Positions 1 to 64,000 of a stretch of 64,000 nucleotides of DNA are shown here, piece after piece; the first letter of the stretch is position 1; each line of letters opens with the position of its first letter. Both the position numbers and the translations under genes were made by a program. The DNA lies in contig PKTG01000064.1 of NCBI GenBank assembly GCA_002869225.1, forward strand, positions 5,097 through 69,096, read 5' to 3'. The notes beneath the pieces are model-generated. The model made no database searches. It had not been told where the DNA came from and saw only the letters and a program-made list of their open reading frames with translations. The DNA is from Candidatus Muiribacterium halophilum. Its GTDB lineage: Bacteria > Muiribacteriota > Muiribacteriia > Muiribacteriales > Muiribacteriaceae.

Positions 1-18
1 ATTCTACGGTTCCCTGTT

Positions 19-207
19 CTAAATCAGTTTAGCAACTCTGTTGCCGTTGACAAACTCCGTTTGTATATTCAACTTGCGTTGAAATGCTCAGCTTTGCTGA
101 GTGTCTCGGACTTTATTTTAATCTAACCTAAACACTTTCCTTAGGAAAGCATATGAGCTTTAGCTCATCATTTTTTTCGAAGAAAAAATATTTTGGCTTT
201 AGCCAAA
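19..207. other. tract of nine consecutive, sequence-unrelated mini-hairpins (5-7 bp perfect stems, 3-4 nt loops); function unknown
   Basis: Perfect short inverted repeats read directly at 19-32, 32-44, 50-64, 68-83, 87-101, 135-149, 153-168, 172-188 and 192-207. Three apices share GC-TTT(A)-GC. The only ORF here (153..518 +) is low-complexity and antisense to a real gene. Confidence 0.5.
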
Positions 208-229
208 TAACCGGTATCGACTCAGTTTT

Positions 230-292
230 ACCCATCACGCTTCACGCTTTACGTTGCTATTCACTATTCACCACTCACATCTCACTATTCAC
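230..292. repeat. in-phase degenerate heptamer tandem array (9 units)
   Basis: The minus strand reads GTGAATA GTGAGAT GTGAGTG GTGAATA GTGAATA GCAACGT AAAGCGT GAAGCGT GATGGGT. The same two word types (GTGARTR and GTRAAGC) recur at 2324, 22731, 43623 and 60004. The array overlaps the last 6 codons and the stop of the DUF4126 gene. Confidence 0.8.
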
Positions 293-778
293 TGCTTTTT
301 TAGAAAATATCTTCTTCAGAAGTTTGAAAAATATCTTTATTATTAAAAATCCCAGTATTATCATTAATATTATAACACCAAAAGCAACAAGAGGATATTT
401 TGCGATCAGAAAAATCAAAAAGGCTACGATTCCATCTTCAGCTACACTTGCAATAGAGTTTGACACAGGTTCTGGTGATGTATTTATAGCCATTCTCGAG
501 GAAGCTTTCGCAAGATGAGATTCAAGTGCAACTCCACCTGCAAGAACGGTTGCAGCCAGCTGCCATACCTGAGACTGATCCTGCATACCGTAATACGATA
601 TTGCTGCAGCACCAATCGGTCTTATAAAAGTATGAACTGAATCCCAAATCGAATCAACAGCCGGCACTTTGTCTGCTACAAACTCAATTAAATATGCAAC
701 TATTGCAGCAATGATTATTGGTGTCTTTCCAAGCATTGTCAGATCACCTGGCAGCTGAAAAACATTAAATCTTTGCAT
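275..778 (-). CDS. DUF4126-family integral membrane protein (start uncertain, probably upstream of 778)
   Basis: Multi-TM protein with the motif EFVADKVPAVDSIWDSVHTFIRP typical of DUF4126. The open frame continues upstream to 907 and encodes a first TM helix (IIGSAFSSGINLYLTVALLGL), but it has no ATG/GTG/TTG there. Confidence 0.6.
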   Translation of the reverse strand: MQRFNVFQLPGDLTMLGKTPIIIAAIVAYLIEFVADKVPAVDSIWDSVHTFIRPIGAAAISYYGMQDQSQVWQLAATVLAGGVALESHLAKASSRMAINTSPEPVSNSIASVAEDGIVAFLIFLIAKYPLVAFGVIILMIILGFLIIKIFFKLLKKIFSKKAVNSEM

Positions 779-837
779 AAGACCAAGAAGTGCAACAGTA
801 AGATAAAGGTTTATTCCACTGCTAAAAGCACTTCCGA

Positions 838-1071
838 TTATTGTGTTAAAAAGCTGAACTGGTATAATTGTGTAAAGAAATCCAGAACATTCCCAAGAGT
901 TGAAGATTCACCTTTATAAAATTCAGTAAACTTACATCTTGTACAGGTAATCGTAGTAAATTTTTTGTTCTGAACATCAAATATTCTGGCAAAAGCACCA
1001 CCAGTTGCTCTCATCTGATCCTGTTTAAACTCTGTATTTCCACATTTCATACATTCCCATTTATGTTCCAT
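838..1071 (-). CDS. small Zn-ribbon protein (DUF2082 / zinc_ribbon_13-like)
   Basis: CxxC...CxxC (CMKCGN ... CTRCKF) with GGAFARIFDVQNKKFTTITC and the tail STLGNVLDFF, characteristic of this small family. Confidence 0.6.
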   Translation of the reverse strand: MEHKWECMKCGNTEFKQDQMRATGGAFARIFDVQNKKFTTITCTRCKFTEFYKGESSTLGNVLDFFTQLYQFSFLTQ

Positions 1072-1177
1072 TTCAGACTCCTTTTATATATTTTTTTCTG
1101 TTACTTTTTAATTCTTATATTACTACTGAATATAAAATTCTTCTATTATTCTATATTATTTTATTTTATGATCTTTT

Positions 1178-1624
1178 TCATTTAGAAAATATTCCTGCAA
1201 CTAAAATATATCGAGCCAATTTCCCAATCGAGACAAGAAACGAAAAAAGGAATATATTTGTTTTTGCTATTCCTGAGACAATAGTTATAGGATCACCAAT
1301 AACGGGAACCCAGGCAAAAAGGAGTGAAAATACACCGTATTTATTAAAAACATTTGAACTTCTTTGTAGTTCTTTATCAGATACTTTCAGAAACCTCTTT
1401 ACTATTATCGTCCCACCCCATTTACCAAGTGCATAATTTGTCAACGAACCAAGGACATTACCTAAAGTTGCTATAAAGACAAGATAATAAGGATTCCAAC
1501 CTTTAAGTAAAAGACCAGCAAGGACGATCTCGGAACTGAAAGGAAGAATGGTCGCGGCAAGAAACGAGGATATAAAGAGTCCAAGGTATCCTAAAGACAC
1601 AAGATCTATCATGTTATTAACCAA
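1178..1624 (-). CDS. yqaA: YqaA/DedA-type (SNARE-associated) membrane protein
   Basis: 148 aa, 4 TM. LPFSSEIVLAGLL ... GNVLGSLTNYALGKWG ... VPVIGDPITIVSG matches the YqaA family pattern. Confidence 0.7.
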   Translation of the reverse strand: MVNNMIDLVSLGYLGLFISSFLAATILPFSSEIVLAGLLLKGWNPYYLVFIATLGNVLGSLTNYALGKWGGTIIVKRFLKVSDKELQRSSNVFNKYGVFSLLFAWVPVIGDPITIVSGIAKTNIFLFSFLVSIGKLARYILVAGIFSK

Positions 1625-1627
1625 ATA

Positions 1628-2191
1628 TTATTTTTTATATACCGCTACATATAGTGCATCGAATTCATGATTATTTATTCGAGAAAAACCTGCTTTTATT
1701 GCTAATTCGTCTAGTTCTTCTTTTGATATACGATGTTTTATAGAAGGTCCTTTTCCTGTTTCTTCCTTCTTCCATTCAACAATAGTTATAGTTCCATTAT
1801 CTCTTAATATATCATTAAGATTCTTTAAATACATTATTTGATCGTTAATCTCATGTAATACCATTGACATAAGTATTTTATCAACTGATTTAGAAGGCAG
1901 AAGAATCTCATTTGGTGTTGTCTCCATAAGAAGAAGATTATGTGGATCTCCTGTCTTTTTTTCAATCTCTGTAAGCATCTCATCAGAAATATCTGCAGCT
2001 ATTACCCTGCCGTTTTCACCAACTGTATCAAGTGCTGGTATACTAAAATAACCCGTACCTGCTCCTACATCCAAAAATACATCTCCTTTTTTTAGCTCGA
2101 TGATACCAAGTATTTTTTCAGGAGGCATATTTTTTCTGCGTTCCGGGTTATCTAATCTGTGTTTATTTGAAGGGTTGAAGACTTTATTCAT
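1628..2191 (-). CDS. class I SAM-dependent methyltransferase
   Basis: Motif I is VFLDVGAGTGYFSIPA, with the acidic post-I residue AADISDEM. Size is typical of Methyltransf_11/25 proteins. Confidence 0.8.
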   Translation of the reverse strand: MNKVFNPSNKHRLDNPERRKNMPPEKILGIIELKKGDVFLDVGAGTGYFSIPALDTVGENGRVIAADISDEMLTEIEKKTGDPHNLLLMETTPNEILLPSKSVDKILMSMVLHEINDQIMYLKNLNDILRDNGTITIVEWKKEETGKGPSIKHRISKEELDELAIKAGFSRINNHEFDALYVAVYKK

Positions 2192-2323
2192 ACGTTAACT
2201 TTATTAGGTAAATCATTTTACTGTCAACAGTTTTTTATGCTTTTACCACTAAACAAAAACAATTATTTTTTAAAATTATTAGTTATTAATATAATTTCAA
2301 ATCAAAATTTAACATAAATATTA

Positions 2324-2428
2324 GTGAATTGTGAGAAGTGAGAAGTGAATAGTAAATATTTTATCGTGAAGCGTAAAGGGTAATGCGAAACGAAGAAGAA
2401 GCACGAATAATCAAGAAAAAGCACGATG
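2324..2428. repeat. in-phase degenerate heptamer tandem array (clear units 2324-2386, periodicity decaying to 2428)
   Basis: GTGAATT GTGAGAA GTGAGAA GTGAATA GTAAATA TTTTATC GTGAAGC GTAAAGG GTAATGC ..., an inverted copy of the array at 230-292. Confidence 0.8.
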
Positions 2429-2460
2429 GGTCGATAAAAACAGATGTTTCAAAAAATTGA

Positions 2461-2622
2461 AACCTTTAAAATAGTTTGAGACAAATTGAAAGTTGTTATG
2501 AATTTTAAGTTTAGTTAGCCGAAACATGACGCAGGACTAGCACCGCTAATTCAAGAAAAGTTGAGACTTAATAAGCTTAAAAGTCGAGCAAATTTCTTTT
2601 GGATTAAGCTGTTTTAAAGGTT
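2461..2622. repeat. 162-bp element closed by an 11-bp perfect terminal inverted repeat (copy 1 of 2); MITE-like element or structured RNA
   Basis: AACCTTTAAAA (2461-2471) pairs with TTTTAAAGGTT (2612-2622). The element is colinear with 24666-24825: shared blocks TTATGAA, CTAGC, TCAAG and AAGTT(T)GAG lie at nearly identical offsets. It starts 7 nt after the stop of the giant protease gene. Confidence 0.6.
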
Positions 2623-2628
2623 ACCTAG

Positions 2629-5600
2629 TTATCTTATTACTGCGAATTTTCCTTCTACCTCATGATGATCTGACCCGGACTCTACTTTCACCTTATAGAA
2701 ATAGACTCCATTTGCTACATACCTACCTCTTTTATCAGCAAGATCCCATATCATCGACTGATTAACTCCAGCTGCAGTAGTCCTTGCCCTATATATAAGT
2801 CTTCCAGATACATCATATATCTTCAGACTGACTCTGGAACCGGCAGGTGCGGTAAACCTTATTTCTGCAAAAGATGATGCCGGATTAGGATAAACTGCCA
2901 TTCCTGTAATAAGAGAAGCTGGTGCTATTCTAACTGTTGTCGATCTTTTGAGTTCATTACCCGCAAGATCCACTGCTTTGAAATCTATCTGATGGATACC
3001 AACTGGAAGTGCAAGTCTTCCTTTATGTGGTACTTGTGAAAATTCTTGTCCATCTATCTGAGCAAATACATCTTTAATACTACTTTGATCATCAGCATAT
3101 TCATAAAAGATATTATTACCATCTATTTCCCATCTTTTTTCAATTGGTTTTCCAGTATATCTTGCAACTACATATCTTCCGCTATTTCGTATTTTAAAAC
3201 TTCCATCATAAGATGCAACTGGTGATATAAGCTTATTATCTCTAAGTTTAAATAAAACCGCATTACTATGATCATTCCTTAGCATCACTGGAGAAGTAAG
3301 TTTCTGATTTATTGCAAGATCAAACACCTTATCCACTCTCAGCTGTTTGTTATTTTCTTTAAATGATGCCTCGGATATCACTGCAAATCCATCCTTAACT
3401 ACAGAACCTTTTTTAAATAACATCTGACCCGCGAGAGTATTTACAGCTTTGTCTTTTACTGGTGAAAGTAAAATTGTATTTATTTCCTTTGATACCATCT
3501 GAAGTCTTACTTCATTTGAATCATATATTCCAGCCGTGATTATCGGTGTACCGTCAGATTCTATAGAATAAACTCCACTATATAAATCTGATGTCTTTTT
3601 AAGAGCTCTAATCCTTTCAGGTGTTCCCTGAAACTCTATAGCTTCAAATTTAAGCGTAAGTCCAGTTGAGAGTGGATGTGAAAGTTTAGATACCATAGTA
3701 ATGGTCTTACTATCAGCTGGATTAAGAAAAACTGATAATCCAATACCATAACCAAGATCAAGTACTTTTGTTATTGTATCAACTACATTTCCTCTTTCAT
3801 CACGAACGTTTGATATACTAAGTGTATTTGATGAACTTCCTACAAATTTTTCATAAGGTACATCCACCTTTGCTTCTATTATACCAACTTCAGGATCACT
3901 TGTTGTTGGAAAAGCAAGATTTTTATACGAAACAATACTTGCCTTGACTCCGTTTACATAAACAGCAGGACTTGGATAAAATACATCCATAGTAACATTA
4001 AACGGGATCTTAAGATATATTTCCCAGTTTCCATTTCCATCTGCTTCTATTGACGATACAAGATTATTTATATCAAGTTCAGCGTTTTCAGTTGATACAT
4101 ATAATGAGTTTGTATACTTTTCATCTATTGTCTGAGTGAAAAGATTTATATCATCGATAACTGTCAATTGGAATTGTTTGTTATAAGCAGTATCAGTTGT
4201 TGGAGCATCTAGTACAAAGGAGAACTTGAGAGTCCCATTTTCTTTGACTGAGCTTCCAAAAGTAAGATAAACATAATGATTTAATTCGTCATAATCCAAA
4301 AGTACTTCATTCGCTGCAGGGAAACCTACTGTTATGACATCATAGGAATCTCCAGCAACAGATACTTCAGATGAACCAAAATCTGTATTATTATCAAATT
4401 CTGTTGGGATTTGAAGTCTCAACTTCTTTAATCCTTCATCATTTGAATTAAATTGCATATCAACTGAAACTTCAAATTCCTGATCAGCAGAATTTTTTAG
4501 CATGTAATTTGGAGTTATATAACCTCCTGCTACCGAGATCGCAGCTTTTGAATCTATCTGTAGAGAAAGCGTGGAATTAGTAGCTCCTGCATTACCTTCA
4601 GTTGCTTTTATCTGTCTATCATTTAAAGAATCGGATACATATACTTCAACTTCATTTGTAGTATAAACAGATTTTGAAGATGTATCAGCTGTAAATGCCA
4701 TTATTATCTTATGATTTGGTGCATCAGCAAATACAACTTTGCTGTTTAACAGGAAGGTATATGAGTTTCCACTGACAGAAGTAGTATAATCTGTCGTTGG
4801 TAATATTCCACCTTTAGCGGATAGTGAAGTAATTTCTATATCTGATAGATTTCCAGGTAATTTCACATTTACTTTATCAACACCAGATGAATAATCAAGA
4901 ATTGTTGGTAATATTGTTAGTGTAAACGCCTGATCATCTTTATTTATATAGGTTGTATCAGGATATATCTCGGCAACGGCCTGAGTAGCCGGGGTCGTAA
5001 CACAAGTTACAGTATAACTTTCTGAATCAGCTTCAGAACTTGCCTCACCCTGCTGAGAAGATACTGCAAAATCAAGATTATCAGTAAGCCAATATGCAGC
5101 AGCTTCTTCAAAATGATAATCAGCATACGAAGTAAAATCGACACCAGTATCTGTTGAGGTCGGTGCATTTATCTCCATACTTACCTTTAATGTACTATCA
5201 GCACTTACTGGGGTATCAAGTGATACATAAAGAACATCACTTTCCTCTCTGTAATCAGCAGAAAGTTCTACCTGACCATCATATACCTTTACATTTTGAA
5301 TATTTGAATATGTTGAAGGTATATTTATTGCAAGTAGATTTATGCCACGATTACCCGATGCAAAATCGAGTTTCATATAATAATCAAGAATATTTCCTGT
5401 AGAGTTTACCATGACAAGATTCTCATTATCTCCAGTAAATGATCCGTTAGAACTCTTTATATTAAGTTCGGATACTACAGAAGATACTGAATTTGCAGCG
5501 ATTATATTCATTCCGTTAAAGACTGATGGATTACCGCTTACGTCTCCAGGAGTCGCTTTTTGACTGACAACATCATTTGCAGGAGCTACAGTGTATGCAT

Positions 5601-8600
5601 ATACTTCAAAAGTACCACCACCAGGTGCGTCCTGAACAGTTGGAGTATCTGCTTTGAAAGTTATCTTTACAATATTTCCTGTTGTTGTATCCTTCAAAAC
5701 AGTTCCAAATTTAAGATCAAAATAGTTATTCTGTGTCTGATAATCAATATATACCATGTTTCCAATAGGATTAGTATTAGATGAAATCGAATAATCAGTT
5801 GTATCAACCTCGACCTTAGCACCATCGGCTGATGTGAGTTTTATATCCGAATATGATGTTGGATATACTACCCTTAGGTATTTAACACCTGAATTGTTAG
5901 TGTTGAAATCCAGTTTTGTTGAAATAACAATTTGCTGACCATCTACCGAAGGTCTTACATGAGCAGGATGTATCTCGGCTGTACTAGCCAATGCAGGTGT
6001 CTTAACGACCTCTATGTCCATTGTCTGTGTAGGATGATCTGCAACATATGTATTTCCAGGTGTGAAACTCTGTTTTATATCCGTAGATATCTCACTGTTT
6101 GCAGAATACATCGTAAATGTATATGTATCCTCTGTTGTTGGTGCATCGAATTCAAAAGTCAACACAACCTTTTTATTGACAGGCCAATCAACATCAATAA
6201 GTCTTCCAAATTCAACCTCGAGAGTACCACCTGAAGAAGCTGTCTGAGGTGAATATGTCAATCTAACCTCTTCTGTATCCGGTGCTGCTGAAACAGTTGT
6301 AAATGATATTTCTCCTATTACTAAAGTAGCTGTTGTAGTATCAATATTACTAATTTCATCCGGTATACCAATATAAAGCCTGTCAAAACCAAAGTTTCCA
6401 GTCTGAATAACAGGCGCTGCTGTAATGTAAGCTTTATTATCGGTGGAGCCATAGACAACTGAGTTTGCTTTCTCAACAGCAGGTGGTACATAAAGCTCAC
6501 AAAGTGAAACAGCACTTATTCTACCTGTAGTAACGGTATTATCATCTCCATTTCCTGAAACTCCATCCTGATCTGAATCAACACCTAATTGTGGTGATGT
6601 AGATACTGAATTATCAACATATGCCTTAAAAAGAAGGCCATTATCAAGATTAGAAGGAGGATCGACCATAAACTCGACCCTAAAATCTCTATCTGAATCA
6701 TAAGTTGTACCTGTAAGCAGACTTATTATATTCTCATTTGTATCAATTGACACTTTATATTGACCAGCTGACGGTGTTGAATTTGAAATTACCTGAAGAG
6801 CACTATTTACATAAAGTGCTATCTCATTTGTTTCTGAAAGTACTTTATATGTTGAAGGAAGTTCTATTTTTATTGTATTCACTCCACTATTTGTAGAGCT
6901 GTCAATATCCGCATTAATATAATATTTCAGTTTTGCTGATTCACTTGCTACGACTTTATGTGGTGATATCTCTGAATAGACATTATTAGCTGGTTTCTGG
7001 ATCTTAATCTTCAATGAATCTGTAAGGATCGTAGGATTGTTTGACGGATCCGTATCAGCGTCACCAGCACTGGCTGCAAGTTCACCACCTATATCAGTAT
7101 TTTTTATAAGTGTAGTTATCTCTTCTCCACTTGAGTTTGTATCAGCAGCATCAAGCTTAAATTTCACAGTTATGAGTTTATCGTGATAACTAGTATCTAT
7201 AAGATCACCAAAAGTTAGCTCTGCATATATTGAATTATCATTCTCAACAGCATCAGCAACAAGGACTTCTCCAGCAGAAGGTGCACCTGAAGTCCTTGTA
7301 GCAAGAGTTCCTGTTCCCTCAATCTCTACAGTTGCTCCCTGGAAATTAGAGAAGTTAGTGCCAAAATTAAGATAGATCTTATCCAAACCAAAATTATCTG
7401 AATTTATGTAAGGTTTTAAGGTCATTGTGAATTCAGTAGTCGAATTTCCTGATACAATAAACGGATAGACTTCAGCAGTCATCTGTTCCATGATCTTTCC
7501 TGTCTTAACAGTTAAGACATCAGAATCTCCGCTTGTTCCGTTTGCATCACCAGTTGTGAAATTAACCGGGATGTTTATAGCAGAATTATCCATCGACCCG
7601 GTTATAACTTCGCCTCCACTACCAATGTCAGCAACAGCGGGGGCCTGCATCACATATTTTAAAAGAAAACTTACGTTTCCAGTGTAAACATTTGAGAAAG
7701 TCAATGTTGAAGTATATCCTGATACATCTATTGAATATTGATTGTCATCCACTTCTACTGAGTTTACAAATATCTGCCATTCAGATGTATCCTGTGGAAA
7801 ATAATCATCTGGTAAAGTAAAGGATAATGTATCTACACCGATACTATTTGAATCAGAATACAGAAGTGCATAAAGACTTACTTCAGAGGTTGAGTTGACA
7901 GCATATTGTGTCGGTAAAATCTCAGCGGTCACAGAGTTAACAAGATTAGCAACCGTAACGGAACCATCGTTATCATTTTCTGAATTTCCATCAGCATTTC
8001 CCTCTGTAAGATCTGCTGCTGTCGAAGCTGTATTATATACACTATGTTTTAATATAACATCTATTGTTATATCATCTCCGGATGAACCTGAGACCTGCGC
8101 ATCGTAAACAAATTTGACCTGTTCTCCTGTTATATCATCATCAAGGACTTTACCAATTTTGACCTCGATAGTATCACCCGTGACTGATGCGGTAAACTCA
8201 TCTCCGGATGGAGATGCATCTAATGTGTACTCAGAATTATTCACATAAAACTTTGCAGCTGAAAAATCATGACCAGACATATTTGCAGCATGAAGATATA
8301 TTCTGTCAAATCCTGCATCTGTTGACGAACCAAAATCAGGTATCATCGTAAAAGTAAAAGTAGTATCGTATGCCGGAATTGTCCTTTGAGGCTGAATCTC
8401 ATATACCGCATTTGAAACAACCGTTGCATCGTTTTCAGACATTAGCGGTGCTGCATATACCAGTTTTGATGTCTTACCATCTGTTGTCGTATATCTTAAA
8501 GCAAACGTATAATTATTAGTTGTTGAACCCACGATGTTTACCTCAGCTGATGGTGCCGCTCCAACCTCAGCTTTTGTCCACGAAATTAGCGTTGCTGATG

Positions 8601-10956
8601 ATATGTCACCCTCAACAAAAATAGTATCTTTTTGAATATAATAAAATTGATATGTTGATATCTTGTCATATACATTTACAGGAGAAGAAGGATTATTCCA
8701 CTCAACATGATAATATTCACCATTATCTCCAGGACTATCTATTACAGAAAAAGTAAGTGGTGCCGGATATAACTCGGTATCAAAAGAGAAAGAATAAGTC
8801 GATGCAAGAGCATTCCCGGCAACATCTGTTATGGATGTAGATACATAAACTGTATAATTTGTCTCAAAATCAAGTGTCTGAGATGGTGTCAAAGTCACCT
8901 GTTTAAGATTATCATCATAACTTACCGTTGATGTTATATCAGTTGCTCCCTGTCTTAAATATATGTTTGATGTATTAACAGTGGTTGGGTCAAGCTTTTC
9001 CGAAAAGACTATGGTTATAGTCTTATCTGCCACAACATCTATCTCGGAATCTGCTGGAGAAGTTGATTGTATTGTAGGGGCATCAAGATCTACATCAACA
9101 GTAAAACTTCTCTTAACAGCCGAATCTTTATCAAAATATGTCCCTTTTGTAGCATAGACTCTCCAGTAGTATATGTTTCCATCTGAAAGTATCGCAGCTG
9201 GAAGATCATAACTTACAGTATCTCCATCAGCTGTTGTATGAGTATGTATTATTGAAGAAAAATCACTTGTATCATCTATTTCTATTGTATAACTCTCTTC
9301 ATCACTTCCATTATCTGTCCACGTAAACTGAGGTGTAAGAGTATTTATAGTAGTACCATCAGTTGGTGCAATAAGTGTTACCGGACCTGGTGCCTGAGAA
9401 GACAATGTGAAGTTTGTAGAATCATTTGTACTTCCAGCTGAATTTGTAAGAGTAGCTGTTGCTGTATAACTACCAGCTTCTCTACCAGTTGAATCCCAAT
9501 CATACATATAATTGACAGTACCATCGAAACTAGCAGATAATGATCCTGAATTATATCCACCCGGTCCTGTTATTACAACAGTTCCTGTACTAGCTTCTGA
9601 AGGTGAACTCTCAACAAACCTTACCCTTACAGTATCTTCTATATCAAAAGCAGTCTTTGGTATATTTAAAGTATCCGCTGTGTTTATTGAAGCAAAAATA
9701 GGAGCATTGACCGATGATACCTGTATATCGACAGTCATTGTAGAAGCACTTGCACTAAAGTTTGAAAGTGTCAGATCGGATGAACTTCCTGAGTAATAAT
9801 TACTATTAGGGCTTGAGGCAGGTGAGAATGTTGCTCCAATCACATATAGATCACCAGCTTCACCCTGGTTTCCTCCATTTGTATCGAGTTCATTATTATT
9901 ATCAGCTTCCTCAACATCTACTAATCTATGGGTATCATTGGTGTTTGTGGTAATCGATTCATCAACATGGGTAATCAATATTCCAGTTCCCGGTAAAGCT
10001 GAATCAAAACCAGTTGTCTTATATCTATTTTCTATAAGAAAATATTCCTGGCCACTCACAGCCAGTTTTAATATTGATTCATTCGTAGAAATGGAATTTA
10101 GAGAGTAACCTGTCTGATTAGATGATATTACGGTAGGAGTCAACCAACCCATCTGAATCTTAGACCATCCACAGAAATGTGCAGGTGTTGAACCACTTCC
10201 AAGCCATGTTCCGGCAGACATCATTCCCCATTTTCCTATTCCGTCACTTGAGTAATCAGTATCGTATAGATCAGGAAGATCTCCAAGATCATGTCCCAGT
10301 TCATGAGCAATGACTCCAAGAGCCGATGCTCCGTTTCTTTCCATTTCCGGAACTACTGTACCTTTTGTGATTGTAATACTATCAGCTGTTGATATATTCA
10401 TACCCGACCAGCTCATTGACCATAGATCGTCGGTATTTGATCCATCATCTGTTTCCTGACCATAACCGGCATGAAATACCATATATAGATCAAATTGTGA
10501 ATAATCAAAATCTCCATCTGCTGCTAAAATAGCATCTTCTATTACTTTATACCCATTCGGATCAATATTTGATGGACCACCATCTCCACCATAGGAGGCA
10601 AGTGTTCCAGGCATTGTGTATATAGTTGGACTAACGGTAAACTGTAGTGTACATTTACCATAAGAGTTTTCATTATAATATGAAGCTACATTTGAACAGA
10701 ACGATTCTGCATAGCTTGCTTGCGTATTTGTCATCGATACATCGGTAAATTCAGCTCTTATAACAAGTACCTTTGTTGTACCTATAGGGCTTGGAGCATT
10801 AAGAGCTCTCGGTGCATTTCTCTTCTGAAGAAATTCTTCATAGGAATGATGATCCGCCGCTGGTCCTTTTAAAGGATTCCATGGAGCAGGTGGCACAGCC
10901 ATGGTCGCTATGCTTACAAATAAGATAAGCAGTGCTATGTAAAAGTTTTTTTTCAT
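2629..10956 (-). CDS. giant secreted surface protein: M6 (immune inhibitor A-like) metalloprotease head, Ig-like/SbsA-Ig domains, ~9 repeat modules, T9SS/FlgD-Ig-type C-terminal domain
   Basis: Signal peptide MKKNFYIALLILFVSIATMA (ATG at 10956; the ORF track extends to a TTG at 10977). HEXXH is in VIAHELGHDLGDLPDLYD. The SbsA-Ig-like segment is APTIQSTSPADSEIDV...VAGNAL. Module starts recur as xAEIxP plus GFD(K/R)IY. The tail is VYPNPASSFAEIRF...IYDVSGRLIY...ANGVYFYKV. Confidence 0.85.
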   Translation of the reverse strand: MKKNFYIALLILFVSIATMAVPPAPWNPLKGPAADHHSYEEFLQKRNAPRALNAPSPIGTTKVLVIRAEFTDVSMTNTQASYAESFCSNVASYYNENSYGKCTLQFTVSPTIYTMPGTLASYGGDGGPSNIDPNGYKVIEDAILAADGDFDYSQFDLYMVFHAGYGQETDDGSNTDDLWSMSWSGMNISTADSITITKGTVVPEMERNGASALGVIAHELGHDLGDLPDLYDTDYSSDGIGKWGMMSAGTWLGSGSTPAHFCGWSKIQMGWLTPTVISSNQTGYSLNSISTNESILKLAVSGQEYFLIENRYKTTGFDSALPGTGILITHVDESITTNTNDTHRLVDVEEADNNNELDTNGGNQGEAGDLYVIGATFSPASSPNSNYYSGSSSDLTLSNFSASASTMTVDIQVSSVNAPIFASINTADTLNIPKTAFDIEDTVRVRFVESSPSEASTGTVVITGPGGYNSGSLSASFDGTVNYMYDWDSTGREAGSYTATATLTNSAGSTNDSTNFTLSSQAPGPVTLIAPTDGTTINTLTPQFTWTDNGSDEESYTIEIDDTSDFSSIIHTHTTADGDTVSYDLPAAILSDGNIYYWRVYATKGTYFDKDSAVKRSFTVDVDLDAPTIQSTSPADSEIDVVADKTITIVFSEKLDPTTVNTSNIYLRQGATDITSTVSYDDNLKQVTLTPSQTLDFETNYTVYVSTSITDVAGNALASTYSFSFDTELYPAPLTFSVIDSPGDNGEYYHVEWNNPSSPVNVYDKISTYQFYYIQKDTIFVEGDISSATLISWTKAEVGAAPSAEVNIVGSTTNNYTFALRYTTTDGKTSKLVYAAPLMSENDATVVSNAVYEIQPQRTIPAYDTTFTFTMIPDFGSSTDAGFDRIYLHAANMSGHDFSAAKFYVNNSEYTLDASPSGDEFTASVTGDTIEVKIGKVLDDDITGEQVKFVYDAQVSGSSGDDITIDVILKHSVYNTASTAADLTEGNADGNSENDNDGSVTVANLVNSVTAEILPTQYAVNSTSEVSLYALLYSDSNSIGVDTLSFTLPDDYFPQDTSEWQIFVNSVEVDDNQYSIDVSGYTSTLTFSNVYTGNVSFLLKYVMQAPAVADIGSGGEVITGSMDNSAINIPVNFTTGDANGTSGDSDVLTVKTGKIMEQMTAEVYPFIVSGNSTTEFTMTLKPYINSDNFGLDKIYLNFGTNFSNFQGATVEIEGTGTLATRTSGAPSAGEVLVADAVENDNSIYAELTFGDLIDTSYHDKLITVKFKLDAADTNSSGEEITTLIKNTDIGGELAASAGDADTDPSNNPTILTDSLKIKIQKPANNVYSEISPHKVVASESAKLKYYINADIDSSTNSGVNTIKIELPSTYKVLSETNEIALYVNSALQVISNSTPSAGQYKVSIDTNENIISLLTGTTYDSDRDFRVEFMVDPPSNLDNGLLFKAYVDNSVSTSPQLGVDSDQDGVSGNGDDNTVTTGRISAVSLCELYVPPAVEKANSVVYGSTDNKAYITAAPVIQTGNFGFDRLYIGIPDEISNIDTTTATLVIGEISFTTVSAAPDTEEVRLTYSPQTASSGGTLEVEFGRLIDVDWPVNKKVVLTFEFDAPTTEDTYTFTMYSANSEISTDIKQSFTPGNTYVADHPTQTMDIEVVKTPALASTAEIHPAHVRPSVDGQQIVISTKLDFNTNNSGVKYLRVVYPTSYSDIKLTSADGAKVEVDTTDYSISSNTNPIGNMVYIDYQTQNNYFDLKFGTVLKDTTTGNIVKITFKADTPTVQDAPGGGTFEVYAYTVAPANDVVSQKATPGDVSGNPSVFNGMNIIAANSVSSVVSELNIKSSNGSFTGDNENLVMVNSTGNILDYYMKLDFASGNRGINLLAINIPSTYSNIQNVKVYDGQVELSADYREESDVLYVSLDTPVSADSTLKVSMEINAPTSTDTGVDFTSYADYHFEEAAAYWLTDNLDFAVSSQQGEASSEADSESYTVTCVTTPATQAVAEIYPDTTYINKDDQAFTLTILPTILDYSSGVDKVNVKLPGNLSDIEITSLSAKGGILPTTDYTTSVSGNSYTFLLNSKVVFADAPNHKIIMAFTADTSSKSVYTTNEVEVYVSDSLNDRQIKATEGNAGATNSTLSLQIDSKAAISVAGGYITPNYMLKNSADQEFEVSVDMQFNSNDEGLKKLRLQIPTEFDNNTDFGSSEVSVAGDSYDVITVGFPAANEVLLDYDELNHYVYLTFGSSVKENGTLKFSFVLDAPTTDTAYNKQFQLTVIDDINLFTQTIDEKYTNSLYVSTENAELDINNLVSSIEADGNGNWEIYLKIPFNVTMDVFYPSPAVYVNGVKASIVSYKNLAFPTTSDPEVGIIEAKVDVPYEKFVGSSSNTLSISNVRDERGNVVDTITKVLDLGYGIGLSVFLNPADSKTITMVSKLSHPLSTGLTLKFEAIEFQGTPERIRALKKTSDLYSGVYSIESDGTPIITAGIYDSNEVRLQMVSKEINTILLSPVKDKAVNTLAGQMLFKKGSVVKDGFAVISEASFKENNKQLRVDKVFDLAINQKLTSPVMLRNDHSNAVLFKLRDNKLISPVASYDGSFKIRNSGRYVVARYTGKPIEKRWEIDGNNIFYEYADDQSSIKDVFAQIDGQEFSQVPHKGRLALPVGIHQIDFKAVDLAGNELKRSTTVRIAPASLITGMAVYPNPASSFAEIRFTAPAGSRVSLKIYDVSGRLIYRARTTAAGVNQSMIWDLADKRGRYVANGVYFYKVKVESGSDHHEVEGKFAVIR

Positions 10957-10957
10957 A

Positions 10958-11641
10958 TTAAAGTCCAATATCTCCAAAATTAGATAAATAAGTCGAGCCT
11001 AGATTTGAGACTCCTTTGCTCTCTGCCAGTGCTTTCTGTTCAGCAGCTTTAGTTGTATTACCTTCTGTATAATAAAGAAGTGCAAGAAAAGCATGAGCAT
11101 CTCCATATGTACCAATTCCAAACTCTGAATCATAAGAATAATTTGAATTTACTATAGTTGTTCCCTGTTTTGTCATAGTCTCCATAATAGTTACTGCATC
11201 AGATGTCTTTTCCTGTGCAGAGTAACATGCTGCCAAAAGAAAATATGTGTCATCAGGAACAGGTGTACCATTTGCATTTGATATTATCTGCTCAAAATAT
11301 GCTGATGTGGAACTATCTGTCACCTGTGCTGATTCAAGTTTTATCTGACAGTATTTTATACCTGTCTTAACTATGTTTTTCTGTTCTGGTGTTGGGGAAA
11401 AGTTAGGATCGTTCTCAAGTGCCTGAAGCTCAGTAAGTGCCTGAGAATATGATGATGTAGTACCATTATTTATATAGGTCTTTGCTGAAGATATCTTAGT
11501 GGAGACCGTTGTATCAGTTCCACTTATATTATTTGTTATGTTGCCTGAACCAAAATCATCTCCTCCTCCGCCGCCTCCGCAGCCGATAAGTAGCATCCCT
11601 ATTAAAACTATAAATGATGTTATAAATAATGTCTTTTTCAT
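10958..11641 (-). CDS. lipoprotein, possibly TPR-like, between the two giant genes
   Basis: Signal peptide plus lipobox MLLIGC, followed by a G/D/S/T-rich linker. The stop lies 1 nt from the ATG of the downstream giant gene. Confidence 0.7.
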   Translation of the reverse strand: MKKTLFITSFIVLIGMLLIGCGGGGGGDDFGSGNITNNISGTDTTVSTKISSAKTYINNGTTSSYSQALTELQALENDPNFSPTPEQKNIVKTGIKYCQIKLESAQVTDSSTSAYFEQIISNANGTPVPDDTYFLLAACYSAQEKTSDAVTIMETMTKQGTTIVNSNYSYDSEFGIGTYGDAHAFLALLYYTEGNTTKAAEQKALAESKGVSNLGSTYLSNFGDIGL

Positions 11642-11718
11642 TTTTCCCCCTATCTTAAGACAACTATCTTAGCTTCGTATTCCTGTCCATTTGAAAAGTC
11701 TATTTTCATAAAATAAAC

Positions 11719-14700
11719 TCAATTTGCTACACTCTTTCCTCTTTTATCCAATAGATCCCAGATAAACGATGATGTATTGTTTCTGCTTCTATATATCTTT
11801 CTTCCTGAGACATCGAATATATCAATGTCGAAAGTGCCTGCATATCCTGTCTCAACAAACATAGCATTGCTCACAGGATTAGGATATATCCTAATATTTC
11901 CTGAGAATGCTGGTGCTTTAATAAACAGTGTCTTTCTTGTCGTATTTCCAAGATAATCTACTGCCTCTATATCTATAATCGGACTTTTTGCGATGTTTCC
12001 GAACATTATGGTATCTTCGCTTATATTTAAAATATTACCGCTACCCTTTAATATTCTGGCTTCTTTTATGAAAGAAGCATCATTAAATCCTACTAAAAGT
12101 CTTCCTGTCGTATCAAAATTAGTATTATCATCTATTACAGGAGGAGTACTATCTTCAAAAACAGCTGCAGCAAATATTTTTTCATTTTTTCTGACCATCT
12201 CATAAGGTCTCCAGCCTTTTTCAGTAAGATAGAAAAGTCCATTCCCTTTTACCATATTCTTTATCTCGACTGATGGTGCATGGATCGCCTGATCAAATTC
12301 CACTACCTCATTTTTAAGTGTTAGTTCATTTGATGCTTTTTCAAGACCATTCAGAAGGTTTTTACCAACAGTACATCTTCTGCCTTCACTACTATCATCC
12401 AAATTGAAGAATACTCCGCTTAAGAGCTCATATCTTCCAGGTGCGGAAATGTTGTTCATAGAATACTGCGTATCTGTAAGAATAGTACCTGAACCATCCT
12501 TTATCTTTAAAAATACTGTAAGATCATATGAACTCTTTATTCTGTAATTTCCTGTATAAAGCTTTTTATTTCTAGCCTGTGTCAATGTTATTGATTCATC
12601 TGAAAAACCTGTCTCTCTAACAGAAGCCTCTATTGTATAATTTGAAGGAAGCTCAGATGAGGTGTTTACAATTAGTTTATATAGTTTTGTTTCAGCAGGA
12701 TTCCTAAAGAAAGTAGCCGCCACTCCAGGCGTTACATCAAATGAAAGTATACTGGCATTGACCCAGTTGCCTATATAATCTCGTGCATTTGAACAGCTAA
12801 GGTCTACCTTTCCTGTAAATTCTGTTGCTGATAACCATACATATCCTTCCCATACACCTTTTGAACTTTCATTATAAAAATCAATTGTAGTAGCATTCTT
12901 TTTCTCGACTTTCACAACAGGTGTTGGTCCTTGTATATCCATTGTGGTATTAAAGACAAGCTTTATTGAAAGCTTCCAGTTTCCTGACTGAAGCAGTTCC
13001 GCTACAATTGTTGAAGAACTTTTCTCAACTTCTGCTGAAGCTGTAGAAAGGGATAGAGTATCCCAATCAGTCGAATCTGAATTCGCATCTCCAGCTATGA
13101 CCGTATCATATACACCACTTACATCATCATACAATTTAGCATCAAAATCAAAGACTATATTTGTATTTGGGACATCAGCCGTGAATCTTATATGAATAGT
13201 TGAATCAGAGGTAAGTCTATTTGCTACATTAAATGTAAATACTAGTTTATCGGTTGAAAGTTCATATTTCACCTCGCCTGCTGCCGGTGCTCCGGATACA
13301 GTCGTATATTCTGTACTTCCAACATAAAAATAAGTAGTTGTGCTCGAAAGTCCCGAGAAACCATCCGGAAGAGGTACTTCTACCCTATCCACACCACCTG
13401 CATAGGTAGATATTTTCGCACCTATATAGTAATCAAAGACCTGATCATAAGTACCTTTAACAACATAGGATGGGACTATTTCAGCAATTGCGGAGTCAAC
13501 CGCACTGCTTGTTCTTATAAGGAGTGAATCACTTGGATTTAGCGCAGCAGCATCTCCCTCTACTAAAACTACCTCAACGGTAGAAGAAGAATTTCCAATA
13601 TACCCTGATACCGTCTTCCCATCTGGTATATCACTCGATGTAGGAACATCAGCATCGAAACTTATCTCAATACCTTTTTCAGGATAAAGATTCGTGATAA
13701 GATCCCCCGAAGTTATTATAAATTCATTGTTGTTTATCGAGACATTATATTCGCCGGCTGCAGGATTAGTGGATACTTTAGATAAAGCAGAACCACCCCA
13801 TCTCACAGACTGCATTGTAAGATCAGAATAAGTTGTAGGCATGATGACTTTAAGAATATCAATACCTGAATCCTGTGCTGTTATATCAGGAAGCACATTC
13901 ATAGTAAAGTTCTTGGTCTGACCTTTAAATACGGTTGAAGGAGTTATCTCAGCAAGAGCTCCTCTTGCAGGTACATCTATAACATTAAAAGTAAGTGACC
14001 TTGTCTCTATCTGTGCATAAGCATAACCCTGTGTGGCTGTTAACTCGAAGTAGGAATCACTTCTATAGGTCGTATTATCAACACTTACAGTTGCAACAAG
14101 TCCAGATGATGTCGCACCAGGAGCATCTGCTTTGAAACTGACTTCTATCGGCTGTGGCTCGTCTACTGCAGGAGTAAACTGATAACTTATCTCATTACCA
14201 ATTACACCTATTACAGCTGAACCTGTTACATCCTGGTCGTTTATACTAATAGAAGCACTTGTTCCATCAGGTGCACCAAACGCCGCTGGAAGTTCAACAG
14301 AGACTTTATTTATTCCTCTTTCAGTATTCGAGATAATAGGATAGATAGTAAATGTGAATACATTTGATGTTGATCCAACAATAACACTGTTATCAAGAAA
14401 TCTTATGCCGTTTTCGGAAGCAACCGTACCTTCAGCGACAACAGAAGAAGCTGCAGGTGCACAGACAACGTTAAGAGTGTTAAGACTCATAGAATCATCA
14501 GTTGCATCACCTTCCTGTCCATAAACAGCCAAAGAGTTACTCATATTATCTACATATATCTTAAAATTCTTTCCATCATCTGAAACAGAATTATTTGAGT
14601 AATCTGATACAGATGGCACCTGTGCATAGAAATCTACCGCAAAGTATTCATCAGCTGCGAGATTCTCACTTGAATAATCTGTTATATCACCGGCGGTATC

Positions 14701-17262
14701 TCCATAAAGTTCTCCATATTCTACTATTATAAGATTACCCTGAGCATATATCCTTGCCTGTCCAGCTACCGGACTTGACGCGTATGGGAGAGTCTCTGTC
14801 CCACCAAGTGGATCTGGCACTATCACAGGATTTTCAGATGTATCCACATATGGATTGAGATAAGTCGAAGGCACCTCTATCACCGCTTTATTAAATCCAC
14901 TGTTTACACTTATTATCGTTGGTTTAAAGTATAATCTAAATTTTTTCACTCCATCAAGTGGTTTAAGATGAACCGGTATTATCTCAGCTGAAACTGAGTC
15001 TACAGGTGATTCTTTTGTTATAACACTTATAGTATCTGTAGATTCTATTGCATCAGCATCACCTTCAGTTGTTATAAACGCATCATCAAGATATGTATAG
15101 TCAAGCCAACTTGAAAAATCTACACCTGTATCTGTAGTCATTGGAGCATCCAGTTCAAACCCGATTTGTATTCTTGAATCAGATGGGTTTGAATAATATA
15201 TACGGTTTCCAAGCTTCACTTCCAAAGTAGCTCCAGTTACTCCCTCGGATTTTTCTACATAAGCTTCAAAATCACCAGGTTCGCCAGCAAAGATAGGTGT
15301 ATAGGAATATCCCCCAACATTTATATCAAGTGAGCTTAGATCCATCCCGGAATGTCCAGGACAAGCTATTTTCACATAATTGATACCTATGTCTGTGCTT
15401 TCAAATTCTGGTTTGATCGTATATACGACTTTATTATTTACAGAGCCTGCTTTAACAGCGTTTATAATACTTTCAAAATGATCCTCACCACTTGAATCCT
15501 TTATAGTGAGCTCTGAATATGCTGTCCTTTCTTTTATACTATAACCTGTATAAAGATATAGTGAATTCCCATTTGATGGATTTGAATCAAGATCTTTAGG
15601 CTGGGCTTTAATTGGATGAGTAGCTAAACTATTATCAAAATATATTTCCCATAAACTTCCTTGAGGATAATCAACTGAACTTGAGGATATCATATCAAAA
15701 CTTATATTTATAGGGAAGTTTGTTCCGTTTAAAGCACTGCCACCAAATATAAGAGTTATTACACCTGAACTTTCACTCATCTGAACTTCATCAACTCCTG
15801 GGGTTGTTGACACTACAGTGTATGTTGAGGCGTTTACCTCTACTGTTGCATTGCTAATATCAATTGATGATAATCCATTTGTATCTATTATGATCTTATC
15901 CACACCACTATCCTCTACTCCAGTTGTCATAGATGTATATATACGGACTTCTGTTGTCGAGGATGGTTTGACTACATATGGAGTAAGCTCAGCATACACT
16001 TCCTGAGCCTGTGCTGTCGCAAATACATTAAGAGGATCAGAAATATTATTATTAGTTGGATCACCGTCAACATCCTGAGCAGATACAGTTAAAAGATCAT
16101 CTACATCTCTGTTTCCTGCTTTCATAGCAAATGCATACTCTCCAGAAGTATCCGGCATATCCATGGTAAGTGATATCTCAATAGTACAATTATTATCAAG
16201 TATTTTCTGACCAAGTTCTATCTCTACCGTACCATTTGAGACCGATGGCTGTGAGATATCGACAAGTGCTTGCGTGGAAGTTGGCATACCACTTGTTATT
16301 ATAGTAAAATCAGTAGTCTCATTTTTAACATAACCACTACTACCTGACATCAAAACATTTGAAAATTCTTTAGGTATGGTAAGTACAAATTTATCAATAC
16401 CACAATGCAGACTAGGATTAGACTGTTGAAGAACAATAAATTTAAATTGCACTGTTGATTCTATTCCACCTCTGTATGGCTGTACCTCGGCAGCGACCTG
16501 ACTTGCAGGTGAGCCTGATTTCACTACAAGAGTGTCGTTATTGAGTAAAGGATATCCATCAGCTTCACCATCAGTTACAGCAATTTTTTTCTCAATATTT
16601 GAATTATCTACAAACACATCAAAATGTGATCCTGTTGGAAGATCTGAAGAAGCCGGAGTATCAGTGGTAAATTTTATCATTATGTTCTTTTCCACTGAAT
16701 TATAATTTATTTCAAGTGGAAGTACCACCTCGGCGGTCTCTCCTACAACAGATATGTTTTCATTCAATGTAAGCAGGTTATCTCCTGCATATACAGTCCA
16801 TGAAGCAGTATCAACAGGAGTATATCCTGTTGGGAAATGTATATATATAGTATCAAATCCAACATTTCCATCAGCTATAGTCGGTTTTATATCAAGTACC
16901 ATATCTGTCTCTGTAGATAGTTTTACACATTCAGGATTTATCTCACCTGTTATTGATGCTATCTGATTTTTGACTACGGTAGTAAGAGTATTATCATTAT
17001 AAATATCATCATCTGCATTTCCTGCATTAACTTCCATTGATTTACCAAGATCAGAATCTTCTATCTTTGTTATAAATACTGAAGTCGTATCTAAAGTAGA
17101 AGGCGATATAGCTTTAAAAGTAAACTTTAGACTCTTGGAGTTTATAACAGATGAATCGATATTCTTACCGAGTTCAATCTCAATAGTATCTGAATTAATA
17201 GTAGCATTGAACTGATTTCCTGACGGAGTCGCATCCTGCGTCCACGAAGTTGTATCAACCAT
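11719..17262 (-). CDS. C-terminal 1,847-codon fragment of an interrupted giant surface protein (repeat modules plus truncated T9SS-type tail)
   Basis: Colinear with the C-terminal two-thirds of the 2629..10956 protein. There is no SD before ATG 17262. The frame stays open and homologous on both sides of the flanking stops (see findings). Confidence 0.8.
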   Translation of the reverse strand: MVDTTSWTQDATPSGNQFNATINSDTIEIELGKNIDSSVINSKSLKFTFKAISPSTLDTTSVFITKIEDSDLGKSMEVNAGNADDDIYNDNTLTTVVKNQIASITGEINPECVKLSTETDMVLDIKPTIADGNVGFDTIYIHFPTGYTPVDTASWTVYAGDNLLTLNENISVVGETAEVVLPLEINYNSVEKNIMIKFTTDTPASSDLPTGSHFDVFVDNSNIEKKIAVTDGEADGYPLLNNDTLVVKSGSPASQVAAEVQPYRGGIESTVQFKFIVLQQSNPSLHCGIDKFVLTIPKEFSNVLMSGSSGYVKNETTDFTIITSGMPTSTQALVDISQPSVSNGTVEIELGQKILDNNCTIEISLTMDMPDTSGEYAFAMKAGNRDVDDLLTVSAQDVDGDPTNNNISDPLNVFATAQAQEVYAELTPYVVKPSSTTEVRIYTSMTTGVEDSGVDKIIIDTNGLSSIDISNATVEVNASTYTVVSTTPGVDEVQMSESSGVITLIFGGSALNGTNFPINISFDMISSSSVDYPQGSLWEIYFDNSLATHPIKAQPKDLDSNPSNGNSLYLYTGYSIKERTAYSELTIKDSSGEDHFESIINAVKAGSVNNKVVYTIKPEFESTDIGINYVKIACPGHSGMDLSSLDINVGGYSYTPIFAGEPGDFEAYVEKSEGVTGATLEVKLGNRIYYSNPSDSRIQIGFELDAPMTTDTGVDFSSWLDYTYLDDAFITTEGDADAIESTDTISVITKESPVDSVSAEIIPVHLKPLDGVKKFRLYFKPTIISVNSGFNKAVIEVPSTYLNPYVDTSENPVIVPDPLGGTETLPYASSPVAGQARIYAQGNLIIVEYGELYGDTAGDITDYSSENLAADEYFAVDFYAQVPSVSDYSNNSVSDDGKNFKIYVDNMSNSLAVYGQEGDATDDSMSLNTLNVVCAPAASSVVAEGTVASENGIRFLDNSVIVGSTSNVFTFTIYPIISNTERGINKVSVELPAAFGAPDGTSASISINDQDVTGSAVIGVIGNEISYQFTPAVDEPQPIEVSFKADAPGATSSGLVATVSVDNTTYRSDSYFELTATQGYAYAQIETRSLTFNVIDVPARGALAEITPSTVFKGQTKNFTMNVLPDITAQDSGIDILKVIMPTTYSDLTMQSVRWGGSALSKVSTNPAAGEYNVSINNNEFIITSGDLITNLYPEKGIEISFDADVPTSSDIPDGKTVSGYIGNSSSTVEVVLVEGDAAALNPSDSLLIRTSSAVDSAIAEIVPSYVVKGTYDQVFDYYIGAKISTYAGGVDRVEVPLPDGFSGLSSTTTYFYVGSTEYTTVSGAPAAGEVKYELSTDKLVFTFNVANRLTSDSTIHIRFTADVPNTNIVFDFDAKLYDDVSGVYDTVIAGDANSDSTDWDTLSLSTASAEVEKSSSTIVAELLQSGNWKLSIKLVFNTTMDIQGPTPVVKVEKKNATTIDFYNESSKGVWEGYVWLSATEFTGKVDLSCSNARDYIGNWVNASILSFDVTPGVAATFFRNPAETKLYKLIVNTSSELPSNYTIEASVRETGFSDESITLTQARNKKLYTGNYRIKSSYDLTVFLKIKDGSGTILTDTQYSMNNISAPGRYELLSGVFFNLDDSSEGRRCTVGKNLLNGLEKASNELTLKNEVVEFDQAIHAPSVEIKNMVKGNGLFYLTEKGWRPYEMVRKNEKIFAAAVFEDSTPPVIDDNTNFDTTGRLLVGFNDASFIKEARILKGSGNILNISEDTIMFGNIAKSPIIDIEAVDYLGNTTRKTLFIKAPAFSGNIRIYPNPVSNAMFVETGYAGTFDIDIFDVSGRKIYRSRNNTSSFIWDLLDKRGKSVAN

Positions 17263-17409
17263 TAATGTAGCGGATGATATATCAAGTCCTGTATGATTTT
17301 CAGTACCAATATATATTTTATCAAAACCTACATCAGAAGTTAAAAAAGCAGGTTTTATGTAAAGCGAATAATTAATAAGCGCGCTCTGAGCAACTATAGA
17401 AGGTCTTAT

Positions 17410-19782
17410 CTAAGCAAAAGTAGATGTCTGAGCAATTATTGCATCATCCAATGGCTGCACTGGTCCGTCCTGATAAGAACCGGTTAATTTTGAATGTGTC
17501 AAATACGTTGTCCATGCAACAACCGCTACCATATAATCCTGCTGATCAGTCAATGAATCGATAATGACTTCATCTGAACTTGAATCCACTTCAACATAAG
17601 ATGCGGTTCCCAGATCTGCCTCAAGTATAGAAGCACTTCCCTGTTTATAGTAAACTCTATAGACTGATACGGCTGTCTCAGTTAAAAGATCATAACTTAC
17701 CTTTATCTTACCACCTGTATCCTTTGGAAAATCTATTGCCTCAACATTTGTAACTGCTGGAAGTACCTCTGTTGTAAAACTAAACTGATACTGTGTTTGC
17801 AATGGATTATTTGCCTTATCATCCACATCTGTGGTTATTGTCACTCTGTGCTCTATTCCATATTTCAGATCAGCAGATGGTTGTATCTTTATAATAGAAT
17901 TCCCACCTGAATAAGAATAAGATACTGTAGAAGCTACCGAAGACCAGCTTCCAGAGACATATTCCTCTATTATTACAGAAGATCCATCTACTGTAGTCGC
18001 ATCTAGTTCCTCGTTCATTGTTATCTCAATATCATTACTTACACTAATCTCAGTCTCACCAGTATCAGGTGAAGTAGAGACTACGTTAGGACCTGTTATA
18101 TCTGAAGTCAAAGATCTTATTGTAGCTGAATCAGGATCTTTGTTTCCTTCTGAGTCCTCAGCATAGACACGCCAATAATAAGTAGTTCCCTCAACAAGTG
18201 GTGCAGCACCCGGTAGATTATAAGATGTCACATCAGGTCCCAATGTATCAGTGTCATGTAAAGATGAAAATGAGTTATTATCATCTATCTCAAAAATATA
18301 ATGTGCTTCATCTGAATTTAGGTCCTGCCAGGCAAACGCAGGTGTAGTAGTATTTAGCTTAGCACCATCAGCTGGAGTCTGCAGTACGACTACTCCAGGT
18401 GCAGCGGAATCAATAGTTATTGTAAGCGAATTATCAGTTGCAGGATTTCCCGCTTGATCCTCAAGTCTAAAGGTAATAACATAATCATTTGCTGAACTAA
18501 CACCTGATATATTCCAAAGGTAATAATATACACCAGCTCCTTCATAAGACAGATTATATGTAGAATCAAATCCTGTTGTCGTTGATTTTATATTAACTGT
18601 TCTTGTAGTATATTCGTTTGTAGTAGCCTCCTGAAGATTAAGTCTTACAACAGGAACGGATGAGGAACCATAAATCTCATCATTATCCGTTGGATCAGCA
18701 TTATCCCATGAATCTACTGATACAATAGCAGGACCTTGAGTATCCACTGTGATCGTTCTGTATACTCCGGTCGTCTCGGATGGTCTATGAGGTCCTTCGT
18801 GTCCAACACCGTCTTTACCATAAACCTGCCAGTAGTATGTACCATCTGAGATTGATGATGAAAGTGTTATTGTATTTGTACTTCCATCTCCGGTTGACTG
18901 TGTCCTTACTATATTATTAAAATTCGCATCAGATGCGATTTCCAGAACATAGTCAGTCTCATCAGAGCCAATATCTGACCATGAAAAAGTTGGAGTATTA
19001 TCAGATGTAGTAGTACTATCAGCTGGGGATACCAAGGATACAGCTGTGACATCAGAGTTATCAGAAGTTATTTGAGGATACGCGTTTCTTTCATTTCCAC
19101 CATTATCCAGTACTCTTATAGTAACCTGTTTAAGTCCATCTGATACATTTCCACCTGTAAGATTCCAGGTAGCAGTACCGCCACTAAAAGTATCACATTC
19201 AACATCTGTATCACCAGCATTTCCCGTAATAAGGTGCACATCTGCTGTTATATTTGATTTCTGGATATTATTTGTATAATTATCACTAACATCGCAGGTT
19301 AAAGTTATAGAATCTCCCTGAGTAAAATAGTTTCCATGTGTTGCTGAAAGAAGAGACTCGTTGCTTATTGTTGGATTTGTCTTATCTATCTTGACCTGGA
19401 GAGACTGTGGAGAATTTGAAGAACCTGATATACTTACCGTTATTGTATAAGTAGTCTCATTAAAAGGTGAAATCAAAATAGTATTATTATTTATATAAGT
19501 GCCTGCATTGATCTCATAATAGCCATCCTGTGGACTTCCATCAGCTAATGTGCCCTCGGTAGGGTCAGGAAATCCTGGAGGAGCTGGAGAAACAGTTATA
19601 GTACCTGTCGAACCCTGATTCGATGAATCATATATCTGAACATAAATCGAATCGACTGAATCACCGTATACCTCATCGTTATCAGAAGTATCACTTGTAT
19701 TCCATGTATCCAGGGTTATAGCTCCCATTGATAAAATCGAGAAAATAAATAGAAATGATGTTAATAATATTTTTTTATACAT
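17410..19782 (-). CDS. N-terminal 790-codon fragment of the same interrupted giant surface protein (signal peptide, Ig/FN3-like and SbsA-Ig-like domains)
   Basis: Signal peptide MYKKILLTSFLFIFSILSMGA. Repeated TPxFxWxD..SDE..Y..EI......F ... YYWRVY domains also occur in the paralogue. It ends at a TAG in frame with the next ORF. Confidence 0.8.
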   Translation of the reverse strand: MYKKILLTSFLFIFSILSMGAITLDTWNTSDTSDNDEVYGDSVDSIYVQIYDSSNQGSTGTITVSPAPPGFPDPTEGTLADGSPQDGYYEINAGTYINNNTILISPFNETTYTITVSISGSSNSPQSLQVKIDKTNPTISNESLLSATHGNYFTQGDSITLTCDVSDNYTNNIQKSNITADVHLITGNAGDTDVECDTFSGGTATWNLTGGNVSDGLKQVTIRVLDNGGNERNAYPQITSDNSDVTAVSLVSPADSTTTSDNTPTFSWSDIGSDETDYVLEIASDANFNNIVRTQSTGDGSTNTITLSSSISDGTYYWQVYGKDGVGHEGPHRPSETTGVYRTITVDTQGPAIVSVDSWDNADPTDNDEIYGSSSVPVVRLNLQEATTNEYTTRTVNIKSTTTGFDSTYNLSYEGAGVYYYLWNISGVSSANDYVITFRLEDQAGNPATDNSLTITIDSAAPGVVVLQTPADGAKLNTTTPAFAWQDLNSDEAHYIFEIDDNNSFSSLHDTDTLGPDVTSYNLPGAAPLVEGTTYYWRVYAEDSEGNKDPDSATIRSLTSDITGPNVVSTSPDTGETEISVSNDIEITMNEELDATTVDGSSVIIEEYVSGSWSSVASTVSYSYSGGNSIIKIQPSADLKYGIEHRVTITTDVDDKANNPLQTQYQFSFTTEVLPAVTNVEAIDFPKDTGGKIKVSYDLLTETAVSVYRVYYKQGSASILEADLGTASYVEVDSSSDEVIIDSLTDQQDYMVAVVAWTTYLTHSKLTGSYQDGPVQPLDDAIIAQTSTFA

Positions 19783-19797
19783 ATGTCAGGCACTCCA

Positions 19798-19830
19798 GAA
19801 TACCGTTTTATAGTCTATTTATCGGTATTC
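19798..19830 (-). promoter_or_regulatory. 5'-leader hairpin just upstream of the SD (GGAG) and ATG of the giant gene
   Basis: GAATACCG (19798-19805) pairs with CGGTATTC (19823-19830), with a 17-nt loop. An adjacent 10-nt palindrome AGAATATTCT lies at 19835-19844. Function not established. Confidence 0.25.
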
Positions 19831-19915
19831 AGGCAGAATATTCTTATTTTACAGGTTCAGGTTTTACCGGTCGCCAGTTCGTTTCCTGCTGCTGACAATT
19901 ACTCAAAGGTTAAAT

Positions 19916-20710
19916 TTATCCTTTAAGTTTTTCCAGATTATTTTTTGCTTTTTGATTGTTCGGATCAAGTCTTACAACCTCTTCCCATTCTTTAACTGCT
20001 TCATCTTTCTGCCCATTTTTATAGTAAAAAATAGCTAGGTTATTTCTGATCTTTGGATTTTCAGGCTGTGCTTGAACACTTTTTTCCATATATTCAATCG
20101 CTTTGTCCATATTTTTACTTGAGTAGTATGCATTTGATATCTTTGTTAGTGCTTCCACATTCTGCGGGTCTACATAAAGCACTTTATTAAAAAGATTTAT
20201 AGCAACATCAAGATTTTTTGCAGTATACTCAAGCAGTGCTTCCTCAAGTAATGCATTTATATCTACTTCAGGTTTACCTTCACCTTCTTCATCCTGGGTT
20301 GATATATTTTCTTTCTTTATCTGATCACTTGAAATATTTCCTGCTTCAACTTTATTTTTAAGATCTATAAGTTCCTGTGTTGTATCAGCAAGTCTTGTTG
20401 CAAGGACGGTCGCAAGTTTAAAAGCGATATTTGGTTGCGCTCCTATTATCTTTTCAAAATCCACCGGTTTTATAACAATTATGAGTGAATCTATTTTTGT
20501 CCTAATAGTCGCTGAACGAGGTTGATTGAGGAGAGTTCCCATCTCACCAAAAAAAGTACCTGAATCAGATATTGTTGCTACAACTTTATTTCCTTTTAAT
20601 ACCTCTACCTCTCCTCTTAAAAGTAAATAAGTCTCATCAGATTTGTCTCCTTCCTTAAAAAGGATAGTACCCGCTTCTATTTTTTTCTGAAAATTAGCTA
20701 ATTGTGCCAA
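19916..20710 (-). CDS. cyclic-nucleotide-binding domain protein with C-terminal TPR repeats
   Basis: The cNMP-binding signature is FKEGDKSDETYLLLRGEVEV...FFGEMGTLLNQPRSATIRT. TPR-like repeats (A..YY..KN..KAIEY.EK) follow. It has a TTG start directly after the upstream TGA, preceded by AGAAGGGGGG. Confidence 0.75.
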   Translation of the reverse strand: MAQLANFQKKIEAGTILFKEGDKSDETYLLLRGEVEVLKGNKVVATISDSGTFFGEMGTLLNQPRSATIRTKIDSLIIVIKPVDFEKIIGAQPNIAFKLATVLATRLADTTQELIDLKNKVEAGNISSDQIKKENISTQDEEGEGKPEVDINALLEEALLEYTAKNLDVAINLFNKVLYVDPQNVEALTKISNAYYSSKNMDKAIEYMEKSVQAQPENPKIRNNLAIFYYKNGQKDEAVKEWEEVVRLDPNNQKAKNNLEKLKG

Positions 20711-22258
20711 TCAAGCCCCCCTTCTCTGATCATTTTCCCAGAGATTCTTATAATGGAATCCTCTTTCTGCAAGATCTTCTTTTGTCTTTCTATCAAAAGG
20801 AATATTCAACCAGAAAATCTGTCTTACTTCTTTTGGCAGTTTCGCTCTAGCTATTCTTTCCTCAAGAAGATACTGTTTGAAATGAAAGACAAATGACTCT
20901 TTGAGATCAGGGATCACTTTGCATTTTACATCTTTTCCTTTTTTCTTCTGTGTCTTTATATCCTGATGCCACATATAATATTTTCCGGTTATTCCTTCTT
21001 CAAGCCATCTTGCGCCAGCAGAGGTCTTATTTTTATTCCAATAATAATCTGCTAATGCCTGTGCAACCAGTTCCTCCGGTTTTGTCTGAGAATATAGAGG
21101 AAGTAGCATCTTTCCTCTACCACTTTCCTTATTCTCGGGATCTATAGGATCCCAGCAAAAGCCATTATTACCGTAACATGGCATTAGACCAACATAGGGA
21201 ACCTTTTCGGATTCAATTCCCATAAATTTTCTATAAAAGAAACCTGGAAGAAGATTGAAATAATCATCAAGTATATCCTTTACCTTCTTTCTATCAAGAA
21301 GAAATGGGGTGAAAAATTCGCCCACAAGAAACGGAAAATGATTTCCACGTGGTCCGACACATATCTTACACATCTCTCTAAGCGTATTATATTCTGACAT
21401 GACTTCTGTTGTATTAGCCTCATCCTCAGAGACATCAACTTTTATCATGCTGATCTCTTTTTCAAGTTTTTCCTGTTTTTTCTTAAGAACCCTTGCCCTC
21501 ATACCAATATTATTTATAGTTCCAACATACTGGTTGATCTTGGCAACACTTGTGGAAAGATCGATTGCATCATAGCCTTTGTTGGCTATTATCTTCTTAC
21601 TTTCCTGTTCAAAAAGATTTATATTGTCATCCCTCATCTTTATCATATTATCAAGATTCTTCTTTGTTATTTTAAGCTCTTTCTGATACTTAGCCTTTAT
21701 CATACCAGGATCTTTTTTTGAAGAACCCATCTCAGATACATCATCACCTGCAGATATTGATATTTTGCCTTTTCCAACAAATTCAAGCCACTCATCCTGA
21801 TAATAGACTGGATACTTTTCATTTTCATCAAAAACAGCTTTATCAAATTCTATCTCGTTAAGCAAACTCATCTTCTCATCATCAAGAAGTCTTTTATCTA
21901 TATAAAAAAATCTATAAAAAGTTGTTTTGACAGGATCTTTTCCGAAAGGGAATTTTAAAAGTACAAACTCCTCCATGTTTTTATTAAACAGGCCTAAAAA
22001 TTCGCCTTTTACATCGTTCATCTTCTCATCATTATCTATAAATTGCTGTATTCTGTTTTTTAATTCATCATCAAGAAATTCATTTACATCATCTGGAAGT
22101 TTTTCCATAAATACTTCAAGATTGGAATTTTGATCATTTTTTACAACCGGAGAATCATCATCAAGATCCAGATCATCCAGATCATCTATTTCAAGATCAA
22201 GTTCAAAACTCTCTTCAATATCAAGATCCAGATCATCTTCATCTATAAAATAAGACAT
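20711..22258 (-). CDS. hypothetical protein with strongly acidic N-terminus and central coiled-coil-like region
   Basis: Long uninterrupted ORF with translational coupling to the downstream gene. No family recognised by eye. Confidence 0.5.
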   Translation of the reverse strand: MSYFIDEDDLDLDIEESFELDLEIDDLDDLDLDDDSPVVKNDQNSNLEVFMEKLPDDVNEFLDDELKNRIQQFIDNDEKMNDVKGEFLGLFNKNMEEFVLLKFPFGKDPVKTTFYRFFYIDKRLLDDEKMSLLNEIEFDKAVFDENEKYPVYYQDEWLEFVGKGKISISAGDDVSEMGSSKKDPGMIKAKYQKELKITKKNLDNMIKMRDDNINLFEQESKKIIANKGYDAIDLSTSVAKINQYVGTINNIGMRARVLKKKQEKLEKEISMIKVDVSEDEANTTEVMSEYNTLREMCKICVGPRGNHFPFLVGEFFTPFLLDRKKVKDILDDYFNLLPGFFYRKFMGIESEKVPYVGLMPCYGNNGFCWDPIDPENKESGRGKMLLPLYSQTKPEELVAQALADYYWNKNKTSAGARWLEEGITGKYYMWHQDIKTQKKKGKDVKCKVIPDLKESFVFHFKQYLLEERIARAKLPKEVRQIFWLNIPFDRKTKEDLAERGFHYKNLWENDQRRGA

Positions 22259-22270
22259 AACAACCTCTCT

Positions 22271-22642
22271 TTATCTATATTTTTTATCTTTAAAAAACCT
22301 TTCAGCACCGTCTATAAAAAGCAAAAAAGCTTTTTCCAAAAATGGAGCTATAGTCTCCTCTACTATAAACCTTAAAACCTTTGCCAATTCTTTTTTTTCT
22401 GTTAATACATCGTTATTAGATCTGTTTTTATTTTTCGCACTATGCAATGATGCATCAAACTTTTTATCATATTCGACAAGGATAGCTTCCTGAGGGCATT
22501 CTCTTTCACATGCCAGACAGTATATACATATCGAGTTATCGATCTGATAACTTTCACCATTATCACTGATCGCTTCAACTGGACAGATTTCTGCACATTT
22601 TCCGCAGTTTATACATTTTTTTACGTCTATATTAACAAGCAT
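22271..22642 (-). CDS. 2x[4Fe-4S] ferredoxin-domain protein with C-terminal extension
   Basis: Two CxxCxxCxxxCP motifs: CINCGKCAEICP and CIYCLACERECP. Confidence 0.8.
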   Translation of the reverse strand: MLVNIDVKKCINCGKCAEICPVEAISDNGESYQIDNSICIYCLACERECPQEAILVEYDKKFDASLHSAKNKNRSNNDVLTEKKELAKVLRFIVEETIAPFLEKAFLLFIDGAERFFKDKKYR

Positions 22643-22730
22643 ACTTTAACCTCTTTTTTATGATTACAATACTAGAGAAATTTTATCACTTTTTGTTATG
22701 ATAATCAAACTTGAGAAAGAGATAAGAACA

Positions 22731-22765
22731 GTGAATAGTGAGTAGTGAATGGTGAATAGTGAAAG
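22731..22765. repeat. in-phase heptamer tandem array (5 units)
   Basis: GTGAATA GTGAGTA GTGAATG GTGAATA GTGAAAG, intergenic. Confidence 0.8.
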
Positions 22766-22784
22766 GGTCTGGCTTATTACTATA

Positions 22785-23981
22785 TTATTTTTGTAAATTA
22801 CATTTTTTTACACATCTTGCACAATCAATACAGTTTAACTGATCTATTCTTATCTTGTCTTTTGAATCTAAATATATAGCATCTGTCGGACATACATCTT
22901 TACATCTTTTACAGCTAACACAAATATCAGAAGCTTTTATCTTCATTGGTGAAATGATTCTTACAATAGATAATAATATTCCCGTTGGGCAAATATATCT
23001 ACAGAAAAATCTATTTATAAAAAGACTAAAGAAAAGTAAGATACATCCCAGTATAAAAAATTTATCTTCGGTATCAAATCTAAAAAAGTAATTTAGAACT
23101 TCAGCATCTGAAGTCAAACCAAACATAGATTTAAAATATGAAATGATCAAAACTAAGAAATAGATCACTCCAAATATCTTTAATACTCTATTAAAAAAAA
23201 GTGGGACTTTCTTTTTTAAACCAATCGAACCTAAAAATTCTGAAAAAATTCCAAAAGGACAAATATGAGAACAATAATATCTTCCTGTAATAAAAACAAA
23301 AATAATCAAAATAAAAAATGTTGTTAAAATATGATTCTCAAAAAAACTTAATAATACAGATATTGTATTAGATATTGAAAGCTGTAAACCAAAATAATAG
23401 AATATAGCAAATATATTAAAGATACATATAGCAATAAAAAGATCTTTCTTCTTTCTAAACTTTATATAAATAAGATTTAAACCTACAACAAAAATTAAAA
23501 ACAAGATCAATTCTTTATTGAAAGAATTTTTTTTCAATTCTTCATCTTTTAGATAAGCACTTAGATAATTACCACAATATATCACTTCGTCTTTAATTGC
23601 TTTTGATGAATACGTAGCGCCTGTTATTGCATCTACATCATCTGCTATTTCAATCAGATCTTTTCCTATAAATCTATCAAGAAATGATTTTTTATCAGTA
23701 ATATATTTTATATAAGCTGGGGTCTCTTTATGACCTGTTATTTTAATATCCCGCACAAAGAGATCTTTTGAAAATTCTATATCCAGATCTATATGACCAA
23801 TATAGCCTATTATTTGCGGACATATTTCCTTGCTTTTTAGAATATAATCATTCTCTTTTTGATAAATACCTTGCGGATTTGTCTCTTCAGAAAATACAAA
23901 AAGAGAAAAGAAAATTATAATAAATATAAAGTTTATAAAACGAACGTTTTTCTTAAACCATAAATGACAATCCATAATCAC
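22785..23981 (-). CDS. membrane protein with FMN-binding domain, NapH/polyferredoxin-like TM region and C-terminal 2x[4Fe-4S] motifs
   Basis: FMN_bind-like motif DAITGATYSSKAIKD. Membrane cysteine motifs CSHICPFG and CRYICPTG. C-terminal CVSCKRCKDVCP and CIDCARCVKKC. Confidence 0.7.
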   Translation of the reverse strand: MIMDCHLWFKKNVRFINFIFIIIFFSLFVFSEETNPQGIYQKENDYILKSKEICPQIIGYIGHIDLDIEFSKDLFVRDIKITGHKETPAYIKYITDKKSFLDRFIGKDLIEIADDVDAITGATYSSKAIKDEVIYCGNYLSAYLKDEELKKNSFNKELILFLIFVVGLNLIYIKFRKKKDLFIAICIFNIFAIFYYFGLQLSISNTISVLLSFFENHILTTFFILIIFVFITGRYYCSHICPFGIFSEFLGSIGLKKKVPLFFNRVLKIFGVIYFLVLIISYFKSMFGLTSDAEVLNYFFRFDTEDKFFILGCILLFFSLFINRFFCRYICPTGILLSIVRIISPMKIKASDICVSCKRCKDVCPTDAIYLDSKDKIRIDQLNCIDCARCVKKCNLQK

Positions 23982-24402
23982 ACCAGTTATCCACCAGACC
24001 CATAGCTTCAGGTTGTTTTACTACTTCCTCGCATTTATAGGTTAACATCGGATTGTCTACTTTTTCAAATTCAAACAAAGGTTTCCATAATTTTTTAACA
24101 TCAGAATTTCTCGTTATATAAGTCTTGAATTTTTTCACCCAGGCTTTAAGATCAGAGTTTTCCTCTTTAACACTTAAAACGATAGAGATATGAAATGGCA
24201 TAAGACAGAAGGCATAAAGATTTATCTCTTCCAGTATCATACTTCTAAGTTTTATTTCTGTAAGAATAAGATTCAGGATATCTGATTGATATAACAGATT
24301 TACATTTCTGGTATTTAATCTTAATCTATATACTTTTTCAATTTCCTGTTCATTAATAATACCGGAAATATTAATCACTTTACATCCTGCCTCTTTTACC
24401 AT
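23953..24402 (-). CDS. RAYT-like (REP-associated Y1 / IS200-like transposase fold) protein with degenerate catalytic motifs
   Basis: By eye it aligns colinearly to E. coli RayT/YafM: LNTRNVNLL ~ VNLRNRRSQLL; FCLMPFHISIVL ~ VVLPEHMHCIW; KLWKPLFEFEKV ~ NIWQPRFWEHAI; VVKQPEAMGLVDNWCDYGLSF ~ YINPVKHGWVKQVSDWPFSTF. HUH is reduced to H-I-S, and the Tyr of the YxxNPV motif is absent. Confidence 0.6.
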   Translation of the reverse strand: MVKEAGCKVINISGIINEQEIEKVYRLRLNTRNVNLLYQSDILNLILTEIKLRSMILEEINLYAFCLMPFHISIVLSVKEENSDLKAWVKKFKTYITRNSDVKKLWKPLFEFEKVDNPMLTYKCEEVVKQPEAMGLVDNWCDYGLSFMV

Positions 24403-24552
24403 GAATATCCTCTTGAGATTTTATTCCCTGATATTTTTTTTTCGGAAAAAAAAAGAACTTTTTTAAATTTAAAATTCAAAATTTTTTTTTGTTCTGTATT
24501 TATGCGGATTTGTCGCGGTAGACCGGTAATTTAAAAAACACCGTTAAATAAG

Positions 24553-24631
24553 GTTAGAACGTTAAGACGTTAAAAAGTTTCACTGGAATTAGTTTTTAGT
24601 TTGTAGTTTTTACTTTGTGGTTTGTAGACTT
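24553..24631. repeat. octamer array (GTTAGAAC GTTAAGAC GTTAAAAA GTTTCACT, 24553-24584) followed by heptamer array (TAGTTTT TAGTTTG TAGTTTT TACTTTG TGGTTTG TAGACTT, 24590-24631)
   Basis: Read directly. The 14-mer AACGTTAAGACGTT (24558-24571) is identical to 29440-29453. Confidence 0.8.
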
Positions 24632-24665
24632 CTTTTAAAATTCCTCTTTTTTAAGTTTTTTATAT

Positions 24666-24825
24666 CCCTTTAAATCAGTATATATTAGCTAACAGATTAT
24701 GAAGTATTCAATTTTTAGAAAAGTGAAAGCTGATAAAGTAATCCTAGCGGGCTTTCAAGGAAGTTTGAGCTATTATAAAATTTGAAGACAATTAATATGT
24801 AGATGATATATGCTGATTTAAAGGG
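24666..24825. repeat. 160-bp element closed by a 13-bp perfect terminal inverted repeat (copy 2 of 2)
   Basis: CCCTTTAAATCAG (24666-24678) pairs with CTGATTTAAAGGG (24813-24825). It is colinear with 2461-2622 and ends 5 nt before the stop of the 720-aa gene. Confidence 0.6.
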
Positions 24826-24829
24826 ACAA

Positions 24830-26992
24830 TTATTCTCCTAACAGGTCTTTGATCTCATCATCTGAAAGAATATCATCTCTTTTTATAGCTTCTTCTACCT
24901 TATCTTCAGAATCCTCACCTATCATTTCCTTAAGTTGATCATCTGTCATCATAACAGTTTCATCTATTTCCTGATTTATAAGGTTTGTAGCTTCTTTGAT
25001 TGCTTCATCTATATCATCATCTTCTTCTAAATCAGTTTGTGGTTCTGATTCCTCATCACCAGACTCCTGACTCGCGACTTCAGACTCATCCTGTTGCATT
25101 TCTTCACTTACTTGAGCTGCTTCCTCAAGAAGTTTGTTCATCTCATCTATCTCAGCCTGCTTTTCAGGGGTTATTTCTTCTACCGATTCCTCTGCCTCAG
25201 GTTCTTCTGCTTCAGGTTCCTCTGCTTCAGGTTCTTCTGCTTCAGGTTCCTCTGCTTCTGGTTCCTCTGCTTCAGGTTCCTCTGTTTCAGGTTCCTCTGT
25301 TTCTGGTTCCTCTGCTTCTGGTTCCTCTGCTTCAGGTTCCTCTGCTTCAGGTTCTTCTGCTTCAGGTTCCTCTGCTTCAGGTTCCTCTGCTTCTGGTTCC
25401 TCTTCCTCAGGTTCTTCTGCTTCAGGTTCCTCTGCTTCAGGTTCCTCTGTTTCTGGTTCTTCTGCTTCAGGTTCTTCTGCTTCAGGTTCTAGACTTTGTT
25501 CTTCAGATTCTTCAGTCTCTGTCGAAGTATCGGGTTCTTTCGGCTCTTCATCAGTTTCTTCAGATTCTTCAATACTTTCCGAATCTACCCATGGAGTGGG
25601 TTCCTCATCAGATAACAACTGATTTACAGAAAGAGCAAATATTTCATCAGAATGTTTCGAAATAAAACAGATATCACTTTTATCAGCAAATTTATCTTTT
25701 AGATCATTCACATCTTTTTCAAGTTCTTTATAGCTATTTATTTCCGTTTCTTGATCGATATTCCTACAAACTATTTTAAGAAAAAGTTTCTTATCCGGAA
25801 TTTCCTTTATAGAACTTGATTCAAGAAAATCCCCTACTTTAGTCTCAAAGTCGATTATTATATTACGACATATCTCTGAAATATCAAATGCGCTTGTTAT
25901 TCCCAGAAAGATACTGTCAGTTACATGGGCAAGATAAAATTCAGGATCCTTTTCATACGCGATATTAAATATCGTCTGTGTAACAAACCCCATTATATTC
26001 TCACCATATGATGCTCCATATTTATGAATATAATCATCCTGATTTTTCACATAAAAATAGGCTATCTGAGCCCCTTCTTCCTGTTTTATAACAGAATCGA
26101 CTTTTTCTGCTATTGAAGCAGATGTGGGAAGTCCGGTAGAAGGATGTGCTAACCTGTCCTCAAGTCTTGATGCCCATAGAAAATCAATCATATTATTAAA
26201 ATTCAGGACAAACTCGCCAAATTCATCATTTCTGTAATATCTTACTTTTTGTTTAAACCTACCTCTTGTTATGTTTCTGGCAACTGAAATAAAGTTTTTA
26301 AGTGGTTTGCTTATATAGTGAAAATAGAAAAATATTGTCATAAAAAGATGGATGATAGCTAAAATCGCTGTCCCAACGATTATCTTCTTGACCATATAAT
26401 AATTTGCATTAAGAATATTTGATACATCATAGAAAAATACCGTGACAAATGACACCTGACCGGCTTTTCTTCCAGCAGGTGAAATAATACGTATTATACC
26501 ATCAGAAAGTTCATTGTTTTTCATAAAATCTTCATATAATTCTATATAATGTTCTTTGTCTTTCTGATCGTCTTTAATTGCTATCTGTTCTCTTAAAAGA
26601 TAATCTGCAGGTTTTATATCAGATGTATATTTAATCTCCTGTGGAAGAACAAAAAATTCAGGCTTAAGATCATTTTTATATCTGCTTATGATCTTATCCA
26701 TACTTCTATTAAATACTACCATAGCCTTAATATTAGCATCCTGTTGAAACATCCTGTTAAAATAAGCTCGAAAATCCTCTGTAGGAATATCTCCTTTAAG
26801 CAATGTTATGGCTAGTTGATTTTTTTCGGATATCTTTTCTTTAAAACTATCGTAAACAATACCTCGCTGAATAGAAAAAACCATATATGCGACTAGTGAA
26901 GTGAATAATAATAGAAATAATATAGTTAAAGTCAAATGTGGGACAAATAACGGTCTATATTTTTTATTTTTTATCTTCCTGCTTAATTTCAA
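24830..26992 (-). CDS. membrane signalling protein: N-terminal TM/sensor region, HAMP domain, degenerate GGDEF-like domain, acidic (PEAEE)n tail
   Basis: HAMP pattern KPLKNFISVARNITRGRF...NDEFGEFVLNFNNMIDFL. GGDEF-fold pattern HPSTGLPTSASI...YFYVKNQDDYIHKYGASYGENIMGF, with VTDSIF in place of GGDEF. Confidence 0.65.
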   Translation of the reverse strand: MKLSRKIKNKKYRPLFVPHLTLTILFLLLFTSLVAYMVFSIQRGIVYDSFKEKISEKNQLAITLLKGDIPTEDFRAYFNRMFQQDANIKAMVVFNRSMDKIISRYKNDLKPEFFVLPQEIKYTSDIKPADYLLREQIAIKDDQKDKEHYIELYEDFMKNNELSDGIIRIISPAGRKAGQVSFVTVFFYDVSNILNANYYMVKKIIVGTAILAIIHLFMTIFFYFHYISKPLKNFISVARNITRGRFKQKVRYYRNDEFGEFVLNFNNMIDFLWASRLEDRLAHPSTGLPTSASIAEKVDSVIKQEEGAQIAYFYVKNQDDYIHKYGASYGENIMGFVTQTIFNIAYEKDPEFYLAHVTDSIFLGITSAFDISEICRNIIIDFETKVGDFLESSSIKEIPDKKLFLKIVCRNIDQETEINSYKELEKDVNDLKDKFADKSDICFISKHSDEIFALSVNQLLSDEEPTPWVDSESIEESEETDEEPKEPDTSTETEESEEQSLEPEAEEPEAEEPETEEPEAEEPEAEEPEEEEPEAEEPEAEEPEAEEPEAEEPEAEEPEAEEPETEEPETEEPEAEEPEAEEPEAEEPEAEEPEAEEPEAEESVEEITPEKQAEIDEMNKLLEEAAQVSEEMQQDESEVASQESGDEESEPQTDLEEDDDIDEAIKEATNLINQEIDETVMMTDDQLKEMIGEDSEDKVEEAIKRDDILSDDEIKDLLGE
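25186..25485. repeat. 20 tandem copies of a 15-bp unit (plus strand GTTCCTCTGCTTCAG), encoding (EEPEA)n inside the 24830..26992 CDS
   Basis: Counted unit by unit. Only a few single-base variants occur (T/C, giving E/T/A changes). Confidence 0.9.
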
Positions 26993-28382
26993 AATTTTCC
27001 TCCAGAGAAGCTACAAGATTATAAGCTATCTCGTTTATATTTCCTGCTCCCATAAAAATAATAAGGTCGTCCTCTATTATATTATCATCTAGAAACTTCT
27101 CGATTTCCAGAAAAGATGGTATATAAAATGCATTTCCACCTTTAGACACTATTTTTTTAACAAGATCTTTTGAAGAGATCATCTTCTTTTCAAGTTCAGT
27201 ATCCCTTACAAAATATATATCAGGAACGATAACTATATCAGGATGAGAGAAAGAGGTAGCAAAATCATCAAGTAAAAATCTTGTTCTTGAATGCTGATGT
27301 GGTTGAAATACAACTATTATCCTATTTTTCTTAAAATTTTCTCTTGTATATTTAAGTACAGTCTTTATTTCTGTTGGATGATGTGCATAATCATCTACTA
27401 TCATAAACTTTTTATTGTATAGGATCTCAAAACGTCTTTTTATACCTTTAAACTCGCTTAGTGCTTTTACTATTACATCTGAAGGGACCCCTATCTCATG
27501 ACAAAAAGAAAATGCCGCAAGTGAATTTATTATATTGTGCAGACCAAACAAAGATAATCTTATCTCTATTTCTTCTTTAGCAGGAGTAAGCACCTTGTAG
27601 AAAGTCTCTCTTGCTTTATTAAAATCAATACTAAGACATCTGTAGTTTGATTCTTCTTCAAGGCCATAGGATATTTTTTTTACATCAACCGATTCAACTA
27701 CTTTTTTTGTATTTGGACAACCATTGAAATAAAAAAGAATCCCATCCTCTCTTATATTTTTTGTAAAATCTATAAAAGCTTCTTCTATATCATCAAGATT
27801 TCTATAATAATCTAAATGATCCTCTTCAATATTGTTGATTATAGCGTATTGAGGTTCCAGATTAAGAAATGACCTGTCATACTCACAAGCTTCTGCAACA
27901 AAAAGATCTCCTGATCCTGCTGATGAGCTTCCCTGCAGTTGATTAACTATCCCACCTATTACAAATCCAGGGTAATAATTGGCCTGTTTAAGAATAAAAG
28001 CGATCATAGAAGTAGTCGTAGTCTTTCCATGAGTACCTGCAACAGCTATTCCCTTTTTAAGTTTCATTATATATCCAAGCATCTGGGAATATTTTATTAT
28101 CTCAATATTTCTTGCTTTCGCTGTAAATATCTCAGGATTTTCGATTGGAATAGCAGCTGACCTTACAACCAGTTGGGTTGAACCTGAAATATTACCACTA
28201 TTATGAAAATTATATACCATTATACCGTTTTCTTTTAGTGTTCTAGTTGAAATATTATCATTAAGATCAGAACCACTTACTTTATATCCCATCTTATGAA
28301 GAATAATTGCAAGTCCAGACATCCCGGTCCCACCTACTCCAATAAAATGTATATTTTTTCCAGGGTCAAGATTCAGGTTCAT
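26964..28382 (-). CDS. murC: UDP-N-acetylmuramate--L-alanine ligase
   Basis: IHFIGVGGTGMSGLAIIL, GTHGKTTTTSMIA and the Mur ligase middle and C-terminal patterns (DDYAHHPTEI). Confidence 0.9.
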   Translation of the reverse strand: MNLNLDPGKNIHFIGVGGTGMSGLAIILHKMGYKVSGSDLNDNISTRTLKENGIMVYNFHNSGNISGSTQLVVRSAAIPIENPEIFTAKARNIEIIKYSQMLGYIMKLKKGIAVAGTHGKTTTTSMIAFILKQANYYPGFVIGGIVNQLQGSSSAGSGDLFVAEACEYDRSFLNLEPQYAIINNIEEDHLDYYRNLDDIEEAFIDFTKNIREDGILFYFNGCPNTKKVVESVDVKKISYGLEEESNYRCLSIDFNKARETFYKVLTPAKEEIEIRLSLFGLHNIINSLAAFSFCHEIGVPSDVIVKALSEFKGIKRRFEILYNKKFMIVDDYAHHPTEIKTVLKYTRENFKKNRIIVVFQPHQHSRTRFLLDDFATSFSHPDIVIVPDIYFVRDTELEKKMISSKDLVKKIVSKGGNAFYIPSFLEIEKFLDDNIIEDDLIIFMGAGNINEIAYNLVASLEENFEIKQEDKK

Positions 28383-29359
28383 ATTTTAACACCTATAACC
28401 TCTCTTACTTCATTTATAGTATTTTTTGCGATTATATCACATTTCTTTGCACCTTCGACTAATACATCCTTTATATAATCAGTATCTTTCAATATCTGAG
28501 CTTTCTTTTCTCTTATAGGTGTTATTAATTCTTTCATATGAGATAGTAATATTTTTTTACATTGAACACATCCAATAGATGCATCAACACAACCTTTAGC
28601 ACATTCCGATATCTCATTTTCCGTGGAAAAGATCTTATGCCATGAAAAAACATTACAGACAGCTGGATTTCCTGGATCCGTCTTTCTTACCCTTGCAGGA
28701 TCAGTCTTAGCCTGCATTAGTTTCTGTTGTATCGTCTTATCATCATCATCAAGACCAATATGATTATTAAGACTCTTACTCATCTTATTCTCTCCATCGA
28801 TTCCGAGAATACGTTTTGATGAAGAAAGGATTTCCTGTGGTTCAGGAAAGATATCCGTATTATATCTTGCATTAAATTTCCTTACTATCTCTCGTGTGAG
28901 TTCGATATGCTGTACCTGATCTTCTCCCACTGGTACAAACTCACTTTTATAAAGTATTATGTCAGCCGCCTGAAGAACAGGATATGCATATAATCCAAGA
29001 TTAACATTGCCAACATTCTTACTCGATTTATCTTTAAACTGTGTCATTCTATTTAATTCTCCCATAGGAGTGACACAAGATAGTATCCACATCAATTCTG
29101 TATGCTCTTTTATCCATGATTGTACAAAAAGTTTGCATCTTTCAGGGTCTATACCACAAGCAAGATAAGTTGCGGCAAGATCTATTATTCTTTTTTTCAT
29201 ATCTTCTTTTTCATAGTTTATAGTAAGAGAATGATAATCTACTATTGAAAAAACACATTCATATTTTTCCTGAAGGTCTACCCAGTTTTTTATAGCTCCC
29301 AAATAATTACCTATATGTAAAGTACCGGTAGGTTGAGCACCACTAAATAATCTTTTCAT
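28379..29359 (-). CDS. trpS: tryptophan--tRNA ligase with a Cys-rich (putative Fe-S) insert
   Basis: SGAQPTGTLHIGNYLGA (HIGH region) and KMSKS. The start is set at the ATG with GAGGTG 5 nt upstream; the ORF track starts 10 codons earlier, at 29389. Confidence 0.9.
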   Translation of the reverse strand: MKRLFSGAQPTGTLHIGNYLGAIKNWVDLQEKYECVFSIVDYHSLTINYEKEDMKKRIIDLAATYLACGIDPERCKLFVQSWIKEHTELMWILSCVTPMGELNRMTQFKDKSSKNVGNVNLGLYAYPVLQAADIILYKSEFVPVGEDQVQHIELTREIVRKFNARYNTDIFPEPQEILSSSKRILGIDGENKMSKSLNNHIGLDDDDKTIQQKLMQAKTDPARVRKTDPGNPAVCNVFSWHKIFSTENEISECAKGCVDASIGCVQCKKILLSHMKELITPIREKKAQILKDTDYIKDVLVEGAKKCDIIAKNTINEVREVIGVKI

Positions 29360-29440
29360 CTCCACACCTCGTTTTTTATTAACATACATACACTAGAAAA
29401 AATATTACCAGAATTCAACAGTAAAATAAAGACCTTATTA

Positions 29441-29480
29441 ACGTTAAGACGTTTGAACGTTTCAACGTTATAACGTTAAA
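29441..29480. repeat. five in-phase octamers ACGTTNNN in the trpS/cobO divergent intergenic region
   Basis: ACGTTAAG ACGTTTGA ACGTTTCA ACGTTATA ACGTTAAA. It contains four AACGTT palindromes. Confidence 0.8.
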
Positions 29481-29529
29481 TTGTAAACTTTAATTGACTT
29501 ATTATCCCAAAATTGTTTACAATTTTTTC

Positions 29530-30039
29530 ATGGGATATGTACATGTTTATACCGGAGATGGTAAGGGTAAGACAACTGCAGCAATAGGTATTGCTATGAG
29601 AGCTGTTGGTGCAGGAAAAAAAGTCTTTTTAGCTCAGTTTGTAAAAGGCATGAGATATTCAGAATTAATCTCACTTTCAAAAATTCCAGAGATAACTGTT
29701 AAACAATTTGGCCTGGACTGTTTTATTTATGAGAGTCCAAAACAGATAGATATTGATAAAGCAAGAGAAGGACTTGACCTGATAAGAAACATCATCACTA
29801 CAAATAAGTATCAGATGATAATACTTGATGAGGCAAATATAGCATTATACTACAAACTCTTTTCTATTGATGAACTTCTAGAGGTAATAGAATCGCGGCA
29901 CGAGGACATCGAGGTCATAATAACCGGAAGAAAAGCTCCGGATAAACTAATTGATTATGCCGATCTGGTCACTGAGATGAAAGAGATAAAACATTACTAT
30001 CAAAAGGGTGTACATGCAAGAAAAGGTATTGAGAGTTAA
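29530..30039 (+). CDS. cobO: cob(I)yrinic acid a,c-diamide adenosyltransferase (CobA/CobO/BtuR family)
   Basis: VHVYTGDGKGKTTAAIGIAMRAVGAGKKV...LDE family signature. ATG at 29530; the ORF track begins at a TTG at 29494. Confidence 0.85.
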   Translation: MGYVHVYTGDGKGKTTAAIGIAMRAVGAGKKVFLAQFVKGMRYSELISLSKIPEITVKQFGLDCFIYESPKQIDIDKAREGLDLIRNIITTNKYQMIILDEANIALYYKLFSIDELLEVIESRHEDIEVIITGRKAPDKLIDYADLVTEMKEIKHYYQKGVHARKGIES

Positions 30040-30884
30040 GCTTCTTTAACCTTTTTCCTATTATTCTGAGGTTTCTTCCTATTATTTTTAGGATCTACTT
30101 TATTCGATTTGTTATTACTTGTTTTGGTTTTTGCTATAAGCTTTTCATTGTTATTGTTTTTTCTGACTTTATTCTTAGGATTACTCTTTTTCTTCTGATT
30201 ATTTTTCTTTGAATTATTATTTGTTTTTATTCTATCTGAAAATATCTCTTTTATCGATCTTGTCCTAACATGATCGGTATATCTCTTAAGAGCATCAGGT
30301 GGTTGATATGAGTTTTCCAGATTACCTATTATAGTAAATATACCATTGTTCTGGGCAGTCTGAAGTGCTGGTCTTATATCTGTATCTTTAGAGAAGATTA
30401 TTACTTTATCAACATGTTTTCTGTAAGAGACATGCGCTATATCAAGTCCCATAAGCATATCGACCTGTTTCTGAACAAAAATAGGTGAAGCATCTTCGTG
30501 AAGACCGTTTACCTTAAGTTCACCAGCTCGTATTGATATATAGTCCGCGCCGGCAAGATCATCAAAGAAACTTGAGGTCTCATCATAAAAATTCTTAAGG
30601 TCCTTCTCATTTTCAGCAAAATATTTCTTGAACTTATTTTTCTGATTCTGTGTAAGATTCTTTCTTTCCATTATTGCATCAAACATATTTTTAGGTCTAA
30701 GTGGATAAGAAGAATAGAAGAATATCCTTAATATCTTTTCATCTTCTTCTACAAAACCTGAAAAGAGTTTTATCATATCTTCAGGATCATGAAAGTTCAT
30801 TATTCTGTTTCTTGTAACTTTCTGAACTGTATATATATCCTGTTTAAAATTTTCCCAGTCAACAAAAAAGGCTACTTTTACCAT
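30036..30884 (-). CDS. NYN/LabA-like (PIN-fold) domain protein with K/N-rich basic tail
   Basis: VAFFVDWENF ... VDMLMGLDI ... DKVIIFSKDTDIRPAL match the LabA/NYN pattern. The C-terminus is a low-complexity N/K tail. ATG at 30884 (track TTG at 30920). Confidence 0.65.
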   Translation of the reverse strand: MVKVAFFVDWENFKQDIYTVQKVTRNRIMNFHDPEDMIKLFSGFVEEDEKILRIFFYSSYPLRPKNMFDAIMERKNLTQNQKNKFKKYFAENEKDLKNFYDETSSFFDDLAGADYISIRAGELKVNGLHEDASPIFVQKQVDMLMGLDIAHVSYRKHVDKVIIFSKDTDIRPALQTAQNNGIFTIIGNLENSYQPPDALKRYTDHVRTRSIKEIFSDRIKTNNNSKKNNQKKKSNPKNKVRKNNNNEKLIAKTKTSNNKSNKVDPKNNRKKPQNNRKKVKEA

Positions 30885-30962
30885 GTATTTGAAATTATCA
30901 GTTAATATAGAAATAGTCAAGTTATAAAAGAACGTATAGTAAACATTTAAAATTCGATTTAT

Positions 30963-31586
30963 TTAAAACCATGAATCATCTGCTGTTTTCAGATGTGAGT
31001 GAATATTATATTTTGTGATCTTAATATTTTGATCTTCTTTTTCCAAAAAAGAATAAGCTGTGTTCTCATGTCTAAATTTCCAGCAGTCATCAATATCTGT
31101 ACCTTTAATAATGGAAAGAAATATTGCGATTATTCCTCCATGCGAGAATACTGCAATATTTTCACCGGAAATCGTTTTTAAAAACCGCATCATCCTCTTT
31201 CCAGCATCTTTTAATGTTTCAGCATCTTTGATATTTACTTTTGAAGGAGATTTCTCCCAAGTCATCCTAATTTCATTCGTGAAGATTTCAGATTTTTTCT
31301 TTCCCTGCCAGCTACCCAGATAGATCTCTCTTAAGTCTTTTGATAATATAATATTTTTTTTATTAAATCCTGATGATAATATGGCTGTCTCAAATGCTCT
31401 TGCCAGATCTGATGAATAGACTTTATCAAATATTATATTATTTTTTTTAAAATATTCTCCCAGAGAAATTGCTTCTTCCTTTCCTCTATCAGAAAGAGAA
31501 TAATCCAGGTGTCCCTGGATTATTCCATTTTTATTGCCTATTGAATTTGCATGTCTTATTAAAACTATATTTTTTTTACAGCCCAT
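30963..31586 (-). CDS. histidine phosphatase (phosphoglycerate-mutase-like) family protein
   Basis: N-terminal IVLIRHANS (RHG-type motif), SDLARAFET, and a late FSHGG motif. Confidence 0.8.
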   Translation of the reverse strand: MGCKKNIVLIRHANSIGNKNGIIQGHLDYSLSDRGKEEAISLGEYFKKNNIIFDKVYSSDLARAFETAILSSGFNKKNIILSKDLREIYLGSWQGKKKSEIFTNEIRMTWEKSPSKVNIKDAETLKDAGKRMMRFLKTISGENIAVFSHGGIIAIFLSIIKGTDIDDCWKFRHENTAYSFLEKEDQNIKITKYNIHSHLKTADDSWF

Positions 31587-32787
31587 TTACTTTATAGATC
31601 TTTTCAATTGCTTCTTCTGCTGCTTCTCTTACCACCTTATACTGATCATATTTAGCCTCTTTAAGAGCAGGTATTGCAATGATGTCGCCTATCTTACCAA
31701 GAGCTATTGCAGATTGCTCTCTTACCTGTTTTATCCTATCCTTAAGTAGCTGTATAAGCGTATGTACCGAAGTATCAGCTTTAAGTTCGCCAAGAACAAA
31801 TGCTGCATTTTCCCTCATAAATCTGTTTCTATCTGAAAGTTTATTTATTAGTCTTGATATAGATTCACTATATTTAAGTTTTGAAAGGATTATTGAAGCA
31901 TTTTCCCTAACAAGTTCATTATCGACTTTCATACCGTTTATAAGTTCATCTATAGCGTTCACACCAATCTTTCTAAATGTCTCAAACACCTGATTCTTGA
32001 CCCAAACATTGTTATCAGAATATGCCTGGCAAAGTGGTATTACAGCACTTATATCAGAAATATCTCCAAGAGCATTTACAGCAGCTTCTCTAACTCCTGA
32101 GTCATTATCGCTAAGAGCTTTTATGATCGTATCAGTTGCTCTTGTATCCTCAAGCTGACCAAGTGTATCAAGAATCGAAGTCCTGACAGGAGCAGAAGGA
32201 TCTTTTATATTTGATATTAAGATGTTTACTACTCTGGTATCTTTTATCTTTCCAAGAGCCTGTACGGTCTCTATTCTAACTTCTTCGTTTGAATCTTTTA
32301 GTACCTGAGCCAGTGGATCAACTGCTCTTGCATCCCTTAATTCACCCAGCGTATGGACTATAGTTGCCCTGACTTTTTCGTTATGATCTCTTAAAGTCTT
32401 AGTAAGTGGTTCTACTGCCATACCGGAACCAATCTTACCAAGAGCTTCTACTGTTAATTCTCTTATTTTTTCATCTTGAGCTCTCAGCTGGCGAACAAGT
32501 GGTTCAATTGCCTGAACATCTCCAAATTCTCCAAGAGTATAAACTATTCCTTTTTTATTTGATTCTTCTTTTTCAAGTCTTTCCAGTAGTAATCTTATTA
32601 TTTTTCTGTCAGATATCTTTAAAAGAGAATGTGATATATCTTTATAATGAACTCCCGCATTGACATCGGATACCATAGATACTAATGTCTCGATTGCTTT
32701 TGCATTTCCAAGTTCTCCGAGTGCGACTACACACCAGTGTTTCAACTCATTATCTGCCTGTTCCATTATATTTATAAGACCATCCAC
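31576..32787 (-). CDS. HEAT-repeat (PBS-lyase-type) protein
   Basis: About 12 repeats of the form V(R/K)..A..ALG.(I/L)(G/K)D..A(V/I).PL(I/V)..L.D. Confidence 0.8.
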   Translation of the reverse strand: MDGLINIMEQADNELKHWCVVALGELGNAKAIETLVSMVSDVNAGVHYKDISHSLLKISDRKIIRLLLERLEKEESNKKGIVYTLGEFGDVQAIEPLVRQLRAQDEKIRELTVEALGKIGSGMAVEPLTKTLRDHNEKVRATIVHTLGELRDARAVDPLAQVLKDSNEEVRIETVQALGKIKDTRVVNILISNIKDPSAPVRTSILDTLGQLEDTRATDTIIKALSDNDSGVREAAVNALGDISDISAVIPLCQAYSDNNVWVKNQVFETFRKIGVNAIDELINGMKVDNELVRENASIILSKLKYSESISRLINKLSDRNRFMRENAAFVLGELKADTSVHTLIQLLKDRIKQVREQSAIALGKIGDIIAIPALKEAKYDQYKVVREAAEEAIEKIYKVNGL

Positions 32788-32790
32788 CGT

Positions 32791-35745
32791 TTATTCACTT
32801 CCGTATTTACCAGCAAGATCTACTGTACTTTTTCTAAGACTTTTTAGTGCTTCCCTTGATACTTCTACAACATCCTCTACACCAAGAGTCATTACCTGCG
32901 TGAAGTCTTCATTTGACATAGTGTCTTTTAATATTGAAAGGATCATATCATTTACATAATCCACATCGTTCTCACCCATCACTTTTGCAACATCATAACG
33001 GATCCATGCATAGGATTCTTTTATAGCTGGAAGCAGATAATCACTCTCCATTATAGTTCTATCTATCTGTATAAGGGATTCTATTATCTGTTTCTGAACA
33101 TATTCACTACATTCAGATGAAAATCTTATAAGAGGGTTTACCGCTCTAACATTTCCGATTAGACCAAGAATTCTTACCATCTTTTTAAGTACATCCTCTT
33201 CTTTTGTCTCAAGAAGAGCTTCTAATATATCAGATACCGCAAATTTACCGATGTTGACTATCGCATCTATAGCATTTTCAGCAACATCTTCGGAATCATC
33301 AAATAACATACTTATTAGTTTATCTATAGATCTTGGATTAGCTATCTTACCAAGGGATATTGCCACTTCACTTCTTACCTGTCCATTAGGATCACTGACA
33401 AGTTCAAGAAGAGCCTCAACACATATCTCACTTCCTATCTCTCCGAGTGCTTCAACAATTTTTTTCCTGATCTTCTCATTCTTATCATCTATCATTGAAA
33501 TAAGTGGCTCGGCTGTCTCTTCAGCCTTTAGCATACCAAGAGCTTCTATTGCAACGATTCTAAGAGAATCATCTGTGTTTTCTCTTGCTACTGATATAAG
33601 TGGTTTTATTGCAACTAAAGAGCCTGTCTGACCAAGCGCCCATGCCACATTTTTTCTTACTTCTACATTTGGGTCCTTAAGAGAATCTATCAGAGGATCT
33701 ACAGAAATATTCTGTTTTAATTTTCCAATAGCTGAGGCAACTTTTATTCTAATATTCTCATTAAGGTCTTTAAGCAGAGCAACAAGTGGCGATACAGCAA
33801 CAGCTTCTCCTATCTCACCAAGAGCCCAGACTGCGTTTTCTCTTACAAATTCGTTAGAATCTGATAACAGACCTATAAGCTGTTCGACAGAATCCGTGTT
33901 TTTAATTCTTCCAAGTGCTTTAGCCGCCATCTTTCTTACATCATCAGAGGTATCACTGAGAGCTTTAAGCAAAGCTTTTCCGGAACTTTCAGATGCGATA
34001 TTACATAAAGCTTTTGTAGATACATATCTTATATCTTCATTTCCATCAGCAAGTAGTTCTTCAAGAGGCTTTGCAGCTTTTTCACTACCTATCTTACCCA
34101 AAGATTCTGCGGCTATATATATAAGGTCCTCATTTCTATTTTCAAGTGCCTGAATTAATATATCCACAGCTTTTTCATCTCCAAGCTGTCCTAGAGATTT
34201 TATTGTAAGATAACAAATATCCTCATCTGATTCAGTGGAAAGAACATCCACTAAAGGTTGTACTGCTTCTATATTCTTTATCTTTCCCAGACTATCTACG
34301 ATTACCTCTTTAAGGTCTTTTGAAGCATCATCAAGAAGATTGACCATAGCTGATACAGATTCTTTGGCTTCCATCTGACCTAATCTTTCAACAGCTGAAA
34401 ATCTTTCATCATCAGAAGACGGCATCTGTAGTTTACTGATAAGATCTCTTATTAGTTTTTCTCTATCCACCTCTTCCTGATCCATTTCCTGTTGCAATAA
34501 ATCATCCTGTTTACTTTCAACAGGTCTCTCATTTGAGGATTCTTTTGTCATCCTCGCTTTTACCCTTTGTATCATTGGAAGATCCTTCTCATTAACATTA
34601 TCTTCATTATATTCTTCAACTTCCATTTGAGAAGAAACACTTTCCATCTCCAGTGTATTTGAACCATTTTCCTTAACTTCTTCAAAATGTTCCTGATAAA
34701 ACTGTTCTTCATTTGATAGAGTACTATTATCTTCCGTTGTTATCTCTTCAACAACTGGTTCTTTAGTATCATTTTGATTATCATATGCCATATCCCAAAT
34801 ATCATTTTGAGTATTAATATCTGAGATCATTTCGTTTTCTTCTTTTTTATTATTCAGATTTAAATCAAACTCAGTATCGATCTTTGGAGGTAACAGATCT
34901 TCATATTCGTCATCATATTCTTTTTCTTCTAATTCATTTTTTTCATTCTTGGTAGCTTCATCACCCATACCAATATCAAAAGAAATATCGTCATCTTCAA
35001 TATCTTCTGTATTTATTTCAAAAGAAAGATCGTTAAGATCATCATCATCATCAATAGAGATCGAAAATTCGTCTTCAGGTTCAACTACCTCTTCTTTCAT
35101 TGGTGGAAGGATATCTGAATAATCTTCTTCTTCATCAAAAGATACTTCCGTTTCAAGATTAAAAGAATCATCATCATCTGAGGTTAGTTTTGAATCTATA
35201 TCACCGAAAAAATCTTCCTCTTTACTATTTGAGGAATCTTCTACCATAAGTTCTTCCTCTATCTTACCGGAGAGTTCTTCTGCAAGATCGGAAAAATCAT
35301 CTAATGGATCCTCTTCATTTAATTTTTCCTGAACTTCTTTTTTTGCTGGGAGAGGAGTTTCTTCTTCAAAAAAAGAATCCAGATCATCTGTATCTCCTTT
35401 TAGAGTTGTATCTTTATCATCTTCTGTGGATTCCTCGAGTAGATCTTTAAAAATCTCATCATCTTCTGATACATCAGGTATTGATAGATTGGTTTCATCA
35501 GCAACATTAGCATCTTTTGGATCTGATATTTCATTAAAGAAATCATCATCAGAGAATAATGAATCTATATCCTCAGAAGAATTTGAGACATTATTATCCT
35601 GATTGTCTGACGAAACGATATTATCCAGATCTATATCGAAATCAAACTCAAGATCCTCATTTGAATTTACATCAAGCTGTGCTCCACATTCTACACAGTA
35701 TCTATCCTGCTCGTTATTTTCCTTCCCACATTTCTGACATTTCAT
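32791..35745 (-). CDS. Zn-ribbon, long acidic disordered region and HEAT-repeat protein
   Basis: N-terminal MKCQKCGKEN...YCVECG. About 400 aa are rich in D/E/S/N. The C-terminal half has the same HEAT repeat pattern as the neighbouring gene. Confidence 0.7.
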   Translation of the reverse strand: MKCQKCGKENNEQDRYCVECGAQLDVNSNEDLEFDFDIDLDNIVSSDNQDNNVSNSSEDIDSLFSDDDFFNEISDPKDANVADETNLSIPDVSEDDEIFKDLLEESTEDDKDTTLKGDTDDLDSFFEEETPLPAKKEVQEKLNEEDPLDDFSDLAEELSGKIEEELMVEDSSNSKEEDFFGDIDSKLTSDDDDSFNLETEVSFDEEEDYSDILPPMKEEVVEPEDEFSISIDDDDDLNDLSFEINTEDIEDDDISFDIGMGDEATKNEKNELEEKEYDDEYEDLLPPKIDTEFDLNLNNKKEENEMISDINTQNDIWDMAYDNQNDTKEPVVEEITTEDNSTLSNEEQFYQEHFEEVKENGSNTLEMESVSSQMEVEEYNEDNVNEKDLPMIQRVKARMTKESSNERPVESKQDDLLQQEMDQEEVDREKLIRDLISKLQMPSSDDERFSAVERLGQMEAKESVSAMVNLLDDASKDLKEVIVDSLGKIKNIEAVQPLVDVLSTESDEDICYLTIKSLGQLGDEKAVDILIQALENRNEDLIYIAAESLGKIGSEKAAKPLEELLADGNEDIRYVSTKALCNIASESSGKALLKALSDTSDDVRKMAAKALGRIKNTDSVEQLIGLLSDSNEFVRENAVWALGEIGEAVAVSPLVALLKDLNENIRIKVASAIGKLKQNISVDPLIDSLKDPNVEVRKNVAWALGQTGSLVAIKPLISVARENTDDSLRIVAIEALGMLKAEETAEPLISMIDDKNEKIRKKIVEALGEIGSEICVEALLELVSDPNGQVRSEVAISLGKIANPRSIDKLISMLFDDSEDVAENAIDAIVNIGKFAVSDILEALLETKEEDVLKKMVRILGLIGNVRAVNPLIRFSSECSEYVQKQIIESLIQIDRTIMESDYLLPAIKESYAWIRYDVAKVMGENDVDYVNDMILSILKDTMSNEDFTQVMTLGVEDVVEVSREALKSLRKSTVDLAGKYGSE

Positions 35746-37483
35746 TTAAGAACTCCTCTCTCCCCATGAACTCTTTAAATTTTTCAGATAAGAAATCTTT
35801 AATTTCCTCATATTTAAAATAAGATAGCACTTTTTCTGCTACCTCTTTACACTCATCGACAGAAACAGACCTTATCAGTAATTTTATTTTAGGTACTGAC
35901 GATGAAGTCATTGAAAGTTCAGTGATTCCGAGACCGATTAGTACCGGTAGACTACGAGGGTCTGCAGCTAATTCTCCACAAACCTGTACTGGAAGAGAAT
36001 ATCTTTTAGCTTTTTCCACAATCTCTTTAAGAACCATATATAGAGCCCTGTTATACCAGGAAAAAAGATTAGCTATTCGCGAGTTCATCCTATCAACAGC
36101 TAAAAGGAATTGCAGCAGATCATTTGTACCGATACTAAAAAACTGTACTTTTTCAGCAAAATAATCCATATATAAGACAGCTGATGGAACCTCTAACAGG
36201 ACTCCATGTTCTACATTGTCTGAAAATTCTACCTTAGATTCAATCAACTCAGCTCTTGCTTCGTCAAATAGTTCAAGAATCTTATCCATTTGTATTGGTG
36301 TGCTTACCATAGGGTAAAGTATCTTTATCTTGGTATGTTTGGCCGCTCTAAGTATTGCTTTCATCTGAGTCTTTAATATCTCAGGCCTGTCAAGACAGAT
36401 CCTTATGCCTCGCCAACCAAGAAACGGATTGTTTTCAGATCTTATATCATTGATACCCTTTACATTCTTATCTCCACCAGCATCAAGTGTCCTTATGACA
36501 ATAGATTCCCCGTCAAAAGTCTGAGCCATCTTTTTATAATATTCATACTGCTCATCTTCATCAGGTATGTTATCTCTATCCATGAAAAGAAATTCTGTTC
36601 TGAAAAGACCAATGTTCTTTATTCCGTATTCCTTCATCTTATTTATCTCTGTGGAAAGCTGAATGTTGGCACCTATTGAGATTTCAACTCCATCTCTGGT
36701 AATAGATTTCATCGTCCTTGTTGATTTTTTCTTTTTTCTGATCTTATCGTATTGTCTTTTTAAAAACAGATATCTTCTCAATTCTTTATCTGTAAGATTA
36801 AAAAGGACTTCTGACTTCTCCGAATCTATGACAACTATATCTCCATCTGAAAGATAATCTATTATCCTTTTAATACCTGTCATTGCCGGTATTTCAAGTG
36901 AACGTGAAAAAATAGCTACATGGCTTGTTATACCACCTTTTTCAGTGACTATTCCTGCAACCCCTTCTTCTGCAAGATGAAGAAGCTGAGTTGGTGTAAG
37001 TTCTTCAGCTACAATAATAAAACCTGAAACATTTTTAAGTTCATCTAATCCTATATTATTAAGGTTTGATATCAATCTATATCCTACATCCTTAATATCT
37101 ATTGCTCTGTCTTTCAATAGTTCATTTTCTGATTTTTCAAATTTTGCTACAATATCTTCTACTACTTCTTTTATTATCCAATCAGCGTTTTTCTTCTGCT
37201 CTTTGATCCTTGAATATATCTCAGAATATAGCATAGGATCTTCTATTATCTGTGCGTGTGCTTTAAACACCTGAATATCAATCCCTTCAACGCCTTTTCC
37301 ATTTTCGAATTTATCAATGGTCTCAAATATATCATTTTTCACTTCAAGAGTCGCTTTTTTAAATCTTTCCAGTTCATGCTCGACATTATCTATCGCGTAC
37401 ATCTCAAGAGAAAATGTATCTCTTATAACACGACATTTTCCAACAGCAACCCCTTCTGATACTTTGATTCCTTTAAATATCAA
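35714..37483 (-). CDS. ptsI: phosphoenolpyruvate--protein phosphotransferase (PTS enzyme I)
   Basis: GGITSHVAIFSRSLEIPAM (active-site His region), the FRTEFLF motif and the SIGTNDLLQF PEP-utiliser signature. TTG start with GGAGAGGAG upstream. Confidence 0.9.
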   Translation of the reverse strand: MIFKGIKVSEGVAVGKCRVIRDTFSLEMYAIDNVEHELERFKKATLEVKNDIFETIDKFENGKGVEGIDIQVFKAHAQIIEDPMLYSEIYSRIKEQKKNADWIIKEVVEDIVAKFEKSENELLKDRAIDIKDVGYRLISNLNNIGLDELKNVSGFIIVAEELTPTQLLHLAEEGVAGIVTEKGGITSHVAIFSRSLEIPAMTGIKRIIDYLSDGDIVVIDSEKSEVLFNLTDKELRRYLFLKRQYDKIRKKKKSTRTMKSITRDGVEISIGANIQLSTEINKMKEYGIKNIGLFRTEFLFMDRDNIPDEDEQYEYYKKMAQTFDGESIVIRTLDAGGDKNVKGINDIRSENNPFLGWRGIRICLDRPEILKTQMKAILRAAKHTKIKILYPMVSTPIQMDKILELFDEARAELIESKVEFSDNVEHGVLLEVPSAVLYMDYFAEKVQFFSIGTNDLLQFLLAVDRMNSRIANLFSWYNRALYMVLKEIVEKAKRYSLPVQVCGELAADPRSLPVLIGLGITELSMTSSSVPKIKLLIRSVSVDECKEVAEKVLSYFKYEEIKDFLSEKFKEFMGREEFLNEMSEMWEGK

Positions 37484-37486
37484 TTT

Positions 37487-37756
37487 TTACTCCTCTCCAA
37501 AACCTTTTTCAAACATCTCATTAAGTCTATTAAGGACTCCTTCATCATCAGAAGTACCATTTACCGAGATCTTAACAGCAGTACCTTTCTCAGCCGCTAA
37601 CATCATTATACTAAGAATACTCTTGGCATCAGCATGCATTCCATTAGCTTCCAATTTAATATCTCCATCATATTTAGAGCATAACTCAACTATCATTGAA
37701 GCAGGTCTGGCATGTATTCCTAATTTGTTTATGATCTTAACTTTACTCTCAGGCAT
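37487..37756 (-). CDS. ptsH: phosphocarrier protein HPr
   Basis: 89 aa; LGIHARPAS (His-15 region) and DAKSILSIMML (Ser-46 region). Confidence 0.9.
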   Translation of the reverse strand: MPESKVKIINKLGIHARPASMIVELCSKYDGDIKLEANGMHADAKSILSIMMLAAEKGTAVKISVNGTSDDEGVLNRLNEMFEKGFGEE

Positions 37757-37759
37757 ATC

Positions 37760-39880
37760 TTATTTTCCACCAATATATATATTAACTGAATATTTAGTCT
37801 CTTCAGCTTTTTTTAGGTTTATCTTTTCTCCAAGAGCTACTACACTAGACTGATATATCTTTTCAAATCCACCTTCTGATAAGGATACAGTCTCTATAGG
37901 AAAAGTCCATATTTCTTTATCTTTATCCGATGTTATATCAAAAGATACTTTTTTCCATTCATCTGTGATTGTTAGATTTTTTCCTGTTATCTCGTTTTTT
38001 CCATCAAGATAAGCATATTCAAGTTTTTCTCCATTAACAGAATAATATTTGTCATCACTGTGTCCGCCAAGCATGGAGAAGTTCATTTCCATTATATTCC
38101 AGATATCTATATCAACATCTGAAATATTCCTGATAGTATAATCTACTTTTATGGTATTCTCTTCTAATATTATCTTTTTTGAAACATAGACTGGCTGAAA
38201 TACACCGTTTACCCATATATTTCCTGTTCTGGAGAGCAACAGAGAACTCGTACCATCGCTTTCTAACATTATCTCACTATCGAACGGCTCAACTACAAAA
38301 TCGCCCTGTTCTCCATATGTTACTGTTGAAAAATTTTCAAGGTTTGTATCCGGATGTACAAAATGGTCTATAAGAAAACCTCTTCTATACCAATCATAAT
38401 TCAATATCTTATCAAGATCTTTTTCTTTGACGACTATCTTATCATCTCCCTGTGTTGGATCATTCGTCACCTTACCTTCTTTTATCATTTGAAGAAGTCT
38501 ATTATGATATTTCTCGAATTTTCTGGAAAGTGTATTAACAAAGTTAAAAGAACTTCGAAGATGATCAGCTTCAAATACGCTTCCACCCATATGAGGTTTG
38601 AAAAACAACTTCACATTTTTTCCTGAAAAGATTATTTCGTCATCTCCATCAAGGTCAATATCTTTTTCAACGATCTCAACTTTTCTTTCATCATCCTTAT
38701 AGGCAATCTTTTCAGCTTTGATTATATTTTCGTAAATTGCGTCCCTTAGATGTGGTAGATAAAGACCACCAAAAACACCATGCCAATATGGACAATTACA
38801 TTGAGATGCATAGAGATGTTCAATCGCTTTTTCCTTTTCTGCTCCCTCTTTCATCATATGGACCTTTTCATGTGCAATTAGCATTCTCTTATGCATTGAA
38901 TTACTTTCATTATATTTAAATAGAAAGTTTCTAAAATAACCACCTCTTATATATGACCCGAATCTTTCGAGATTACCTGTATCTTTGAGAAATTTTCTGA
39001 ATTCTTCAACATCTAATTGCATGTCCGGAGGCAATGCCCATTCAAGCATCTCACTATAACTTGCATTGTTCAGATAAACCAGTCCCGTTGCTTTTCTTGA
39101 ATCTATCATCTCTGAAAAAGTCATCATATTTATTGATTCTTTATTATTTATGATCTCTGCGAAGAATCTCTCAAGCCATTTTTCCTCATACACACTATGA
39201 AAAGTTCCAGGCCAATCGCCAAACTTTTCTCCATCATCTGCCATTGTAATCACTTTCTTTTGGGATTGATCGGAACGACTAAAAAGATATTCCATAGCAT
39301 TATCAACAGAATCAAAAGGTATTACATATCTTGAACCCTTATCAATTGGAATGAGTTTAATAGTCTTTGAACTATCCTCTGTTATAAAATAACCGTTATC
39401 CAGAACATCTCTTGATATACCACTTGCTATAAAATGAGAATCATCCAGAACAACATATTCGACACAAGCTTCATTAAGACTTCTTACCAGATTTTGTTCC
39501 CAGACTCTTTCAGCAAGCCACATACCTCTTGGAGTATAATCAAAGTGTTTTTTTATATATTTTGTAAGCTTTAATATCTGACCCACTTTATCCTTATCAG
39601 GAATAAGTGGTAAGATAGGTTCATAAAAACCACCAGTCAAAAGTTCGATCTGACCTCTTTTAATTAATGTATTGATATTCTCAAAACATTCAGGTTGATT
39701 TTTTTCGATCCACTCAAGTAATATTCCTGTAAAATGAATATTGACTTTAATATCAGGGAACTTTAAAAGCACATCAAGAAAAGGTCTATATGCATGTTCA
39801 TAGGAATGTTTAAAAACAAAATCAAAATTACCGATAGGTTGATGATTATGAATACCAAAAATAAAGTTAACCTTTTTCAT
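37760..39880 (-). CDS. glycoside hydrolase family 57 protein (alpha-amylase / 4-alpha-glucanotransferase type)
   Basis: N-terminal FIFGIHNHQPIGNF, WLAERVWE and DDGEKFG motifs typical of GH57. About 700 aa, with the usual C-terminal beta domains. Confidence 0.8.
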   Translation of the reverse strand: MKKVNFIFGIHNHQPIGNFDFVFKHSYEHAYRPFLDVLLKFPDIKVNIHFTGILLEWIEKNQPECFENINTLIKRGQIELLTGGFYEPILPLIPDKDKVGQILKLTKYIKKHFDYTPRGMWLAERVWEQNLVRSLNEACVEYVVLDDSHFIASGISRDVLDNGYFITEDSSKTIKLIPIDKGSRYVIPFDSVDNAMEYLFSRSDQSQKKVITMADDGEKFGDWPGTFHSVYEEKWLERFFAEIINNKESINMMTFSEMIDSRKATGLVYLNNASYSEMLEWALPPDMQLDVEEFRKFLKDTGNLERFGSYIRGGYFRNFLFKYNESNSMHKRMLIAHEKVHMMKEGAEKEKAIEHLYASQCNCPYWHGVFGGLYLPHLRDAIYENIIKAEKIAYKDDERKVEIVEKDIDLDGDDEIIFSGKNVKLFFKPHMGGSVFEADHLRSSFNFVNTLSRKFEKYHNRLLQMIKEGKVTNDPTQGDDKIVVKEKDLDKILNYDWYRRGFLIDHFVHPDTNLENFSTVTYGEQGDFVVEPFDSEIMLESDGTSSLLLSRTGNIWVNGVFQPVYVSKKIILEENTIKVDYTIRNISDVDIDIWNIMEMNFSMLGGHSDDKYYSVNGEKLEYAYLDGKNEITGKNLTITDEWKKVSFDITSDKDKEIWTFPIETVSLSEGGFEKIYQSSVVALGEKINLKKAEETKYSVNIYIGGK

Positions 39881-39918
39881 ATAACAGCCCCCCGATGCAA
39901 AATATTTAAGGAATTATA

Positions 39919-41142
39919 CTATTTTAAAAAAAAACATTCAAGTTGTCTAAATAATAAATATAATCTTATCTTATGTCTTTTTGAAAGATTCATTATTATT
40001 TCTTTATCTATATTAAGAATATGCTGTATCCTGGTCATCTTCTTAAATAGGTCTTTACGGATCGGATCACTATAAAGCAAATTCGCGTCAGCATCAAAAT
40101 CTTTTGATCTTTTATAGACTATCTCATCTGGAATCATTCCTTTAAAAGCTCTTCTAAGAATATATTTCTCAACATTATTGTTTTCTACCATATCATCGGT
40201 AAGTGATAGTGATATATCTCTAAAAAACGGTGTATTAAAAAAAGAAAACCTTTCCTGCTCTGTTATTTTTCTTGAGTTATCAGCTAAAGCACATTGATTA
40301 GGTATATGAATTGCTTCTATAACAAATTCTATCCTCCCCTTTAAAGAAGAGAAATCAAAATCCTTCATACTTTTATCATATACTTCTTTTATAATATCCT
40401 CTTTAAATATATTAAATAATAGTTCTCTTGGAAAGACAGAATATTCGTTAAGATATTCTTCTAATGTCGGAGTGCGATCAAAATTCTTACATATTGAATA
40501 ATCACCAAGATATTCGTCTGCTCCCATTCCGGTCAAAAGCAGAGAAATATTTTCAGACCTGGCTTTTTTAGAATGAATTACATCATCTACCATACCTTCA
40601 TTAATAAAAGGATGAACAAACTCCAAATCTTTAAGGACTTCAAAATAAAGTTTTTTATCAGGTTTTAGACAAAAAAGCGGGATATTTTGAAAATATTTCA
40701 TAGCGTTTTCAATATCCGTCTTGTAATCCGCTCTGTATAAAGAACAACCAGCTTTCTTTATTTTGTCTCTCATAAGAGACATTACAATAGTAGAATCAAG
40801 TCCACCTGAAAACATTATATAACAATCTTTTTCAATCTTTTTTGAACATTCTAAAAATGAATCCCTTATTTTTTTTACAGCTTCATCGACATCTGAAATA
40901 AGGGAATGAGTTTTTTTCTTTTCCAGTCTGAAAGGTATAATATCTTTAAAGATGGAATAGTGATAGAAATTACCCCCAAATATCATCAACTGACATAATC
41001 CTTTTTCATATAAAAGAACTTCCCGCTTTGATAAGACATCCGAAAGATCATGGTAGATCATCGGACCTTTTTCAGAGCGGGAATAATATAAAGGTCTATC
41101 TAAAAAACTTCTTGTTTTCAATTTAATCCGAACTTCCACCAA
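39919..41142 (-). CDS. asparagine-synthase-like ATP pyrophosphatase domain protein lacking the glutaminase domain (start uncertain)
   Basis: PP-loop IMFSGGLDSTIV and later LLTGMGADE. No N-terminal Cys/Ntn domain. The track start is a TTG overlapping the upstream gene. Confidence 0.55.
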   Translation of the reverse strand: MVEVRIKLKTRSFLDRPLYYSRSEKGPMIYHDLSDVLSKREVLLYEKGLCQLMIFGGNFYHYSIFKDIIPFRLEKKKTHSLISDVDEAVKKIRDSFLECSKKIEKDCYIMFSGGLDSTIVMSLMRDKIKKAGCSLYRADYKTDIENAMKYFQNIPLFCLKPDKKLYFEVLKDLEFVHPFINEGMVDDVIHSKKARSENISLLLTGMGADEYLGDYSICKNFDRTPTLEEYLNEYSVFPRELLFNIFKEDIIKEVYDKSMKDFDFSSLKGRIEFVIEAIHIPNQCALADNSRKITEQERFSFFNTPFFRDISLSLTDDMVENNNVEKYILRRAFKGMIPDEIVYKRSKDFDADANLLYSDPIRKDLFKKMTRIQHILNIDKEIIMNLSKRHKIRLYLLFRQLECFFLK

Positions 41143-41887
41143 AGAAGCTGTTTACAACGTTTCCTACAATATCAAGTTCGCTTCCCTGTTTACCACCTTT
41201 AGTATGTCTCATAACACCGATTTGTCTTCTGAGTTTGGATAGTGTCATACTCTGAAGTATGACTTTCCCAGGTCCTTCAAGCGTTGTAAGAAACAATCCT
41301 TCCCCACCAAATAGAGCTGTCATGATTCCTTCAGCAAGTTGCACATCATATTTTACAGTTGATTCAAACCCAACTACAGAACCTGTATCCACCTGTAGTT
41401 TTTCTCCGGGTTGAAGTTGTTTCACAAAAAAATCTCCGCCAGCATGAATAAAGACCTTTCCTTTACCAGAAAATTTTTCAAGAATAAATCCTTCTCCACC
41501 AAAAAGACCGGCACCTATCTTTTTCTGAAACTCTATATTAAAATCCACTGTATTTTCTGCACAAATAAATGCATCTTTCTGAGCTAAAAACGGGACTTCC
41601 GATACATCTACCGCTTCTATTCTTCCAGGAAATTCACCTGCAAAGGATACAACACCGCTTGAACCTGACCCCACAGTAAAATGAGTTGTAAAAAGTGATT
41701 CTCCAGCGACTTTTCGTTTAATAGCTCCCATTATCTTACCGCCGATACCTTCACCTGCAGCTTTGGTCTCCATCTTTACATTAGGCATCTTAAAAAACAT
41801 CTTTCCAGCTTCAGCATATAGTTCTTCACCTTGATCGATCTTGATTATTACAAATTGAAGATTATCACCCTTGATCTGAAATTCCAT
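41123..41887 (-). CDS. AIM24 / TIGR00266 (DUF124) family protein
   Basis: Family pattern GEELYAEAGKMFFK...GESLFTTHFT...GGEGFILEKFSGKGKVFI...GEGLFLTTLEGPGKVILQS. Confidence 0.8.
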   Translation of the reverse strand: MEFQIKGDNLQFVIIKIDQGEELYAEAGKMFFKMPNVKMETKAAGEGIGGKIMGAIKRKVAGESLFTTHFTVGSGSSGVVSFAGEFPGRIEAVDVSEVPFLAQKDAFICAENTVDFNIEFQKKIGAGLFGGEGFILEKFSGKGKVFIHAGGDFFVKQLQPGEKLQVDTGSVVGFESTVKYDVQLAEGIMTALFGGEGLFLTTLEGPGKVILQSMTLSKLRRQIGVMRHTKGGKQGSELDIVGNVVNSFFGGSSD

Positions 41888-41888
41888 T

Positions 41889-43040
41889 TTATCTGACCTC
41901 CCTTTTTATTGTCTCCTTATAAATTATCTTACCTTTCTTTATATCTACCTCATATATCCTATAAAATATAAGACTATCACTAACTTCTACAACCATGAGA
42001 TGATTTTCCGGACAAACAATATAATCTATCAGGTCGACTTTTTTATAAACAAAAACATCCTCACAGCCACTTATAACAGCAATTACATTATCTTTCCTAT
42101 AAAGGGAATGTAATCGATCTCTTTCATAAGAATATTTTGCCCAGGAATCTTTAAACCGAGGTAAAGAACCTTTAATATAATACGGTCTATAACCTATTAT
42201 AAACTTACCCGAATCAGAAGTATCAACTAATTCTTTTTCAAGCCAATTAGTCTGATCATTTGAAAAGAAAGAACCATGTCGTTCCTGATTTGAATCTGTT
42301 ATTATAAATTTTTTATCCTCATAGTCAAAAGAATAAAATGTATTATTATCTTTAAGTCTCATAAGATATCTAATACTTTCAGCAGTTTTATCCCCCAGAT
42401 ATTCTCTTTCTCCAAGGACTGGAACAAAAGGTTCTTTTAGGGAAGAGGTAACACTGAGAAAATCTATCCACTCCTCAATATCATCAGCTCTTTTGACATA
42501 ATCACCAACACCTAAAGTGAAACTGACTTTCTCATTATTAATATATTCGACTGCAGCCTTGATTAGCTTCCTGTCATTATTCATATCACCTAAAACAGCA
42601 AATTTAAAACTATCATATAATCTGTACATCTCTGTTGAAAGATTTCCATATTTTTTCGCTAACGCTCTTCTCTTTATCAATCTTTCATTTTTTAATTCTT
42701 TTGCTTTTATGATCTGTTCTTCGCTTCCTACTTTAAGTATATGGTTTGTATATCCATCTTCACTTATAGTTTCAAGATCATCTCTTAAAGTCCATTTACC
42801 GTCAACTATAAATTTATATTTATACTCTCCAACCGGTAATCTTAGATTTTTTTCAAAAATCCCTTTTTTGTTTTTAACTAACACTATCTTATCAGCGTCC
42901 CAATCATAAATATCTATTGCGACCTTGACAGCATTTGCATCAGGAGCATAATAGGAAATCTGTATATTCTTCATTTCCAATGAAAAAGAACATACAGCTA
43001 TTAAAAATAAAGATATAAATACAAATAAAAATCTTTTCAT
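41889..43040 (-). CDS. secreted protein with N-terminal CBM48/AMPK-beta-like glycogen-binding module and a metallophosphoesterase-like domain
   Basis: Signal peptide, then the VGEYKYKFIVDGKW motif, followed by a calcineurin-like fold pattern (FAVLGDMN...GVGDY). Confidence 0.5.
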   Translation of the reverse strand: MKRFLFVFISLFLIAVCSFSLEMKNIQISYYAPDANAVKVAIDIYDWDADKIVLVKNKKGIFEKNLRLPVGEYKYKFIVDGKWTLRDDLETISEDGYTNHILKVGSEEQIIKAKELKNERLIKRRALAKKYGNLSTEMYRLYDSFKFAVLGDMNNDRKLIKAAVEYINNEKVSFTLGVGDYVKRADDIEEWIDFLSVTSSLKEPFVPVLGEREYLGDKTAESIRYLMRLKDNNTFYSFDYEDKKFIITDSNQERHGSFFSNDQTNWLEKELVDTSDSGKFIIGYRPYYIKGSLPRFKDSWAKYSYERDRLHSLYRKDNVIAVISGCEDVFVYKKVDLIDYIVCPENHLMVVEVSDSLIFYRIYEVDIKKGKIIYKETIKREVR

Positions 43041-43549
43041 TAGATCTTTAAAATGGAATTAAACAGATTTCTTAATCTGCTATCATTTTCCCCATCTTTT
43101 TCCTTATTTTCTTTCTCTTCCTCTTTCTTCTCTTCCGCCCTTACTCCAAGGGTGCCAGAAAACTCAGAGTTAAAATATTTATCTGCTGCTTCTTCTCTTT
43201 CCTTTTCTGTATCAAACTGAGATCTTATTGCTTCAAGTTCCCCGCCATCTAAAAATACACCACCACAGGCTGGACATTCATCCACTTTGACCTGTCTCTT
43301 TATACTAAAATAATGTTTAAGCATCTTGATATCTTCACATCTGGGACAGTCTCTTTTATCATCGCTGACTTTTACACTAGGATCCTTTTTTATATTTATA
43401 AGTCCATCACAATTTTCATGGATCTCATCAAATTTCTTTAGTTCATAATTATCAAACCATATTCCCGCACATCCATTCTCACAAACATCAACTTTTACAC
43501 CGTTTACATCTTTTTCCGTAAGATCTCTATCACAAGCCGGACACTTCAT
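43040..43549 (-). CDS. TFIIB-type zinc-ribbon (zf-TFIIB, PF13453-like) protein, two ribbon modules
   Basis: MKCPACD...VDVCENGCAGIWFDNYEL and CPRCE...DECPACGGVFLDGGELE. Confidence 0.7.
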   Translation of the reverse strand: MKCPACDRDLTEKDVNGVKVDVCENGCAGIWFDNYELKKFDEIHENCDGLINIKKDPSVKVSDDKRDCPRCEDIKMLKHYFSIKRQVKVDECPACGGVFLDGGELEAIRSQFDTEKEREEAADKYFNSEFSGTLGVRAEEKKEEEKENKEKDGENDSRLRNLFNSILKI

Positions 43550-43622
43550 AACGCCTCCTAATATTTTAAATAATTGTTACATATAATATATATCAAAATT
43601 ACTATTATGACAATATATTAGT

Positions 43623-43719
43623 GTGAGTAGTAAATGGTGAGCAGTGAATGGAAAAATTTTTTATCATCAGATTTTTTATCAATTGTTTACTATTTTAGGC
43701 TTTACACTTTACGCTTTAC
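43623..43719. repeat. heptamer arrays: GTGAGTA GTAAATG GTGAGCA GTGAATG (43623-43650) and GCTTTAC ACTTTAC GCTTTAC (43699-43719, opposite orientation)
   Basis: Read directly. These are the same two word families as at 230, 2324, 22731 and 60004. Confidence 0.75.
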
Positions 43720-43750
43720 AAAAAAAAGCCCCATTTGAGGGGCTTTTTAT
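43720..43750 (-). terminator. bidirectional rho-independent terminator downstream of fliY
   Basis: A-run, GCCCC (43728-32), loop ATTTGA, GGGGC (43739-43), T-run. On the minus strand it lies about 20 nt after the fliY stop. Confidence 0.7.
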
Positions 43751-43770
43751 AAATTTTATATTTAAAAGCT

Positions 43771-45084
43771 TTATGTCAATCTCGCAATTCTCTCATTAGG
43801 TGATACGATCGATGTTATTCTGATACCAAAATTTTCATCAATGACTACTACTTCACCTTTTGCTATAAGTTTTCCATTTACAAGAACATCTATAGATTCA
43901 CCTGCGAGTCTCTCAAGCTCTATAACAGACCCGGTACCAAGTTCAAGTATCTCTTTGACAAGCATCTTGGTCCTACCGAGTTCAACAGTTATCTGTAAAG
44001 GTACATCAAGAAGAAGATCAATATTACTTGGAAGCTCAACCACTTCTTCTTCATCTATATCAGCAAACTGAACATCGCTCACATCATCATCATCGAATCC
44101 ACTTTTTCTTTTTAATTTTCTACCATTTGATGTAACTTTGTTTTTCTTTTTCTTCTTTTTTCTTACTTTAGGAGGCGCTTCTTCATACTCTTCTTCCTCT
44201 TCATCATCATCTTCATACTCATCGTCGTCGTCATCGTCTTCTTCGTATTCTGGTTCTGCTTTTTTGACTGGTTCATTTTTTTCTACAACAGGTTCTGGAG
44301 GGGCTTCAGTCGTTGCAGGATCTTTCATCATAGCATCTATCTCTTCCTGAGAAAGTCCATCATCGCTTGATTCTGGAGCAGTCTCTTTTAAAACCGACGA
44401 CGCTTCACCTTTCATGATCTTCGAAAGAAGTTTTTTAGCTTCTTCAACTGAAAAAAGTATAAATAGTTCACTTTCATCTTCATCAGTCATCGCAAGTTTA
44501 AATACAGTGCTTACAACATCTCCTGAAAGACCTGTCGAAGATGGGTCCTTAAGTTCATCTAGTTTTGGTGGTACATATCTTCCAGCTATATCGTATCGAT
44601 TTTTCCAAAGCATTATAACAGATCCAAATACCTGATCAAAAAATGCTTCAGCTGCTGATATAAACTCAGGTGCGAGTTGGTCTATTTCAGCTCCACCAAG
44701 CATCATAGATGCAATATTTTTAATAAAATCCTGTGAAAGAAAGACTTCAGATGAGAATTCGAAACCCTCATTGAAGTTCATATTCATATGAGAAAAGCCA
44801 TTTATTTTTTCTGATATCTCTCCAAGTTCTTTTACTTCTATAGAATTAAATTCACATTTAGCATTTTCATTATTAGCAAGAGTAATCAATACCGAGGCTG
44901 CACCGTTTGAGAGGAGAACAAAAAACTCTTTTAATGCATCGAGTTCTTCATTTGTAAAAGACCCATTACCACCAGAACCTCCACCGCTTGTATCTTCAGG
45001 TGAATCCTGCTGATTATTATCTCCACCGCTATTCCCTTGCAGCAAAGCATCAATTTCTTCTTGAGTAAGTAAAGTATCACTCAT
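43771..45084 (-). CDS. fliY: flagellar motor switch protein FliY (CheC-like middle plus FliN C-terminal domain) with a charged insert
   Basis: N-terminal [10 protein letters not shown]. The FliN domain is [67 protein letters not shown]. Confidence 0.85.
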
Positions 45085-46121
45085 ATGTTAAGGGCCTCCT
45101 CGTCATCTTTAATCGTCTCACGGACAACTAATGCAACCTTTTTTCCTTTTTTTCCGGGTCTTCCTCTGAATTTTAGAGAACCGTTTACAACTACATTTAG
45201 ATTATCGGAAGCTTTGGTATTTAACTTAATAATATCTCCCTTTCCTAATGTAAGAAATTCCTCTACATCTAATCCAGATTTTCCCAACTCTACAATAACT
45301 GGTATTTTCACACTCTTTAATTTACTTTCTATGTTTAGCAGATTCTCAGATGAGATCTCTTTTTTCTTTGGTTTAAACCACGCCTGCGTAGTCAGCTTAG
45401 TGATAATAGGTTCAAGTACAATATAAGGGATACAAAGGTTCATTATCCCTTCCGCTTCTGCTATCTTGACTTCAAAAGTTACAAGAAGCACCATCTCATT
45501 TGGCGGCACTATCTGAGTAAATTGAGGATTTGACTCAATAAACTCTATCTTTGGAGAAAGCTCAATTACCTGAAGCCATGATTCTTTAAAAAACTCAAGT
45601 ACTTTTACAATAACTTTTGATATTACTGATTGTTCGATATCGGTAAGGATTCTAAGTTGATCAAGAGTTCTTCCCTGTCCACCAAACAATTTATCAAGTA
45701 TTGTAAATATAAGATTAAGACTCATCTCTATTACCGATGATCCTTCAAGAGTACCAAGCGATACTATCGATAAAAAGGTTGGATTGGAAAGTGTCCTTGT
45801 AAACTCTTCATATGTAAGCTGATCCACTGAGACCACTTCAAAATGTACAACCGTTCTAAGTGAGGTTGATAGATAAGTAGTAACAAGACGAGAAAAAGCT
45901 TCATGTATTCTATTTAAAGTCCTTAACTGTTCTTTTGCGAACTTATCAGGTCTTTTAAAATCATATATCTTTATCTTTTTATGAATATCCTGACCAGCAG
46001 CCTGATTTCCAGCAGAGGCTGGACTATCAGTTGCGGCAGGCGAACCTGCTGGTGATGCACCACCAGAGATTGACGATAAAAGCGCATCTATTTCGTCTTG
46101 ATTTAATATTTCCTGAGCCAC
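45081..46121 (-). CDS. fliM: flagellar motor switch protein FliM
   Basis: [30 protein letters not shown] and a C-terminal SpoA-like domain. Confidence 0.9.
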
Positions 46122-46146
46122 TCAACCCTCGCTTAATAAATTTATA

Positions 46147-46638
46147 TCACTGTACTAGAAAATCTAAAAAGTAAACTTTCACTACCTTTCGAACTTTTCC
46201 ATCATATACTCCGCCACCTAGATAAGGTCTAAGTTCCTTGTTAAGTGCTAATTTTATTTCCTGCTGAAGTACTTCGTCTCTAAAATGATTGATAGCTTCG
46301 ATAGCAGTAATTCTGACCAATATCTTATTTATGACATCTCTCACAAGACCAAGCTTATTACCAATCACCTCATTGACCTCTATTTCACTTACTCCTAAAC
46401 GTATCTTTACTTTTATTATCCCATTATTATCGGAGGTAGGTACAAGAAATTCATCCAGATCATAGGTCGCCTTTTCAGGAATAATAAGTTCTTCAGTGTT
46501 TACCTGATTTTGCATATTCAACACTCTTTTTGATACACCATAAGCAATTCCTGTTACTATAATTATTGATATAACACCTATTATTCCAAATATAAGATAT
46601 TTGACCATAGGATTACCAGTTTTTACTTCTTCAGCCAT
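46147..46638 (-). CDS. fliL: flagellar basal-body-associated protein FliL
   Basis: Single N-terminal TM, YDLDEFLV..., VKIRLGV and the position between motB and fliM. Confidence 0.75.
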   Translation of the reverse strand: MAEEVKTGNPMVKYLIFGIIGVISIIIVTGIAYGVSKRVLNMQNQVNTEELIIPEKATYDLDEFLVPTSDNNGIIKVKIRLGVSEIEVNEVIGNKLGLVRDVINKILVRITAIEAINHFRDEVLQQEIKLALNKELRPYLGGGVYDGKVRKVVKVYFLDFLVQ

Positions 46639-46687
46639 CTTACCTCCAAAAAAGAATTCTTAAATATATATATCGACATTTATTCTA

Positions 46688-47227
46688 CTATTGATTAGCC
46701 CCAACAACTCCAAGTATGACAATATCGACTCTTCTGTTTTTTGCTCGACCGGAAACATCAGGTGTACCATCCGGCTTTGTATTTGGCGCTACCGGTCTAA
46801 ATTCACCATATCCAGCTCCCGATATCTTATCAGGTGGGAAACCTTTTTTTTCTACAAAATATCTGACAACATTCACCGCTCTTGCAGCAGACAGTTCCCA
46901 GTTTGTCTCAAATTTCTTTTTAAGTGTACTTCCTATTGGTTCATTATCCGTATGCCCTTCTACCGCAACTGGATAATCAAACTTATTCAATATATCCGCG
47001 ATCTTATCTAGTACTATCATATTTTTATTTATCTTAGCTTTTCCCGAATCAAATAAAGTCCTGTCCTGGATTCTTATAACCCAACCTCTTGGATCAGGTA
47101 AGACCTGAAAATCGATCTTTGTCTCTCTACCAAGTTTATCCTTGATTTCATTCCCCTCAGAATCTTTTAAAGAAACCTTTTCCAGTTCCTGAGATATCTG
47201 AGCCAATTCTTTTCTTAGTTGTTTCAT
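46688..47227 (-). CDS. motB: MotB C-terminal fragment (OmpA-like peptidoglycan-binding domain)
   Basis: VAVEGHTDNEPIG...NWELSAARAVNVVRYF...NRRVDIVI. No signal peptide or TM, and no SD before its ATG. Confidence 0.8.
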   Translation of the reverse strand: MKQLRKELAQISQELEKVSLKDSEGNEIKDKLGRETKIDFQVLPDPRGWVIRIQDRTLFDSGKAKINKNMIVLDKIADILNKFDYPVAVEGHTDNEPIGSTLKKKFETNWELSAARAVNVVRYFVEKKGFPPDKISGAGYGEFRPVAPNTKPDGTPDVSGRAKNRRVDIVILGVVGANQ

Positions 47228-47230
47228 CTT

Positions 47231-47539
47231 TTACTTTTTTTTATTTTCACTTATCTCTTTTATTTGTTCAGGTTGATCATCGTCACTTTCATCCATCTTG
47301 TTATTCTCTTTGACGTTTTTTGCCTTTTTAAGCTGTCCCTGAGAGATCGGTTCTCCACCATCTAACACTCCGAAAGCTCCCTGAAAAGAATCAACGATTC
47401 TTTGAAATTTCACAATATCCAATGTTGAAAAGGAGAATAGCAACACAAAGAAACAAAGAAGCAATGTCATACAATCACCATAGGTAAGTGTCCAGGACGG
47501 TGCCCCTTTTGGGCCTTCAGGTTCTTTCTTTTTTCCCAT
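47231..47539 (-). CDS. motB: MotB N-terminal fragment (TM helix and plug region)
   Basis: APSWTLTYGDCMTLLLCFFVLLFSFS, a typical MotB N-terminus. It ends at a TAA in frame with the OmpA-like ORF. Confidence 0.8.
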   Translation of the reverse strand: MGKKKEPEGPKGAPSWTLTYGDCMTLLLCFFVLLFSFSTLDIVKFQRIVDSFQGAFGVLDGGEPISQGQLKKAKNVKENNKMDESDDDQPEQIKEISENKKK

Positions 47540-47542
47540 ATT

Positions 47543-48337
47543 TTATTCCTCTTCTTCTCCAGCTTCTTCTTCAGATGATTCTGATGATGCTCCCTGTCTC
47601 ATTGCAGGTGGAAGGAAAGCTTTAAGTTTTTCTTCAACAATTCTTGGGTTATCTCCAGCCTGTATTGATAAAAGACCTTCAAGCATAATATATTTGATAA
47701 GTATTTCCTCTGCACTCTTTGCTCCTAATTTTGAAGAAAGTGGTATACAGAAAAGATTGGCGATTACAGCACCATAAAATGTTGTGATAAGAGCCACCGC
47801 CATACCAGGACCCAAAGCATTTGGATCATCAAGTTTACCAAGCATCTTAATAAGACCAATTAGTGTTCCGATCATACCAAAAGCTGGTGCAAGTTCTCCC
47901 ATCTTATCAACCATCGCTTTACCAGTTGAATGCCTGGTCTCAAGATACTCTATCTCAGTCTCTAATATTCTTCTTACAAGATCAGGGTCAGTACCATCAA
48001 CTACAAGCTGAATACATTTTTTAAAAAAGGTATCATCTACTTTTTCAACATCATCTTCTAGAGCCAGTAGACCTTCTCTTCTAGCTTTTTCAGCAAAACT
48101 TACAAGAGAAGAGATGGTATCTAAAGGGTTATGCACCTCTTCATGAAAAGCTTTTTTCAATACATTAGGCATATCCTTCATCTGTTCCATAGAAAATGAT
48201 ATAAACACACCACCTAAAGATCCTCCAAAAACAATAAGCATAGATGGAACATCTATAAAAGCTGCTATTTCAACACCGATTCCAGATGCAACTAGCACGG
48301 AACCTAATATAATACCAATAATTGTCGATTTATCCAT
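47543..48337 (-). CDS. motA: flagellar stator protein MotA
   Basis: Four TM helices, PAFGMIGTLIGLI and ALITTFYGAVIANL (MotA/ExbB signature). Confidence 0.9.
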   Translation of the reverse strand: MDKSTIIGIILGSVLVASGIGVEIAAFIDVPSMLIVFGGSLGGVFISFSMEQMKDMPNVLKKAFHEEVHNPLDTISSLVSFAEKARREGLLALEDDVEKVDDTFFKKCIQLVVDGTDPDLVRRILETEIEYLETRHSTGKAMVDKMGELAPAFGMIGTLIGLIKMLGKLDDPNALGPGMAVALITTFYGAVIANLFCIPLSSKLGAKSAEEILIKYIMLEGLLSIQAGDNPRIVEEKLKAFLPPAMRQGASSESSEEEAGEEEE

Positions 48338-48540
48338 TATTCATCTCCCTCTTCTCTAAGACAAAATATCTTCCTTTTAAGCTTAATATATTTATCGACA
48401 ATTTCTTCAGGCTGCTCTTTTACAATAATTTTTTTACCGGTCGTCAAAGTTATAATAGTATCAGGACTCTTTTCCAGTTTTACTATAAGTTCGGTATTTA
48501 AATACACTTCTTTGCCGTTAAACTCAGTAAGACAGATCAT
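48337..48540 (-). CDS. flbD: flagellar protein FlbD
   Basis: MICLTEFNGKEVYLNTELIVKLEKSPDTIITLTTGKKIIVKE matches the FlbD pattern. AAAGGAGAGAG lies directly upstream of this ATG (the track ORF starts at 48570). Confidence 0.85.
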   Translation of the reverse strand: MICLTEFNGKEVYLNTELIVKLEKSPDTIITLTTGKKIIVKEQPEEIVDKYIKLKRKIFCLREEGDE

Positions 48541-48736
48541 ACTCTCTCCTTTCATAAGTAAAGAAACCAATACATATTACATAATACAAAATTGTTCACT
48601 AACAGTAAAATATTAAGACTGTTAAAGTTGAAAATTGGGAGTGCAGAGTTGCACAACGTAGTCGACAGGACCCAGAATATAAACTATCAATATTAAAAAA
48701 ATTTACTATATCTTTAAAATATATTTTTTTTTAGAT

Positions 48737-48772
48737 AAAAAAAAGCCGGTCATTAAAACCGGCTTTTTTTTT
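48737..48772 (-). terminator. bidirectional rho-independent terminator between flgE and flbD
   Basis: A-run, GCCGGT (48745-50), loop CATTAAA, ACCGGC (48758-63), T9 run. Confidence 0.7.
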
Positions 48773-48787
48773 AATTAATTAGCTATT

Positions 48788-50929
48788 TTATCGTTTAAGA
48801 TTTACAAGTTCCTGTAGTAGCTGATCGGCAGTCGTTATCGATCTTGAGTTAGCCTGAAATCCTCTCTGTGCTATTATCATAGCGGTAAATTCTTCCGAAA
48901 GGTCAACATTTGACATCTCAAGTTTACCACCAACAAATGTACCTGCACCTCCAGTTCCAGCAATTCTAACAACAGCGTTTCCTGAGTTTCCGGAAGTTGT
49001 CCATACAGAACCTGAAAGTTTTTCAAGACCGGATGGATTTTGAAACATAGCAAGAGCTAGCTGACCAATGACCTGAGATCTATCGTTTGTATATGACCCG
49101 ACGATCTGACCAGAAGTATCTACATAATAACCGTTAAGCATACCCATCTCATAACCATCCTGACTTCTTGCAGCTGTAGTGAATTCCTCTGAATCAAACT
49201 GAGTTATTCCGAGCATATCAAAATTAATATCAAGCTGCTCAGCTCCTGGTGATGTAAATGATGCTACCTGCACAAGATCAGGATATGAGACACCGTTTGC
49301 CTGTCTTGTTGCTTCTCTGTCAATTCTTCCAATTTCGTTGAACTTCAATACACCCTGTCCAACGTATCCTCTCTGGGAATCCCAGAATATACTTTTCATA
49401 ATATTTTTCTTTTCCTGTTCTGTTGGGTTCTCAGTATCTTTTATAGCATTTGGAAATTTTTCAAGATAATCTGTCACAACTGGATCATCCATTCCAAGTG
49501 AAAGCCAATATCTCCATTCGTTTTCATCAGTTTTTTCAAAATTTGTGGTTAGTTCATGTGGTGTACCCTGTGAATCATATACAACAAGACTTGTTGAATG
49601 CTGAACACCTGAGTTGATATTGAAAGAGATTGCCTGACTTGTTCCATCTCTTGTTATATCAATTTTTTCTGAACCAAGTGGTATCTCTCTCTGACTACCT
49701 GTTGAAAGCTCTGTAAATAACATCTGTCTTGAATCAGGAGATACACTAAGATCTAAAGTCACTCCGTTTACATTAAACTGTGCTGGTGATGCTGCTATTC
49801 TTGTATCTACGTTTGCTATCTTACCAGTCTCAGATATTATTGACATAGTACCATAATCCTGAGAATCTTCTGCTATAGCATCGCCGTTCATATCAAGTAG
49901 ATTCCCATCTTCGTCGTATACTTTCCATCTGTATACATCAACAACACTGTTGGAGGAAACATCTTTTTCATAAACAATATTTAATTTCTGTTCTTCATTA
50001 TTTATATCCCTGAAAGTCCAATAATTTGCTGCGGGTGGTTCTGCTGGTGAAAGTGTAAACACAAAATTATCTCCACCGTTAATTACAGAGTTAACACCAG
50101 GCATTGAATAAATATCGAAATTTCCATCTACTTCTATACTCTTGATTCTTCCGTCATCGTATACATGTACAAGTGCTACAGAATCAAATGTTGCAGTAGA
50201 CTGATCCATGTCTATTGCATTACCATCATTATCAAAAGCTCTTAATTCATAAAGATTCTTACTTCTTTTCTGCATCTTGAAAGAGATCTCTTCCTCATTT
50301 GGTTTTACACCATAGACCATTGTATTCTCATCTGTAAAGAATCTGGAATCTGGAGAACCATCTTCGAGATTTGAGTTAGCCATTAGATTTGATTTAAAAA
50401 CCATATTCTTGGTAGCTTTGGCAGAAAGTTTCTCAAGATCAAGGAAATTTATCGGTTCAAGAACTCCACCGGTATTTACCTGAAATTCACCTTCTGTATC
50501 ATTCCATTTTGCAGGCCATCCCTGAACTCTATAACCTGTACTTCCATGAACAAAATCTCCAGTTGAATCTATCTGAAAGTTTCCAGCTCTTGTATAAACA
50601 TCTTTCTGACCATCATCCACTATAAAGAAACCGTTACCTTCTATCGCAACGTCGGATACATTACCGGTCGTCTCTGTTGAGCCCTGACCCATTATCCTAT
50701 CAATTGCAGCTGTCTGCACACCAAGACCAATCTGCTTAGGGTTTATTCCACCAATATTATCACCTGGTGCTGAAGGATACCCTATAGTCTCGTTAAAGAT
50801 ATTTGAAAAGATCACCCTTGATTTTTTAAATCCTGTTGTATTTACATTAGCTATGTTATCAGAAATAACATCCATCTTTACCTGATGAGCACCGAGACCA
50901 CTGATCCCGGAAAATAATGAACGCATCAT
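48788..50929 (-). CDS. flgE: flagellar hook protein FlgE (long form, 713 aa)
   Basis: N-terminal MRSLFSGISGLGAHQVKMDVISDNIANVNTTGFK and C-terminal EEFTAMIIAQRGFQANSRSITTADQLLQEL. Confidence 0.9.
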   Translation of the reverse strand: MMRSLFSGISGLGAHQVKMDVISDNIANVNTTGFKKSRVIFSNIFNETIGYPSAPGDNIGGINPKQIGLGVQTAAIDRIMGQGSTETTGNVSDVAIEGNGFFIVDDGQKDVYTRAGNFQIDSTGDFVHGSTGYRVQGWPAKWNDTEGEFQVNTGGVLEPINFLDLEKLSAKATKNMVFKSNLMANSNLEDGSPDSRFFTDENTMVYGVKPNEEEISFKMQKRSKNLYELRAFDNDGNAIDMDQSTATFDSVALVHVYDDGRIKSIEVDGNFDIYSMPGVNSVINGGDNFVFTLSPAEPPAANYWTFRDINNEEQKLNIVYEKDVSSNSVVDVYRWKVYDEDGNLLDMNGDAIAEDSQDYGTMSIISETGKIANVDTRIAASPAQFNVNGVTLDLSVSPDSRQMLFTELSTGSQREIPLGSEKIDITRDGTSQAISFNINSGVQHSTSLVVYDSQGTPHELTTNFEKTDENEWRYWLSLGMDDPVVTDYLEKFPNAIKDTENPTEQEKKNIMKSIFWDSQRGYVGQGVLKFNEIGRIDREATRQANGVSYPDLVQVASFTSPGAEQLDINFDMLGITQFDSEEFTTAARSQDGYEMGMLNGYYVDTSGQIVGSYTNDRSQVIGQLALAMFQNPSGLEKLSGSVWTTSGNSGNAVVRIAGTGGAGTFVGGKLEMSNVDLSEEFTAMIIAQRGFQANSRSITTADQLLQELVNLKR

Positions 50930-51002
50930 ATGTCTTTACATCCTAAAGGTCTTAAAATTCTTAATACTTCATCTACAAAAACAATATGATGTGTAAGGGG
51001 AA

Positions 51003-51030
51003 GGAAGTATATCAATCGGTCAATACTTCC
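51003..51030 (-). promoter_or_regulatory. hairpin in the 146-nt flgE leader
   Basis: GGAAGTAT (51003-10) pairs with ATACTTCC (51023-30), with a 12-nt loop. Function not established. Confidence 0.2.
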
Positions 51031-51075
51031 ATAACATCCCGTCAAGGGTCCTGTCATTTTCTCCCCGTTTACACG

Positions 51076-51456
51076 TCACACACCAAATACCGCACTATCG
51101 ATATTTGTAAAAACATTCCCTCTCATGCTGTTTTCATCAACAGCTGTTATTATTGTCTTGTTTTTTACACTGACCACAAATGCATCGTTATCTACCATTA
51201 TCAGACATTCCTTTGCACCTTTTTTGTCAGCTTTTGAAACAGCTTCCTCCAGTCTTTTCATACGACTTTCATCAAGCTTTATTCCCCTCTCGTTCATTCT
51301 GCTGATAGCATGCGAAGAAAACTTTAACTCTTCGTTTTTCAGAGATTCCTGAAATACATCAGCAAACTTCTTTGTTGTCTTCTTATTTTTATTTTCAAGG
51401 TTTTTCTTATGAATCTGAGATTGTCTTATCCCAAAATCATTTAACCTGTTTACCAT
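51076..51456 (-). CDS. flagellar operon protein (TIGR02530-type) between flgD and flgE
   Basis: FSSHAISRMNERGIKLDE....LEEAV.KA..KGAKE.L pattern and a conserved position in Firmicute/spirochaete-type operons. Confidence 0.65.
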   Translation of the reverse strand: MVNRLNDFGIRQSQIHKKNLENKNKKTTKKFADVFQESLKNEELKFSSHAISRMNERGIKLDESRMKRLEEAVSKADKKGAKECLIMVDNDAFVVSVKNKTIITAVDENSMRGNVFTNIDSAVFGV

Positions 51457-51465
51457 TCCCTCTCC

Positions 51466-51888
51466 TTATCTTACAGCTATTATTTCTTCAGGAAGTACCG
51501 CAACTCCATCAACATCAAGATATGTCGTTCCATTATCGACATAAGCTGAACCTACGGAACCCTGAACCTTACCGTTCTGAGTATTTGCGACAATCTCCTG
51601 ACCAAGAAACATCGAGATATCTTTCCAAGGATTTTTGCTCTGTTTGACAAGTTCCTCAATATTTGAGTTCATCTTCTCCATCTGTTCAAGTGATGAGAAA
51701 CTCGCAAGCTGTGACATCATCTCCTTATTGTCTACCGGATCTATAGGATCCTGATTCTTCATCTCTGTGATCAGAAGATTCATAAATGCATCTCTGTCAA
51801 GATCTGAATTTACCTGTCTTACATTATTTTTGGTCGCTTCATAACTATTGATCTGATCCTGAATATATTCAGAAGAAACATCAGCCAT
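51466..51888 (-). CDS. flgD: flagellar hook capping/assembly protein FlgD
   Basis: DAFMNLLITEMKNQDPIDPVDNKEMMSQLASFSSLEQ. Confidence 0.9.
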   Translation of the reverse strand: MADVSSEYIQDQINSYEATKNNVRQVNSDLDRDAFMNLLITEMKNQDPIDPVDNKEMMSQLASFSSLEQMEKMNSNIEELVKQSKNPWKDISMFLGQEIVANTQNGKVQGSVGSAYVDNGTTYLDVDGVAVLPEEIIAVR

Positions 51889-51904
51889 GACCTACCTCTC
51901 TTTC

Positions 51905-53380
51905 CTAAACATTGACATTGACATCTCTTCTTTGGATAGGACCAAATGCTCTGATCACATCCTGAAAGTTAATAGTCTTTGCCTTCTGTCTGTTTTTTTT
52001 GTTTTTTTCGTTGTTTTTTTCCTGTCTTTCCTGATCCTGACCGTTTTTTCCATCAGGATTTACTATGATCTCAAAAGCATTAAGATTGACACCTTCACTT
52101 TTAAGATTGGCTTTAAGTTCCCCTGCATTTGCCATTAAAGCGTTCTTTGCCTCACCATGTTCTGTCATTATCCTGATGTCCATCTTCCCGTCAATTCTGC
52201 TTATTAGGACTTTTACCTGTCCCAGCTCTCCAGGTCGAAGATTCATGGTCATTATCTGTTTTCCGTCTACGTCAGCGTACTTCACCCTCTGAGTAAGATG
52301 CTGAACGACCTCTCCTGGAGAATAAGTCTTAAGATTTCCTTTAAGATTATCCATGTTCTCGAAAATATTCTTTTCTGAACTTTCAGTACTTGAATCAAGA
52401 TTCACATTGTTTGAAAATCTCATGAACTTTTCAAGATCATTTTGCATAGGATCGTTGTCTTTCATCCTCTCAACTATTATTGTTGTTTTAAGAATCGTTT
52501 TGTTCCCCTCTTTTGAGATAAGTTCTTTTTCGATCACCTTTATAGTCTCTTTTATCTGAAGTCCCTCATCCTTGACCTCAACAGTTTCCTTGACATTCTC
52601 TTTAATCTTTTCTTTGAGTGCTTTTAAAACTCTGTTAGGAACATCTTCATTTGAGATCTCTGTAGCTACTTCGTATGCATTTTCGGAGAAAAGATCATCG
52701 ATCAGATCTACCTTCTTACTGGTCTCTTTAATATTATTATTTTTTACTTTCTGTTCTTTACCCTCTTTACCCTCTTTGATCCTTTCATTATCTTTGTCAC
52801 CATTAAAGATTTTACTGATAAGGTCTTCTTTCACATCGTTTTTATCAGGATCTTCCACTTCTACTTTAAGTTTCACTTTTCCGTCAGTGATCTTTTCCAG
52901 AAGTTCTCCGATCTTCTCGAGGTTTTCAACAATGATTTCCAGATCTTTTACATCAATATCTTGATCATTTTTGATATTATCAAGACTCGATGTATCAATA
53001 TTTTTTTTATTATCAACATCAATATCTTCAATCACCTTCATAAACTTTTTTAACAACTTATTTTTAGAGTCTTCACCGTCATCAATACCTGATAAAAGAT
53101 CACGTATCTTTTTCAAAGTAAGCTTGGACAGATTATCACCCTGCTTAATAAGAGCTTTAAGTTTATTAAGTATTTCTTCACCCTCCTTATCAGACATATT
53201 CTGCAAAGCATTTTTTATTGTTTTTTTCAACTCTTTTGAAGTCTTACCCTTTTCTTTTAGAGAGCTAAGCAGTTTTCCAAAATCCAGACCTTTTAAAGAA
53301 TTCTTTTCAGATCCTTTTACCTTCTGGTCGCTTTGCATATCTATATCCGATATAACAGCTGTTCTTAAGATAGTATTCAC
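51905..53380 (-). CDS. fliK: flagellar hook-length control protein FliK
   Basis: K/E-rich extended N-region. The C-terminal Flg_hook pattern is LRPGELGQVKVLISRIDGKMDIRIMTEHGEAKNALMANAGELKANL. It sits upstream of flgD. The GTG start is uncertain. Confidence 0.7.
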   Translation of the reverse strand: MNTILRTAVISDIDMQSDQKVKGSEKNSLKGLDFGKLLSSLKEKGKTSKELKKTIKNALQNMSDKEGEEILNKLKALIKQGDNLSKLTLKKIRDLLSGIDDGEDSKNKLLKKFMKVIEDIDVDNKKNIDTSSLDNIKNDQDIDVKDLEIIVENLEKIGELLEKITDGKVKLKVEVEDPDKNDVKEDLISKIFNGDKDNERIKEGKEGKEQKVKNNNIKETSKKVDLIDDLFSENAYEVATEISNEDVPNRVLKALKEKIKENVKETVEVKDEGLQIKETIKVIEKELISKEGNKTILKTTIIVERMKDNDPMQNDLEKFMRFSNNVNLDSSTESSEKNIFENMDNLKGNLKTYSPGEVVQHLTQRVKYADVDGKQIMTMNLRPGELGQVKVLISRIDGKMDIRIMTEHGEAKNALMANAGELKANLKSEGVNLNAFEIIVNPDGKNGQDQERQEKNNEKNKKNRQKAKTINFQDVIRAFGPIQRRDVNVNV

Positions 53381-53470
53381 CTCCTTTCAATTGATTTTTT
53401 AAACATAAACTCAGGTAATATATCGGCAAACCTGAAGTGATACTTTAAGTTTTATTAATAAAAATAAATA

Positions 53471-53502
53471 AAAAAAGGACAGATACCATCCGTCCTTTTT
53501 TT
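53471..53502 (-). terminator. bidirectional rho-independent terminator upstream of fliK
   Basis: The minus strand reads A7 GGACGGAT GGT ATCTGTCC T7 (8-bp stem with one G.U), 25 nt after the stop of the 53527 gene. Confidence 0.6.
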
Positions 53503-53526
53503 GCGAAGTTCTACCCTTGCTTTTTA

Positions 53527-54276
53527 TTATTGTTCGTCTGCAAGATTTATCTGTATAAATGATCTTTCATATTGGATCTCTGTCTTCTGATAATAAGCTT
53601 CTTCTATCCCTTTATCTTCCATGACTTCTTCCGTCTTATCCTCTGAAGGTGCAAACCTTTCCTCAAGACCCTTCATAGTCTTATCATAGGTCATTTTAAT
53701 CACATCCTTTAAAGGATCATTATCCTTTATAAAAGGTTGAAGCATTGAAAGCGCTTGATTAAAACCACTTAAAATATTTCCTTTTGCCCATTCAAGAAAC
53801 TTTTTAGGATCCTTCTGTTCCATATCAGAGTATTTATCATCTTTATTAATAAGATTATATACAGCATCAGCATACTTGATCAATCTGTCGGATACCTCAT
53901 CACTACCCCAGTCTCCTAACATATCATCCAATTTTTCCGCTTCAGATTTAGTTGGATCGACTGGAAGTTTTGATGTCTTTTCCCATATCGCCTGATAGGT
54001 AAGCTTATAACTTTCTTTACCCATAATGATCTCATTTCCCTGATCATCAACAAACTTTGCGTATGTCTTTTCACTTACCATGCTGAAAGCTTCATAATAC
54101 TGACCTGTCTTTTTTGCCAGATCAGATATATCAGCATCCTGTATCTGTGAAAATAATTTTGATAGTGAATCGCTTTTTTCATCTTTATTAATAGTAGATG
54201 GGCTTTTCTTTTTCATCAGTTCATACATATTCTTAAAAGCATTCACACCATTGGAACCACTCATTCCTTGAGTCAT
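53527..54276 (-). CDS. hypothetical protein adjacent to the flagellar cluster
   Basis: ATG at 54276 preceded by GGGAGG with a 5-nt spacer (the track ORF starts at a TTG at 54330). No family recognised. Confidence 0.5.
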   Translation of the reverse strand: MTQGMSGSNGVNAFKNMYELMKKKSPSTINKDEKSDSLSKLFSQIQDADISDLAKKTGQYYEAFSMVSEKTYAKFVDDQGNEIIMGKESYKLTYQAIWEKTSKLPVDPTKSEAEKLDDMLGDWGSDEVSDRLIKYADAVYNLINKDDKYSDMEQKDPKKFLEWAKGNILSGFNQALSMLQPFIKDNDPLKDVIKMTYDKTMKGLEERFAPSEDKTEEVMEDKGIEEAYYQKTEIQYERSFIQINLADEQ

Positions 54277-54395
54277 ATTTACCTCCCTGTACCGTTCTTT
54301 AAAATCACCATAACAAATTACTATCGGCAACAGGTAATTTTTACTTTAACTTTTATTGATTTTTTTTTTTAAAACTTAACCTTTAAAATAGAAAA

Positions 54396-55934
54396 ATGAA
54401 AAAAAGATTATTTATTATATTGCTTTTTTGCATGTTTATAAAAGGCTTTTCTATATCTACTATCTCAGGTAGAAATTCCTTTTTCATAAAGTCAGGAAAT
54501 AGCCAAAGAAAAAAGATCGATAATTCTCTTTTTTTTAACGCCTATCATAATCAGGATAAACTTAAACTAAAACTTGAATATGATGACGAACACAAAGAAG
54601 ATAATGGAATAATAAATCTCAAGCTTGAATACGATGAAAAGATAAAATACGGTTTTTATTATGAAAAAAACATCTTCTTTTATAACAACAGTAGATATCA
54701 CGGACTATCATATGAAGACAATGATACTAATATAATCGGAGGTTGGTATACAGGTCAAAGAACATACGAAAGTCTTACGCTTGGAGATAAGCGAAATATC
54801 TTTCTAAAAAATACTGATCTAATAGAAAATACCGAGACAATTACAGTAAACGGCAGAAAGATAGAAAAAAACATTGATTATTATATAGATTATCCATCAG
54901 GCATAATAAATCTATTACCATTATTTCCCTATAAATCAATAATAAAGATCTCTTATTCCTATAATGATCCATCAAATAAAAACAAATCCTACTTTTCATT
55001 AAATAAACAGTTTAATGATTTTAATTATAGTATAATAGAAAATATAAACACTGCTTCTTTAAAAAAAGATAACATTGAATTTAAGTATTGGTTTAACAAA
55101 GAAGAAAATTCGATTTACGGTTCTGGTTTAAAATACGTCAACAATGATCTTATTATCAAGTATAATAAGGATAATAAAGACAATAACAATAATTTCACCG
55201 GTATTCTTCCTGAATGGAGTCTTAATACAAAGACATTTAATATAGATGTCTTTGATACATACGAGTGCTATTATGTAAAACTCGATCCTTTAATAGATAT
55301 TGGTCTCCTAAGCTCTGACAACAATTCTTTTTACACCAATATACACGGACCAAAAAACAGGTTTTATTTTGATTCACATCTTCTTAAAGAAAACAACAAA
55401 GGATTATCCACAGAAAGTTATTTTTCTTTTAAGATAAAGAAAAACCTGCGTTTCTTTCAAAAAGACTTTTATAAAGAAGGAAAGCCATTTGATCGAGAAC
55501 GAAACCTTGTGTTCTTTAACACAGACTTAATAATCAATGGTAGTTATATAAATGGCACCTCGTCTTTGAAAATGACTCAGAAAAAAGGCAGAATAAAAAA
55601 AGCAATAACATTACTTTCAAATAAAAAACCTATAATGGAAATCAGTTATAGAGACAACAGATACTCTTCCATTATAACCTATGATGATTCTATATTTATA
55701 AGAAGCTCTGTGTCAATGGATGACATTATTCTATCCTATGAGAAAAGACAAAATCAGAAAGACCTTTACCGATTTGATATTCGAAATATATATTTTAGGA
55801 TGACATTCTCATATTCAGAAAAAATTGAAGAATCCACATCAATTGATATTCCTGTTAATGAAAATACAATAAATCTCGAATATGATGCGATTCAAAATAC
55901 AGGAAAATATTCCTATGTTGTCAACATAAGATAA
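54396..55934 (+). CDS. hypothetical secreted protein (N/K/Y-rich)
   Basis: Signal peptide MKKRLFIILLFCMFIKGFS, then a long uninterrupted ORF. No family recognised. Confidence 0.5.
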   Translation: MKKRLFIILLFCMFIKGFSISTISGRNSFFIKSGNSQRKKIDNSLFFNAYHNQDKLKLKLEYDDEHKEDNGIINLKLEYDEKIKYGFYYEKNIFFYNNSRYHGLSYEDNDTNIIGGWYTGQRTYESLTLGDKRNIFLKNTDLIENTETITVNGRKIEKNIDYYIDYPSGIINLLPLFPYKSIIKISYSYNDPSNKNKSYFSLNKQFNDFNYSIIENINTASLKKDNIEFKYWFNKEENSIYGSGLKYVNNDLIIKYNKDNKDNNNNFTGILPEWSLNTKTFNIDVFDTYECYYVKLDPLIDIGLLSSDNNSFYTNIHGPKNRFYFDSHLLKENNKGLSTESYFSFKIKKNLRFFQKDFYKEGKPFDRERNLVFFNTDLIINGSYINGTSSLKMTQKKGRIKKAITLLSNKKPIMEISYRDNRYSSIITYDDSIFIRSSVSMDDIILSYEKRQNQKDLYRFDIRNIYFRMTFSYSEKIEESTSIDIPVNENTINLEYDAIQNTGKYSYVVNIR

Positions 55935-55995
55935 AAAGATTTCTGAACGGATAAGAAGAAGGCAGGTAAGCCTTCTCCGTGAACATCATACCCTT

Positions 55996-56187
55996 TTAGG
56001 CATAAAAATCCACATTTTTACCAAGTGGAGAGCTCTGCTGGATTCCCTGCATTGACTCAACCAGAGAAGATAGCAGATCACTCGAAGTCTTTTCCGAAAG
56101 ATCTAAAGACTTCTTAAGCATGTTAACCTGTATACTGTTTTGAACTCCACCTGATTGTAGCTGGTTCAAATCACCTGCTATTCTCAT
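55996..56187 (-). CDS. YjfB-like putative motility protein
   Basis: About 63 aa. ...SIQVNMLKKSLDLSEKTSSDLLSSL....PLGKNVDFYA matches the YjfB (PF14070) pattern. AGGTGA lies 5 nt upstream of ATG 56187. Confidence 0.65.
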   Translation of the reverse strand: MRIAGDLNQLQSGGVQNSIQVNMLKKSLDLSEKTSSDLLSSLVESMQGIQQSSPLGKNVDFYA

Positions 56188-56280
56188 ATATATCACCTGC
56201 CTTCGAATTCCTATCGTCTTTTTTCAAATCAAACTTTAGCTAAACTTGTGTAAAAACTAAATCAGTTGTATCATTTATCT

Positions 56281-57792
56281 ATGAATCTAAGACATAAAAA
56301 AAATATTATATTTTTAACTACTTTGGCTATTGCATTTATTCTCCCTTTCCTTTTAAAAAACACACTAAATATTAAAAAAAGATCAATTCAGGATGTAATG
56401 AATTCAAAGATAATAGCTGAAAACTCTATCTATCGTCTTATGTCTAATATAAGATCCAGGGATTCTTTTTTCATCAAAAAAAATATACTGGATGACCTAA
56501 AATACTCTGAAAGAATTGATAATGCAAAAGTTTCACTCGAGATAAAGAAGAAGACAGAGTTTGCTCCTTTTTTTAATCAGGGCTATTTTTTCTCTGATGA
56601 GACCGGTGGAATGCTTAAGATAAATTCAAAAGTTGGAGGTACTTCTTTAGAGATAATCATTCCTTTTTCCTTTTATAGATATACTTCTCCTTTTTCAGGT
56701 TATTTTTCTTTGTTTATCAAAAACACTCCTTCTGAAAATAAATTAAACAGCGTTCTGAACAACGCATTAGGGGATTCACTAAACAATGTCATACCAACAC
56801 GAATATTTTCATCTGATTCATTGGTATTTCTCGGAAACAGAAAAAGAATAATCTTAAATCTTGCAAATGGTTCTGGAAAATATGGTGAAGGATTTATTTT
56901 ACCGGATCAGACTTTTAAAGATGGAATATTAAAATATTATTTTGGTTCAAGTGCTGGCATTAAAAGTCATAACGCATTTGAAAATTATAAATTTTCAAAA
57001 AAAGAATATTATTCATCAATATTTCATCTTTCAGGAAATATTCTCAAACCTTCTAATCCAAGACTTATAGGTGATATTTTTAAAGGATATTTTTATATTG
57101 GTGCTCTTAGTGAAAAAAAAGAAGATGTGGAAAACGCTCTTATACTTCCATATGCTAATATGCCAGCTGGTCTACCTAAAAAGATCATTGATGATTACAG
57201 TTCATATATGTCAAAATATCAGATATCCAAATACAATAATAATACAACCGAAGAAAAAGAGTTTGATTTTAAAAACAAATTTGACCGAGGTAGACATCTT
57301 CAAATCGACAATCTTAACGAGACTGCATTTTTTTCAGAAAGGATAACTGTCAGAAAAAAAGATCTTTCATCTTACATCCAATCTAATGGTTTTAATAATA
57401 TACTTGATCTTAAAAAAGAAATATTATTCCTCGATTCTGATATAACTTATATACCTTTTATCAATATAGTAAAAAATGGTGGAGTTATAATGGCAACAAA
57501 CGATATTTATATAGATACTATAAAGAATCCTTTAGAAAAACCTCTTACTTTAATATCACTTAATGGAAAGATCCTCATAGGTGGAGAAGTACATGCCTCT
57601 TTGATCACAATGTCTCCTAATGGGGGGATCGAAGGAACTTATAAAAGAAAAAAAACAATAGAAGGAAATCTGATATGTTCTAATTTCAATTCGGATTCTT
57701 TCAAAACTGGTCTAGACATATTCTATACACCAATTTACTCAAAACCTTATTACAACTTCAAATTAATACCCAGACTCAGGGCTGCTTATTAA
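56281..57792 (+). CDS. hypothetical protein with one N-terminal TM helix
   Basis: MNLRHKKNIIFLTTLAIAFILPFLL, then about 470 aa with no recognised family. ATG at 56281 (track TTG at 56266). Confidence 0.5.
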   Translation: MNLRHKKNIIFLTTLAIAFILPFLLKNTLNIKKRSIQDVMNSKIIAENSIYRLMSNIRSRDSFFIKKNILDDLKYSERIDNAKVSLEIKKKTEFAPFFNQGYFFSDETGGMLKINSKVGGTSLEIIIPFSFYRYTSPFSGYFSLFIKNTPSENKLNSVLNNALGDSLNNVIPTRIFSSDSLVFLGNRKRIILNLANGSGKYGEGFILPDQTFKDGILKYYFGSSAGIKSHNAFENYKFSKKEYYSSIFHLSGNILKPSNPRLIGDIFKGYFYIGALSEKKEDVENALILPYANMPAGLPKKIIDDYSSYMSKYQISKYNNNTTEEKEFDFKNKFDRGRHLQIDNLNETAFFSERITVRKKDLSSYIQSNGFNNILDLKKEILFLDSDITYIPFINIVKNGGVIMATNDIYIDTIKNPLEKPLTLISLNGKILIGGEVHASLITMSPNGGIEGTYKRKKTIEGNLICSNFNSDSFKTGLDIFYTPIYSKPYYNFKLIPRLRAAY

Positions 57793-58744
57793 AAAATAAT
57801 TCAATCTCTCTTTTTAAAATATCAAGATCCTGTTCCTGAAGATGTTTACCAAACCTATCAAAAGAAAATCTCATACCAGGTATAAAATCCTCTTTATAGT
57901 CTTTTGACTTAAATACCTTCTGATCCTTTGATTTAGGTCCAAAATAAGCAACAGATGTAGGTCCAAATATTGCAAATAGTCTTTGGGTATGTGCTGCGGC
58001 TACATGCATAGGACCGCTGTCAAAACATATGCAACCTCTTGCTCTTTCAGCAATGTAAGCCCATTTCACAATAGAATCTATTTCAACTATATCAATATCA
58101 TCAAAGACAAGGTTATCAAAGGGCGACTTCACTATTATGATATCTTCCATATCTTTTTTTAACATCAGTATAAGTTCATGCAATCTCTTCATAGGAAGTT
58201 TTTTCATATAAGAACCACCTATATGAAAAAGCAGCTTACCTTCAACTTTTCTCTTTAAACTTTCTTTTGTATTCTCTTCGATGGTCCCGGTATATAGCTT
58301 AATATAATCCGATTCACCACTTACCCTATAATCAAAAGCATGTCCAAGCATAAGTCTGTTTCTTTTCATTATATGTATATCATAATGATACATAAGATGC
58401 TTTATTGAAGATTGATATCTTCCACGAACAAAATACATCAGAAATCTTTCAACTATATGATCACGAAAATTATATATCCTATCAAAGGAAACTTTATTAA
58501 GTTGCCAGATTGTTTTGATTATCTCAAATACACCTGAACTTTTTTCATAATGGTTGGTTGAATGAGAAAGACTGAGAGTGAATATCTCATCTACAAGCTG
58601 AGAACTTTGAAATATATCATAGGTATTTTTCTTACATAACACGCTTATTTTTGAATGTGGAAATTTTGACTTAAACTCTTTTATTGCTGGTAATGTAAGA
58701 AAACAATCTCCTATATGATCAAGTCTTATAAAAAGTACTTTCAT
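57776..58744 (-). CDS. glycosyltransferase family 9 (heptosyltransferase-like)
   Basis: MKVLFIRLDHIGDCFLTLPAIKEFK N-terminus and C-terminal DSGPMHVAAA motif. Confidence 0.8.
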   Translation of the reverse strand: MKVLFIRLDHIGDCFLTLPAIKEFKSKFPHSKISVLCKKNTYDIFQSSQLVDEIFTLSLSHSTNHYEKSSGVFEIIKTIWQLNKVSFDRIYNFRDHIVERFLMYFVRGRYQSSIKHLMYHYDIHIMKRNRLMLGHAFDYRVSGESDYIKLYTGTIEENTKESLKRKVEGKLLFHIGGSYMKKLPMKRLHELILMLKKDMEDIIIVKSPFDNLVFDDIDIVEIDSIVKWAYIAERARGCICFDSGPMHVAAAHTQRLFAIFGPTSVAYFGPKSKDQKVFKSKDYKEDFIPGMRFSFDRFGKHLQEQDLDILKREIELFFNKQP

Positions 58745-58748
58745 AATA

Positions 58749-59963
58749 CTACTTTCCAATTTTCAGATAATCCATAGCGCTAATAGGTTGAGGCATACTC
58801 ACCTGTTTCTGTGCACTTTGAATATCCTTAAGACCGTTTCCAGTTATAAGAATAAGATCTTTTTGTTTTGAATTATTTTTTTTTTTAAAACTCTTCCATC
58901 CGGCATATGCACATGCAGCTGCCGGTTCTGAAAACACTCCACTTGAGCTTGCAAGTTCCTGCATTGCATCCAGTATACTCTTATCACTTACTTTTACACT
59001 ATCTCCATTATAACGTTTAAGAAAATCAACAGCCATTATACTGTTTCTCGGAGCCTGTACAAGAATACTATCGGCAAGTGTAGAAGCTTTAGGATCATTT
59101 ACTATCTCTCCGCCTCTTTTGTATGCATCTGCAATCACGGAACTTCCTTCAGCCTGACATGCAACTATTTTGGGCATCTTATTTAAGATACCAACTTTCA
59201 AAAGATCTTCTAAACCTTTATATACTCCTGAAATTATCACACCATCTCCAACAGGTATGAAGATATTATCAGGCATATCATTTCTGAACACATCAAAAAT
59301 CTCATATGCTGAAGATTTCTTCCCTTCTACAGTAAAAGGATTATATGCTGTATTTCTATTAAAATAACCTCTTTCCTCTGTTAATCTCAACGATAATTCA
59401 AAAGCATCGTCATAAGTTCCTTTTACTCTGACAACATCTGCACCAAACATAAGCATCTGTGTTATCTTTGCCTGTGGAGCATTTTCAGGAACACATAGAA
59501 TACATTTAAGACCTCTTAAGGAGGAAGCTATACATGCAAGAGAGGAAGCTGCATTACCTGTAGATGCAGCCACTATTGTATTTACACCATAATCTAGAGC
59601 TTTTGCAGCGGTAAGCAAGGAAGCCCTATCTTTATATGAACAACTCGGATTTCTTGTATCATCAAATATATATAGATCTTCTGATAGCTTATGAATCGGA
59701 GAATTCCCAACATCCAGTCTGGAAACATTATCAATTTCTTTTACAGGAAAAAGCTCATAATATTTAAAGAAATCTCTATTACCTTTATTTGAAAAGATGT
59801 TTTTTGCTTTGCTTTTAAACTCTTCAATATCGTATCTTATAAAAAGCACACCTCTTGTTTCGCAACCCGGCTTTTGTTCACTTGAACAATCAGGACAGAC
59901 ATACATCATCTCGTCTCCAGAAAACGTCTTTTTACATTCTGAGCATTCGTAATAAAAATTCAT
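58749..59963 (-). CDS. thrC: threonine synthase with N-terminal Zn-ribbon
   Basis: CSECKK...CPDC ribbon, PLP-lysine motif SYKDRAS and GNAASSLA. It ends with a genuine TAG stop. Confidence 0.85.
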   Translation of the reverse strand: MNFYYECSECKKTFSGDEMMYVCPDCSSEQKPGCETRGVLFIRYDIEEFKSKAKNIFSNKGNRDFFKYYELFPVKEIDNVSRLDVGNSPIHKLSEDLYIFDDTRNPSCSYKDRASLLTAAKALDYGVNTIVAASTGNAASSLACIASSLRGLKCILCVPENAPQAKITQMLMFGADVVRVKGTYDDAFELSLRLTEERGYFNRNTAYNPFTVEGKKSSAYEIFDVFRNDMPDNIFIPVGDGVIISGVYKGLEDLLKVGILNKMPKIVACQAEGSSVIADAYKRGGEIVNDPKASTLADSILVQAPRNSIMAVDFLKRYNGDSVKVSDKSILDAMQELASSSGVFSEPAAACAYAGWKSFKKKNNSKQKDLILITGNGLKDIQSAQKQVSMPQPISAMDYLKIGK

Positions 59964-60003
59964 TTTTACTCCTTTATTGTAAAGTAGGGATTAGGTCTGC
60001 CCG

Positions 60004-60038
60004 TTTTTACCCTTTTCGCTTCACGCTTTACGTTAAAC
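60004..60038. repeat. in-phase heptamer array (5 units) TTTTTAC CCTTTTC GCTTCAC GCTTTAC GTTAAAC
   Basis: Read directly. It is the reverse complement of the GTRAAGC word family and lies between nadK and thrC. Confidence 0.75.
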
Positions 60039-60053
60039 ATCCCCTTTTTACTG

Positions 60054-60875
60054 TTATTTCAATAGTTTTTCCTTAACAACATTATAAAAATTGGTCTCTC
60101 CAAATCTCATTATCTTCAAAGGTTCTTTGTTTCGTGTGATAACGGTATAACTGTTCTGTTTTAATCTTTTTACAGTCTGTCCATCAACAGTAAGAATACT
60201 TTCCTTCATTCTGAGTGGATCAAATACGACTTTTATCTCATCTTCCGGTGTACATATTATAGTCCTTGCATGAAGTGAATGAGGACAAAGTGGTGTGATT
60301 ACAATAGCATCAAGCTCAGGAGATACAATTGGACCACCAGCTGAAAGTGAATATGCTGTCGATCCTGATGGAGTCGAGATTATTATTCCATCACCATGAT
60401 AGGTCTCTACCTTTTGACCATTTATATATAATGATAGTTTCATAACCCTTGCAATAATCTCTCTTGATAGGACAGCATCGTTTATAGCTATATTTGTATC
60501 TATCTTTTTTTCATCACAGAAGGTCTCAATATTTAATACAGAACGTTTTATAATAGAGAAATCTTTTTTCTGAAGGCGATCGAGACAATCCTCCAGATCT
60601 TCTATTCCTATCTCATTTAAAAAGCCAAGTCTTCCAAGGTTAATTCCTGCTATTGGAATATTATTTCTTACCGCACATCTTGCTATTTTCAGAAAAGTGC
60701 CATCTCCACCTACGGATAAAAGATAATCCCAGTCAGAAGATATATGAAGTTCTTTATATTCATCTATTCCGGTTATAGTATTTTCTATATTTCTTCTTGA
60801 AAGAGATCTAGAAACTTTTTCAGCTACATCTTTACCATCTCTTTTCCCATCGTTGTAGCAGATATTCACTCTCAT
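60054..60875 (-). CDS. nadK: NAD kinase
   Basis: GGDGTFL, NLGRLGFL and TPSGSTAYSLSAGGPIV motifs. Confidence 0.9.
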   Translation of the reverse strand: MRVNICYNDGKRDGKDVAEKVSRSLSRRNIENTITGIDEYKELHISSDWDYLLSVGGDGTFLKIARCAVRNNIPIAGINLGRLGFLNEIGIEDLEDCLDRLQKKDFSIIKRSVLNIETFCDEKKIDTNIAINDAVLSREIIARVMKLSLYINGQKVETYHGDGIIISTPSGSTAYSLSAGGPIVSPELDAIVITPLCPHSLHARTIICTPEDEIKVVFDPLRMKESILTVDGQTVKRLKQNSYTVITRNKEPLKIMRFGETNFYNVVKEKLLK

Positions 60876-61667
60876 TCAGACCTCCTCCAAAAGAGCTTTC
60901 TGAATCATATCATCTAATTTCAACACATCATTTTCTTTTTTAATATTTCTAAAATATACAAGAAACTCTCTGTTTCCCTTTGTTCCTTTTATACCTGAAT
61001 TATCAATTGCTAATATCTCAACATGTAATTGATCCAGAAAATCTACCATCTCTTTGAGTATCTTCTCATGTACTTTACTATCTTTTATAATACCTTTTTT
61101 TCCAATATCTTTTCTTTGAGCTTCGAATTGCGGCTTTATAAGAAAGATTAGTTCTCCATCTTCTTTTACATATCTTAAAGCATTTGGGATTATCTTCTTT
61201 ATTGATATAAATGATACATCACAGACTGCCATATCAAAAAAACCAAGCAGAGAATCATCATCAAAATATCTAAAATTCACCTTCTCAAGGTTTACGACTT
61301 TTTCATGATCTCTAAGCGACATATCAAGTTGTCCATAACCAACATCGATTGCATAGACTATCTCAGCTTTTTCTTCAAGACTATATTGTGTGAAACCACC
61401 GGTTGAAGCTCCGATATCTATTATCTTCTTATCTGAAAAATCCAGTCCAAAAGATTCTTTTGCTTTTTTCAGCTTTAAAGCTCCTCTTGATACATAAGGG
61501 AAAGGTTCGACTACCTTTATTTCAACATCCTCCGATATCTTCTCTCCCGATTTCGACTTTCTTTGACCATTTACGTAGACTCTTCCGGCCATAATATCAG
61601 CCTGAGCTCTGGTCCTTGTATTAAAAAATCCTTTTTCTACCAGTAATAAATCAAGCCTTTTTTTCAT
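60876..61667 (-). CDS. tlyA: TlyA-family rRNA (cytidine-2'-O)-methyltransferase
   Basis: N-terminal S4 domain ([19 protein letters not shown]), FtsJ-type DIGASTGGFT and DVSFIS. Confidence 0.9.
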   Translation of the reverse strand: MKKRLDLLLVEKGFFNTRTRAQADIMAGRVYVNGQRKSKSGEKISEDVEIKVVEPFPYVSRGALKLKKAKESFGLDFSDKKIIDIGASTGGFTQYSLEEKAEIVYAIDVGYGQLDMSLRDHEKVVNLEKVNFRYFDDDSLLGFFDMAVCDVSFISIKKIIPNALRYVKEDGELIFLIKPQFEAQRKDIGKKGIIKDSKVHEKILKEMVDFLDQLHVEILAIDNSGIKGTKGNREFLVYFRNIKKENDVLKLDDMIQKALLEEV

Positions 61668-63519
61668 ATTTCTGTATAAAACCCTTTATCTTATCAACAG
61701 TAAATCCAAGATCATCTCTTAAGATCTTCTGAGCACCGTGTTCAACAAAGCCATCTTCGATTCCTTTAAGAATGATTCGAGGTCTTTCTGTCTTATCAGC
61801 AAAATATTCAGCAACTGCACTACCAAGTCCACCTATTCTGGAATTATCCTCATATACTATAATAGTGTGATGTTGTCTAATTATTATATCAAGTGTCTGT
61901 GTATCCAAAGGTTTGATAAATTTAAAATCATATACACTATTTTGTGTTCCTTCACATGCTTTTAATGCATTTTTAGATATATATCCACAGGAAAGTATAG
62001 CTATTCCCTTTCCTTCCTTTAGGCATTCAGCTTTTCCTATCTCAAGTGGAGCAACCTCTTCTGAAAGTGTAGAAGTATCAGCAGCACCTCTTGAATATCT
62101 TATAGCAAATGGCCCATCCTTATACTCAACAGCGCTTTTCATAAGCCTCTTTAACTCCTGAGCATCTCTTGGTGTTGAGACAATCATTCCTGGAACGGTT
62201 CTCATATATGAAAGATCAAATGTACCATGATGTGTTGCGCCATCCTCGCCTACTACTCCTGCTCTATCCATTAAAAATATTACAGGAAGTCTTTGAAGTG
62301 CTACATCATGCATTATCTGATCATATGCTCTCTGCATAAAAGTAGAGTATATACATACCAGTGGGATCTTTCCTCCTGCGGCAAGAGCTGCTGCAAAAGT
62401 TGGAGCATGTTCCTCTGATATACCTATATCAAAGAATCTTTCAGGAAAATCTTCCGAAAATGTACTTGTTCCGGTTCCATCCGGCATAGCTGCTGTAATA
62501 ACATTTATATCAAGGTTTTCCCTTCCAAGATGAACCATATAATCACCATCTACGCTTGTAAAGGAAGTACTGCTCTTGCTTTTCTTTTCACCTGTCTCTA
62601 TATCAAATGGGCCAACCCCATGAAACTTTGATGGTTCCCTTTCAGCAGGTTGATAACCTTTTCCTTTCACCGTTGTTATATGAAGGAGCTTAAGTCCCTT
62701 TATCTTTTCAAGTCTTTTTAAGGTATCGTTAAGTTCTACAAGATCATGACCATTTATAGGTCCATAATAATCCCAACCTAGATGAAGGAAAAAAGCTCCA
62801 GGATCTATCACGGTCTTTACTCCAGTTGAGACTCTATCCATAACACTTACCATGTTTCTACCTATTGCAGGTATCTTAGATACTAGTATCTCGACATCAT
62901 CTCTTAATCTATTGTAGATAGGATCAGTCCTTAGTTTATTAAAATACCTCGAAAGAGCGCCAACATTTGGAGAGATACTCATCTCGTTATCATTTAGTAT
63001 GACAGTAATATCAAGATCTTTTATATGAGCTGCCTGATTCATAGCCTCAAAAGGCATACCCGATGAAATTGATCCATCTCCGATTATTGCGACAACTTTT
63101 TTATCTTCACTATTTTGTCTATTTGCGACTGCATATCCAAGCGCTGCTGAGATTGAAGTGGATGAATGACCTACTCCGAAAGCATCATGTTCACTCTCGC
63201 TCATCTTTGGGAATCCGGAGACTCCTTTATATTGCCTCAACGTTCTGAACTCATCTATTCTTCCTGTCAGTATCTTATGTGAATAAGCCTGATGACCAAC
63301 ATCCCAAATTATCTTATCTTTCGGTGAATCAAAAAGGTGATGAAGACAGATTGCCAGTTCGACAGTTCCAAGACTTGATGCAAGATGGCCCCCATTCTCA
63401 CTGACTACTTCTATTATGTATTTTCTCAATAGTTCACTTAATTCTCTCATCCTTCTAATACTAAGATTCTTTATATCTTCAATAAGTTCTTTCATTCTCA
63501 AAATATCATTCTCAAGCAT
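61651..63519 (-). CDS. dxs: 1-deoxy-D-xylulose-5-phosphate synthase
   Basis: [28 protein letters not shown], the IGDGS TPP motif and GEDGATHHG. Confidence 0.95.
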
Positions 63520-63997
63520 CTTTATCCTCCTTCATGAGCAGACAGACAGCATGAGCTTTTATACCCAGACAGTTTCCTGTAAAACCCATATATTCTTCCG
63601 TAGTGGCTTTGACTCCAACTTTATCAATCTCTATTTTAAGCACTGCTGCGATATTTTTTCTCATATCATCAATATAGCTTGCTAATTTAGGTCTCTGTGC
63701 CATTATTACGCTATCTATATTCAATACATTATATCCTTTTTCCCTTATAAGATTATAGACTTTTTCAAGAAGTAACAAACTATCTATCCCCTTGAAACTA
63801 TTATCATCATCCGGGAAATACTTTCCAATATCGCCTAATGCTAAAGCGCCGAGCATAGCATCCATTATAGCATGAACCAGAACATCCGCATCAGAATGTC
63901 CTAAAAGGCCTTTTTTAAAAGGAATCTTGACACCTCCAAGAATAAGTTCACGACCTTCTACAAGTCTATGTACATCATATCCTGTTCCTATTCTCAT
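63512..63997 (-). CDS. ispF: 2-C-methyl-D-erythritol 2,4-cyclodiphosphate synthase
   Basis: [12 protein letters not shown]...[15 protein letters not shown] family signature. 161 aa, complete. Confidence 0.95.
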
Positions 63998-64000
63998 TAA

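Follow-up and report, generated by a model that had tools for sequence, protein, structure and literature searches.

A ~160-nt long-hairpin element at the 3′ ends of two genes of Candidatus Muiribacterium halophilum, tentatively read as an ERIC/MITE-like palindromic repeat

The DNA analyzed here is a stretch of 64,000 nucleotides from the uncultured bacterium Candidatus Muiribacterium halophilum; this stretch is called the window below. It was found that two spacers of the window are unusually long and that all genes bordering them lie on the minus strand. The first spacer (2192-2628, 437 nt) lies between the gene of a 2782-aa M6-peptidase/T9SS protein and a methyltransferase gene, while the second (24403-24829, 427 nt) lies between the gene of a 720-aa HAMP-domain protein and that of a 149-aa protein with no Pfam match. 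Each of them contains one copy of a 162-nt element, copy 1 at 2461-2622 and copy 2 at 24665-24826, both given on the plus strand. Copy 1 is 6 nt from the TAA stop codon of the peptidase gene (2629-2631, minus strand) and copy 2 is 3-4 nt from the TAA stop codon of the HAMP gene (24830-24832, minus strand). The original prediction had described two such copies with their closing repeats, each abutting a minus-strand stop codon, and a series of colinear internal blocks; all of these are present, the blocks at about the predicted offsets.

A ~160-bp element with 11-13-bp termini had been expected. Such an element is present, but its whole length proved to be one long hairpin. By RNA folding, each copy forms a single imperfect hairpin of about 59 pairs from end to end, in which the 11-13-bp termini extend to 19-23 paired positions. 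The minimum free energy (MFE) of the plus strand RNA is -50.2 kcal/mol for copy 1 (z = -5.6) and -51.0 kcal/mol for copy 2 (z = -6.9), and neither value was matched by any of 200 shuffled sequences. The two copies share the same architecture: a terminal helix of 19-23 bp, A-U rich at its base, is followed by shorter helices split by small internal loops, and the apical ~50 nt are loosely paired, with several alternative folds of nearly equal energy. The left half of the closing helix, CCTTTAAA, lies at 2463-2470 in copy 1 and at 24667-24674 in copy 2, and its partner TTTAAAGG at 2613-2620 and 24817-24824, respectively. In the apical part there is a 16-mer with the consensus TTCAAGRAARKTTGAG. 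In copy 1 it reads TTCAAGAAAAGTTGAG (2550-2565, plus strand) and its 3′ half pairs with GAAAC at 2521-2525, while in copy 2 it reads TTCAAGGAAGTTTGAG (24754-24769, plus strand) and pairs with GAAAG at 24725-24729. The G+C content of the element is 28-31%, against 34% for the genome. Neither copy has a conserved ORF in its sequence, and a coding role was rejected, as the ORFs starting from the shared ATG have 6 codons in copy 1 and 28 codons in copy 2 and are not conserved. A sliding 170-nt fold of both strands of the whole window gave no other single long hairpin. One strong fold in the flank, at 17580-17779 of contig L001, was set aside as a non-member; there, a (GGGGTTT)n array pairs with a C/A-rich stretch.

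The two copies are homologous and co-oriented. They align without gaps over the full length, with 88 of the 162 positions identical (54%). The global alignment has a z score of 7.6, and none of 1000 dinucleotide shuffles equals it, so that the similarity claimed in the original prediction stands well above that of shuffled sequence. Scored alone, the interior between the termini has z = 4.05 and the apical part z = 5.0, while the interiors compared in the opposite relative orientation show no similarity (z = 0.03). Two blocks are invariant in both copies, the 8-bp closing helix CCTTTAAA/TTTAAAGG and the apical 16-mer, and their spacing is the same: the 16-mer follows the left terminus by 79 nt, and TTCAAG precedes the right terminus by 57 nt. 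Of the pairs formed, 45 coincide in the ungapped alignment of both copies: 25 are invariant, five are changed on one side through a G.U pair, and 15 are changed on both sides and still pair. As the structure being counted comes from the same pair of sequences, these numbers describe it and do not amount to a statistical test. When the 3′ partners were slid by 1-3 columns as a control, only 0-2 two-side-changed pairs were obtained. For pairing to persist across 46% divergence, the fold must be under selection or one arm must be corrected on the template of the other. A 7-bp co-varying helix had also been proposed at the same place in both copies. It can form in each of them, but not in the same columns (offsets 53-59 versus 60-66), it appears in neither full-length MFE structure, and forcing it costs 3-5.6 kcal/mol; thus, it was dropped as a conserved structure.

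The borders of the element and its presence in other genomes were examined. No target-site duplication was found at any plausible boundary of either copy (the flanks read TTGA/AACC...GGTT/ACCT for copy 1 and TATA/TCCC...GGGA/CAAT for copy 2), which answers in the negative a check suggested with the original prediction. The window and an extra 16 kb of flanks (8.4 kb left and 7.7 kb right) contain no gene for a transposase, integrase, or reverse transcriptase. The organism is also represented in four other assemblies, which are 99.6-99.9% identical where they overlap and retain whichever copy they span. The HAMP locus of two relatives is different. In the relative whose HAMP protein is 72% identical (locus L146), about 140 promoter-proximal nt by the downstream gene are well conserved, and 52 unalignable nt stand against the 286 nt of hairpin and arrays (~120 nt of arrays) of the window; this spacer has no element, although its boundary is not clean and does not make a precise empty site. 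In the other relative (locus L053), with a 39% identical HAMP protein, the spacer is 239 nt long and has a small ordinary terminator and no long hairpin. Since the element is missing from both HAMP spacers, it is not an old resident there. It may have come into these spacers, or been lost from them, as one unit.

A short-period tandem array had been noted 30-35 nt upstream of each copy. This is true for copy 2 (24590-24627), but the array near copy 1 (2331-2348) lies 112 nt away. Period-7 arrays occur in both orientations in almost all long spacers of this genome and its relative; thus, they are neither specific to the element nor part of it.

Are there more members of this family? A third long hairpin was found 6.8 kb past the left edge of the window, at 18961-19083 of contig L001 (122 nt, z = -5.6). 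Its closing helix, CCTTTAA/TTAAAGG, is the same as in both copies, and AAAATTGAAAC just outside the closing helix is common to the third hairpin and copy 1. It is preceded by a GTGAGAN array and followed, after 23 nt, by the stop codon of a convergent gene. However, its interior is not significantly similar to those of the two copies (z = 1.7-1.9) and its covariance-model E-value is about 1-10, and it was not accepted as a firm member. In addition, the 14-mer AACCTTTAAAATAG at 54378-54391 (plus strand) is an exact match to the end of copy 1, as the original prediction said. It stops 4 nt short of the ATG at 54396, lacks a partner for hairpin formation, and is an uncertain member of the family. 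The occurrence of the same ends with different interiors fits a recognition of the ends.

A covariance model (R1) was built from the two copies and used, without filters, to search the window and ~108 kb of lineage loci. It gives 178 bits for copy 1 and 171 bits for copy 2, and it found only these two copies in ~88 kb of the source genome and no match in 10 kb of a closer relative or 33-38 kb of distant relatives. The sliding 170-nt fold of the window and flanks also gave no further single long hairpin of the same family. Three motif patterns were spread over scans of 185,579 species genomes (one per species), JGI metagenomes, and IMG/VR. The pattern CCTTTAAANNAG-N120-150-CTGNTTTAAAGG had 35 matches in the GTDB species genomes, all of them coding or chance matches and none a long hairpin. 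The pattern CCTTTAAA-N-TTCAAG-N-TTTAAAGG had 87 matches in the JGI metagenomes, none like the element, the most stable being GC-rich tandem palindromes; the JGI collection lacks the source contigs, and these scans say little on the copy number in the source genome. Three IMG/VR scans gave chance matches only. By blastn, copy 1 had no match among plasmids and copy 2 had none among phages. Rfam had zero matches in the whole window at the gathering thresholds and only noise, with nothing relevant, in both spacers at E <= 10, and a tRNA/tmRNA search found none. The loci of the relatives were obtained by protein-based searches with the methyltransferase and HAMP queries, while the C-terminal 200 aa of the peptidase gave only three weak, unrelated matches (one contig, P0036, was irrelevant).

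What is this element? The reading I favor, tentatively and at a little short of an even chance, is a lineage-specific ERIC/MITE-like palindromic intergenic repeat, co-transcribed with the upstream gene as part of its 3′ UTR. The structural inference rests on the two sequences throughout, and the acting strand, mobility, and effects on neighboring genes are inferred. Bacterial small repeats of this class have terminal inverted repeats and target-site duplications, encode no transposase, and form long stable RNA stem-loops; they are often found at gene 3′ ends, where they are co-transcribed and affect mRNA stability (PMC3184786). Of these features, only the target-site duplication was sought in vain, and the element is therefore not classifiable as a MITE. 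The MITE-like character suggested in the original prediction thus holds in part: terminal inverted repeats enclose a short non-coding core of <200 bp without an ORF, a stable stem-loop of the full length can form, the location is intergenic at a gene 3′ end, and two relatives lack the element in the orthologous spacer, but no target-site duplication is present. As with Correia/CREE, RUP, and Nezha elements, a second hairpin with the same termini and another core lies nearby, and the HAMP site, filled in this lineage, may be an empty one in a relative, although its boundary in L146 is not clean. In contrast to MITEs, the defining duplication is lacking and no parent IS with matching termini is known; the ~88 kb covered of the source genome contain two firm copies and one doubtful one. 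If the element moved, the likely route would be an enzyme supplied in trans that recognizes the CCTTTAAA termini. Against this reading are the lack of target-site duplications, the lack of a nearby transposase, and the presence of only two firm copies in ~88 kb. The divergence of 46% without a net indel is also unlike that of decaying MITE copies.

ERIC/IRU sequences are imperfect palindromes of ~127 bp, and compensatory change that keeps the ERIC stem was reportedly described by Wilson and Sharp (2006). The present element is likewise an imperfect palindrome over its whole length, within 100-170 nt. ERIC/IRU sequences are transcribed intergenic repeats, often at a gene 3′ end, that are co-transcribed and form a long RNA stem-loop; they have orientation-dependent effects on the decay of the upstream mRNA (PMC3184786). 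In some hosts their copy number is low. However, no TA or other duplication flanks the ends of the present element, its host is a candidate-phylum bacterium, its copies (54% identity) are far more diverged than is typical within a genome, and the strand on which it pairs better is antisense to the genes. A blastn search (word size 11) of copy 1 against 5,426 complete E. coli genomes gave no match.

Since the element starts 3-6 nt past the stop codon with no terminator between, transcription probably continues into it, so that it would form the first 160 nt of the 3′ UTR. The hairpin might then affect the mRNA at its 3′ end by blocking 3′-exonucleases, by providing an RNase entry site, or by aiding termination, as has been described for co-transcribed ERIC and Correia elements. 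The base of the stem lies inside the footprint of a terminating ribosome, so the element could also affect translation termination. An influence on mRNA stability is known for REPs close to stop codons, and Liang, Rudd and Deutscher (2015) are said to have found an effect on translation termination as well. The present element resembles REPs and REPINs as an extragenic palindrome without a target-site duplication that lies downstream of genes and can form a single-strand hairpin. REPs are 20-40 bp long and GC-rich with GTAG/CGTC heads (PMC3733652), and REPINs are doublets of REPs (PMC3116915). The element is instead a single AT-rich hairpin of 162 nt with the termini AACC/TCCC, neither a doublet of short GC-rich REPs nor a carrier of a GTAG/CGTC head, and no RAYT gene was found in the window or flanks. 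Thus, the REPIN-like character proposed earlier was not borne out.

The strand asymmetry of the element is a difficulty for the palindromic-repeat reading. The minus strand is the sense strand for the flanking genes, and its MFE is -27.7 kcal/mol for copy 1 (z = -1.3) and -41.0 kcal/mol for copy 2 (z = -6.3); thus, the plus strand, which is antisense to the flanking genes, folds better in both copies. That copy 1 folds so weakly on the sense strand makes selection for a 3′-UTR hairpin less likely. On the plus strand, the stem has eight G.U against two A.C mismatches, while G.A/A.G accounts for 15 of the other mismatches and the C.U type for three. Both copies keep a U.G pair at columns 15/148 and a tandem G.A at columns 61-62/103-104; the latter adjoins the helix formed by GAAAS and the 3′ half of the 16-mer. 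When the orientation of the non-Watson-Crick positions was randomized, the p value of the observed energy gap was 0.0025 in copy 1 and 0.05 in copy 2, and the direction of the bias is the same in both copies. Such a non-random orientation suggests that something acts at the single-strand level. The strand bias favors two rival explanations, a stand-alone RNA and a single-stranded DNA site.

According to the first, the two copies would be paralogous genes for a stand-alone, ~160-nt long-hairpin RNA read from the plus strand, convergent with and antisense to the flanking genes, which would work via the apical motif and the G.A internal loops, for example by protein binding or as an RNase III substrate. 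I consider this unlikely. The far better fold of the plus strand, its RNA-friendly G.U and G.A mismatches, and the conserved U.G and tandem G.A all point to it, as do the length and the apical 16-mer, which are kept despite 46% divergence, and the excess of G over C on the plus strand, opposed to the rest of the window. However, this excess extends through the rest of both spacers (+0.16 to +0.22; compare -0.17 in the window and -0.13 in other spacers), so the strand bias may be a property of the spacers rather than of a plus strand RNA. On the plus strand, neither a sigma-70-like promoter common to both copies upstream nor a U-tract after the hairpin was found at either copy. A TTGAAA that precedes both copy 1 and the third hairpin was considered as a plus strand promoter and rejected, as it comes without a usable -10 hexamer. 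The element is absent at the orthologous locus in two relatives, and covariation between only two sequences is beyond a statistical test. The element also shares features with 6S RNA: a length of ~160-180 nt, a mostly double-stranded form with internal loops, and a structure that is kept more than the sequence. Diverged 6S paralogues within one genome are known, such as 6S-1 and 6S-2 of Bacillus. In contrast to 6S RNA, the element has no large central bubble, being loosely paired at the apex instead, it shows neither a promoter nor a terminator, and it is missing at the same locus in relatives; furthermore, no Rfam model matches it, and the 6S models fail even at E <= 10 in either spacer. The suggestion of a structured 3′-UTR element or sRNA in the original prediction is thus answered both ways. 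The 15 of 45 pairs changed on both sides and the non-randomly oriented non-Watson-Crick positions speak for it, while the stronger fold on the strand antisense to the genes, the lack of a visible promoter or terminator on that strand, and the missing element in the relative with the 72% identical HAMP protein speak against it. A broader version, which I likewise regard as doubtful, is that the copies represent a previously undescribed class of ~160-nt long-hairpin RNAs or ssDNA hairpins in Muiribacteriota-related bacteria, selected on the antisense strand, the MITE look being secondary. Its members would be defined, with the same low confidence, by the fixed geometry, a CCUUUAAA/UUUAAAGG closing helix, the G.A loops, and a putative protein-binding platform, UUCAAGRAARKUUGAG.

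Another explanation, also to be held unlikely, is a resident, non-mobile, cis-acting device of the 3′ end, that is, an overgrown terminator or insulator hairpin in a C-rich, G-poor spacer of the Rho-dependent type. Both copies lie 3-6 nt past a stop codon in the same orientation to the gene. The intrinsic terminator scan found none in either spacer, while other genes of the window end in canonical terminators, GC-rich and flanked by A and T tracts (43550-43770, 48338-48787, and 53381-53526). The sense strand of both spacers has more C than G, opposite to other spacers, and the bias may be a spacer-wide one, such as the C-rich, G-poor sense strand of Rho-type terminator regions. On the sense strand, the U-tract UUUCAAUUUUUUG follows copy 1 and GUUUCAAUUUUAUUG follows the third hairpin. 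However, the sequence after copy 2 is A-rich without a U-tract, and copy 1 folds on the sense strand no better than shuffled sequences do. An intrinsic terminator proper was rejected, as the element has no short GC-rich stem with a U-tract, the scanner reports none, and a U-tract follows copy 1 only. Moreover, homologous copies at two unrelated genes require duplication or transfer rather than evolution in place, and the HAMP gene of the 72% identical relative does without the element.

It is improbable that the element is a hairpin site of single-stranded DNA, such as an attC-like site, an end of the IS200/IS605 type (PATE), a REP/RAYT substrate, or a single-strand initiation site. A conserved structure with a diverging sequence, a strand-specific stability with conserved mismatches, and the lack of target-site duplications would all agree with such a site. 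However, the better-folding strand has the sequence of the probable lagging nascent strand and hence of the less-exposed leading-strand template, an assignment inferred from gene orientation and GC skew, and no gene for an integrase, HUH transposase, RAYT, or Rep was found in the window or flanks. attC sites are 57-141 nt long, have R″/R′ core sites of the form RYYYAAC...GTTRRRY, and lie at cassette ends near the intI integrase. These cores are absent in copy 2, which has no GTT at the right end, and imperfect in copy 1 (GTTACCT); the 162 nt of the element exceed the attC length, its ends have no GTAG/CGTC heads, and the neighbors are large housekeeping or secreted-protein genes of the chromosome (720-2782 aa) rather than cassettes, so that an integron attC was rejected. 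A retron msr/msd was also rejected, as there is no RT among the neighbors (M6 peptidase, methyltransferase, HAMP protein, and 149-aa protein). Finally, a chance likeness of two AT-rich palindromes, which might be thought of in a genome of 34% G+C where AT-rich inverted repeats are common (706 inverted-repeat pairs), is effectively refuted by the shuffling results for the whole, the interior, and the apical part, the dependence on orientation, the identical 79/57-nt spacings, and the presence of only two single long hairpins on both strands of the window.

If the palindromic-repeat reading is right, the element is of a type that is or was mobile, in a candidate phylum from which hardly any genetic elements have been described, and elements of this kind can keep their pairing through ~46% divergence with their length unchanged. 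If the strand bias instead reflects a real plus strand RNA, there would be a new class of structured RNAs lying tail to tail with genes, with a defined motif open to protein-binding assays. For annotation, these two spacers should not be taken for simple terminators.

The contigs of two relatives (L051 and L052) stop inside or beside the corresponding spacer, and the element probably breaks the short-read assemblies of relatives. Contig L052 conserves a promoter-like site of the methyltransferase gene, TTGACA-18-TAAAGT at 2227-2198 (minus strand), which is the only promoter-like site backed by a relative. Among the four other assemblies of the same organism, there is a single difference within the element: position 2556, which is the R of the 16-mer, is A or G depending on the assembly.

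The excess of G over C on the plus strand is not confined to the two homologous hairpin elements, copy 1 (2461-2622) and copy 2 (24665-24826), but extends across the whole spacers that hold them (2192-2628 and 24403-24829). The GC skew of these spacers is +0.16 to +0.30, compared with -0.17 for the whole window and -0.13 for its other spacers. Therefore, the sense strand 3′ of both minus-strand genes is C-rich and G-poor. No intrinsic terminator was found in either spacer, and regions of Rho-dependent termination are expected to have this kind of composition.

About 6.8 kb past the left edge of the window, at 18961-19083 of L001, a locus of the same organism, lies a third long hairpin of 122 nt (z = -5.6). 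Its closing helix, CCTTTAA/TTAAAGG, is the same as that of copy 1, and AAAATTGAAAC lies upstream of both hairpins. The interior is unlike that of copy 1, and a convergent diacylglycerol-kinase gene has its stop codon 23 nt away. A solo AACCTTTAAAATAG, identical to the copy 1 terminus, occurs at 54378-54391 of the window, where it ends 4 nt before the ATG (54396) of a 512-aa gene. Intergenic DNA totalling about 3.4 kb contains five occurrences of the motif CCTTTAAA/TTTAAAGG, where a rough composition-based estimate predicts about 0.2. In a Muirbacterium-labelled relative (locus L053), a small terminator of the ordinary kind, AAACCTTTGTAAATGCTAGGTTTTTTT (12330-12360), comes after the HAMP gene; its stem AACCTTT/AGGTT is similar to the copy 1 termini. 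This likeness may be a coincidence, or it may be a hint of ends common to the long hairpins and local terminators.

The strongest-folding spacer of the window is 55935-56265 (-102 kcal/mol over 331 nt, minus strand). It lies between two plus-strand genes and includes a called 63-aa minus-strand ORF (15481-15672 of locus L143) as well as terminator-like hairpins.

Almost all long intergenic regions of this genome and its relative contain short arrays of tandem repeats whose period is 7 nt. They lie at 235-293, 2331-2348, 22726-22763, 24590-24627, 43623-43651, 43694-43720, and 48569-48592 of the window, at 12357-12388, 17686-17730, and 18903-18929 of L001, and at L052 1-80 and L146 3270-3330 in relatives. 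The units vary in sequence (GTGAGAA, GAATAGT, TAGTTTG, CGCTTCA, and CCTGTTC) and both orientations are found. The array at L001 17686-17730 consists of perfect repeats, (GGGGTTT)x6.4. These arrays are reminiscent of the cyanobacterial heptanucleotide STRR repeats; I know of no described function for them. A period-8 array, TAACGTTA x5 (29439-29480), sits in the divergent spacer between a tRNA-synthetase gene and a plus-strand gene at 29494.

The HAMP-protein gene contains a 15-nt tandem repeat, TTCCTCTGCTTCAGG, in about 20 copies (25187-25489), and the repeat number varies among assemblies of the same organism (709 vs 720 aa). The two genes for giant secreted proteins (2782 and 1847 aa) share 78% identity over 59 nt at their 3′ ends (2699-2757 and 11711-11769), which corresponds to a common T9SS C-terminal sorting domain (Por_Secre_tail).

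Follow-up and report, generated by a model that had tools for sequence, protein, structure and literature searches.

The window, a 64,000-nucleotide stretch of the Candidatus Muiribacterium halophilum MAG (contig PKTG01000064.1), carries on its minus strand a gene of 2,710 codons that two in-frame stop codons interrupt in this assembly. The gene encodes a signal-peptide-like N-terminus (MYKKILLTSFLFIFSILSMGA, in which n-, h-, and c-regions can be recognized by eye), Ig-like/Big_5 domains, long repeats, and a C-terminal sorting domain. A lipoprotein-like gene and a second, paralogous giant gene lie nearby. The features relevant to the analysis are as follows, in window coordinates.

11650..19782, minus strand: one gene of 2,710 codons, intact in the assemblies L011, L012, and L013 (described below) and in the orthologues of related genomes
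19288, minus strand: MAG-private C->T in the giant gene, synonymous
17410..17412, minus strand: first in-frame stop, TAG at codon 791, a MAG-private G->T; GAG (Glu) in the four other assemblies
16188, minus strand: MAG-private G->T missense in the giant gene, GGT->TGT, G1199C
16010, minus strand: MAG-private C->A in the giant gene, P1258Q
13029, minus strand: MAG-private C->G in the giant gene, L2252V
11659..11889, minus strand: complete type A C-terminal sorting domain (Por_Secre_tail; PF18962, residues 2632-2708, profile 1-75/75)
11719..11721, minus strand: in-frame TGA, codon 2688; GGA (Gly) in L011, L012, and L013, TGA in the MAG and in the JGI contig L014
11650..11718, minus strand: orphaned tail of 22 sense codons (VYFMKIDFSNGQEYEAKIVVLR) and, at its end, the true terminator TAG; invariant across the five assemblies
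10958..11641, minus strand: lipoprotein-like gene, 227 residues, no Pfam match, starting 8 nt past the true TAG
2629..10977, minus strand: paralogous giant cargo gene with Peptidase_M6, Big_5, and Por_Secre_tail domains; its uninterrupted tail serves as a comparison

In the deposited sequence, the giant gene appears as two ORFs. The TAG that ends the upstream one (17410..19782, 790 amino acids) lies within a repeat module, and the downstream one starts at an ATG (17262) that is likewise in mid-module. Two other genomes of the family have orthologues, approximately 40% identical, that are single frames of 2,691 and 2,722 amino acids; in both, the residues aligned with the TAG and the TGA are Glu and Gly, respectively. 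Since the orthologues are single open frames and since the stop and the ATG fall inside modules, the interval from 19782 to 11650 is one gene. The initial annotation had described the TGA as a second in-frame stop in one gene, and the TGA and the upstream TAG indeed lie within one frame of 2,710 codons.

The stretch immediately 5' of the TGA (11721-11719) reads IWDLLDKRGKSVAN on the minus strand and ends in KRGKSVAN, encoded by AAA AGA GGA AAG AGT GTA GCA AAT. On the 3' side, the frame stays open for 22 sense codons up to the TAG at 11652-11650, so that the sequence bears out the description of an in-frame TGA followed by an open frame. A spacer of only eight nucleotides (GGGGAAAA) separates this TAG from the start codon of the following gene (ATG at 11641); the real gene end is thus as close to the lipoprotein-like gene as had been proposed. 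An exact look-up of the lipoprotein-like gene itself found no record.

A type A sorting domain ending at the TGA

In intact alleles, the sorting domain occupies the extreme C-terminus (residues 2632-2708 of 2710), whereas in this assembly the ORF ends at the TGA, inside the domain. The truncated end scores 27.1 bits against TIGR04183 (T9SS type A sorting domain; cut-off, 23 bits), matching profile positions 1-42 of 72. The read-through translation reaches 44.9 bits with Gly at the stop, or 36.9 bits with X, and covers positions 1-71. Likewise, the PF18962 score (Por_Secre_tail; cut-off, 27 bits) rises from 28.7 bits for the truncated end to 42.0 bits (Gly) or 36.1 bits (X) upon read-through, over the entire profile (1-75/75). 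The comparison of read-through and truncated translations that had been suggested as a check therefore came out in favor of the extended frame, with the 22 extra residues raising both scores. In an alignment, moreover, the column of the TGA is occupied by Gly in 11/11 comparable domains, eight from elsewhere in the genome and three from orthologues; the TGA-bearing domain is the only one of the genome's nine with an internal stop. Together, the gains in both profiles and the invariant Gly column indicate that the 22-codon continuation is not due to chance.

The tail contains the motif A-N-G-V-Y-F-M, with its invariant Gly, and a conserved G/A-K-(I/L/V)-x-V close to the end, while a KxxxK motif is matched only in part. 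The placement of the TGA on the invariant Gly of an N-G-V-Y-F motif, initially derived from a paralogue tail that proves to be the end of ORF 2629..10977, is confirmed by the alignment. The claim that 22 residues are removed needs a small correction: the 22 downstream codons do complete the sorting domain, but the loss amounts to 23 residues, the Gly itself and the 22 that follow.

For Porphyromonas gingivalis, the last two β-strands of the sorting domain have been assigned to its final 22 residues, which include the PxGxYVV and KxxxK motifs and are required for secretion, to the point that loss of even two residues blocks RgpB export (PMC5445135). By this structural assignment, the orphaned tail at 11650..11718 corresponds to the last two β-strands, in agreement with the initial proposal that termination would delete the final strands. 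[quoted passage not shown] Those mutants, however, were engineered in an organism with a proven T9SS; in the present genome, no T9SS core was detected, and the truncation probably has no biological reality. Since the TGA falls on the Gly of a PxGxYVV-type motif, a real allele would be expected to yield a truncated product that is not exported, a prediction extrapolated from another phylum. In any case, the upstream TAG would leave a C-terminal part of 1,847 residues lacking a signal peptide.

The description of the domain as "T9SS-type" holds for the domain match, but the machinery that would give it this function was not detected. A T9SS core comprises the SprA translocon, PorV, the PorU sortase, GldK/L/M/N, and PorP, and of these we searched the genome for SprA, PorV, PorU, GldM, and PorP. 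In this 89%-complete genome, the PorV profile had no match, and SprA yielded a single fragment of 30.8 bits against a cut-off of 200. The PorU model matched sorting tails and two C25-like ORFs, all under the cut-off. The genome also had no match to GldM and PorP, for which the control genomes were equally silent. The tail is thus best described, from its sequence, as a member of the sorting-domain family with putative export by a T9SS. That several type A sorting domains were found in this phylum, but no recognizable T9SS core, is a secondary point of some note.

Codon 2688 in other assemblies

The gene was compared with its counterparts in four other assemblies of the same organism: ENA ERZ794999 (L011), ENA ERZ794998, also at NCBI (L012), Logan SRR5894287 (L013), and a JGI contig (L014). 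All five copies, including that of the MAG, are 8,133 nt long, with zero indels and 17 variable sites. L011, L012, and L013, which are >99.8% identical, have GGA at codon 2688 and encode an intact protein of 2,710 residues; the ancestral codon is GGA, and a single change converted it to TGA, as the initial annotation had deduced. An intact 2,710-residue version, with Glu at position 791 and Gly at position 2688, is also present in the protein database (P0002).

Each interrupted copy has a further stop of its own. Among the five copies, the TAG at codon 791 is found in the window's MAG only, and a TGA at codon 1611 (from GGA; G1611*) is found in L014 only. No variation exists 3' of the TGA, and since the 22 codons after it are identical to those of the intact alleles, the tail shows no decay. 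A search for protein fragments from short contigs that span the C-terminus found none. The biological truncation implied by the initial annotation largely gives way at the level of independent assemblies, three of which have GGA, as expected of an assembly error.

The substitution spectrum of the MAG

Substitutions were examined in two regions totaling 41 kb: region 1 (window positions 1650-24604; 40 variable sites) and region 2, an independent 18-kb segment around PNPase on contig C138. Over both, 18 of the 24 MAG-derived changes are G:C->T:A; most of the changes are nonsynonymous, four are nonsense, and several genes are affected. By comparison, G:C->T:A accounts for only 3 of the 22 changes private to four single-run assemblies (L011, L012, L096, and L097).

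Region 1 contains 14 MAG-private changes, spread over five genes, of which 9 are G:C->T:A and 12 are nonsynonymous or nonsense. When the shared TGA is included, G:C->T:A makes up 10/15 MAG-derived changes versus 2/21 in the other variant classes (Fisher p = 7.6e-4), and nonsynonymous or nonsense changes make up 13/15 versus 5/19 in other variants (p = 6.3e-4). The neighbors of the giant gene share in this load: the lipoprotein-like gene has its own private C->A missense change at 11106 (S->Y), and the paralogue at 2629..10977 has three private nonsynonymous changes, G->T at 3159 and 7860 (both D->Y) and T->G at 7384 (F->L). An enrichment of nonsense changes in the giant gene is not usable as evidence, since its stops were the reason for selecting this locus (ascertainment bias).

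In region 2, 8 of the 9 MAG-private changes are G:C->T:A, and these include two nonsense codons, in PNPase and in an SNF-family transporter, where all three of the other assemblies have sense codons. The closest named relatives of this PNPase, at 63-68% identity, are from Muiribacteriaceae/'Candidatus Muirbacterium halophilum' MAGs, and a scan with TrpRS yielded relatives at 54% identity or less; judged by the PNPase, the genome falls within Muiribacteriota, probably in a genus other than that of the named MAG. L014 shows the same type of change in smaller numbers, G:C->T:A accounting for 2/4 of its private changes in region 1 (including its own nonsense codon in the giant gene) and for 2/2 in region 2. 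In region 1, the G of the G:C->T:A changes of the MAG and L014 is followed by a purine in 11/11 cases (baseline, 0.55; p = 0.0014), and two (2/9) lie in a CCG context. The purine context also holds for the TGA, its altered base being the 5'-G of GG.

A genome-wide scan for in-frame stops flanked on either side by coding signal returned 74 candidates (TAA, TAG, and TGA), a number to be read as a rough upper bound, since it includes some antisense shadow frames and was obtained with no control genome. For seven of eight candidates tested, one Pfam domain spans the stop; the domains concerned are the T2SSE Walker A region of a PilB-type ATPase, the RNase_PH domain of PNPase, Peptidase_M3, M16_C, HisKA, YmdB, and SBP_bac_3. 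Zero in-frame stops were found in rpoB, rpoC, and secA. The GGA->TGA change thus belongs to a genome-wide class of G:C->T:A changes on which selection has not acted; the biology implied by the initial annotation is not supported.

Artefacts caused by 8-oxoguanine are C>A/G>T changes that favor oxidation-prone contexts, namely, CCG and G before a purine, and they normally occur at low allele fraction (Costello et al. 2013; PMC3616734). The MAG changes resemble them in the dominance of G:C->T:A, in their oxidation-prone contexts, in their blindness to selection, and probably also in their absence from most other data sets, the TGA being missing from L011, L012, and L013 but present in L014. They differ as follows: classical 8-oxoG artefacts (PMC3616734) are filtered out at the consensus, whereas here the changes are in the deposited consensus, and the TGA recurs in a second assembly.

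Decoding and origin of the TGA

The position of the TGA, exactly on an invariant Gly and with an intact frame downstream, recalls genetic code 25 of the Gracilibacteria/Absconditabacteria, in which in-frame TGA codons fall on conserved Gly residues. If UGA were read as Gly, or read through efficiently, the full sorting domain would be made. We consider this very improbable. Many genes of the window end in TGA with the next gene starting at once, and prfB, encoding RF2, is present with the canonical autoregulatory frameshift site TAT CTT TGA CCC, after which the protein continues in the +1 frame; with this CTT TGA C site, UGA must be a stop. Among the 39 tRNA genes detected by aragorn, not one has a UCA or CUA anticodon, so that the tRNA-Gly(UCA) of code 25 is missing, and near-identical assemblies have GGA at codon 2688. 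Furthermore, TAG and TAA occur in frame at Glu positions in the gene and the genome, and no single reassignment explains all of these stops. Recoding under Table 25 or Table 4 was accordingly rejected on the TGA terminators, the absent UCA tRNA, and the prfB site. An apparent TAG inside prfB, at one point a candidate error, turned out to be the wrong-frame stretch before the programmed frameshift. Insertion of selenocysteine, whose sole support is that UGA is the Sec codon, is barely conceivable: no tRNA-Sec was found among the 39 tRNA genes, neither a SECIS-like match nor a stable hairpin occurs near the UGA, and homologues have Gly, not Cys, at residue 2688. No Rfam family matched around the TGA, and folding of the RNA there does not surpass that of shuffled sequence (z = -0.5). 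Taken jointly, recoding and selenocysteine insertion merit next to no credence; UGA has its normal meaning in this organism, and the TGA is neither a recoding event nor a designed truncation.

The recurrence of the TGA in L014 is the observation that any explanation must accommodate. Whereas the TGA is found in both the MAG and L014, the other 17 G:C->T:A changes of the MAG are absent from L014, which carries 0/8 of those in region 2. For any of the three G:C->T:A changes of L014 to fall on a MAG-derived site by coincidence, the probability is approximately 0.004, so the TGA is not an independent random error, and the MAG and L014 share its origin. The simplest reading is that both drew on common damaged or thinly covered reads, which produced the same wrong call at the TGA.

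We consider it probable that the TGA is an oxidized-guanine-type consensus error, whose cause would lie in the sequencing data or consensus rather than in living cells. According to this proposal, GGA->TGA would be a single, unprogrammed G->T substitution in the deposited MAG consensus that the cell does not decode, one among many 8-oxoG-type G:C->T:A changes that struck regardless of codon position or gene importance. The organism's real gene, intact over its 2,710 codons, would then encode one giant surface or secreted protein ending in a complete type A sorting domain. A weaker version of the signature would be present in the JGI assembly of the same community, which would repeat the TGA via the same damaged or low-coverage reads. 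Several observations sit less easily with an artefact: the TGA recurs in a separately assembled contig, which implies either shared reads or a population allele; an 8-oxoG change can reach the consensus only with low coverage or an unusual pipeline; and, with rpoB, rpoC, and secA clean, the load alone is not so extreme as to be incompatible with a living mutator clone.

Possible, but in our opinion somewhat doubtful, is a nonsense allele that truly segregates in the population and that would have lost export or anchoring and later acquired the stops E791* (MAG) and G1611* (L014). Such an allele would account for the TGA in two separately assembled sequences (coincidence, p ~0.004) and for the different second nonsense codon of each, as expected after an inactivating hit. 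The MAG and L014 also group with L011, not with L012 and L013, at real polymorphic sites, and giant adhesin genes may be dispensable in enrichment culture. However, besides the TGA, not one site, neutral or otherwise, is exclusive to the MAG and L014 in 19.6 kb. The MAG changes are not concentrated in the giant gene, which has 7/15 of them in 35% of region 1, and relaxed selection on one pseudogene leaves unexplained why neighboring and distant conserved genes are affected as well. The TGA has the exact type and context of the error class, and it is present in none of the full-length members of the P0002 cluster from single-run Logan/ENA assemblies.

The same spectrum could also arise in vivo. 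Lineages with a defective GO system (MutY/MutM mutators) accumulate G:C->T:A transversions, and a mutator of this kind would make the MAG changes real, not artefactual. Oxidative mutagenesis in a sub-lineage, for example under oxidant stress in the enrichment, would render the TGA a shared loss-of-export allele, followed by separate second stops. This we regard as unlikely. A living clone would purge nonsense changes from conserved genes, whereas here domains of PNPase and of a PilB-type ATPase have stops, and such a lineage is not set apart by any neutral marker. Most likely, the TGA is an ordinary single-base change resulting from faults in the consensus; at most, it would mark a dead allele.

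If the preferred reading, a consensus error, is correct, a public MAG would contain dozens of spurious in-frame stops at which genes are split, which would be a matter of quality control. Annotation, counts of pseudogenes, inference of the genetic code, and protein databases can all be misled by such stops. The present locus is a case in point, being annotated as proteins of 790 and 1,847 residues instead of one of 2,710, although the correct model, one giant cargo protein whose sorting domain is complete, can be recovered from other assemblies. The 90% cluster of P0002 mirrors this situation, its six members being two intact proteins (ENA/Logan/NCBI), the window's pair of 790 and 1,847 residues, and the JGI pair of 1,610 and 1,076 residues.

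Stops within conserved domains elsewhere in the genome

A genome-wide scan of the MAG that contains the window (G000) returned 74 in-frame stop candidates, a rough upper bound that includes some antisense shadow frames. At several loci, TAA or TGA lies in frame within a single conserved domain (scan coordinates, counted on the scanned strand):

C141:14064, in-frame stop within a domain
C138:104187, in-frame stop within a domain
C114:30709, in-frame stop within a domain
C55:1000, in-frame stop within a domain
C97:1480, in-frame stop within a domain
C23 (-) 47312, in-frame stop within a domain
C18:9327, in-frame stop within a domain

The interrupted domains are those of a PilB/GspE ATPase (Walker A), PNPase, M3 and M16 peptidases, a histidine kinase, YmdB and a solute-binding protein. 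In region 2 (L095; C138:94000-112000), the MAG carries two private GAA->TAA nonsense changes, at L095 7138 and 10189 (SNF-family transporter and PNPase, respectively), and both codons are sense in the other assemblies compared, two from Logan (SRR5894287 and SRR5894289) and one from JGI. The PNPase of the relative "Candidatus Muirbacterium halophilum" (P0010; apparently G003:C23, L010) is only 65% identical to that of the MAG, and because of this low identity the two genomes probably belong to different genera of the same family.

The JGI contig (L014, JGI 3300007102) has a private GGA->TGA nonsense change at codon 1611 of the giant gene (9806-9808; window equivalent, 14952) and, in the same gene, a private G->T missense change, K2426N; its two private changes in region 2 are both G:C->T:A. 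Because of these changes of its own, the JGI assembly bears the MAG error signature as well, in a weaker form.

Stops shared by all assemblies and the prfB site

Two ORFs abut in the window:

19916-22258, two ORFs, of 515 aa (no Pfam match) and 264 aa (cNMP-binding and TPR domains)

They meet in one frame at a TGA in five of five assemblies, being either genuinely adjacent genes or the products of an old, fixed split.

C53:133-1185 (-), prfB, programmed +1 frameshift site CTT TGA C of classical form

The single TAG that the genome search reported inside prfB was rejected as a defect, since it belongs to the wrong-frame stretch upstream of the frameshift site.

Sorting domains and strain variation

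Nine type A sorting domains were found across G000 (for example, C23:76884-79394). Profile searches of this whole genome (89% complete) recognized no T9SS core: PorV had no match, SprA gave a 31-bit fragment only, and GldM and PorP had no match, the control genomes being silent for both too. Matches to the PorU model were limited to sorting tails and two C25-peptidase-like ORFs.

Within the giant gene, L012 differs from all other assemblies by six synonymous third-position changes in 43 nt (window 12718-12760). The G->T changes of the MAG are scattered; these six, by contrast, lie close together and look like a short interstrain recombination tract.

Follow-up and report, generated by a model that had tools for sequence, protein, structure and literature searches.

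A private G-to-T substitution places a TAG stop inside a giant gene of a Muiribacteriota genome

In the window analysed here (the whole stretch of DNA, 64,000 nucleotides), two long ORFs, of 790 and 1,847 aa, lie one behind the other in the same frame of the minus strand, separated by a TAG. Are they two genes, or one gene with a stop in it, and if one, is the stop decoded, mutational or erroneous? The ORFs are identical to PLX18317.1 and PLX18316.1 in the GenBank MAG of Candidatus Muirbacterium halophilum, which we take to be the reference genome of this organism. A preliminary description of the window read them as one gene with a nonsense codon and offered three origins for it: a very recent pseudogene, a base-call or population variant, or a read-through or recoded site.

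A single gene with two internal stops

The 790-aa ORF (17410..19782, minus strand) ends ...QTSTFA-TAG. The stop, codon 791, occupies 17410..17412 (-), and its first base, window position 17412, is a T here. Past the TAG the same frame stays open from 17409 to 11722 (-), for 1,896 codons, and the ATG at 17262 is in frame with the upstream ORF, as had been described. Between the TAG and this first ATG lie 49 "orphan" codons (17263..17409, minus strand), which translate as IRPSIVAQSALINYSLYIKPAFLTSDVGFDKIYIGTENHTGLDISSATL. They hold no stop and no ATG, GTG or TTG, and specify the opening strands of the protein's repeat module 1 (residues 790-930 by HMM), in keeping with the earlier claim that they are a normal module start. 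We found no purine-rich Shine-Dalgarno run upstream of ATG 17262, again as claimed, whereas GGAG, GAGAGG or GGGGG precedes most neighbouring genes with secure starts.

A second in-frame stop, missed by the preliminary description, is a TGA at 11719..11721 (-). It takes the place of the Gly in "...KRGKSVAN-G-VYF..." of a sorting domain, at codon 2688, and 22 open codons follow it up to the natural TAG stop at 11650..11652. These 22 closing codons of the sorting domain (VYFMKIDFSNGQEYEAKIVVLR), together with the terminator (11650..11718, minus strand), end level with the ...RVAVLK* of the orthologue. Translation, with Pfam and NCBIfam matches, gives one frame of 2,710 codons with two internal stops (11650..19782, minus strand), which we call gene A. 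It starts with a signal-peptide-like segment, MYKKILLTSFLFIFSILSMGAIT (19714..19782, minus strand; read from the translation), the hydrophobic N-terminus MYKKILLTSFLFIFSILSMGA being recognised by eye only. Ig/Fn3/Big_5 domains follow, then nine repeat modules; a unique C-terminal region leads up to the T9SS type A sorting domain. In the intact allele, this last domain scores 36 bits against TIGR04183 (cut-off 23) and covers profile positions 1-71 of 72; the window allele, without the tail after the TGA, scores 23.1 bits over positions 1-42 only. The TIGR04183/PF18962 domain stands at the extreme C-terminus of intact gene A, as in T9SS type A cargo, and from its sequence the product is predicted to be a secreted, adhesin-like surface protein.

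The nine tandem modules, Ig-like and each of ~150 aa, span residues 790-2240 (13063..17412, minus strand), as delimited by HMM iteration, alignment, AlphaFold and Foldseek. Each opens AE(I/V/L)xP ... G(F/I/V)(D/N)K. Glu stands at the position equivalent to the TAG in 12 of the 13 modules with an xIxP start motif, encoded by GAG in 10 of those 12, and this agrees with the suggestion that one GAG->TAG change explains the stop. The AlphaFold model of the module has a pLDDT of 93, and its best structural matches in Foldseek are pilin/adhesin Ig domains (E about 2e-5, TM about 0.5). No Pfam model matched it, and it is present in only 266 representative proteins. An HMM iterated on both giant proteins of the window found nine modules in each; the preliminary description had counted about 17 besides the first. 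The second giant, gene B (2629..10956, minus strand), is an intact paralogue of 2,775 aa with an M6 peptidase domain, Big_5, nine modules and a T9SS sorting domain, and it is also called as 2,775 aa in other assemblies. It aligns with gene A colinearly, straight across the junction (30% identity, E = 1e-58), as first reported. Between the two giants lies a 227-aa gene (10958..11641, minus strand) that is syntenic in a distant MAG.

The TAG in related assemblies

We compared the window with five assemblies from its own population (ENA ERZ794998 and ERZ794999, Logan SRR5894287 and SRR5894289, and JGI 3300007102), which are 99.75-99.9% identical to it. Position 17412 is a G, giving GAG for Glu, in 4/4 other assemblies that cover the site; T occurs only in the window. 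A single 2,710-aa gene is called in all four non-JGI assemblies. The intact protein P0141 reads ...TSTFAEIRPS... at the TAG site. Only five residues separate it from the fused translation of the window, and the two stops (*/E at 791, */G at 2688) are among these; over the intact proteins of the other assemblies, the differences number 5-6. At codon 2688, four assemblies read GGA; the window shares its TGA with the JGI assembly, and the latter has an additional G>T nonsense codon of its own, TGA 1611, at 14950-14952. A simple G>T point change in a GAG Glu codon, private to this assembly, accounts for the TAG.

In a distant Muiribacteriota MAG (L001), the orthologue is one ORF of 2,687 aa in conserved synteny, with Glu (KAEITP) and Gly at the two stop positions of gene A. 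Identity to it is 41.3% upstream of the TAG and 40.0% downstream, and the 49 orphan codons reach 53%, the highest of the segments compared; they keep their module homology when aligned. We looked at the orthologous locus for two genes with a real downstream start, and found the opposite. A first homologue search with a junction-spanning query returned generic Ig/Fn3 matches only, at ≤37% identity, and metagenome scans with an alignment query and with a single-protein query returned no matches. Exact look-ups gave no record for the split ORFs, gene B, a 984-aa ORF or a 179-aa ORF. Amino-acid or nonsense changes private to the window explain this for the last three; the split ORFs do occur in the cluster table, as NCBI proteins.

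The 790-aa and 1,847-aa ORFs are fragments of a single 2,710-codon gene. GenBank annotates two proteins, one of 790 aa and one of 1,847 aa with its own start, but we give almost no credence to these being two genuine genes. The 49 conserved codons have no start and ATG 17262 no Shine-Dalgarno sequence, the downstream piece lacks a signal peptide and has a truncated sorting domain, and the gene is one ORF in the non-JGI assemblies and in the orthologue.

Could the TAG be decoded, for example by a suppressor tRNA, with the full-length protein being made? Upstream and downstream of the TAG the frame is open and conserved, and the TAG falls on a conserved residue, both of which would suit programmed read-through or recoding. 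However, the stop is missing from the four other covering assemblies and from the orthologue. Elsewhere TAG terminates: it ends gene A itself at the conserved C-terminus, and it ends a FliK-like gene 14 nt before flgD. Other junctions at TGA, TAA and TAG are ordinary gene ends with Shine-Dalgarno sequences, and gene A is also interrupted by a different stop, TGA. There are no tRNA genes within the 64-kb window, the read-through check returned no Rfam matches, and shuffled versions of the 141 nt that surround and follow the TAG fold just as well as the real sequence (z = 0.10). Because the stop is not conserved, read-through is effectively refuted, and we regard it as very improbable. This part of the preliminary description is unsupported, given also the terminating TAGs, the lack of RNA structure in those 141 nt and the second stop being a TGA. 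Its reading of one gene with a nonsense codon, as a recent pseudogene or a base-call or population variant, stands.

The TGA on a conserved Gly led us to consider genetic code 25 (TGA = Gly) as well. We rejected this code, since many ORFs stop at a TGA where a normal gene boundary lies, marked by an ATGA overlap or by a start codon behind a Shine-Dalgarno sequence, and since four assemblies have GGA at codon 2688.

Private substitutions and the origin of the TAG

The TAG is one of 40 window-private substitutions over the 53.5 kb compared. G:C>T:A changes account for 24 of the 40, versus 7 of the 48 singletons counted among the other assemblies (Fisher p = 1.3e-5), and every one of them has a 5'-YC context (24/24; p = 2e-6). 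Their density is about 4.5e-4 per base, or ~1 per 2 kb of window, and their spread is even; gene A, with 15% of the compared length, holds 3/24. The 22 that are coding comprise 16 nonsynonymous, 3 nonsense and 3 synonymous changes, where random G:C>T:A changes would give 77.6%, 13.6% and 8.7%, respectively. The coding effects are as expected without selection. Private changes of other types are synonymous in 11 of 16 cases, like true polymorphisms. Two more of the private changes create nonsense codons, one hitting motB and the other a HEAT-repeat gene of 1,389 aa, both intact in other assemblies. Three of five distinct nonsense alleles are in gene A, a sample too small to claim an excess there.

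What, then, produced the TAG? We think it somewhat probable that the window holds a very recent null (pseudogene) allele, a real mutation in the sub-population captured by the MAG. The TAG belongs to the private G:C>T:A changes found throughout the window, whose type is that of oxidised guanine. If the base is real in cells, nothing would decode the TAG, translation would end at residue 790, and the truncated 790-residue product would be a fragment without the sorting domain. The downstream 1,896 codons would be silent, because the first 49 of them lack any start and they have neither a Shine-Dalgarno sequence nor a signal peptide. An undecoded TAG, such a fragment and a silent remainder would together make a very recent null allele. 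Close relatives have an intact, colinear counterpart with a sense codon at this position, and there is no credible downstream start. Gene A would have been struck twice in this lineage, by TAG 791 and by the TGA in the sorting domain. In favour of a real mutation, the TGA at 11719-11721 is common to the JGI assembly, which has its own extra nonsense codon, and the consensus of a 120-kb contig normally mirrors the majority of reads. The window and the JGI assembly might share source reads, in which case the argument from the shared TGA would be weaker.

Against a real mutation, the classic library artefact caused by 8-oxoguanine also takes the form of G:C>T:A in this context. The TAG could have arisen from 8-oxoG, formed in the sample or during library preparation and read as T into the MAG consensus; the gene would then be intact and the GenBank split wrong. 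We take this seriously, although it falls short of probable. The private substitutions are 60% G:C>T:A, in one context and with a neutral mix of synonymous, nonsynonymous and nonsense effects, and the private changes of other types, mostly synonymous, look like the true polymorphisms. The motB and HEAT-repeat genes are also broken here and intact elsewhere, and the TAG is absent from every other assembly covering the site. In a living lineage, about 4.5e-4 changes per base, with nonsense codons in motB and the HEAT-repeat gene, would be a heavy load and would need a mutator or strong oxidative stress. Damage errors, however, arise independently in each molecule and should therefore lose the consensus at normal coverage. 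A change of the same type, at 11721 in the TGA, is also in another assembly, which has changes of its own.

As a tentative proposal, the G>T changes may instead have arisen in the cells of a sub-lineage that hypermutates, either through a defect in 8-oxoguanine repair or under oxidant stress in the enrichment. The MAG reportedly comes from a perchlorate-reducing enrichment, that of Barnum et al. 2018. Gene A would first have been disabled at its secretion signal by the TGA common to two assemblies. Each of two sub-lineages would later have taken a further, independent hit: that of the window gained TAG 791, and that of the JGI assembly TGA 1611. If this is true, a natural mutator and stepwise gene decay have been caught in metagenomes. 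As between a real, very young mutation and a library or consensus error, we lean slightly to the real mutation; we infer both the oxidised-guanine chemistry of the changes and their presence in cells as opposed to only in the library.

Implications and known systems

The main value of these findings is a caution on the GenBank MAG, with its roughly one private, apparently unselected G:C>T:A change per 2 kb of window. At least three genes intact elsewhere are split or truncated in it: the giant adhesin, motB and the 1,389-aa HEAT-repeat protein. Annotations, pseudogene counts and recoding searches built on this record would be misled. The locus also adds a tandem pair of giant T9SS-sorted proteins, made from an uncatalogued Ig-like module and syntenic across Muiribacteriota.

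Amber recoding (pyrrolysine, phage TAG reassignment) and programmed read-through bear only a superficial likeness to this case, an in-frame TAG inside a conserved ORF. Unlike in those systems, the stop here is not conserved and TAG is a working terminator, and no machinery or stimulatory signal was found at the locus or in the 64-kb window. The private changes share their G:C>T:A predominance with the general 8-oxoguanine signature, known from MutY/MutM-deficient mutators and from oxidative library artefacts; the likeness does not extend to the strict 5'-YC context (24/24) or to a particular cause. As is generally known of split genes in draft MAGs, a single G>T turns GAG, GAA, GGA or TCA into a stop, and the same happened here. 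Neither that signature nor nonsense alleles of draft MAGs carry a sign of selection, and the changes described here are alike in this.

The best structural matches of the module are Ig-like domains of the CnaA/CnaB type from Gram-positive pilins and MSCRAMMs (Sgo0707, RrgB, BcpA, Cna), which also form tandem, stalk-like arrays. Sequence identity to these is only 9-16%, and gene A, unlike the Gram-positive proteins, has no LPXTG or sortase context. A second likeness is to the giant T9SS type A cargo adhesins of Bacteroidota/FCB, such as SprB-like proteins. Unlike these, gene A belongs to a Muiribacteriota MAG, its module lacks a Pfam model and is confined to the 266 representative proteins, and this copy carries two stops, the second of them costing the sorting domain its last strands. 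Gene A has in common with the SprB-like adhesins a putative signal peptide, a kilobases-long array of tandem Ig-like beta-sandwich repeats and TIGR04183/PF18962 at the extreme C-terminus.

Reading frame and repeat modules around the TAG

All genes discussed here lie on the minus strand. Giant A (11650..19782), one of two very long genes in the window, is interrupted by a TAG at 17410-17412 (codon 791), which ends a 790-aa ORF (17410..19782) with the C terminus ...QTSTFA. Beyond this codon the same frame has 1,896 further codons before its next stop, a TGA at 11719-11721, and reading through both stops gives a gene of 2,710 codons. The next ATG lies at 17262, and the 49 codons that separate it from the TAG include no stop and no ATG, GTG, or TTG. 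We found no Shine-Dalgarno-like run upstream of this ATG; GGAG, GAGAGG, or GGGGG precedes most neighboring genes with secure starts. The preliminary description, made from the sequence alone, had reported the TAG, the shared frame, the open 49 codons, and the missing Shine-Dalgarno sequence, and it was correct in every detail.

An HMM iterated on giant A and its paralogue, giant B (2629..10956), delimits nine modules of ~150 aa in each protein, encoded at 13063-17412 and 4057-8445, respectively. Module 1 of giant A starts at residue 790, and the TAG is therefore the module's second residue. At the equivalent position, 12 of the 13 modules with the xIxP opening motif have Glu, encoded in 10 of these 12 by GAG, so a single G>T change makes the TAG. 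This agrees with the earlier proposal that the stop sits on the module Glu and has a one-base origin. The paralogue was also said to be colinear through the TAG, and indeed giant B aligns with giant A across the junction at 30% identity (E = 1e-58).

Scanning GTDB species genomes returned a single distant locus (L001), which is a 16-kb contig from a MAG of Candidatus Muiribacteriota. Its gene order is that of the window: a 515-aa gene (48% identity to the window's), a cNMP/TPR gene (47%), giant A, a 224-aa gene (39%), and the start of giant B (40%). Tandem giants with a small gene of ~225 aa between them are syntenic between L001 1-16129 and window 2629-22258, at ~40 to 48% protein identity. 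One ORF of 2,687 aa encodes all of giant A in L001. At the TAG, the window's FA*IRP corresponds to KAEITP in L001, and at the TGA the window's VAN*VYFM corresponds to IADGTYIY; the two translations end together in the alignment (...VVLR* in the window). Compared with the window protein, L001 giant A is 41.3% identical before the TAG, 40.0% after it, and 53% across the 49 "orphan" codons. The single ORF and the even identity on both sides indicate that the full length of giant A has been one coding unit across a long evolutionary distance.

The second stop and the gene in other assemblies

Exact matches to the 515-aa neighbor and to other window proteins occur in five additional public assemblies (ENA ERZ794998 and ERZ794999, Logan SRR5894287 and SRR5894289, and JGI 3300007102), whose identity to the window is 99.75 to 99.9%. 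Giant A is called as one 2,710-aa gene in the four non-JGI assemblies. On the coding strand, position 17412 is T in the window and G (a GAG codon) in all four assemblies that cover the site. Against the fused window translation, the intact 2,710-aa protein (P0141) has just five differences, at residues 791 (*/E), 1199, 1258, 2252, and 2688 (*/G).

The TGA at 11719-11721 ends the 1,847-aa ORF inside the C-terminal T9SS sorting domain. Here the window encodes KRGKSVAN-TGA-VYFMKIDFSNGQEYEAKIVVLR-TAG, and the paralogue's equivalent is KRGRYVANGVYFYKVKV... The TGA occupies the Gly (GGA) of the sorting-domain motif ...VAN-G-VYF..., and the natural TAG follows 22 codons further on. Position 11721 is T (TGA) only in the window and JGI 3300007102, and it is G (GGA) in the other four assemblies. 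A further GGA>TGA, private to the JGI assembly, lies at 14950-14952 (codon 1611) and splits the gene there into 1,610 and 1,076 aa. Giant A thus has three distinct nonsense alleles across these two assemblies. We considered genetic code 25, in which TGA is Gly, and rejected it: TGA, TAA, and TAG all end other window genes at normal boundaries, accompanied by Shine-Dalgarno sequences or ATGA overlaps. The natural terminator of giant A itself is TAG.

In the cluster listing, the window's two ORFs are byte-identical to PLX18317.1 (790 aa, C0601_04685) and PLX18316.1 (1,847 aa, C0601_04680) of the GenBank MAG Candidatus Muirbacterium halophilum; the stops were therefore present in the deposited record and not introduced later. 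Another protein filed under this organism name, P0024, called tryptophan--tRNA ligase by NCBI, is just 64% identical to the window TrpRS (28379-29389). It could be a paralogue of that enzyme or come from a second MAG bearing the same name.

The intact gene in the assemblies and in L001 supports the original reading of one gene with a nonsense codon, either a base-call or population variant or a very recent pseudogene. A read-through or recoded site, also offered at that time, we reject. The stop is absent from L001 and from the four covering assemblies, and TAG is a working terminator of genes in the window, giant A included. Nor did we find decoding signals: the 64-kb window contains no tRNA and no Rfam family, and RNA around and after the TAG is no more stably folded than shuffled versions of it (z = 0.10).

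Private substitutions and the origin of the T

We aligned all retrieved loci to the window; two or more other assemblies cover 53.5 kb of it. G:C>T:A accounts for 24 of the 40 window-private substitutions (within 1-53550), versus 7 of 48 singletons in the other assemblies (Fisher p = 1.3e-5). All 24 are in a 5'-YC context, compared with 58% expected (p = 2e-6); the same context occurs at the shared TGA and at two JGI-private changes. The 22 genic cases comprise 16 nonsynonymous, 3 nonsense, and 3 synonymous changes, and random G:C>T:A on the same genes would give 77.6, 13.6, and 8.7%, respectively. The remaining 16 private changes (5 nonsynonymous, 11 synonymous) differ from this set (Fisher p = 8e-4) and look as ordinary polymorphism would. 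Of the 22 variants that assemblies have in common, 11 are transitions, and most of those typed in a comparison of 14.5 kb are synonymous and at third codon positions. At 25200-25500, in a HAMP-domain protein gene (24830..26992), the other assemblies show clustered disagreement in an acidic (EEPEA)n repeat region, probably repeat collapse or misassembly and not point variation.

Private stops also affect other genes. GAA>TAA at 32791-32793 divides a HEAT-repeat/zinc-ribbon protein, 1,389 aa in other assemblies, into 984 and 403 aa, and TCA>TAA at 47231-47233 leaves a 179-aa ORF of MotB, which has 283 aa elsewhere. The private G:C>T:A set is an oxidized-guanine-type signature specific to the window MAG, with coding effects at the neutral expectation. 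Given the G:C>T:A excess, the 5'-YC context, and the unselected coding effects, the TAG looks like one of a class of unfiltered oxidized-guanine damage or mutagenesis, not a designed signal.

The T at 17412 may be a library or consensus artifact: the substitution spectrum and the total absence of selection match damage, and ~4.5e-4 changes per base is a heavy load for a living lineage. We lean slightly toward a real mutation in cells. The consensus of a 120-kb contig is expected to follow the majority of reads, and the TGA allele is common to the JGI assembly, itself with another independent G>T stop. The shared TGA plus this further stop suggests stepwise decay of giant A. If the T is real in cells, translation would stop at residue 790, giving a fragment that keeps a putative signal peptide and lacks the sorting domain, and the codons downstream would have no useful expression. 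The TAG allele is in that case a very young pseudogene, since 1,896 codons are still open in a 34% G+C genome. The TAG is an ordinary finding; in practice it serves as a warning about the quality or mutational state of the window MAG.

Domains and predicted fold of giant A

Pfam places Big_5, Big_13, and fn3-like domains within the first 790 residues of giant A and has no match in the ~150-aa modules. Against NCBIfam TIGR04183 (T9SS type A sorting domain; cut-off, 23 bits), the intact C terminus scores 36 bits and aligns with the whole profile, and the window allele matches only the profile's first half. Giant B carries an extra M6 peptidase domain compared with giant A. With a profile of the module, 266 representative proteins were retrieved from a set of 1.84 billion, and many of these are giants of 2,000 to 6,600 aa. 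One module, modeled with AlphaFold from the 18-module alignment, is a confidently predicted beta-sandwich (pLDDT 93.2) with the AE(I/V)xP motif on its first strand. Based on the domains, the sorting domain, the Ig-like module fold, and the giant homologues, giant A is predicted to encode a giant T9SS cargo resembling adhesins, and it forms a tandem pair with giant B. The best PDB matches of the module model are Ig-like domains of the Gram-positive pilins and adhesins Sgo0707, RrgB, BcpA, and Cna (TM ~0.5, E ~2e-5).
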